A DNA stretch of 30,789 nt from Myxococcales bacterium (GCA_045863395.1 BTVJ01000091.1:1-30789); one strand, 5' to 3'; positions 1 to 30,789 are shown, numbered from the stretch's first letter. The notes: generated by a model not told the origin, from the sequence alone. Numbers and translations are program-made.

Positions 1-153
1 GCACGCGGCGGATCGGCCTCGGCCAACCCCGTGGATGTACTTCGGGTCCCTCCCGGGGTTGGGCGGGGCCGAGGCGCCCGAAGGCGGCCATGAGGGGCGT
101 GCAGCTAGTTGTTGCTGATCCTGTCAGGGCAGCCGAGACGCAGGGCGTCAGAC

Positions 154-2016
154 TCAGAACCCCGTGCAGGTGAGCACGCCGGTGTAGGTGACGGTCGGGT
201 TGGTGGGCGCATCCGTCGGCTGGCAGGTGGTGGAGGTCGCGAACTGTGGCCCCGTGTCGGAGGGGATGGCGACGGAGATGCCGACGCCCTCACCGGGCAC
301 CACGTTGACGGTCATGGTACCGGTGCTCCCTGCATCCACCGAGGTCCCCGAAAAGATCGAGTCGCCCGTCGTGTAGAAGTGTACGTGGTCGACGCTGGAG
401 GCGTTCTTGAGGGTGATCGTGAGGTCCTGGGCGCCCGGGACCTCCACCGTGACCGTCGCCGTGATCGGCGTGAACGGCGAGCCGGGCGTCAGGTGGTGGA
501 ACACCACGGCGAGGACCTCTGCGCCGTCGAGGCGACTCCGGATGGCGTCGGTCACCGCGAGGGTGCGCTGGTAGCCGTTCTCGGGGGTGAGGGCGCCGAT
601 GGCCTGAGCATACTGCTCGTTGCACTTCTGGCGGGGCGCGCTGCTCCCGAGCGCACCGACACCGAGCCCCTGGATGCAGGCAATCCAGGGGTCGATCTTC
701 GCGGCGAACACGACCGCCCGGGCGTTCTCCTGCCGGTCCGCCACCAGGCTGACGCGGAGGCCCTTCAGGTCGTTCGTCGCCCCAGGGCTGATGGGGATCC
801 GCACGCCGTCGAAGGCGATGGCCGGCACCGTGAGCGTCGCCGCGCCAGGCGTGGCCCCGGCGAACGGGGTGCCGGTCACGCTGAAGCAGTCCTTCGAGAG
901 GGTGCGCGTGGTCCAGGGGTTGCGGCCGCGCGCGAAGAGGTCGTAGCCGGCGCTGACCACCATCTTGTTGGCGCCGCTCGTGTCCACGGCGTCGGAGCGC
1001 GGAGACAGGGTCCGGAGCAGCGCCCGCGCGGCGGACTCGGGGCGCGTCTTGTCACGCCCGTCGGGGCGCGCCACCCACCAGCCGAGGAGCCACGAGCGGT
1101 CGTCGGCAAAGTGGTGCCACGTCACGGAGTCCAGGAGCAGCGCCATCTGGTACGGCAGAAAGTGCTCTCCGCCCGTGGGGCCGAAGTCCTTCCACGCGGT
1201 GGCCCCCCGCTGCAGGGCCTCGAAGGCGCACCGACCGGACCCGAGGCGGTCATAGGCGCTCCAGTCCGGGCTGCGCGCCGTGATGAACTGCGCGGAGCCC
1301 TCGCGCTGCCAGGAGAAGTCCTTGTGCCGGAAGGGACCCATGACCACTCCCCCGGCCTTCACGTACCCCGAGGAGCGCGTGTAGTACCCGTGGGCTACGT
1401 GTCCGAGCTCGTGCACGAAGGTCGCCGCGCGGACCGCCTTGCCGGCGTCGTAGGGGATGTTCAGCCTGGTCCGGCAGGCCGCCCAGTCGCCGCTCGGGTT
1501 GGGGCAGGCGCTGACGGAGGCCCGAAACCCGGTGCCATCCTTCGCGGTGTCGAAGAAGACGACGTCGAACGGGGCCGCCGCCGCCGCCGCGTGGAGTGAA
1601 AAGGCGGGGAACAGCCTGTCGAAGTTGTCCATGCCGAACAGGATGCCCTTGCGGGTCGCCTCGACGAACGCCGCAGGCACGTTGGGGTGCGGCTGGATCG
1701 TGAAGTACGTCCCCTCCGCCGTCGGGACGTAGGCGGCCAGGCGAGCCTCGAGCGCCCCCCCGTTGGTGACGTCGAGCAGAGCCAGGTCCTCTTCAGACTC
1801 CTCGTCCTCGACGGGCTCGCTCTCCTCCACGAGCGGGAACAGCTCGTCGAGCTGCTGCTCCGTCAGGATGACCGGCTCGTCGAGCCCCTTCAGCAGCTCG
1901 AGCTCCTCGGAGCTCGTCCACTCCTCGGCTGCGCTCCCTCCGCCACCGCAGGCCGGGGCGAAGAGCGCACAGGAGAGCACTACGCGGACCACCGACGCAT
2001 GGAGACGGGACCCCAT
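154..2016 (-). CDS. Secreted lipoprotein, putative gluzincin-type zinc metallopeptidase (620 aa)
   Basis: Signal peptide with lipobox-like FAPAC and a GGAGG RBS upstream. HExxH motif (FVHELGH) is followed by WQREGSAQF, a likely third Zn ligand Glu. The C-terminus is Thr/Val-rich and beta-like. Confidence 0.7.
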   Translation of the reverse strand: MGSRLHASVVRVVLSCALFAPACGGGGSAAEEWTSSEELELLKGLDEPVILTEQQLDELFPLVEESEPVEDEESEEDLALLDVTNGGALEARLAAYVPTAEGTYFTIQPHPNVPAAFVEATRKGILFGMDNFDRLFPAFSLHAAAAAAPFDVVFFDTAKDGTGFRASVSACPNPSGDWAACRTRLNIPYDAGKAVRAATFVHELGHVAHGYYTRSSGYVKAGGVVMGPFRHKDFSWQREGSAQFITARSPDWSAYDRLGSGRCAFEALQRGATAWKDFGPTGGEHFLPYQMALLLDSVTWHHFADDRSWLLGWWVARPDGRDKTRPESAARALLRTLSPRSDAVDTSGANKMVVSAGYDLFARGRNPWTTRTLSKDCFSVTGTPFAGATPGAATLTVPAIAFDGVRIPISPGATNDLKGLRVSLVADRQENARAVVFAAKIDPWIACIQGLGVGALGSSAPRQKCNEQYAQAIGALTPENGYQRTLAVTDAIRSRLDGAEVLAVVFHHLTPGSPFTPITATVTVEVPGAQDLTITLKNASSVDHVHFYTTGDSIFSGTSVDAGSTGTMTVNVVPGEGVGISVAIPSDTGPQFATSTTCQPTDAPTNPTVTYTGVLTCTGF

Positions 2017-2418
2017 GACGACACCTCCAAGGCACGCGCTTCGAATTGGGACGTTACTTCGACGGTACTGCGTGCCTTGTCACCCCGCAAGGGGCGGCAC
2101 CAACCGCGCGTGGTCGCGCGCCGTGCAGGGGGGGCGAGGGTCGGAGCGGGCAGGAGATGCCCACCGCCAGCAGTACCTACTCAGTCGCCTCGAAGGCCGG
2201 GTGGAAGGTCGCGACGCCCGCGGGGACCTCCATGGCGCGGCAACCGTAGCCAGGCGGTGACGGCGCGGCAACCGGGAGCCGCACCGCACGCATGGTTCAG
2301 GTTGCCGCCCGGGGGCCCGACCCGCTATGGTGGCATGCGCGAGCCGGCGAGCGCGCGGTGGGCGCGCCGGCAGCGAGGTCGTACCGCGGCGGAGCAGGAC
2401 CGCCCAGGGAGCACACGC

Positions 2419-3015
2419 ATGAACGGCAGAGGTCCAGCCGGGCGGCCGATCACCCGCATCTTCGCCATCGCCTGCCTCGTCCTCGCGTGCGGCTGCGAGG
2501 CGGGGCACGGGGGCGGCGCGTCCGAGACGGTCCCACACTCGCACGAAGACGGAGACCACACCCACGACGTCGGCGCCCCCATGGACCCCAACGAACCGGC
2601 CTCCGTGGACGCCATCGGCTCGGTGCCCGCGGAGGTCGTCTGTGAGCTCGGCACCAAGTACGCGGGCCAGGCGCCCATCGACCCGGATGTGCCCGACTTC
2701 GAGGAGGAGGGCTGGACGAAGGCCGAGGTCGCCGCGGCCTTCACGGCGGACAAGGCCAAGAACGGCCCGGCGTATCGCGCCTACAAGGCGGCCGTCGCGC
2801 ACCAGGACGTCCTGGAGTGCGCGTTCTGCGCCTGCGGCTGCGGCCCGTCCATCGGGCACCTGTCGGCCATAGACTGCTTCAAGGACATGCACGGCTTCGA
2901 CTGTGGATACTGCCAGCTGATCGCCTTCCGTGCTGAGAGCCTGACGGCCCAGGGGCTCGCCCCGAACGTGATTCGGAAGTTCTTGCAGAAGGAGTTCCCG
3001 AAGCTGTCTCCCTGA
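2419..3015 (+). CDS. PCYCGC-motif family lipoprotein with His-rich linker (198 aa)
   Basis: ATG 2419 follows AGGGAG. Signal/lipobox LVLACGC and His-rich HSHEDGDHTHD are followed by AY..A...VL.CAFCACGC..SIGH.S..DCF...HG..C..C..IA, matching the PCYCGC family layout. The part of the 1687 ORF upstream of 2419 is likely spurious. Confidence 0.7.
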   Translation: MNGRGPAGRPITRIFAIACLVLACGCEAGHGGGASETVPHSHEDGDHTHDVGAPMDPNEPASVDAIGSVPAEVVCELGTKYAGQAPIDPDVPDFEEEGWTKAEVAAAFTADKAKNGPAYRAYKAAVAHQDVLECAFCACGCGPSIGHLSAIDCFKDMHGFDCGYCQLIAFRAESLTAQGLAPNVIRKFLQKEFPKLSP

Positions 3016-3048
3016 CGGCACTCCAGGGAGGCCGACGTGGGAGGCACC

Positions 3049-3495
3049 ATGAGACTCGTCACATACCGCCCCTTCACGGAGCCCGAGCTGCCCGAGCTCG
3101 AAGAGATGGTCCTGGCGCTCTATGCCGAGGATCCTTCCGGCGAGGCGATCACCCGCGACAAGGTCCGCCGGACCGCGGCTGAGCTCCTCGCCAGGCCGGA
3201 CAAGGGACGGATTGTCCTGCTCGACGTGGGTGGGCAGACCATCGGCTACGCCATCGTCATCCCGTTCTGGAGCAACGAGTATGGCGGGGACATCGCGACC
3301 ATCGACGAGATCTACGTGCGCCCGCCTTGGCGGGGGAGCGGCATCGGGTCCGACTTCCTCGAGCACGTCGCGGCGCACTGGGGCGTCGTGGCCCTGCGGC
3401 TCGAGGTGACCCCCAGGAACGAGCGGGCCAGGGCCCTCTATCTGCGGTGCGGCTTCGAGCCGGATGTGAACCGCCACCTGTTTCGAAAGCTGTAG
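3049..3495 (+). CDS. GNAT family N-acetyltransferase
   Basis: IDEIYVRPPWRGSGIGS (acetyl-CoA motif A) and LEVTPRNERARALYLRCGF (motif B); GGAGG RBS before ATG 3049. Confidence 0.9.
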   Translation: MRLVTYRPFTEPELPELEEMVLALYAEDPSGEAITRDKVRRTAAELLARPDKGRIVLLDVGGQTIGYAIVIPFWSNEYGGDIATIDEIYVRPPWRGSGIGSDFLEHVAAHWGVVALRLEVTPRNERARALYLRCGFEPDVNRHLFRKL

Positions 3496-3909
3496 TCCCC
3501 TTCTCAGCCCACCGCGTCTGCTCCTCACGGGGTCTGATACGCGAAACGGTCCGACTGCCCTGCGGCAAGTCACCGCTGCGGCGCGCAGGCGGGGGTCGCG
3601 CCCCCCGTGCTCCGGCAACGACAACGCAGGCGTGCCCGGGGCGCAACTCCTCCGGGCGCGAGCGGGAGCGCACCTCCAGCGCACGAAGGAGGCAGGATCG
3701 CTGCTGGATCCGGAGAACTTCGGCCCTACGAGCGGCGTCCTGGGCATTGAACGGCGCACATGCACACAAATCGCCCATGACGCTCTGATCGTGGACATGG
3801 CTTCCTGGCGGTGCTAGGGTCCCGGGTGACCGACTCAGTGATGGTCGCGGGGAGATGGGGAGCCTCCCTGCTGGGGTTCTGCGTCCAGCACCTGCGCGAG
3901 GAGGCAACC

Positions 3910-6900
3910 GTGGACCGATTCACCGCCGTGATCCTGATCTTCCTGCTCCTGGCCGGCGCCTGCACCGGCGGCGATCCGTCGGCCTCGCACGCCGCGGACA
4001 CGTCCAGCGCCACGGACACCGCGCAGACCCCGGCACAGGCCGCCCACGCCCTGGTGGCCGGCGACGTCGCCCGAGCCATCGGGCTCCTCCAGGGCGCCGG
4101 CTGTCTCGATGCGGGCGCCGCCACCGCCCTCACCACGGTCCTCGAGCCTGGCACCCAGGCGTCGCTCGCCGCCTTTGCCGAGGCGCTGGACGGTGCCGAC
4201 GTGTGCGCCGGCGGAGCGTCGTTCCTCCGCGCCGCCTCCAAGGCGCCACTGCTCCTGGCCTTCGAGGCGGACGGCATCGTCTTCGACGGGGATGGGGACG
4301 GCTGCTACGACAGCACGCTCTTGCTGCCAGGCGCTACCGTCGTCTCCCATGACGCAGATGGCGATGGGTGCCGCGACCAGCTCGACCACCTGCCCGCACT
4401 GGTCGCGCGCCTCGGCCTTCACGACGCCGTTGCCCAGGGCCTGCTCGTGCGGGCGGCCGATGTGGCCGTGCGCATGGTGCCCCTCCCCTACTGGCATGAG
4501 CCTTGGGCAAGCCCTCCGGGGCCGGGCTTCGACTGGCCGACCTTCCGCGCCGAGGCGGAGCCCCGCCTCGACGAGCTCGTCGCCTGGGCCAGCACCGAGG
4601 TGAGCGCCGGCGCGCGTGAGACGGTGCTCGCCTTCCTGGAGAACGCGCGGCCCACCGTGGCGAGCTTCCCCACGTTTGCGCCGCCCCCCTTCACCTCGGA
4701 CGGCGCCGTGCTCGACAGGGGCGACACCAAGGCAGACGATCCCGTGGGAGCCGTGGACCAGAAGTGGCTGTGCCTCTACGTGTACTCCGACCGCCTCGAG
4801 GCAGGCGATGCCGGGCCGGTGGAGACCTTCTCCGGGCACGCCTTCGTCGGGCTGTCCCAGGGGGACGACGAGTGGCGGCGCGGCCTCTACCTGTACGGGC
4901 ACGGCGCCAACTCCGGCCCGCTCCCCAAGGTCCCTGAAGGGGGAACGGTCACCGGAGACGGGTCTGCCGAGAAGGCGTCGTGGGAGAACACGGTGCAGCG
5001 CTCGTCCCAGCCGTCATTTCTCTGGCTGGAGAGTGCCCGGGTCGTCGGCCCGGGCGATGTCCGCAACGACGGGGGCGCCGCCTGGCACTATCGCATCTGC
5101 TGGAAGATCACCGGCGCGGAGTGGGACGCCGTGGCCGCGGCGATGAGCTCCGCCGTGGTCAATCCGCCGCTGTTCCAGCTCTTCCAAGGTCCTGCCGCAG
5201 ACGGGCAGAGCTGTGTCGTCTGGGCTGGCGGGATCGTTGCGCTCGCCGGCAAGCGGGTGCCCGACGGATCCAAGCTCGGAAACGGGAGCCCGTTTGCGCT
5301 GGCGAACAGCATCCACAAGCTCGTGAGCAGCGGCAAGCTGGGGGGCGCCGACCGGGTCGAGAGATTCCAGGGCTGCGGAGACGGAGTCGTCCAGACGGCC
5401 CTCGGAGAGTCGTGCGAGACGCCGACCAAGAAGTGCTCGGTCTTCGCCCATGCAAAAGGATCCACGTCGGCGACCGAGTACACCGGAGTCTGCAACCTGT
5501 CGTGCCAGTGCGAGGTCGTCGACGCGGAGCTGGGAGCAGGCACCTTCGTGGCCCAGGGGTGCTTCTACGACTGGGACTGTCCGAAGGCGACGCACCTTTG
5601 CTGGGAGCGACACTGCCAGAAGCCGCTCCCCGGGGCGGACCCCAACGTCGGGTCGTGCGCGTCCCGCCCCTCGACGGGTCCGTGCGACGATGGAGACCCC
5701 TGCACCGTCGGCGACTCCTGTGACGTGGGGGTCTGCAAGCCGGGGCCGGTGAAGAGCTGCGAGGACGACGGCAAGCCGTGCACCAGCGATGCCTGCGACT
5801 CCGCGACGGGGGCGTGCAACGAGCCCTTGCCCGATGGGACGCCGTGCGACGACGGGCTCTCGTGTACGGACGGGGACTCCTGCAAGGCAGGGGTCTGCCA
5901 GGGAGTCGTCGGCTTCTGCTGCGCCACGAACCTCGACTGCCCCGGCTCTGGAGACCCCTGCAGCTCCGTGGAGTGCATTGGCGGTATCTGTCAGGCCTTC
6001 GAGACCGGATGCTGCACCTCGGCCGCAGACTGCACGGGTGGAACGATCTGCCAGACAGCAGACTGCGTGGGGGCCCGGTGCGTTTATTCAAACGTGAGCG
6101 GGTGCTGCCTCGCCGACTCGGACTGCTCGACCGGAGACCCTTGCACCGCGGGTGTCTGCGACAAGACGACCAACGCGTGCAAGGTGTCCGCGGTCCCCGA
6201 CTGCTGCAACGTGGACGCCGACTGTGCGGACGACGACGTCTGCACGGTCAATACCTGCGTCGACCATGCCTGCCAGCACACGGTGCCGCCGGACTGCGCC
6301 TTGGCCTGCTGCGTCGACATGCAGTGCGAGTCGCTCACGCTGAACCAGTGCACCGTTGCAGGTGGTACCATCATCGGGAAGTCGTGCCTCGATGCGTACT
6401 GCGAGGTCGTCCCGTGCTGCTCGAGCGCAGGGTCGTGCAGCCTCGCAGCGCCCCACGACTGCTCGCCCCCGAGCGGCTGGCCCATGTACCTGGCTGGGAC
6501 CTGCTCGCCCGACCTGTGCCCGAAGGCCCAGGGCTGCTGCCTCCCGGACGGGAGCTGCTCCAACCTCGCGGCCCCCGCGTGCGGTGCGGCGAAGGGTGTG
6601 GTGCATGGTGGGGAGTGTGGCGTCTTCCTTCCAGAGCCCTGCCCCCAGCCCGACGACCCGGTCTGCTGCGCCCAGGGTGGCGCAAAGGCAGGCAAGCTCG
6701 CCCAGCGCGCGCTGGCGGAGTGCGTGGGCGAGGGCGGCCACCCCGCCGACGCGGCGCAGTGTGAGGATGCCTGTTGTCACCAGGGCGGCACGTGGGCGTT
6801 CACCCTTGCCGGTGAGTGCCCGGGCGTGATCGTGGAGCTCGGCGCCTGCATGGTCGACTGCTGCAAGACCGACGTCGACGCGCGCTTCCGCAAGGTGGCC

Positions 6901-9099
6901 GAGTGCGCCGCGACGGGGGGCGTCGCGGCGCCCTGGTCCGAGTGCGCGCTGGTCTGCTGCCAGCTCCCGAGCGGCGTGCTCGCCGACCTGTCGGCCTTCG
7001 AGTGCGCCATCAACGGCGGCAAGGCCATCCCGGAGCAGGCGTGCGGCCCCGTCTGCTGCGAGGACTCCGCGACCGCGACCGCGCTGCTCACGCCCTGGCC
7101 GAACTGCGAGGGTGTCCCAGGCAAGAAGATCGTGGCGTCGGACCGCTGCGACACCGTCTGCTGCGAGAGCCCGGCCGGGCCCCTGACGACGACCCGGGGC
7201 TCGTGCGAGCTCGACGGGGGGGTCGTCCTTACGGAAGAGACGTGCGTCGAGGTGTGCTGCCGCTATGGCTTCGGGGGGCCGAGCTGGTCGGTCACGGACG
7301 CGAGCGTCTGCTCGGCGCTGGGTGGGACGGTGCGGCCAGGCGCCGAGTGCGCGCTCGCCTGCTGCCTGGTGCAGCCCAACCCGGCTCAGCACCAGGTGCT
7401 GCGCCACGGGCTGTGCGACGAGAAGGGCTATCCGGTCGTGGGGGGGGCGAGCGCGCCGGCCTGCGAGGGGTTGCCCGTGACGTGCGGACTCGACGCCGAC
7501 TGCTGGGGCCTGTCGAACGTGCTGGACGCGATCCCGACGGAGGCCGGGTGCACCCAGAGCCACTGCGAGCCGGCGCTCGGGATCTGTGTCGTCACGCCTG
7601 CCGCGGAGGGGACCGCCTGCGAGGATGGCGACTCCTGCACGCTGGGCGACGCGTGCGACGACACCGGGATCTGTGTCCCGGGACCCGTGGCGTCATGTGT
7701 GGACGACACCGATCCCTGCACGACCCCGTCGTGCGTCCCGCTCGTCGGACAGTGCGCCCTCGCCGCTGGAGACTGTTGCCAGACCGACGCGGACTGCGCC
7801 GACGGAAACACCTGCACGGCTGACGCATGCACGTTCACGCTGAGCCCCGACAACGCGACCTTCGTGAAGCAGTGTCACAACGACGCCATCGAGGGGTGCT
7901 GTATCTTCGACGTGGAGTGCGACGACGGAGACTCCTGCACAGAAGACGGCTGCGTCGACAACGCCTGCGTGAACGTGCGCGCCGAGGGCTGCTGCATGGA
8001 GGAGGCGGAGTGCGACGACGGCATCGTCTGTACCTACGACACGTGCGACTGGAGTGGGGCCGGCCCGGCGGGGACGCCAGGCGCTCATGGCACCTGCAAG
8101 AACCAACTGTGGGAAGACTGCTGCACCGCGGACACGGACTGCGACGACGGCAACCCCTGCACGGCCAATGTGTGCGACCCCTTGCTGATCGTGCCGGTGC
8201 TGGGCAAGTGCATGTATCCATGGTCTCGTGAGACGTGCTGCAAGACGGCGTCAGATTGCGACGACGGCAAACCCTGCACGTGGGACGCCTGCGTGCCTGA
8301 TCTGGCGAGCAAGCTGTGGTCCTGCGAGAACCTCCCCATCGAGGACTGCACGCCGTGCGCGGAGGACGCCGACTGCGACGACGGCGACGCGTGCAACGGC
8401 GCGGAGACGTGCGTGCTGGGCAAGTGCACACCGGGGCAGGCGCCGTATTGTGGGGTCGACGCGCCGTGCCTCTCGGGCGCCTGCGACCCTGCGACCGGGT
8501 GTGTGGTGGAGCCCGCCGAGGGAGAGTGCGACGACGGCGACGGCTGCACGACGGCCGATTACTGCGCGGATGGAGACTGCCTGCCGGGTCAGGTCGTGGA
8601 GTGTGACGATGCGGGCCCCTGCATGACGGCGGCTGGCTGTGATCCTGGCGACGGGAGCTGCCTGCCGCCGGCGCCCGTGGAGGATGGGAGCCAATGCGAC
8701 GGCGGCGTCTGCCAGGGCGGCGCCTGCAAGCCCGCAGCGCCCCCCTGCGGCCAGCTCGGCGCCGTCGTGGACTGCGGCGCCCAGGCCGTCGCGGTCTCGA
8801 TCCCGGTGGAGGGTGGCGTCGCTGCCTTGGGCTTCTCGACGCAGGGCGCCGCGGCATCGGGCCAGGCGACCGTGTACCTCAGCCTCCCCAACAAGGACCC
8901 GGTCTACGCCGCCGAGGTCCTGACCATCGGCGCCGCGAGCTGCGGCCCCATGGTCCCCGTCCAGAAGACCCAGGGCTCCGGCTGGATCACCCTGAAGTTC
9001 CCCTACGGCCCCAACCAGACCTACGCGGTGAAGCTCTACAGGGACTTCAGCGCGGGCACAGGGCCCCTCGTCCTCACCATTGACGCCACCTGCCTCTGA
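3910..9099 (+). CDS. Giant cysteine-rich repeat surface lipoprotein (~1729 aa) with a possible N-terminal permuted papain-like domain
   Basis: GTG 3910 follows GAGGAGG; lipobox LLLAGAC. Two DxDGDG Ca-binding-like motifs, many CDDGxxCTxDxC and CCxxDxDC repeats, and a Cys-poor beta-rich C-terminal domain. Confidence 0.85.
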   Translation: MDRFTAVILIFLLLAGACTGGDPSASHAADTSSATDTAQTPAQAAHALVAGDVARAIGLLQGAGCLDAGAATALTTVLEPGTQASLAAFAEALDGADVCAGGASFLRAASKAPLLLAFEADGIVFDGDGDGCYDSTLLLPGATVVSHDADGDGCRDQLDHLPALVARLGLHDAVAQGLLVRAADVAVRMVPLPYWHEPWASPPGPGFDWPTFRAEAEPRLDELVAWASTEVSAGARETVLAFLENARPTVASFPTFAPPPFTSDGAVLDRGDTKADDPVGAVDQKWLCLYVYSDRLEAGDAGPVETFSGHAFVGLSQGDDEWRRGLYLYGHGANSGPLPKVPEGGTVTGDGSAEKASWENTVQRSSQPSFLWLESARVVGPGDVRNDGGAAWHYRICWKITGAEWDAVAAAMSSAVVNPPLFQLFQGPAADGQSCVVWAGGIVALAGKRVPDGSKLGNGSPFALANSIHKLVSSGKLGGADRVERFQGCGDGVVQTALGESCETPTKKCSVFAHAKGSTSATEYTGVCNLSCQCEVVDAELGAGTFVAQGCFYDWDCPKATHLCWERHCQKPLPGADPNVGSCASRPSTGPCDDGDPCTVGDSCDVGVCKPGPVKSCEDDGKPCTSDACDSATGACNEPLPDGTPCDDGLSCTDGDSCKAGVCQGVVGFCCATNLDCPGSGDPCSSVECIGGICQAFETGCCTSAADCTGGTICQTADCVGARCVYSNVSGCCLADSDCSTGDPCTAGVCDKTTNACKVSAVPDCCNVDADCADDDVCTVNTCVDHACQHTVPPDCALACCVDMQCESLTLNQCTVAGGTIIGKSCLDAYCEVVPCCSSAGSCSLAAPHDCSPPSGWPMYLAGTCSPDLCPKAQGCCLPDGSCSNLAAPACGAAKGVVHGGECGVFLPEPCPQPDDPVCCAQGGAKAGKLAQRALAECVGEGGHPADAAQCEDACCHQGGTWAFTLAGECPGVIVELGACMVDCCKTDVDARFRKVAECAATGGVAAPWSECALVCCQLPSGVLADLSAFECAINGGKAIPEQACGPVCCEDSATATALLTPWPNCEGVPGKKIVASDRCDTVCCESPAGPLTTTRGSCELDGGVVLTEETCVEVCCRYGFGGPSWSVTDASVCSALGGTVRPGAECALACCLVQPNPAQHQVLRHGLCDEKGYPVVGGASAPACEGLPVTCGLDADCWGLSNVLDAIPTEAGCTQSHCEPALGICVVTPAAEGTACEDGDSCTLGDACDDTGICVPGPVASCVDDTDPCTTPSCVPLVGQCALAAGDCCQTDADCADGNTCTADACTFTLSPDNATFVKQCHNDAIEGCCIFDVECDDGDSCTEDGCVDNACVNVRAEGCCMEEAECDDGIVCTYDTCDWSGAGPAGTPGAHGTCKNQLWEDCCTADTDCDDGNPCTANVCDPLLIVPVLGKCMYPWSRETCCKTASDCDDGKPCTWDACVPDLASKLWSCENLPIEDCTPCAEDADCDDGDACNGAETCVLGKCTPGQAPYCGVDAPCLSGACDPATGCVVEPAEGECDDGDGCTTADYCADGDCLPGQVVECDDAGPCMTAAGCDPGDGSCLPPAPVEDGSQCDGGVCQGGACKPAAPPCGQLGAVVDCGAQAVAVSIPVEGGVAALGFSTQGAAASGQATVYLSLPNKDPVYAAEVLTIGAASCGPMVPVQKTQGSGWITLKFPYGPNQTYAVKLYRDFSAGTGPLVLTIDATCL

Positions 9100-9286
9100 C
9101 GGCACACGCTGGCGGGCGGCGTGCCCCGGGTGCGCAACGTGCCCGAGAACGCCGCCCGGTATTCCGCGGGCCGCCTCACGCTCCCACTGGCGCGCAGCGG
9201 CTCCGCGGCGGTGGTCGGGGTGTGCGACGACGGCCCGGGGGGGCCCGCCCCCGAATCGCGAACGCATCTTCGAGGCACTCGGCCGT

Positions 9287-10208
9287 GTCGACGGGAGCCG
9301 CTGGGGCGACCGCCATCATGGTGCACCTCGGACAGACGACGACCCGGAGCGTCACGGAGCAGGTGACGCGCCTCGGGCGCAGACTGCTGGTCGTCACTCC
9401 GGTGACCCATGGGCGCTGCCCGGGCGGCACACGCTCCACAGCGCCGCCCTTCGACCAGGGTGACGCCCTGGCCACCGGGCGCGAGGTCTCGGGGATCCTG
9501 GTGGCGCTGGCGGTCATGGACATGGCCACTGTGGTGTTCGGCAGCGTCGACTGGACGGCGGTCGTCGGCACGGCCGCCGACCTCCTCCCCATCGGAAACT
9601 GGGAGGGCGTGCAGGGGCTGCTCCCCGAACCCGCCGCGCTGGCGTCGGGGGCGTGCGTGCTCAGGGCGTCGGGGGCGACGGAGCCGCTCGGAGCCCAGGA
9701 GCCGCTCGGGGCCGGCCTGAGCGCCGGCATGGCCGGCCGCACCGTGGTGGGTGTGCTCCGCGGCAACGGCCAGTCGGGGATGGGCCAGGACGATCACGGG
9801 ATCATGCCGCCGCTCACAGTGCAGCGGTGCCTCGCCGACACCCAGGACGCCGGCATGATCCACGTGGCCGCGCAGCAGGACGGCGACTCGACGCGCGTGC
9901 AGGGGGACAGCGAGCAGGCGGCCGCCGAACGAGTCGCCGCCCACGCCGTGGACCTGAGCGACCGCATCGCCGCGGCCCGGCAGCGCATGTCCCTGGCGGC
10001 GCGCACGGTGGAGCTGGCGGACCTGTCCATGCAGGGGCGCCAGGCGGCGTTCGAGGCCGGCGCGGCGACGAGCCTCGACTTGGTGATCGCGCGGTAGCAG
10101 CTCCAGGAGGCCCAGCTCCACGAGCGCCGCGCCCGCGCGGACCTGGCGACGCTGACCATCGCGCTGGACCACGCGACCGGGAGGCTGCTGGCGCGGGCGG
10201 CGCGGTGA
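9287..10208 (+). pseudogene. Decayed MacB-type ABC permease N-terminal part joined to a TolC-family C-terminal part
   Basis: AIMVHLGQTTTRSVTEQVTRLGRRLLVVTP...GMGQDD..IMPP resembles MacB. RIAAARQR..LA...VELA......QAAFEAGAATSLDL...QLQEAQ...ALDHATGRLL resembles a TolC tail. There is no good start and an in-frame TAG at 10095-10097. Confidence 0.6.
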
Positions 10209-10414
10209 GGGGTGAGATGGACCCCGATCCTTGAACCACGGACGACCGATCCTGTGGTGATCCGGGGGCAGCCTGGAGTGCCCGGACCCGCTAGGGCTGG
10301 TGCAGGCGGGCAGACAGCGTGCCCGCGAGCTGTCCCCTTCGGGAGAGGCCGCCCCTGTCAGGAGCCCCGCGACTCACGTCAGGCGGAGGATCGTGCGAGA
10401 CACTGCCTTCGTCG

Positions 10415-12004
10415 TCATGGCGCACCTCCAGTCCTTCCCTGCAACGCGAGAATGACCAGGACGAGCAGTCCAGAAGCAGCTCCGAAGGTCATTCGCGTTC
10501 CGGCCGTGATCGCCTCGGCGGTGGCGGTCCCCACGTCTCCGGCCCCGATGAGAAACAGGGCGCCCATCACTGACGCCCCCGTGATGAGCCCCAGATTGCG
10601 GGACAGGGTGAGGGTGCCGGAGACGAGCCCACGCGCCTCCGGGGCGACGTTTCGCATGACGGCCGTGTTGTTGGCCGCCTGGAACAGGGCGTAACCCGCC
10701 GTCAGGACGGCGACGGGGGCGACGTAGCCCGGCACACCCAGTGCCCGAGAGGCAGCCGCGAGTGCCGCGGCGCCCCCCAGAACTGCGAGAAGACCCAGAC
10801 GGACCGCGCGGTTCGGCCCGATCCGGTCGACGAGGCGCCCGGCGGGCACGCCGGCGAGCGCAGCGACCAGCGGTCCGAAGGACATGACGAGCCCGACCTC
10901 GCCGGTGTCGAGCCCGAGGGCTCGGGAGAGGTGGAATGGGCCGACCACCAGCGTCGCCATCACCACCGCCGAGACGACCATGTTGGCCGCGAGGCTGGCG
11001 AGCGTCGCGGGGCTCCGAAACACCGCCGGGCTCAGCAACGGCGAAGTGGTCCGCCGTTCGGTCCGCACGAGCAGAGCGACCGAGATGGCCGCGCCCAGGC
11101 CGAGGACGCCATTCACCACCCCAAAGTGTCCGCGGCCCAGCGTGACCGCGAGGGAATAGCAGGCCAGGGCCACCGCGAGCAGCACCGTGCCCGGCACTTC
11201 CAGCGCGCCCGTGAACCCGCCTCTGCGCTCAGCGGAGCGATCCGTGGGCGCCGGCACGTCGACGAGACGCCCGTCGTCCTCGACATCGCTGTGCCCAGCC
11301 TCCGGGGGCCAGACGCTCGTTTGCCGCGCATCTGGATCCGCCTCGTTCGACCGGCCTGGACGCCTGTGAGAGGAGCGGGACGGGGCGACGGCGTGACTCC
11401 GGCGTGCGGCCGGGAGGGCCCAGCCGGCGAGAGACAGGGTGATGAGACCCAGCGGGACTTGGACGAAGAAGGGCGCCTGCCACCCAAGCCAGTCGATGAG
11501 CGCGCCCCCCAAGGACGGGCCGAGGGCCGTGCCGACCGCGGACGTGGTGCCGAGCAGCCCCATGGCGCCGCCGGTGCGCTCGGCGGGGACGATCTCGCCC
11601 ACGAACGCGAGGGGCAGGGCCATCATGGCGGCCGCGGCGACCCCCTGCACGGCGCGGGCGGCGACGAGGAGCCACAGCCCGGGGGCAAGGCCGCACACCA
11701 GCGCGGCCACCGTGAACACGGCCAACCCTGCGCGGAGCAGCGTCCTGCGGCCGAGCACGTCGCCCAGTCGCCCGGCTGCGATGATCGCTGCGGTGAGCGA
11801 GACGAGGTACGCAAGGACCACCCACTGGACAGCTCCGAACGGGGCAGAGAACGCCCGCGCCAGGGTCGGGAGTGCCACGTTGGCCATGCTCGTCGCGAGT
11901 GATGAGAGCAGCATCGAGAGAGACAGGGCGACGAGCGCCCACGACGTGGTCGGTGTGAGGACCGAGACCCGCATCTCGGTCCCGGTGCGAGCAGACTGGA
12001 TCAT
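10415..12004 (-). CDS. MFS drug:H+ antiporter (DHA2/EmrB-QacA-like, ~529 aa)
   Basis: ANVALPTLA, WVVLAY, motif A GRLGDVLGRR, ARAVQG, GPSLGG and GRLVDRIG; many hydrophobic segments; GAGGAGG RBS before ATG at 12004. Confidence 0.9.
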   Translation of the reverse strand: MIQSARTGTEMRVSVLTPTTSWALVALSLSMLLSSLATSMANVALPTLARAFSAPFGAVQWVVLAYLVSLTAAIIAAGRLGDVLGRRTLLRAGLAVFTVAALVCGLAPGLWLLVAARAVQGVAAAAMMALPLAFVGEIVPAERTGGAMGLLGTTSAVGTALGPSLGGALIDWLGWQAPFFVQVPLGLITLSLAGWALPAARRSHAVAPSRSSHRRPGRSNEADPDARQTSVWPPEAGHSDVEDDGRLVDVPAPTDRSAERRGGFTGALEVPGTVLLAVALACYSLAVTLGRGHFGVVNGVLGLGAAISVALLVRTERRTTSPLLSPAVFRSPATLASLAANMVVSAVVMATLVVGPFHLSRALGLDTGEVGLVMSFGPLVAALAGVPAGRLVDRIGPNRAVRLGLLAVLGGAAALAAASRALGVPGYVAPVAVLTAGYALFQAANNTAVMRNVAPEARGLVSGTLTLSRNLGLITGASVMGALFLIGAGDVGTATAEAITAGTRMTFGAASGLLVLVILALQGRTGGAP

Positions 12005-12100
12005 GCAGACCTCCTCGGTCAGGCGCGGACATCCGTGGGGGGATCGTTCGGGACTGAGGGGAGCATAGAGGCCCCCGTCGCATGGCGGAAGGCGCACGAT

Positions 12101-12129
12101 ATGCACTTGAACCATGCGTCTGACGCCAT
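12101..12129. promoter_or_regulatory. Putative LysR operator between the divergent MFS and lysR genes
   Basis: ATG-N9-CAT (T-N11-A box) at 12101-12115 overlaps a near-palindrome CATGCGTC-T-GACGCCATG. Confidence 0.4.
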
Positions 12130-13030
12130 GCTACGGGGTGGCGAGGGCGGGGCACACGCGCACGCCCTCGACGACCACCCGGAGCGCCCCCGATGTGAGC
12201 GCTGCTCCGCTCGCACGGCCTCGGGACCATGACGCGGCCTTGGAACCAGCTCGGGGTGCGGGCTATGCTCCGGCCATGGAGACACCGGACCTGAACCTGC
12301 TGGTGGCGCTGGACGTCCTGCTCGAGGAGGGGAGCGTCGCCGCCGCCGCCCGCCGCCTGCGCCTGAGCGCGTCCGCGATGAGCCGCACCCTCGCCCGGCT
12401 GCGCGAGGTGACAGGCGACCCCTTGCTGGTCCGAGCGGGGCGCCGGCTCGTCCCGACGCCGCGGGCGGCGGAGCTCGCTCAGCGGGTGGGTCCCGTCGTG
12501 CAGGAGGCCAGAGCCCTGCTCCACCCCGGCGCCGCCGTCGATGTGCGCACGCTCGTCCGGACGTTCACCCTCCGGACCAGCGACGGGTTCGTCGAGACGT
12601 TCGGCCCGGCCCTCATCGCGCGGGTGGCTGCCGACGCACCGGGGGTGCGGCTGCGGTTCGTCCAGAAGCTGACCAAGGAGAGCGGCCCCCTCCGGGACGG
12701 AGAGATCGATCTGGAGACCGGCGTGGTCGGCACCGGGACAGGCTCGGAGCTTCGCGCCCAGGGGCTCTTCCGGGACCGGTTCGTGGGAGCGGTCCGGCCG
12801 GGGCACCCCCTCGCAGGCGGCGAAGTGACGGCGCAGGGCTACGCGGGCTGTCGACACGTCGTGGCGTCCCGCAGAGGGACGGGCGGCGGTCCGGTCGACG
12901 ACGCCCTGGCGCTGCTCGGGCTCGAGCGAGACGTGGCCGCCGTCGTCGGCGGCTTCGCGTCAGCGCTCGCCTTGGTGCGCGGGACCGACCTGGTCGCGAC
13001 CGTGCCGGCGCGCCACACCAAAGGCCTGAG
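12130..13030 (+). repeat. Direct repeat copy 1 (~900 bp; lysR upstream region plus the first 755 bp of lysR)
   Basis: Matches about 29255-30154 at offset 17124. It appears identical over 12213-13030, with several mismatches in the first ~80 bp. Confidence 0.95.
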
Positions 13031-13145
13031 CGCCTCTGTCGTTACGGCCTTCGGGCACCCTTCTCCGTCGAGCGATTCTCCGTCCTGCCGGACGGGCGGG
13101 TCAGCTACGAGCTGCGCAAGGCCGTGGGCGGCCGCACGGAGCTGA
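12276..13145 (+). pseudogene. LysR-family regulator, 3'-truncated copy (native sequence ends at 13030; the frame runs on into IS91-like DNA)
   Basis: HTH DLNLLVALDVLLEEGSVAAAARRLRLSASAMSRTLARLR. Identical to the 29400 copy up to ...RHTKGL, after which the last ~50 aa are replaced. Confidence 0.9.
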
Positions 13146-14168
13146 ACCTCGACCCGCTCGACCTCTTCCGTCGCCTGGTGGCCCTACTTCCTGCTCCATG
13201 CGGAAATCTGGTCAGATACCACGGTATTCTCGCCGGCGCTCACAATTTCGCGAGCCACTTCCGCGCCCTGCGGCATCCCTCTCGTCGGACCGCGCGAGAT
13301 CGTGCGGCGCAACAGCCGCTTCCCATCCGAGTTCGGTGGATCGATCCCCCAGACACTTGGCGGTCCCCCCGTCAGCTCCTGCATCAATGCAGCCCCCCGC
13401 CCCTCCGCACGGCGGAACGGTGCCTGGCGCGGCAGCCGACCCGAGGCTCTCCAGACCGTACGACTCGACGCCGAACGGAGAAGCCACAAACCGAGCAGGC
13501 GCGGCCCCACCTCCGCCCCCGCAGAACCAAAACGCCCCGACGATTCACGCCACCGGCCTCCCGCCGCGGAGACGCCTCTCCAGGGCGGCACTGCTCCTTC
13601 GCACACTCGACGTGGACGTGTTGATGTGCACGCGGTGTGCGGCGCCCATGGTCGTCCTCGCCTACTTGACCGACGCCAACGTCGTCAAGCGAATCCTGGC
13701 GCACCTCAGATTGCCGACCGCCCCACCGCCGCTCGCGAGGGCCCCTGACCCGCAGCCCGCGTTCGAGGGGGCTCCACCCTGGACGGACGACCTCACACAC
13801 CCACAGGTCCTCGACGATTCCCCCGAGGCTCCCGCCGGCCGCGGCCCACCGCGAGCCCCGCAGCGCCGCGCCCCTCCTGTCCCAGGAGCAGGCGTCTCCC
13901 GGAAGTTCTGCTGAGGCACCAGCCCACCCTCGATCCCATCGCGGCCGGGCGCTCCGACAGATCCGCCCGCTCAGACCCGTCGCCCCCAACAGACCACCCA
14001 CTACAAGCCCACTGCAAGCCGCCAGAGCCCAAGGTGCCCCCCCCCCGCCCGACCGTTGCTACCGACCGCAGCGCCCCCGCCAATACTCCTCCGTCCACCT
14101 CTCCCACGCAACCCGCTCCACCTGTACCCACCTCGCGCTCCCGAAAGCGCGATGGAACTTCCTATCCG
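13028..14168 (+). mobile_element. IS91/ISCR-like (Y2 rolling-circle) element, 3' remnant with frameshifted transposase C-terminus and oriIS-like end
   Basis: ERLCRYGLRAPFSVERF..LPDGRVSYELRK...LDPLDLFRRLVALLPAP..NLVRYHGILA, then in another frame LLLRTLDVDVLMCTRCAAPMVVLAYLTD..VVKRILAHL. A short hairpin TCGCGCT..AGCGCGA (14133-14152) precedes GAACTTCCTATCC (14155-14167), which resembles ISCR oriIS ends. Confidence 0.8.
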
Positions 14169-14650
14169 CATTCGCCGACATAGAAGGGTGCCCGAAGACC
14201 GTAGCTGCAGAGGCGCCCCAGACCGGTTGGGTCCTGGGCGGCGACGGAGCGGGCTGCGTGGAGAGAGAAGCCCTCGACGTTCGCGCACAGGGGCTTCGGG
14301 GCCGCGCGCCGGTGGGAAGGCTCGGATTTCGTGCTCTCGGGGGCGCTGGCGCATTGGCGGACGAGTGCGTCCTCTGCGTGGGCGTCCTCCCCGTCGGAGT
14401 GACCACCGCTCGGCTCCAGCTGCCGTTGAGCGACGGTTTGGAGGCGCTCCGCAAGGCGCACGGTGAGCATTAAGACGTCATCGTCCGTGTAGGGCAGCAG
14501 GGCGTGGAACTGGCAGCTCTCCGCGCCGTCGCCTGGGAGCAGGAAGAGGCCGTCCGGCACGAGCACATGCACGTGGGGAAAAAGGTCGGAGGTCCTGGAT
14601 GAAGCGCTGAAGGAAGGACACCGAGCCGGTCTGCGCGCTCCCCGCTCCGG
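14169..14650 (-). pseudogene. IS91-family (Y2) transposase internal fragment containing the HUH motif
   Basis: TGSVSFLQRF, a frameshift, then FPHVHVLVPDGLF (HUH) ... CANVEGFSLHA ... GLGRLCSYGLRAPF; truncated at both ends. Confidence 0.8.
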
Positions 14651-14669
14651 CGAACCCCAACCTCCCCCC

Positions 14670-15197
14670 GCGCAGTCGCTGCCAGCGCCCGCGATCAAGG
14701 AGTTCGTCGTCGCGCGCATCTCCGAGACAGCCGCCAACGGCTCGCTGGCCAAGCGCGTTGCCGCGCACCTCGAGACGCTCACCACCGGCAAGGACGAGGA
14801 CTTCGGCAAGCTGCGTACGGAACTGGTGGCGAAGATCGCCGAGACCTCGACGACCGCATCCAAGCTCGCCGAGGAGGTGTTGCGCCTCGAAGGGCGCGCC
14901 CGCGAACTCGTCGAGCAGAAGCTCGGCGTCGAAGCTGATCGCCTCGCCGGGTGCGAGCAGCAACTCCGCGACCTCGAACGGGACGCCGCCGAGCTCGAAA
15001 TCGCCAAGCGAGACCACACCTGGTTCGTCGCCGCGCTCCGCGACTTCGCGAAGGTCTGGGTGAACATGTCGCCCGACAACCAGGGGCGCTTCCTGCGGGC
15101 CCTGATCGACAAGGAGGTCGTCGACGAGGACAAGGGCACCTGCCGGGTCGAGCTGAGCGACTTCGGCGCCGCCTCGGGCACGAGGGACGCGGCATGA
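14670..15197 (+). pseudogene. C-terminal remnant of a large serine recombinase-like protein (coiled coil)
   Basis: LPAPAIKEFVVARI, a long coiled coil, then LRDFAKVWVNMSPDNQGRFLRALIDK.VVD; this is a typical large serine recombinase tail. The catalytic N-terminus is absent, replaced by IS91 debris. Confidence 0.55.
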
Positions 15198-15667
15198 CGG
15201 ACGAGCAGACGACCGAGGAGCAGAGGACAGCGAGCGATTACCGGATCATCGAGGAGAAGGTGTTCTGGCACCGGAGCCGCCGCGTCGGGCGCACCCCGAC
15301 GCCGCCGCCCGACAAGGCCGAGCCCGTGCGCCGGCCCGCCAAGGTCGCTCGCCAGCTCGCCCTCGCGCACCATCTCGAGGCCGCCATCGAGCGCGGGCTC
15401 GTGGCCGACCAGGCCGCACTGGCGCGCAAGCTCGGGCTCACGCGCGCTCGGATCACGCAGCTCATCGACCTGCTGATGCTCGCCTGCGATCCTCAGGAGC
15501 AGGTCCTCGCCCTCGAAGCCGTCGACAGGGTGGAGCCGGTGGCCGAGCGGACGCTGCGGGTGGTTGCGCACGCGGGCATGTGGGTTGAGCAGCGGGCGGC
15601 GTGGGCGAGGATTGCTACCCGCTGGCCTCCCGCCACGCCCCTGACGCCGGAGAGCGCGGTGAGTTGA
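15194..15667 (+). CDS. Small HTH protein of the kind found downstream of large serine recombinases (157 aa)
   Basis: ATGA overlap with the recombinase remnant. ARQLALAHHLEAAIERG.VADQAALARKLGLTRARITQLIDLLMLA.D.QEQVL is HTH-like, followed by W.EQRAAW. Confidence 0.65.
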   Translation: MTDEQTTEEQRTASDYRIIEEKVFWHRSRRVGRTPTPPPDKAEPVRRPAKVARQLALAHHLEAAIERGLVADQAALARKLGLTRARITQLIDLLMLACDPQEQVLALEAVDRVEPVAERTLRVVAHAGMWVEQRAAWARIATRWPPATPLTPESAVS

Positions 15668-15903
15668 AGGCGCATAATGACCTTGCTCGACGTTCTCGCG
15701 CTCCAGACTCCCTCCTCGGAGATCGCAGTCCCGCCTCCTGCGGAGTGCGACGAGTCGTCCTCGACCCGTCTCGATGTCACAGAACTGGATGAAGCCGGGC
15801 GAGATCCAGTGGAATCCATTGATCTCCTGGCCCTTGGGGAGCTACCATCCGACGGCGCCGAGGCCGGCACGACGGTCGAGGAGCCCCGAGAGGGAGACCG
15901 AAG

Positions 15904-16098
15904 GTGGATGATCGATGGCTCTCCGTCGGCGAGATCCCCGAGTACCTCGGGATCAAAAAGGACAGCGTGTGCGCATGGATCGACAAGAAAGGACTTCCAG
16001 GACATCGCATCGGACGCCTCTGGAAGTTCCAGCGATCCGAGATCGACGAGTGGGTCCACAAGGGAAAGGCCGCTGACGCACAGCGAGACGACGAGTGA
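15904..16098 (+). CDS. Excisionase-family (HTH_17-like) DNA-binding protein (64 aa)
   Basis: RWLSVGEIPEYLGIKKDSVCAWIDKKGLPGHRIGRLWKFQRSEIDEWV; purine-rich RBS GAGGGAG; stop lies 13 bp before the methyltransferase ATG. Confidence 0.85.
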   Translation: MDDRWLSVGEIPEYLGIKKDSVCAWIDKKGLPGHRIGRLWKFQRSEIDEWVHKGKAADAQRDDE

Positions 16099-16111
16099 GG
16101 TAACCGAGCGC

Positions 16112-17314
16112 ATGGCGAGGAAGGCACCAACGACGACGAGTGGACGGACTGATCGGCCCGAAGACGATGTCGTGTGCGTGGACCTCTTCTGCGGCGCAGG
16201 CGGGCTCACCCATGGTCTCATCAGCGCGGGTGTGAAGGTCCGCGCGGGCGTCGACTTCGATGAGGCCTGTCGCCACCCCTACGAGGCCAACCACGAGGGA
16301 ATCGTGTTTCACCAAGCCGACGTCGCCGAGCTCGCAGCGTCGACGGTCGCCGAGTGGTTCGGCGACGCGAAGGTGCGCGTTCTCGCTGGCTGCGCGCCGT
16401 GCCAGCCCTTCTCTACGTACGCCCTCCGCTACCAAAAGGACGAGAACGTCGAGGACGACCAGCGTTGGAGCCTCCTCAACCACTTCGGCAGGTTGGTGAG
16501 GGAGCTGCTGCCTGACATCGTCACGATGGAGAACGTCCCCACCGTGACGAGGCACTCGGTGTTCAACAACTTCAAGAGCACGCTGGAGAGCCTCGGCTAC
16601 AAGGTCTCGGTCGATGTCGTCGACTGCGCCGTGTACGGGCTCCCGCAGCGCCGCAACCGCACCGTGCTGCTCGCGTCGCTCCACCGCGACATCAAGCTGC
16701 GTGAGCCGGTCGCCTCCGAGACTCGAACGGTGGAGGATGTCATCAAGGAGATGCCGATCCTTCACCACGGCGGCACCGACAAGAGCGACCGCTTGCACGC
16801 TGCGTCCCGCCTCTCCGACTTGAACCACGAGCGCATCCTGCACTCGAAGCCGGGAGGCACGTGGCGCGATTGGCCGAAGCACCTCGTCGCCAAATGTCAC
16901 ACGAAGAGCACCGGCAAGACGTACCCCGCCGTCTACGGGCGAATGAAGTACGACGAGCCCGCGCCGACTTTGACCACACAGTTCTATGGGTTCGGCAACG
17001 GTCGCTTCGGACACCCGACGCAGGCGCGAGGGCTCTCGCTGCGCGAGGGCGCGTTGCTCCAGGGATTCCCGAGGGACTACTCGTTCGTCCCCGACGACCA
17101 GCCGATCCAGTTCAAGGCGCTGGGCCGCATGATCGGCAACGCGGTACCCGTCGATCTTGGACGCGTGATCGGGCAGAGCATCATCGAGCACGTCAGGCAG
17201 CACGGCAAGAGCTTCGCCGATCACCACGTGCGGCATGTCGAAAGGGCCCCCTCGTCAGCGCACCAAGGAGAGCGTAATGGCCGCGAGCAGAAGGGCCGCG
17301 CCGTCCACGGCTGA
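16112..17314 (+). CDS. dcm: DNA (cytosine-5)-methyltransferase (400 aa)
   Basis: Motif I DLFCGAGG, IV GCAPCQPFS (catalytic PC), VI ENV, VIII QRRNR, IX LSLREGALLQGFP, X IGNAVP. ATG 16112 follows GAGG. Confidence 0.95.
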   Translation: MARKAPTTTSGRTDRPEDDVVCVDLFCGAGGLTHGLISAGVKVRAGVDFDEACRHPYEANHEGIVFHQADVAELAASTVAEWFGDAKVRVLAGCAPCQPFSTYALRYQKDENVEDDQRWSLLNHFGRLVRELLPDIVTMENVPTVTRHSVFNNFKSTLESLGYKVSVDVVDCAVYGLPQRRNRTVLLASLHRDIKLREPVASETRTVEDVIKEMPILHHGGTDKSDRLHAASRLSDLNHERILHSKPGGTWRDWPKHLVAKCHTKSTGKTYPAVYGRMKYDEPAPTLTTQFYGFGNGRFGHPTQARGLSLREGALLQGFPRDYSFVPDDQPIQFKALGRMIGNAVPVDLGRVIGQSIIEHVRQHGKSFADHHVRHVERAPSSAHQGERNGREQKGRAVHG

Positions 17315-17720
17315 AACCAGCCACCGCATGCAGCGGGTTCGGCAGCAGAACACGTCCGCCGAGGCGGCAGTGCGACGTGAGCTGTACGCGTGCGGCCTTC
17401 GCTACCGTATGCAGGTGCAGGTCCTCACCAAGCCCCGCAGGGTCGCCGACGTCGCGTTCAGCGGGCTCCGTGTCGCGGTCTTCGTCGACGGCTGCTTCTG
17501 GCATGGCTGCCCCGAACACGCGACGTGGCCCAAGGCGAACGCCGACTTCTGGCGTTCCAAGATCTTGGCGAACAAGGAGCGTGACCTCGACACCGACCGA
17601 CGCCTTCGGGAAGACGGTTGGGCGGTGGTTCGCGCATGGGCTCACGAGGCGCCCAGCGACGTCGCCTCTCGCGTGGTCAGCGTGGTTCGTTCGCGGCGAA
17701 GGACCGAGAAGAGCCGATGA
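17277..17720 (+). CDS. vsr: Very short patch repair endonuclease
   Basis: SHRMQRVRQQNTSAE...ADVAF....VAVFVDGCFWHGCPEH...PKANADFWRSKI.AN.ERD...GWAVVRAWAHE; overlaps the MTase 3' end. Confidence 0.95.
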   Translation: MAASRRAAPSTAETSHRMQRVRQQNTSAEAAVRRELYACGLRYRMQVQVLTKPRRVADVAFSGLRVAVFVDGCFWHGCPEHATWPKANADFWRSKILANKERDLDTDRRLREDGWAVVRAWAHEAPSDVASRVVSVVRSRRRTEKSR

Positions 17721-20700
17721 CCGACAAGGAGTGCCCCAAGTGCGGAAGGAGTGGTCCGGTTGCCGAGATGTTCGGCATGCGGAACATGACCCGCACCCGC
17801 AAAGACGGGAGCACGGTCGTTGAAGCAAGACCTCAATCCTATTGTCGTGACTGTCGTTCGGCTGGTCCGGTCCAGGAGGAGGAGTCGTCGCTTTCTTCCT
17901 CTGCCAGAACAACGGTTGATGGGGGGTATCAGGTGCCATTTCGCGACGACGAGCCACTCGACAACGAGTGGGCGACTTGGGGCCTTGAGAGGTGGAACTG
18001 GCGCCTCCTCAACCATTTCTTCCGCGTCGTCAATGAGCGTTCTGCTTCCGTCGTGGTGCTACTCGTCACCGCGGACGAACTCGCCCGCGCAGTGCGCGCG
18101 CCAAGCGCGCAAGCGGAGGTTGTTCGCTCCGCATTTCTCAATGCAGTTCGGACTGGCATTCGCCGCTCGGGAAGCTTGCTTGAGCATGCGTCCGACTACC
18201 AAGGCTACCCAGAGGCCCCGCCGCGCTCGGATGCACTTCCCAGGTTCGTCGCACATCTCCTTTTCACCTGCATCGCCGCGTCAGAGTCGTCGGAAGAACT
18301 CGGGAACGAAGGCCAGTTCCTGACGAGGCTTCGTGACCTCTCCGACAACCAACTGCCGGACCACTCGTTGCCGATGCTGCCGCGTCTCTGGCAACACCTC
18401 GCGACGTGGCTGCAGCGGAATTCCGGCCGGTATCGGCCGCTCGTGTTGCCCAACCCCGGTGGGCTCACTCGCATCGGCCACACCGTCAAGCTAGCCTTCC
18501 CAGACAGACGCGACCAGAAGAAGCTATCGGAGATTCTCGATGGTGCTGGGCTGGCTGGGCACGAGCCGCCCGTGGGACGAGTCCTTGCGGTCATCAGCTC
18601 CGCACGACGTAGCTTTGGGTCGTCCTTCATGATCGCGTTCGATGAGTTCCGTCGCCTCTACGAGAGCGTGAACAAGCAGTCCGTTCAACGCCTCGTAGAG
18701 CATCGATTCTGGGCGGCCGTGCGTGACGCGGCCCTTCGGGGACGTGGTCAAGCGAGCGTCACTGAGCTTGGGATTCGCGTCTCGCTCCTTGCGGAAGAAG
18801 AGGAGGACAGCATTGCTCTCTTCGTCGCTGCCGATGAGCGCACCGAGGAGGCTGCGAGTTTCGCGTTCGCCGAGTTGCCCATCGCTTACGGGCCTTGGCA
18901 GTACGCATTGGTTCCAACCGATGATTCAACGCTGGATGCAGAGCGGCTTGAGCGCACCGTCCGCAGCGTTCTTGAAGGAAGGCTCCGTCTTCCGAGGATC
19001 TCGAGCCTCGTGGAACAAGGCTTTCTCCCGTTCGTTGCGGGTTCGCACGGACTGCTAGAGCTGGCGACAGGACACGAACAGCTTGGAGATGTGTCCGTCG
19101 CGCTCGTGCGTGAGGCACTGGTTCCTGATCTGCTCCGGCTCATCGGAGAGCACTCGACACGTACGTCCAACCACGAGGGATGGGTCCAGATCGCGCAGCC
19201 ACGCCTGCGCTCGCTGAGCGCCGAGGAGGTCGAACGATCCACCATCGCGAGGACGTGGATCCTGCAGCAGTCCTTGAACCCGATGATATGCCGCCTCGTC
19301 GGAGGCGTGCGCGCCGAGGATGGCTGGTTGGGCGTAGCCGAAGTGCTGCCAACCGTCGTCGCTCCCGGAGCGTCCAGTGTGGTTCTCGATGGGCCAAGCG
19401 GGCGCATCGATCTCACCAAGGTGGGCGAGGAAGCCTGGACCCTTCCGAGCAAGGACCTCGTCGGCGACTACACGGTTTCCGTCGTCGCGGACGGTGCCTC
19501 CGAGCGTCGTGCGCTTCGGTTCCACTCCACTCCGGTGACCGAGACGTTCAAGCGCGCGACCGACCCCGCAGGATGGATCACCGAGGGACTCCGTGGCACG
19601 GGTACGCTCGAAGACCAGGGCTTCGTCGACGTGCCGTCCGCCCGCGACTTCGCAGCGTATTGTGAGCGCGCTGTTCTGCTCGGCGCGGACGTCGGGGCGT
19701 TCGTGTCGACCCTGGAGGATGCATCCTGGAGGCTCACCCACTTCGCGGGCAAGCTGCTCGCCACCCGTGCTTGTCGGACAGGCGAAGATGCGGTGCCGCG
19801 CCACCAGATCGACAACGCCCATGCGCGTCGCCGCTGGCGCACGATGCTGTTCAACAGCATCCCGGATACGTCGGACCCCCTCTTTGATGAGTCCAGACGC
19901 CAAGCCCGAGGCGCAGCCAACAACCGCAACCTGCCTCGGCGCGAGGTCGAACAGGTCGTTCCCGATGTCGCGCCGCTTCGACTCTCGGCTCCAACGCCTG
20001 CTGTTGAGCGGCTCGTCCGCGTCATCGCAGGTCGGGCGGCGGCACGTGCTGGGCTTGATTGGAGTGAGTGGGCAGAGCTGGCCCAACGAATCATCGGTAT
20101 CGAGAAGCGCGCTGTCGAGCATGTGACGCGCGCGTGGATGGAGGCCGGTCTCATCGACGTCGCCTCCTACGCACGATGGTGGCACAAGCGCATCTTCGCG
20201 CGCGGCCCCCAGCTCGTAGCATTCAAGGTCGGCCAGGGTTTCGGCGCAGCATTGATGGGGCTGGTGCTGCCCACGACGCTTACCGAACTGCAAGCAGCGG
20301 CCTCTCGTCTTGGCCTGCTGGTAGAAGAGCGTTCCTCCGTGTCTTCGTTGGTGCCGCGCAGCCTCGCCCTTCGTGCTCCTACCAGGGAGTCCCTCGAGGG
20401 CTTCGCGACGAGCAAACGTCTGCCAACGCGCTGGCTCGACCTTGCGGTGCTAGAGACGACTCAACCCCGGCACGATGGGTTGTCTCCGCCTCCGACCCAC
20501 TACGAGCGAACGACACGGTGGCACCACTGGTCGCTGGCCGCAGGGGAATCTCCCCGCTTGTTGGTGGAGCATCACATGCGACGTGATCGGCCCGATTTCT
20601 GGACCACGTCGCTCGAGGGCCGTGGCATTTGGTCTTACGACCTCAACATCGCACGCGGCTGGGCGGCTGCTCAGCTCGGCGAGCCTTTGGTTGCAGCGCA

Positions 20701-20917
20701 GGGAGCATCCTTCCTCGATGCCCACCATGGATTCCTTCCGTTGCCGCTCGCGCGCGTGGTCTCCGCGCTCGGCGGCGGCTTGTCAGGCCCCATCGACGGC
20801 AAGCACCGGTACGTCACTGGAACCCCGCAGTTCCGCGAGTTCGTTCTCGACCTCGTTTCACGGGTCTTCGACCCTTCACGCTTGGCAGCGCGAGTCGCCG
20901 AGCAGGCAATTGGATGA
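17717..20917 (+). CDS. Large hypothetical protein (1066 aa) with N-terminal C4 zinc finger; positional equivalent of Druantia DruH
   Basis: ATGA overlap with vsr, and the stop lies 3 bp before the helicase ATG. N-terminal CPKC...PQSYCRDC; no catalytic motif recognised. DruH-likeness rests only on size and position. Confidence 0.75.
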   Translation: MTDKECPKCGRSGPVAEMFGMRNMTRTRKDGSTVVEARPQSYCRDCRSAGPVQEEESSLSSSARTTVDGGYQVPFRDDEPLDNEWATWGLERWNWRLLNHFFRVVNERSASVVVLLVTADELARAVRAPSAQAEVVRSAFLNAVRTGIRRSGSLLEHASDYQGYPEAPPRSDALPRFVAHLLFTCIAASESSEELGNEGQFLTRLRDLSDNQLPDHSLPMLPRLWQHLATWLQRNSGRYRPLVLPNPGGLTRIGHTVKLAFPDRRDQKKLSEILDGAGLAGHEPPVGRVLAVISSARRSFGSSFMIAFDEFRRLYESVNKQSVQRLVEHRFWAAVRDAALRGRGQASVTELGIRVSLLAEEEEDSIALFVAADERTEEAASFAFAELPIAYGPWQYALVPTDDSTLDAERLERTVRSVLEGRLRLPRISSLVEQGFLPFVAGSHGLLELATGHEQLGDVSVALVREALVPDLLRLIGEHSTRTSNHEGWVQIAQPRLRSLSAEEVERSTIARTWILQQSLNPMICRLVGGVRAEDGWLGVAEVLPTVVAPGASSVVLDGPSGRIDLTKVGEEAWTLPSKDLVGDYTVSVVADGASERRALRFHSTPVTETFKRATDPAGWITEGLRGTGTLEDQGFVDVPSARDFAAYCERAVLLGADVGAFVSTLEDASWRLTHFAGKLLATRACRTGEDAVPRHQIDNAHARRRWRTMLFNSIPDTSDPLFDESRRQARGAANNRNLPRREVEQVVPDVAPLRLSAPTPAVERLVRVIAGRAAARAGLDWSEWAELAQRIIGIEKRAVEHVTRAWMEAGLIDVASYARWWHKRIFARGPQLVAFKVGQGFGAALMGLVLPTTLTELQAAASRLGLLVEERSSVSSLVPRSLALRAPTRESLEGFATSKRLPTRWLDLAVLETTQPRHDGLSPPPTHYERTTRWHHWSLAAGESPRLLVEHHMRRDRPDFWTTSLEGRGIWSYDLNIARGWAAAQLGEPLVAAQGASFLDAHHGFLPLPLARVVSALGGGLSGPIDGKHRYVTGTPQFREFVLDLVSRVFDPSRLAARVAEQAIG

Positions 20918-20920
20918 CCC

Positions 20921-23900
20921 ATGTTTGATCCCGTCGGCGGTTTTCAGCGAGTTCGCGAACTCTACATCACCTACCTCGAGACGGCTTTCCGCATCGCCAA
21001 CGAGGGCGTGAGCCGTGAGCGTCGTGCGCTGCTCGAGACTCCTGGCGCGCTCTGCACGGCACCGCTCCTCGAACCGCTGCCTCGGTACAAGTCTGTCGAC
21101 TGGCGGCTTCGCGAACTCGAGACAAACAACGACTGGCTCACACAGTTTACACCCGAGGCTCGTCGAGCCTTCATTCGGTTGGTGTCATCGGGCCTCTTCG
21201 ACAGCGAGGAGGTGCGCCTCTATCGCCACCAAGCATCCATGCTGGAGCGCGGAACGAGGCCGGGGCAGCCGGGCATCGTCACGTCTGGCACGGGCTCGGG
21301 CAAGACCGAGTCGTTCCTGCTGCCGGTTCTTGCCCAGATCGTTCGCGAGGCGAAGACGTGGGCGCGGCCGTCCGATGGCTATCTCCAGCAGGCTTGGTGG
21401 CACGACGGTGACGGGAAGCCTTTCGAGTCCTTCAGCAAGATCCCCGCTGCGCGGAGACCGCTCAAGAAGAACCCCGAGGCTGACCCATTCGTCCTCCACC
21501 GGAACGGCGAGCAACGTCCTTCCGCCGTGCGCTGCTTGGTTCTTTATCCGATGAACGCGCTGGTCGAGGATCAGCTTTCACGCCTCAGGAAAGCACTCGA
21601 CTCGGAGCAGGCCCACGCCGTTCTCGACGAAGAGATTGCTGGCAACCGGATCTTCTTCGGACGCTATACGAGCGACACCCCTGTCACTGGCTTCAATGTT
21701 CATCCTCGCACTGCCCCGAGCGCCGACTACAAGCGGCGCGCGCGCAAGCTCGAGCAGCTCTTCGAGGAGATGGTTCAGTTCCAACGGACCCAACGCATGG
21801 TTCGCGAGCGTTGCGCCGATGAATCGTCAGGGTTGGACGCCGACGACCAGTTTCTCTTTCCAGCGGTCGATGGCGCGGAACTTCTGTCGCGCTGGGACAT
21901 GCAGCAGACGCCTCCCGACATCCTCATCACCAACGTCAGCATGCTCGGAGCCATGCTCAATCGCGAGGTCGATGATCCGGTTTTCGAGACGACCAAGCAG
22001 TGGCTCACGTCGAATGACGGCGCCTATTTCTACCTCGTTCTCGATGAACTCCACTTGCAGCGTGGGGCCGCGGGAACCGAGGTCGCATACCTTCTAAGGC
22101 TATTACTTCATCGCCTCGGCCTGAGCGATCCCGCTCATCGGCACAAGGTGCGGATCTTGGCGTCGAGCGCTTCGCTCCCCGTCGACGGCGAGGAAGGAGC
22201 GCGGAGCCGCACGTACCTCTGGGACATGTTCGGGAGCTTCGGAACGTGGACGTCCACTGGGCAACGCGCGTCTGGGCCCGATGACTGGGGCACGGCCATC
22301 GTGCCGGGTGAGCCCGAGCCCGAAACGCCACGCGGACAAGATGGACTCGCCGCTGCACCGTTCGAAGACTTCCTTCGACAGCATGAGGGGACTGAAACCG
22401 AACCGGCCTGTTCCTCCAACGCGCAGGAACCGCCCGTTCTTGAAGGCGCCTGGCGCGCTGTGGCTGGCGCACTCGGCCTCGATGCGACTGCCGCGTTGGC
22501 CGTCGTCGTTCGCTCGGCCATCGAAGAATCGGCACGCCGGTTGGCGGCGGCGTGCTGGTCGCCGGAAGATGGTAGGCCCCGCGCAGTCGCCATCGATGAA
22601 CTCGGTCGGGTGCTTTTTGGGGGCGCCGGCGCGAGCACCGAGGCCATCCGTGGCCTGCTTCTGGTACGTGGCCTTGGCGACGCCTTTCCGAGGTGGTTCG
22701 CGGCGGAAGCAGCGGGCGCGCCACTTGCTGCACCGTCTTTCCGCCTGCACACGTTCTTCCGCAGCATCGAGGGCGTCTACGCGCCACTTGATCGAGGCGC
22801 GAGTTCTGACGGCGAGTTTCACAACGACCAGCGGAAGATCGGTCGTCTCTCGCTCGAACGAGCAACGAGCACTGGCCTCTCCCAGGAGGCCACCGAGCGT
22901 AGACAGCCTCCGCTGCGCCTTCTCGAAGTCCTCTACTGCGAGTGCTGTGGCGAGATCTTCGTCGGCGGCATGCGGCGGCGACGCGGCACCAACGAGTTCG
23001 AGCTTCTGCCAACTGAGGCTGATCTCGACGGGCTTCCTGATGCTGCTGCGAGCCAGCGTTTCGAGGATCTGTCGTTCGACCAGTACTGCGTGTTCTGGCC
23101 GACGGATCGAACCGGGCAGCCGCCTGTCGCCGATACCGGACAGACTCCTGAATCTTGGGCGGCTGCCTCGTTGGACCCCGCCACAGGAGTCGTGCGTCCG
23201 GTGTCACCAACTCGAGCGGTACCAGACGACCACGCGCGTGGATGGCTCTACGTTCGTGCGAACAGGCAGGATAAGCACAAGCGGAGCAACCAGTACCGCG
23301 GCACCAACGTGCCCTACGAGTGCCCCGCGTGCGAGACAGACTACTCGCCTCGTCGCATCGAGAAGTCTCGTCTGTCCCCGATTCGTCACTTCAGAACCGG
23401 CTTTGCGAAGACGACGCAACTCCTCGCGAGCGACCTCTTCCATCTCCTCAAGTTTCACTCGACGTCGCCGAAGCTCGTGTCCTTCTCCGACAGTCGACAA
23501 GATGCCGCCAAGGCCGCTCTGGACGTGGAAAGCGGTCACCATCAGGACGTTCGGCGTGATGTTCTGATCAATGCGCTCCGCGCGGCACAGGCTGCGTTGC
23601 CCTCGTCGGCGGATAGCAATGCACGACTGGCCGAGCTCACCGCGCAGGTGGCCGAGGCTGCTGGCCGTGCAGACCTGGATCAGGTGCAGAGGCTGTCAGC
23701 CGAGATTGCGCAAGTGCGGCAGCAAGGCGCGGCAGCGGCGGAAGGTACCGTTCGCATCGGCGACATTCTCGAGGACCCGAGGCAGCCGAGGTTCTTGGGG
23801 GCTGCAGACGCCAGGGAGTCGCTCAAGCCGTTGATTCGTGCCTTCGTCGAACTGGGCATCCACCCTGTTCATCCGGCAGGAACCCGCAAGTTCGGTGCGG

Positions 23901-26900
23901 AGGCAGATGGCCAGACGCGCTGGTTCGACTGGAATGAGTTGTTCGAGCGCCGCAACGGGGTGTTCGACTGGCGTGATGACGTTCAGAACCAGCAGTGGCT
24001 CAACGTCGCCCGCACCCAACTCGTCGAGCAGATGCAGAAGCTCGTCACCGAGATTGTCCTCAGCCGCACCTACTTCTCCATCGAGGAAGCTGGCCTCGGC
24101 TACCTGTGCCTGCCGAGAGCCGCCGTCGTAGGTACCGATGCGCGTGCGTTCGAGAACGCGGCCGCGTTCGTGCGTGTCTTCGGCGACGCCTATCGCCTCC
24201 TCGACAGCCCCTATGATCGAACGCCGGACCCGTGGAAAGACGAGAACGCGATCGGATCGACCAACCGAGTTCTTCGTTTCGCGAAGGCTCTTTGGGGTGA
24301 CGCAGACGCCAAGAGGAATGTCGCTGGAGTTCTCACACAGCTTTCGAGCGCTGGGCACCGAGACGGGCTGCTCTCGACAGCATCGCTTCGCGTTCGTCTC
24401 GCCTCGCCGGACGAAGACTTTTGGCGCTGCGGGAAGTGCGCGCGAGTGCATCTGCACAAGGGTGCGGAAATTTGCACGCGGTGCCTTACGCGCCTCCCTA
24501 CGACTGCGAGCGGAAAGGTCAGCGAGATCGTCGCTGCGAACTTCCTCTCCAAGCGGTTGAGCCGTGCCGCCGCTACAGCCTTCCGCCTCCACTGCGAAGA
24601 GCTCACGGGACAGACCGAGAATGGTGCCGACCGACAGCGCAAGTTTAGGGGGATACTGTTTCCCGGCTTCCGCCCGCTCCGCGATGCAGACCGAAAGAAG
24701 GTCTACGACGAGAACGACGATGAAGTTCTCGTCCCTGACGACCCCTTCTTCCTGCCGGAGCGCGAAGAGATCGACCTTCTCGCCGTAACCACGACGATGG
24801 AGGTGGGCATCGACATCGGGCCGTTGCAGGCAGTTCTGCAGGCCAACATGCCGCCGCAGCGGTTCAATTATCAGCAGCGCGTTGGTCGTGCTGGACGGCG
24901 GCGGCAGGCTTATTCATTCGTGCTCACGGTCTGTCGTACCAAGAGTCACGACCTCTACTACTTCCGCGAGCCGCAGAAGATCACTGGCGACGTTCCGCCT
25001 CCGCCGTTCCTCACCAAGAGGATGCCGAACATTGCCCGTCGCTTTCTGCGGAAGTGGTGGCTGAATACTGCTTTCGCCTCCATGCGCGGCGCGGCTTCAC
25101 CGTGGCCGGCGGACGAGATGCGACCGCCGGACATCCACGGCGAGTTCATGCCGACCGACACGTATTTCAACGACGCCTGGCGCCCCCGATTGGAGAGCGC
25201 GCTCAATACCTCGTCGCAGAGTGCCCGCGCGTTCGTCGACCTCCTCTGCGAAGACTCGGCACTCCCGGCCACTGAGGTCTGGCTCTCCGCACCACGCGAG
25301 TTGCTCGACGAGGTCGAGCAACTCGCGGTGCGCCGAGAGTCGCGACGATACGGCCTTGCTCACTCCCTCGCGGAGCAGGGAAATCTGCCGATGTACGGTA
25401 TGCCGACGCGCGTTCGCGATCTCTACGTTGGGACGCGCGAGTCGGCATCCACGCGCCAGACCGATTGGCTCACGATCGATCGCGACCTCGACTTGGCCGT
25501 CTACGAGTTCGCGCCCGGGTCGGTGATCGTGAAGGACAAGAGGGAGCACGTGTGCGTCGGCTTCACTGGGCCGCTACCGGGGTTCTTGTTCAAGCAGCCT
25601 CCGGGCATTCACGTGAACCCGATGTCGGCACCGTTCGGTGAGCCGTTCTGGATGCTCGAGTGCGTCAACTGCGGTTCGTGGTTCCGCTACGACGCACGAC
25701 CCGATGACACCATCGGCGACTGTATCTCGTGCGGTCGTCCGCTTGAGCCCCGCCGCTCAGCCGAGAGCCGAGAGCCGCTGGGGTTCCGAACGAACTTCCG
25801 ACCGTCGGCGGACACGGACAGCGACGGTCCTAGTGGACGACACCGGTCCATACAGTCCGAGGCGGGCGGCTTGTCGTTCACGCAGGCGGGCGGAAGCAAC
25901 CTCGGGATCTTCGTCGGACCACAGATCAAGACCTACCGCCTCAACCGTGGAGGTATCGACCCGGCCAACCCAGGGGCCTGGCTCGGCTACTCTGCGGTGC
26001 TCGGAGAGCAGAAGCTGCGGCGTGGAAATCGAGAGGCGTTCCTTGACAGTCAGATGATCGCCGAGGACCTGCCCGATCCCAACGACGCGCCGAGAGACTT
26101 CACGCCGTATGTGGGAGACGACGCTCAGAGCGTCAGTAGCGTGTGGTTGGCGGCGCCGAAGACCACGGATGCCCTCTATCTCGCGCCGACGGTGATCCCG
26201 AGTGGCTTGAGCATCGAACGGGTTGTTGGGCCTCGCGCGCTCGAAGGTCTCACAGGAGCCCAAGTCCTTGATGCACTTGGACGAACGTCGGTGCGCGCTG
26301 CTGCGCTTTCGGCCACCTTCATCCTCGTGAACCGGGCCGCGCTGCAGCTCGACGTGGATCCCGAAGAGTTCGACGTCATCGAGCCCAGGCTCTTCCGCCC
26401 GTCGGGAGGCGCTGCGGTCCCGGTCCTTCAGTTCGCGGACCATCTCGTGAACGGTGCTGGGTTCTGTGTCGCCCTTGGGGCGCCGGACCCGGCGACGGGC
26501 CGCCCGCTCATCGCGTCGCTCTTGTCGTCGGTGTTGAACGACGCCGACCAGTACCCGTTGAACGAGTTCTTGCGAGGCGACCACGAGACCACCTGCGAGC
26601 AGGGTTGCTACCGATGTCTCCTCCGCTACCGCAATCAGCCTTATCACGGCCTGTTGGATTGGCGGCTGGGGCTGGCGTTCCTTGATGCGTTCGCAAATGC
26701 GAGCAGCAGGTGCGGTCTGGACGGTAACTTCGGAGCGCCCGCTCTGCGAGAGTGGGGTGCGCTTGTCGAGCGCGATGTGTGGCGACTCGAACGTCAGTTC
26801 ACGCGCATGCAGACGAGGCAAGTCGGCTCACTCTGGGCCGCCCGCTTCGATGGCTCCCCGAAGTGGGCACTTATCGCGCACCCGCTGTGGGACGCTTCAG

Positions 26901-27025
26901 ATCCAACAGGAGTCCTGCTCGACGCCGTGACTGCGCTGGGCAATGACCCCTTCGTCATCGTGGACTCTTTCAACCTTGCGCGTCGGCCAGTGACGATCCG
27001 CAAAGCGATCCTCGACGGGGCATGA
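20921..27025 (+). CDS. DExH-box SF2 helicase with C-terminal DUF1998-type Zn domain, DruE-like (2034 aa)
   Basis: Q motif LYRHQ, Walker A SGTGSGKT, Ia [10 protein letters not shown], Ib [50 protein letters not shown]. Several CxxC pairs; C-terminal D..NGAGF and [11 protein letters not shown]...H..LD. Confidence 0.9.
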
Positions 27026-27028
27026 CGG

Positions 27029-28213
27029 GTGGTTCCGCTCCCTCCGACGATGACCGAAGTGACGGTCCCGGACTGCTTCTCACCGTCCGCGCTGGGGGCC
27101 TCAGCGCGCTGTCGCCTGAAGCTGGTCGTCACCTCGTCCACTCGGCGGGCCGAGGGAGACGAGCGGCTTGCATCGGGTCCAGAAGCCATGGTCGGCACCG
27201 TGTTGCATCGGGTGCTCGACCGTGTGGAGCAAGGCGATGAGCTTTCTCCAGACGAGGTCTTCCAGCAGGAGTACGCGAGAGCCGTCGATGAGTTGCAACG
27301 AGACCCTCGGAGGGCTCACTTCGCGGACTTGGCATCGACGAGGTCGCTCGCGGAGTGGAACCGCACGAAGCAGTGGGTGTTGGCGCGAGCGACTCAGCAG
27401 ACCAGCCCGGTGCGTCCAAAAACTGCTGCAACGGCTGGGCAAGGAAGCTCCCGGCTCACCGGGCCCGAGGTGGGCTTCCAGAGCCCGACACTGCGCTTGC
27501 GCGGCAAGGCAGATAGCGTCCGGCAACTTGGGTCCCGCGAGTTCGAAGTTCGCGACTTCAAGACCGGCGTCGTGCTGGATGAGCGCGGTGAGGTGAAATC
27601 GGAGATCGAGCTGCAGCTCTGGGCGTATGCCTTCATGCTGCTCGAGCGTCGCCCGGGATGCCATGTGCGGCTCGTCGTGGATGACGGCGCAGAGCGTGAG
27701 GTTGCCTTCGACGCCGACGCGCGCGCTCGCGCGAAACGTGTTCTGGACGAACTACTCAAGGGTATGCCGCCCGCTGGACCGTCGACGTCTGGCGAACTTG
27801 CCGTACCGGGTAAGGGTTGCTGGGGGTGTCAGGTCCGCCATGTCTGCCCGGCGTATCTCGCGGCAGCGCCTCAATGGTGGCAGCAGTATCCCGACGGCGT
27901 CGACAGGCTCTCTAACGATGTCTGGGGCACGGTCCTTGATGTCATCGGGGAGGGACGGGTCGACGTGGTGCTGCGCGACGCGGCAGGACGCCGAGTGCGC
28001 ATCGACGGGCTCGATCCTCGACATGGCCTGACCTCGGTGCTCGTCGGCAAGAGGGTTTGGTTCTTCGGGCTCGAGGCCACCGGAGCAACCCGAGGTTTCG
28101 ACGGCGGGCGCTTCCACCCGCGATCATTCCATGAGTTGCCGCGAGACAGGATGGAGCGGCGGGCGTGGGCGCTTCACGTCTTCGTCGAAAAAGAGACGGC
28201 AGGTGGCGCATGA
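27029..28213 (+). CDS. PD-(D/E)XK nuclease, RecB/AddB/Cas4-like, with putative 4Fe-4S ligands (394 aa)
   Basis: FSPSAL....RC, GTVLHRVL, LRGKAD, VRDFKTG, QLWAY and C-terminal CWGCQVRHVC give a 1+3 Cys arrangement. GTG starts 3 bp after the helicase stop. Confidence 0.85.
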   Translation: MVPLPPTMTEVTVPDCFSPSALGASARCRLKLVVTSSTRRAEGDERLASGPEAMVGTVLHRVLDRVEQGDELSPDEVFQQEYARAVDELQRDPRRAHFADLASTRSLAEWNRTKQWVLARATQQTSPVRPKTAATAGQGSSRLTGPEVGFQSPTLRLRGKADSVRQLGSREFEVRDFKTGVVLDERGEVKSEIELQLWAYAFMLLERRPGCHVRLVVDDGAEREVAFDADARARAKRVLDELLKGMPPAGPSTSGELAVPGKGCWGCQVRHVCPAYLAAAPQWWQQYPDGVDRLSNDVWGTVLDVIGEGRVDVVLRDAAGRRVRIDGLDPRHGLTSVLVGKRVWFFGLEATGATRGFDGGRFHPRSFHELPRDRMERRAWALHVFVEKETAGGA

Positions 28214-28288
28214 CCCGCAAGAGGAAGCCGACCACCTGGCTCGCCCGCTCCTCTGCGGCTGAGTACCTGACCTTCATGACGGCCAGCA
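28210..28288 (+). pseudogene. rhuM: RhuM-family protein, N-terminal remnant cut by an IS end
   Basis: ATGA overlap with the nuclease. RSSAAEYLTF matches the RhuM-family N-terminus as I recall it; similarity is lost at the IS end at 28289. Confidence 0.6.
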
Positions 28289-28451
28289 CGGAGCGTGTCA
28301 ACGACTTTGAGGCTGCACGATGTCGAATTTTGGGAAGGACGCAGATATGCATCCCGCCCGAGTTGATGCCTCGGCTCGCGCCGTGATGACGAGGCAGGTT
28401 GCCGGCCGGGCCTGGGGCCGAGGACGGACAGGACGTGGCTCACGGTGGTAC

Positions 28452-28614
28452 GGGCTATGGACAGTGCCGTGCCTGCCGGGGAGGGTGGACAGCCCGTGGA
28501 CGGCCGCCGAGGCGGCGCCCGCCCACCGCCTGACCACCCTCCCCTTGGACAACCGATGCGGTTGCCCACAGGCACTTGGACAACCGATGCGGTTGCACAC
28601 ACTGCCCACAGCCC
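28452..28614 (-). other. Multi-branched inverted-repeat element (candidate structured RNA or ssDNA element associated with an IS end)
   Basis: Nested stems 28452-28466/28600-28614, 28469-28475/28569-28575 and 28478-28492/28530-28544, plus two copies of a CAACCG-ATG-CGGTTG hairpin. Confidence 0.6.
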
Positions 28615-28647
28615 CGGCGGCGACGGGGGCAAACAGGCCAGATTCGA

Positions 28648-28697
28648 CCGGACTTTTCGGACGCCGATCACGGCCGGACCTCATCGGCCCCGATGGC
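28648..28697 (+). repeat. Two imperfect tandem repeats resembling an IS21-type terminal region
   Basis: CCGGACTTTTCGGACGCCGAT and CCGGACCTCATCGGCCCCGAT, 26 bp apart. Confidence 0.35.
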
Positions 28698-29009
28698 TGT
28701 ATCATCCTGGGGGGAGCGTGGTGCCCCCTCTGCTTGGGGCCGTAGCGGGTTGATCCAGACCTCACCTCGGGGACGCAGAACGACCGGGCTTCCGTGGGGA
28801 AACCGCTCGGGGTGCGCCTTGAAGGCGGCATCCATGACCGCCTGCCTGGCTGGAAGGAGCTCCTCGATGCGGTCGAAGTGCACGTCCGCCGGGGTGAACA
28901 TCGCCAAGCCGCTGTGATGGTGCTCGTCGTTGTACCAGGCGAAGAAGTCGATGCAGTGGGCACGTCCATCCTCGATGCACCCGAACCTATTGGGGAAGTC
29001 CGGGCTGTA

Positions 29010-29194
29010 CTTCAGGGCCGCAACGCCCTGCCTGCCGTGCTTCGTCATCTCTTCCATCAGCTTCCTCACCTGCTGGTCCGTCGTGATCGCGCTGCCCTCC
29101 GAGTTGAGGGCTCACGTTGTCGCCGACGGCGCCTCCTCACGCCAGGGGTGGGGAGATGTAGTTGTCGTCGGTGGGGAGATGTAATTGTCGTTCA
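29010..29194 (-). mobile_element. IS21-family left end with the first ~26 codons of istA
   Basis: TG-started end with two 22-bp direct repeats (29147-29168 and 29170-29191, one mismatch) and a third degenerate copy near 29103-29124. RBS GGAGGG precedes ITTDQQVRKLMEEMTKHGRQGVAALK, resembling IstA N-termini. Confidence 0.65.
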
Positions 29195-29254
29195 GCACCG
29201 GTCGACGGTAGCCCCGGCCCGCAGCGGCGGAAGGACCACCTCCTCGGACAGCCC

Positions 29255-30154
29255 GCCACGGGTGGTGAGGACGGGGCACACGCGCACGCCCTCGACGACC
29301 ACCCGGAGCGCCCCCGGCGCGAGCGCTGCTCCGCTGGCACGGCCTCGGGACCATGACGCGGCCTTGGAACCAGCTCGGGGTGCGGGCTATGCTCCGGCCA
29401 TGGAGACACCGGACCTGAACCTGCTGGTGGCGCTGGACGTCCTGCTCGAGGAGGGGAGCGTCGCCGCCGCCGCCCGCCGCCTGCGCCTGAGCGCGTCCGC
29501 GATGAGCCGCACCCTCGCCCGGCTGCGCGAGGTGACAGGCGACCCCTTGCTGGTCCGAGCGGGGCGCCGGCTCGTCCCGACGCCGCGGGCGGCGGAGCTC
29601 GCTCAGCGGGTGGGTCCCGTCGTGCAGGAGGCCAGAGCCCTGCTCCACCCCGGCGCCGCCGTCGATGTGCGCACGCTCGTCCGGACGTTCACCCTCCGGA
29701 CCAGCGACGGGTTCGTCGAGACGTTCGGCCCGGCCCTCATCGCGCGGGTGGCTGCCGACGCACCGGGGGTGCGGCTGCGGTTCGTCCAGAAGCTGACCAA
29801 GGAGAGCGGCCCCCTCCGGGACGGAGAGATCGATCTGGAGACCGGCGTGGTCGGCACCGGGACAGGCTCGGAGCTTCGCGCCCAGGGGCTCTTCCGGGAC
29901 CGGTTCGTGGGAGCGGTCCGGCCGGGGCACCCCCTCGCAGGCGGCGAAGTGACGGCGCAGGGCTACGCGGGCTGTCGACACGTCGTGGCGTCCCGCAGAG
30001 GGACGGGCGGCGGTCCGGTCGACGACGCCCTGGCGCTGCTCGGGCTCGAGCGAGACGTGGCCGCCGTCGTCGGCGGCTTCGCGTCAGCGCTCGCCTTGGT
30101 GCGCGGGACCGACCTGGTCGCGACCGTGCCGGCGCGCCACACCAAAGGCCTGAG
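29255..30154 (+). repeat. Direct repeat copy 2 (~900 bp)
   Basis: Matches about 12130-13030; the shared sequence ends at ...ACCAAAGGCCTGAG. Confidence 0.95.
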
Positions 30155-30305
30155 AGAGGGGCTCCACACGTTCCCACTCCCGTTCGCCGTCCCGGAGGTC
30201 CTCCTGTCGCTCCTGTGGCACCCGCGCCTCGACGCGGATCCGGCCCACCGCTGGCTGCGCCGCTGCGTCCGGGATGCCTGTGCCGAGCCCGATCCGCAGA
30301 GCTGA
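29400..30305 (+). CDS. LysR-family transcriptional regulator, intact (301 aa)
   Basis: N-terminal HTH and a full substrate-binding domain ending LLWHPRLDADPAHRWLR. Confidence 0.95.
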   Translation: METPDLNLLVALDVLLEEGSVAAAARRLRLSASAMSRTLARLREVTGDPLLVRAGRRLVPTPRAAELAQRVGPVVQEARALLHPGAAVDVRTLVRTFTLRTSDGFVETFGPALIARVAADAPGVRLRFVQKLTKESGPLRDGEIDLETGVVGTGTGSELRAQGLFRDRFVGAVRPGHPLAGGEVTAQGYAGCRHVVASRRGTGGGPVDDALALLGLERDVAAVVGGFASALALVRGTDLVATVPARHTKGLREGLHTFPLPFAVPEVLLSLLWHPRLDADPAHRWLRRCVRDACAEPDPQS

Positions 30306-30478
30306 GCGCGTCGGCGCCTCGTCGGGGTGGCCGCCCGTTCGGCGCGACAGGTGGTGGCAGGCCGGTCGGTCCGTGCGGCCTCCCTCTGGCTCGTCACGCG
30401 ACCGTGAAGCTGTTGGCGCGGGCGGCGCCGGCAGGCCCGCCCGTGGCCCTGGGAGCGGCAGTGTGGCGCAGCACCGGG

Positions 30479-30789
30479 CTACAGCGTCTCGGGGTCGCCG
30501 CCCTCGATGAAGATGCGGTGCCACATGGCGAGGTTGAGGAGGCGCCAGACGTCTGCGCCGCCGCGCTGCTGCACGAAGGACCGGACGGCGACGCGGTCGA
30601 GGAGCTCCGTGGTGGCACAGAAGGCATCGATGCGCTGCCGGGCGACGTCTCCGAGGCGCCCCAAGGTCCACTCGTGGACCGGGACGCCGAAGCCCTGCTT
30701 CTGGCGGTCGATGAACTCGTCGGGGATCACGCCCCGGACCGCCTTCTTGAGGATGTGCTTCAGCGTGCCGTTCCGCGTCTTGGCCGCCG
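30479..30789 (-). CDS. asnB: Asparagine synthase (glutamine-hydrolysing)-like protein, 3' end (runs off the window)
   Basis: TLKHILKKAVRGVIPDEFIDRQKQGFGVPVHEW...VWRLLNLAMWHRIF is a typical AsnB-family C-terminus. Confidence 0.8.
   Translation of the reverse strand, partial: AAKTRNGTLKHILKKAVRGVIPDEFIDRQKQGFGVPVHEWTLGRLGDVARQRIDAFCATTELLDRVAVRSFVQQRGGADVWRLLNLAMWHRIFIEGGDPETL

What the first reader, a model, noticed from the sequence alone, without database searches (positions are those of the whole stretch)
15904..28213. Candidate new Druantia-related defence operon: HTH, C5-MTase, Vsr, 1066-aa Zn-finger protein, DruE-like helicase, Fe-S Cas4/RecB-like nuclease
Seen: six co-oriented intact ORFs with gaps of 13 bp, a 38-bp overlap, an ATGA overlap, 3 bp and 3 bp, while all surrounding mobile genes are decayed. 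Known: Druantia systems centre on a ~2000-aa helicase with DUF1998 (DruE); type II carries a cytosine methylase (DruM) with DruF and DruG, and type III is DruH plus DruE. Here one DruH-sized partner occurs together with an MTase, Vsr and a dedicated downstream nuclease, which fits no canonical type I know. Inference: an RM-like anti-phage system in which 5mC marks self, the large protein senses, the helicase unwinds and the nuclease degrades. No cognate type II restriction enzyme is visible for the MTase.
Basis: partly seen in the sequence, partly recalled or inferred. Interest (0 to 1): 0.9.

Follow-up and report, generated by a model that had tools for sequence, protein, structure and literature searches.

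The report
Druantia type II variant with nuclease
This is an intact six-gene anti-phage operon of the known Druantia type II lineage that has lost one standard gene (druG) and carries a Cas4-like nuclease predicted to dock on the big helicase, so it is a variant of a known system and not a new one.

Summary
The six co-oriented ORFs exist exactly as described. They are not a new system. The 2034-aa helicase matches PADLOC DruE2 end to end (2021.8 bits). The 1066-aa "Zn-finger protein" is a DruF homologue, not DruH-like. The MTase matches DruM/DrmMII models. The Fe-S nuclease matches PADLOC's DruK model. DruG, required in canonical type II, is missing from the window and from the 97%-complete genome.

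Of 78 sources (77 related loci plus the window), 52 could be scored:
- F-E-K without DruG: 24
- F-G-E-K: 14
- canonical F-G-E without DruK: 10
- F-E with neither DruG nor DruK: 3
- DruK with no DruF/DruG abutting DruE: 1

On a DruE tree the DruG-less loci form one nested clade, which implies a single loss. DruK keeps all Cas4/AddB catalytic and 4Fe-4S residues. A complex model supports DruK docking on the DruE C-terminus (0.78 against a best control of 0.21). Different 5mC MTase lineages sit beside closely related cores, so the role of methylation remains open.

Verdict: a new variant of a known kind, of moderate interest. My searches found no printed description of DruK.

The parts
15904..16098 (+). 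64-aa HTH_17 / excisionase-family DNA-binding protein (MAD1-like), probably the operon regulator. It is an accessory specific to this lineage.
   Evidence: Pfam HTH_17 1.7e-12. PADLOC mad1 3.2e-09. NCBIfam excise TIGR01764 54.8 bits (cut-off 28.8); MADS1 68.3 bits, below its cut-off of 80. By tblastn it was found in only 1 of 77 related loci, L002.
16112..17314 (+). DruM: 400-aa C5-cytosine DNA methyltransferase with intact motifs (FCGAGG, PCQ Cys97, ENV, QRRNR).
   Evidence: Pfam DNA_methylase 1.4e-53. PADLOC DrmMII 298.5 bits, MTase_II 278 bits, DruM2 242.7 bits. TIGR00675 dcm 122.8 bits, above its cut-off. Motifs.
17277..17720 (+). Vsr very-short-patch-repair T:G mismatch endonuclease, 147 aa. 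It overlaps druM by 38 bp and druF by ATGA.
   Evidence: TIGR00632 vsr 106.8 bits (cut-off 97.85). Pfam Vsr 4.3e-16. PADLOC Vsr 4.9e-12.
17717..20917 (+). DruF homologue, 1066 aa. It has a lineage-specific N-terminal CxxC...CxxC zinc ribbon (residues 1-48, nt 17717-17860), an all-helical DruF signature domain (about 82-353), an Ig-like beta-sandwich (about 522-607) and a mixed alpha/beta C-terminal half. No catalytic motif was recognised.
   Evidence: PADLOC DruF2 PDLC00019 2e-32 over residues 90-381, DruF4 6.9e-06. No Pfam or NCBIfam hit. 56 relatives, all unnamed. AF2 models with pLDDT 82.4 and 88.6 for the N-domain. The only fold match is Ig-like, Z 8.0. No homology to DruG (hhalign probability 0.3%).
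20921..27025 (+). DruE, type II lineage: 2034-aa YprA/MrfA-like SF2 helicase with Walker A GSGKT125, DELH375, motif [10 protein letters not shown]1319, several Cys4 zinc modules and a C-terminal nuclease-like domain.
   Evidence: PADLOC DruE2 PDLC00014 2021.8 bits over positions 1-1921 of 1928, against DruE4 1282.7, DruE1 479 and DruE3 236.5 bits. Pfam DEAD and Helicase_C. Solved homologue 9wae_A, 1286.8 bits over the full length. Invariant residues.
27029..28213 (+). DruK: 394-aa Cas4/AddB-type 4Fe-4S PD-(D/E)XK nuclease (core about 17-274) plus a conserved C-terminal domain (about 275-394, nt 27851-28210) predicted to dock on DruE.
   Evidence: PADLOC DruK PDLC00058 3.2e-26, positions 14-382 of 388. 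Pfam PDDEXK_1 3.5e-20. Invariant C28, H60, E147, D162, D176, K178, Q196, Y200, C264, C267, C273 in 30 sequences (at least 95% conserved in 42 sequences). Complex model score 0.78 against a best control of 0.21.
13124..15841 (.). Upstream flank with stop-broken, sub-threshold IS91-type transposase remnants. This is a possible scar of the element that delivered the island.
   Evidence: Y2_Tnp 18.3 and 17.2 bits, both below the 20.9 cut-off. GC falls from about 71% to about 64% at around 16 kb.

Best explanation
The locus is an intact anti-phage operon of the Druantia type II lineage in a derived form: HTH - druM - vsr - druF - druE - druK, without druG. The likely mechanism is inferred, not shown.

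1. DruM puts 5-methylcytosine on host DNA. Vsr repairs the T:G mismatches that 5mC deamination creates, which is the classical Dcm-Vsr partnership.
2. DruF, a large multidomain protein of unknown fold, works with DruE as the partner or sensor subunit.
3. DruE, a YprA/MrfA-type SF2 helicase, loads on invading DNA or its single-stranded or forked intermediates and unwinds it with ATP, as reported for type III DruE.
4. The C-terminal nuclease-like domain of type I/II DruE is reported to be inactive. The cutting is therefore done in trans by DruK, a Cas4/AddB-like Fe-S nuclease held on the DruE C-terminal zinc-ribbon region by its own extra C-terminal domain.
5. The small HTH protein probably regulates the operon.

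Shown here: gene identities, intact motifs, recurrence of the gene set, a single loss of druG, and a supported DruE-DruK interface model. Inferred: every biochemical step and the defence phenotype itself.
For: - Identity: DruE2 2021.8 bits over the full length, DruF2 2e-32, DruM2/DrmMII, DruK 3.2e-26, Vsr. dcm and vsr score above the NCBIfam cut-offs.
- Recurrence: DruK-like sequence lies downstream of DruE in 9 of 9 genome loci, though only fragments remain in L003.
- Architectures: of 52 sources evaluable out of 78, there were 24 F-E-K, 14 F-G-E-K, 10 F-G-E without K, 3 F-E without K, and 1 other.
- MTase and Vsr linkage: among 29 loci with at least 6 kb upstream and at least 5 kb downstream, an MTase was present in 28 and Vsr in 23.
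- Phylogeny: the DruG-less loci form one clade of 24 rows (SH-like support 98-99) nested among DruG-containing rows, also when rooted on two other DruE-like proteins of the same genome.
- DruK active site: catalytic residues and four Cys are invariant in 30 of 30 sequences.
- Complex model of DruE 1435-2034 with DruK: score 0.78 (runs 0.74, 0.78, 0.78) against a best control of 0.21. That mark was reached by 116 of 157 solved complexes and 2 of 215 mismatched pairs. The runs agree in at least 88% of contacts, and the partner's pLDDT is 83. The interface uses DruK 321-375 and DruE 1580-1614 (the C1581/C1584/C1601/C1604 zinc ribbon) and 1991-2013. DruK has no solved sequence relative at E<=0.1, so the pass is unlikely to come from memory of a like complex.
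- Island features: lower GC and a patchy distribution, with the DruF profile found in 5 of 401 sampled genomes of the phylum, including this one.
- Literature: type II requires DruM and DruG besides DruE and DruF (PMC8565338, passages). DruE of types I/II has a predicted inactive Vsr-like C-terminal domain (PMC12458937, section 8 and Table S2). Type III DruE engages ssDNA intermediates (abstracts in the listing).
Against: - There is no experimental datum for any type II Druantia mechanism in the papers I could search, and none for this locus.
- DruG, a required gene of canonical type II, is absent from the window and was not found in the genome (97.4% complete). PADLOC's strict type II rule may therefore not call this locus; I could not run it.
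- MTase coupling is uncertain. At least four MTase lineages, less than 45% identical to each other, sit up- or downstream on either strand. Sister cores L002 and L020 carry different lineages. Some loci have their own nuclease candidates beside the MTase (HNH in L003, a methyl-directed REase model in L005). 1 of 29 large loci had no MTase.
- DruF gave no informative fold or family match, so its 'sensor' role is a guess.
- That this DruE's C-terminal domain is inactive is taken from a paper's representative (Massilia sp. Leaf139). It was not tested on this protein, and several polar residues there are invariant (D1934, H1987, D1991).
- The sample of loci was drawn with peptide patterns from the window's own relatives and contains near-duplicates (L025/L034, L041/L042, L032/L033), so the proportions are biased.
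- The trees are FastTree with long outgroup branches.
Confidence: 0.75

Rival explanations
1. There are two independent neighbours. HTH-M-Vsr would be a solitary or orphaned cytosine-methylation module, for example the remnant of a type II RM system or a regulatory methylase. It would merely sit beside a methylation-independent F-E-K helicase-nuclease defence core that senses DNA structure (ends, ssDNA, forks), as type III Druantia does.
For: - MTase lineages are swapped on closely related cores and occupy variable positions and strands.
- Extra nuclease candidates lie next to the MTase in L003 and L005.
- One of 29 large loci lacks an MTase, and 6 of 29 lack Vsr.
- Druantia III shows no host methylation and works on DNA intermediates (10.64898/2026.05.12.722862, passages; abstracts in the listing).
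Against: - An MTase is present in 28 of 29 large loci across all architecture classes.
- DruM is a requisite gene of canonical type II (PMC8565338).
- In the window, vsr overlaps both druM (38 bp) and druF (ATGA), which suggests one translationally coupled transcript.
- No cognate restriction gene fits in the operon.
Confidence: 0.17
2. It is a housekeeping DNA-repair module and not immunity: a MrfA/YprA-type repair helicase with an AddB/Cas4-like nuclease and Vsr, acting on endogenous damage.
For: - The YprA family includes repair helicases (6znp YprA, 31.1 bits; PMC12458937 describes a repair branch).
- Vsr and AddB-like nucleases are repair enzymes by family.
Against: - The best match by far is the defence-type DruE2 (2021.8 bits) against 31 bits to YprA.
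- The distribution is rare and patchy, 5 of 401 genomes of the phylum.
- The locus is a lower-GC island beside transposase remnants.
- The same genome carries further DruE1-like and DruE3/ARMADA-like loci, typical of defence repertoires.
Confidence: 0.04
3. It is a decaying canonical type II system. Loss of druG would have inactivated it, and the remaining ORFs are open only because the loss is recent.
For: - DruG is requisite in the canonical definition and absent here.
- Some relatives are visibly broken: L004 and L009 have frameshifts and L003 has DruK fragments.
Against: - The DruG-less architecture forms a deep clade of 24 rows, with DruE identities down to about 42% and members from several phyla (Myxococcota, Pseudomonadota, an Actinomycetes MAG). 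All five core ORFs are intact in most members. That is long-term purifying selection without DruG.
Confidence: 0.04

Closest known systems
Druantia type II (DruM-DruF-DruG-DruE; called 'Type IV CoCoNuT' in PMC12458937)
   Same: There is a full-length DruE2-type helicase (2021.8 bits), a DruF homologue and a C5 cytosine methyltransferase, with the same gene order M-F-...-E. [quoted passage not shown] Root983, the source of DruF homologue P0045, and Massilia sp. Leaf139.
   Different: There is no DruG, the coiled-coil protein. Vsr is inserted between druM and druF. A DruK Fe-S nuclease follows druE. An HTH gene sits in front, and DruF carries an N-terminal zinc ribbon in this sublineage only.
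Druantia type III (DruH-DruE)
   Same: A large YprA-type helicase is paired with a partner of about 1000-1100 aa. The probable action is on ssDNA or forked intermediates, with a nuclease activity coupled to the helicase (abstracts in the listing).
   Different: DruE3 models score only 236.5 bits against 2021.8 for DruE2, and no DruH model hit the 1066-aa protein. Type III DruE carries its own PLD nuclease in cis and has no methylase (PMC12458937 section 8). Here the nuclease is a separate PD-(D/E)XK protein.
Druantia type IV of PADLOC (DruE-DruF-DruL, no DruM/DruG)
   Same: It has DruE plus DruF without DruG (PMC8565338).
   Different: The DruE4 and DruF4 models score far below the type II models (1282.7 against 2021.8 bits; 6.9e-06 against 2e-32). 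No DruL hit was found, and DruM is present.
Cas4 / AddB-type 4Fe-4S RecB-family nucleases
   Same: DruK has one N-terminal Cys plus CX2CX5C, D...DxK and QxxxY, all invariant. Pfam PDDEXK_1 scores 3.5e-20, and there are weak TIGR cas4 and addB hits.
   Different: DruK is below the cas4 family cut-off (25.6 against 65 bits). It has an extra C-terminal domain of about 120 aa, and it is always encoded directly after druE and not with CRISPR or AddA.
Dcm-Vsr pair of enterobacteria
   Same: A C5 cytosine methylase gene overlaps a vsr gene, and both are above the family cut-offs. The overlap is 38 bp.
   Different: Here the pair is embedded in a defence operon and translationally coupled to druF.

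Membership tests
Druantia type II | DruE of the type II clade (about 1900-2000 aa YprA-like helicase) | tested here: met
   PDLC00014 DruE2 2021.8 bits, positions 1-1921 of 1928.
Druantia type II | DruM cytosine-5 methyltransferase in the locus | tested here: met
   PF00145 1.4e-53. DruM2 PDLC00033 242.7 bits. Catalytic PCQ and other motifs are present.
Druantia type II | DruF | tested here: met
   DruF2 PDLC00019 2e-32, but over the N-terminal 300 residues only. The protein is collinear over residues 83-1041 with the DruF of DruG-containing loci.
Druantia type II | DruG | tested here: not met
   No DruG model hit at E<=10 on the 1066-aa protein. druF abuts druE with a 3-bp gap. There was no PDLC00025 match in the own genome, which is 97.4% complete. 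DruF and DruG profiles are unrelated (hhalign probability 0.3%).
Druantia type III | DruH partner and a DruE3-type helicase with a C-terminal PLD nuclease | tested here: not met
   No DruH hit. DruE3 models scored 236.5 bits or less, against 2021.8 for DruE2.
Druantia type IV (PADLOC) | DruE4 + DruF4 + DruL, lacking DruM | tested here: not met
   The type IV models score well below the type II models. No DruL hit was found, and DruM is present.
DISARM class 2 | DrmA, DrmB (DUF1998) and DrmC with DrmMII | tested here: not met
   Only the MTase matches a DISARM model strongly (DrmMII 298.5 bits). DrmA scored 38.7 bits on DruE, and there were no DrmB or DrmC hits.
Cas4/AddB-type Fe-S PD-(D/E)XK nuclease (for DruK) | D...(D/E)xK and QxxxY active site plus four-Cys cluster ligands | tested here: met
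   D162, D176, K178, Q196, Y200, C28, C264, C267 and C273 are invariant in 30 of 30 sequences. Metal cluster binding and activity are not testable here.
Classical type II restriction-modification | A cognate restriction endonuclease gene beside the MTase | tested here: not met
   The ORFs are packed with no room for one. No REase model hit any of the six proteins.
Anti-phage defence system (functional) | Protection against phage or plasmid when expressed | not testable with these tools
   This needs a cloning and challenge experiment.

The most novel reading that the evidence does not exclude
The DruK-bearing, DruG-less operons would be a distinct and so far undescribed Druantia subtype. In it a Cas4-like Fe-S nuclease is a fixed subunit clamped on the DruE zinc-ribbon/C-terminal domain. 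It supplies in trans the nuclease that type III DruE carries in cis. DruG would be dispensable. Because unrelated 5mC methylase lineages are exchanged on nearly identical F-E-K cores, the core would read cytosine-methylation status independently of sequence motif, or not at all. That is a different logic from restriction-modification.
Probability: 0.3. Interest if true: 0.6.

Novelty: new variant of a known kind. Interest (0 to 1): 0.42.

Why it matters
In the papers I could search, type II Druantia has no published mechanism. Three points from this locus and its relatives make the system more tractable.

1. The "canonical" four-gene M-F-G-E form is only one branch of the lineage.
2. Most sampled relatives carry a dedicated Cas4-like nuclease, DruK. 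It exists as PADLOC models but was not found in print. It is predicted to bind the DruE C-terminus, which gives the missing effector a concrete candidate and gives mutagenesis precise targets.
3. DruG can be lost without decay of the rest, and MTase modules are interchangeable. Both constrain models of how self is told from non-self.

For annotation, it shows that strict type II rules requiring DruG may miss a sizeable clade.

Tried and rejected
- DruF fold and family. No hit came from Pfam or NCBIfam, from a PDB profile search at E<=1, or from the ESM Atlas. Foldseek on the whole model and on the N-domain gave nothing at E<=0.001. VIA-align wide gave only an Ig-like sandwich for residues 522-607 (Z 8.0, rmsd 3.0, 83 aligned). 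For the N-domain the best match was Z 5.6 to ScpA (rmsd 4.1, 79 aligned), which is within noise. No fold assignment is made. The C-terminal half was not folded alone.
- DruF as a DruF-DruG fusion. Rejected: it is collinear with stand-alone DruF and hhalign of DruF against DruG gives probability 0.3%.
- DruG identity. Pfam and PDB sequence searches gave only sub-threshold coiled-coil-like hits. This is consistent with, but does not prove, the coiled-coil CnuB-like protein mentioned in PMC12458937.
- PDB 9wae, the solved close DruE homologue. No paper was found for it, and the composition of the entries is unknown to me.
- Promoter and terminator scan of 15200-28900. Counts were at or below shuffle expectation.
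- Earlier-findings look-ups by place and by DruK sequence returned nothing.
- DruK in print. The search 'Druantia'+'DruK' found 0 papers. The PADLOC supplement has 0 occurrences. 'Cas4' occurs 0 times in the main text and Table S1 of PMC12458937. The figures of these papers are not held, so an operon cartoon showing such a nuclease cannot be excluded.
- Viral carriage. Only 1 locus, at 30% identity, was found in the viral contig collection.
- The HTH as a conserved component. Rejected: it was found in 1 of 77 loci.


Full report
OBSERVATION. The window is a whole 30,789-bp contig (C91) of an 8.77-Mb, roughly 70% GC genome in 186 contigs. Their junctions are +13, -38, -4 (ATGA), +3 and +3 bp. 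The block is lower in GC than the rest of the contig (64.4% against 70.9%). The flanks carry ordinary chromosomal genes (MFS transporter, LysR regulators, MacB-like). The only mobile-element evidence is two sub-threshold IS91-type transposase matches in broken frames upstream. The claim of 'decayed mobile genes' is therefore plausible but thin.

IDENTITY OF THE GENES. Against PADLOC-DB the helicase matches DruE2 over its full length: 2021.8 bits, positions 1-1921 of 1928. The other DruE models score lower (DruE4 1282.7, DruE1 479, DruE3 236.5 bits).
- The 1066-aa protein matches DruF2 (2e-32) over residues 90-381. It matches no DruH, DruG or DruL model, even at E<=10.
- The methylase matches DrmMII, type II MTase and DruM2 models (298.5, 278 and 242.7 bits). 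It passes the NCBIfam dcm cut-off and keeps FCGAGG, PCQ (Cys97), ENV and QRRNR.
- Vsr passes the TIGR00632 cut-off (106.8 against 97.85 bits).
- The nuclease matches PADLOC's DruK model end to end (3.2e-26, positions 14-382 of 388) and Pfam PDDEXK_1 (3.5e-20).
- The small first gene is an HTH_17/excisionase-family protein, closest to MAD1 of the MADS system but below that family's cut-off.

Five of the six genes thus have existing Druantia or RM models.

WHAT IS MISSING. The PADLOC paper states that DruM and DruG are requisite for type II, and that type IV has DruE, DruF and DruL without DruM or DruG (PMC8565338, passages read). Here druF abuts druE, and no DruG-like sequence was found in the window or in the 97.4%-complete genome. 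The DruF here is collinear with stand-alone DruF proteins of DruG-containing loci. A profile-profile comparison of DruF and DruG alignments finds no relationship (probability 0.3%). DruG has therefore been lost, not fused.

RECURRENCE. A scan of one genome per species gave 9 loci, and a metagenome scan gave 68 more. Of the 78 sources, 52 had enough flank to score both the gene abutting druE upstream and the presence of druK downstream:

| Architecture | Loci |
|---|---|
| F-E-K (the window's form) | 24 |
| F-G-E-K | 14 |
| F-G-E without K (canonical form) | 10 |
| F-E without K | 3 |
| Other (no DruF/DruG abutting DruE, with K) | 1 |

The remaining 26 were cut by contig ends.
- Among 29 loci with at least 6 kb upstream and 5 kb downstream, 28 held a C5 MTase and 23 held a Vsr.
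- The exact order HTH-M-Vsr-F-E-K recurs in Sorangium sp. So ce315 (L002).
- Other F-E-K loci come from a Myxococcales MAG (L001) and an Actinomycetes MAG (L004). Luteimonas salinisoli (L003) is F-E with only DruK fragments left. F-G-E-K loci come from Gemmatimonadota and a Pseudomonadota MAG.
- Caveats: the sampling used peptide patterns from the window's relatives, three pairs of loci are near-duplicates, and some MAG loci carry frameshifts (L004, L009).

PHYLOGENY. A FastTree of 50 full-length DruE proteins puts all 24 DruG-less rows in one clade (support 98). With two other DruE-like proteins of the same genome as outgroup the support is 99. This clade is nested among DruG-containing rows, so one loss of druG explains the architecture. 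The canonical K-less rows form their own clade of 10 (8 scored K-less; 2 lack enough downstream flank). The base of the tree is unresolved and the outgroup branches are long, so I cannot say whether DruK is ancestral. Contig C44 of the same genome holds a partial DruE1 (755.4 bits) followed by a DruK-like gene (PDLC00059, 2.7e-14), which hints that DruK accompanies types I and II alike.

DruK. In 30 aligned DruK proteins the residues C28, H60, E147, D162, D176, K178, Q196, Y200, C264, C267 and C273 are invariant; they are at least 95% conserved in 42 sequences. This is the Cas4/AddB signature of a 4Fe-4S RecB-family nuclease, a motif assignment from family knowledge. DruK also has a conserved extra domain of about 120 residues at its C-terminus.

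A complex prediction of DruE residues 1435-2034 with DruK supports binding. The score was 0.78 (three runs: 0.74, 0.78, 0.78) and the best of three controls was 0.21. That mark was reached by 116 of 157 solved complexes and 2 of 215 mismatched pairs. The runs agree in at least 88% of contacts, and the partner's pLDDT is 83. The counts hold only roughly because my own alignments were used.

The interface joins DruK 321-375 to DruE 1580-1614, which holds the invariant C1581/C1584/C1601/C1604 zinc ribbon, and to DruE 1991-2013. DruK has no solved sequence relative. This is a model, not a measurement.

DruE AND THE LITERATURE. A solved 'Helicase' of 1970 aa (9wae and six further entries) matches DruE over its full length (1286.8 bits). 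I found no paper for it.

The YprA-family preprint PMC12458937 groups Druantia types I and II as 'Type IV CoCoNuT'. It reports a predicted inactive Vsr-like C-terminal domain in their DruE, and mentions an inactivated coiled-coil CnuB homologue in the operon. I read its abstract, sections 3, 5 and 8, the figure legends and Tables S1 and S2. Its Table S1 lists helicases only. It labels helicases of Lysobacter sp. Root983 (the organism of DruF homologue P0045) and Massilia sp. Leaf139 as 'Druantia Type II-like'.

My DruG alignment gives only coiled-coil-like weak hits, which is compatible with DruG being that CnuB-like protein. For type III, abstracts seen in a search listing describe DruE as a helicase-nuclease acting on ssDNA-containing or forked intermediates. 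One preprint found no host methylation by type III (passages).

DruF. It has 56 relatives, all unnamed and without Pfam domains. The zinc ribbon (C6, C9, C43, C46) is present only in relatives at least 70% identical, which are 1064-1068 aa long; the others are about 985 aa. AlphaFold models are confident: pLDDT 82.4 for the whole protein and 88.6 for residues 82-353. They match nothing informative, apart from an Ig-like sandwich at 522-607. Its function remains unknown, and calling it a sensor is a guess by analogy with DruH.

METHYLASE MODULE. The 52 well-aligned MTase ORFs fall into four main clusters that are less than 45% identical to each other (15, 13, 12 and 9 members), plus three singletons. 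The two largest clusters each include both DruG-less and DruG-containing loci; cluster 2 is confined to DruG-containing loci. Three of the four main clusters lie up- or downstream of druE on either strand. The sister cores L002 and L020 carry different clusters. The near-universal presence of an MTase argues for functional coupling. The free exchange of lineages argues against a motif-specific read-out by the F-E-K core. I keep 'independent neighbours' as the main rival, at 0.17.

DISTRIBUTION. The DruF profile hits 5 of 401 sampled genomes of the phylum including this one, and none of the sampled genomes of the same class or order. One locus, at 30% identity, was found in the viral contig collection. 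This patchiness, together with the GC drop, fits horizontal acquisition.

VERDICT. The locus is a Druantia type II-lineage operon in a derived, recurrent architecture: without DruG, with DruK and Vsr, plus a lineage-specific HTH and zinc ribbon. It is a new variant of a known kind. My additions are:
- the single-loss phylogeny;
- the finding that K-bearing forms outnumber the canonical form in this biased sample;
- the invariant DruK active site;
- a supported DruE-DruK interface model.

No function has been shown experimentally.

Noticed in passing
window 3811-9099 (+): A 1762-aa ORF with a hydrophobic, signal-peptide-like N-terminal stretch. It holds dozens of Cys-rich repeats of the CxxDxDCxDGxxCTxDxC type, which by my recollection are typical of myxobacterial secreted proteins. 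It has no Pfam hit and no Atlas neighbour.
   Followed up: partly
own genome contig C44, L088:98-4332: A DruE1-type helicase lies close to the contig start and matches only DruE1 model positions 777-1770 (755.4 bits). It is followed directly by a DruK-like PD-(D/E)XK nuclease (PDLC00059 2.7e-14). DruK therefore also accompanies a type I Druantia helicase in the same genome.
   Followed up: partly
own genome contig C41, L087:3029-10091: A third YprA-type helicase of 1883 aa (best match DruE3, 394.4 bits) is preceded by a fragment matching a type IIG REase-MTase / PglX-like model (217.3 bits). This may be an ARMADA-like or type III-like system. The genome thus carries three DruE-like loci.
   Followed up: partly
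L005:3219-4493; L003:6017-7069: Some related Druantia loci insert extra nuclease genes between the MTase/Vsr module and druF. L005 has a strong match to a methyl-directed type II REase model (518.6 bits), and L003 has an HNH (86.3 bits).
   Followed up: no
L003:16085-16476: In Luteimonas salinisoli the DruK position holds only two short DruK-like fragments. This looks like a decayed druK beside intact druF and druE.
   Followed up: no
window 1687-3015 (+): This ORF has a PCYCGC-motif domain (PF13798, 1.2e-09) at its C-terminus. It is unrelated to the finding.
   Followed up: no
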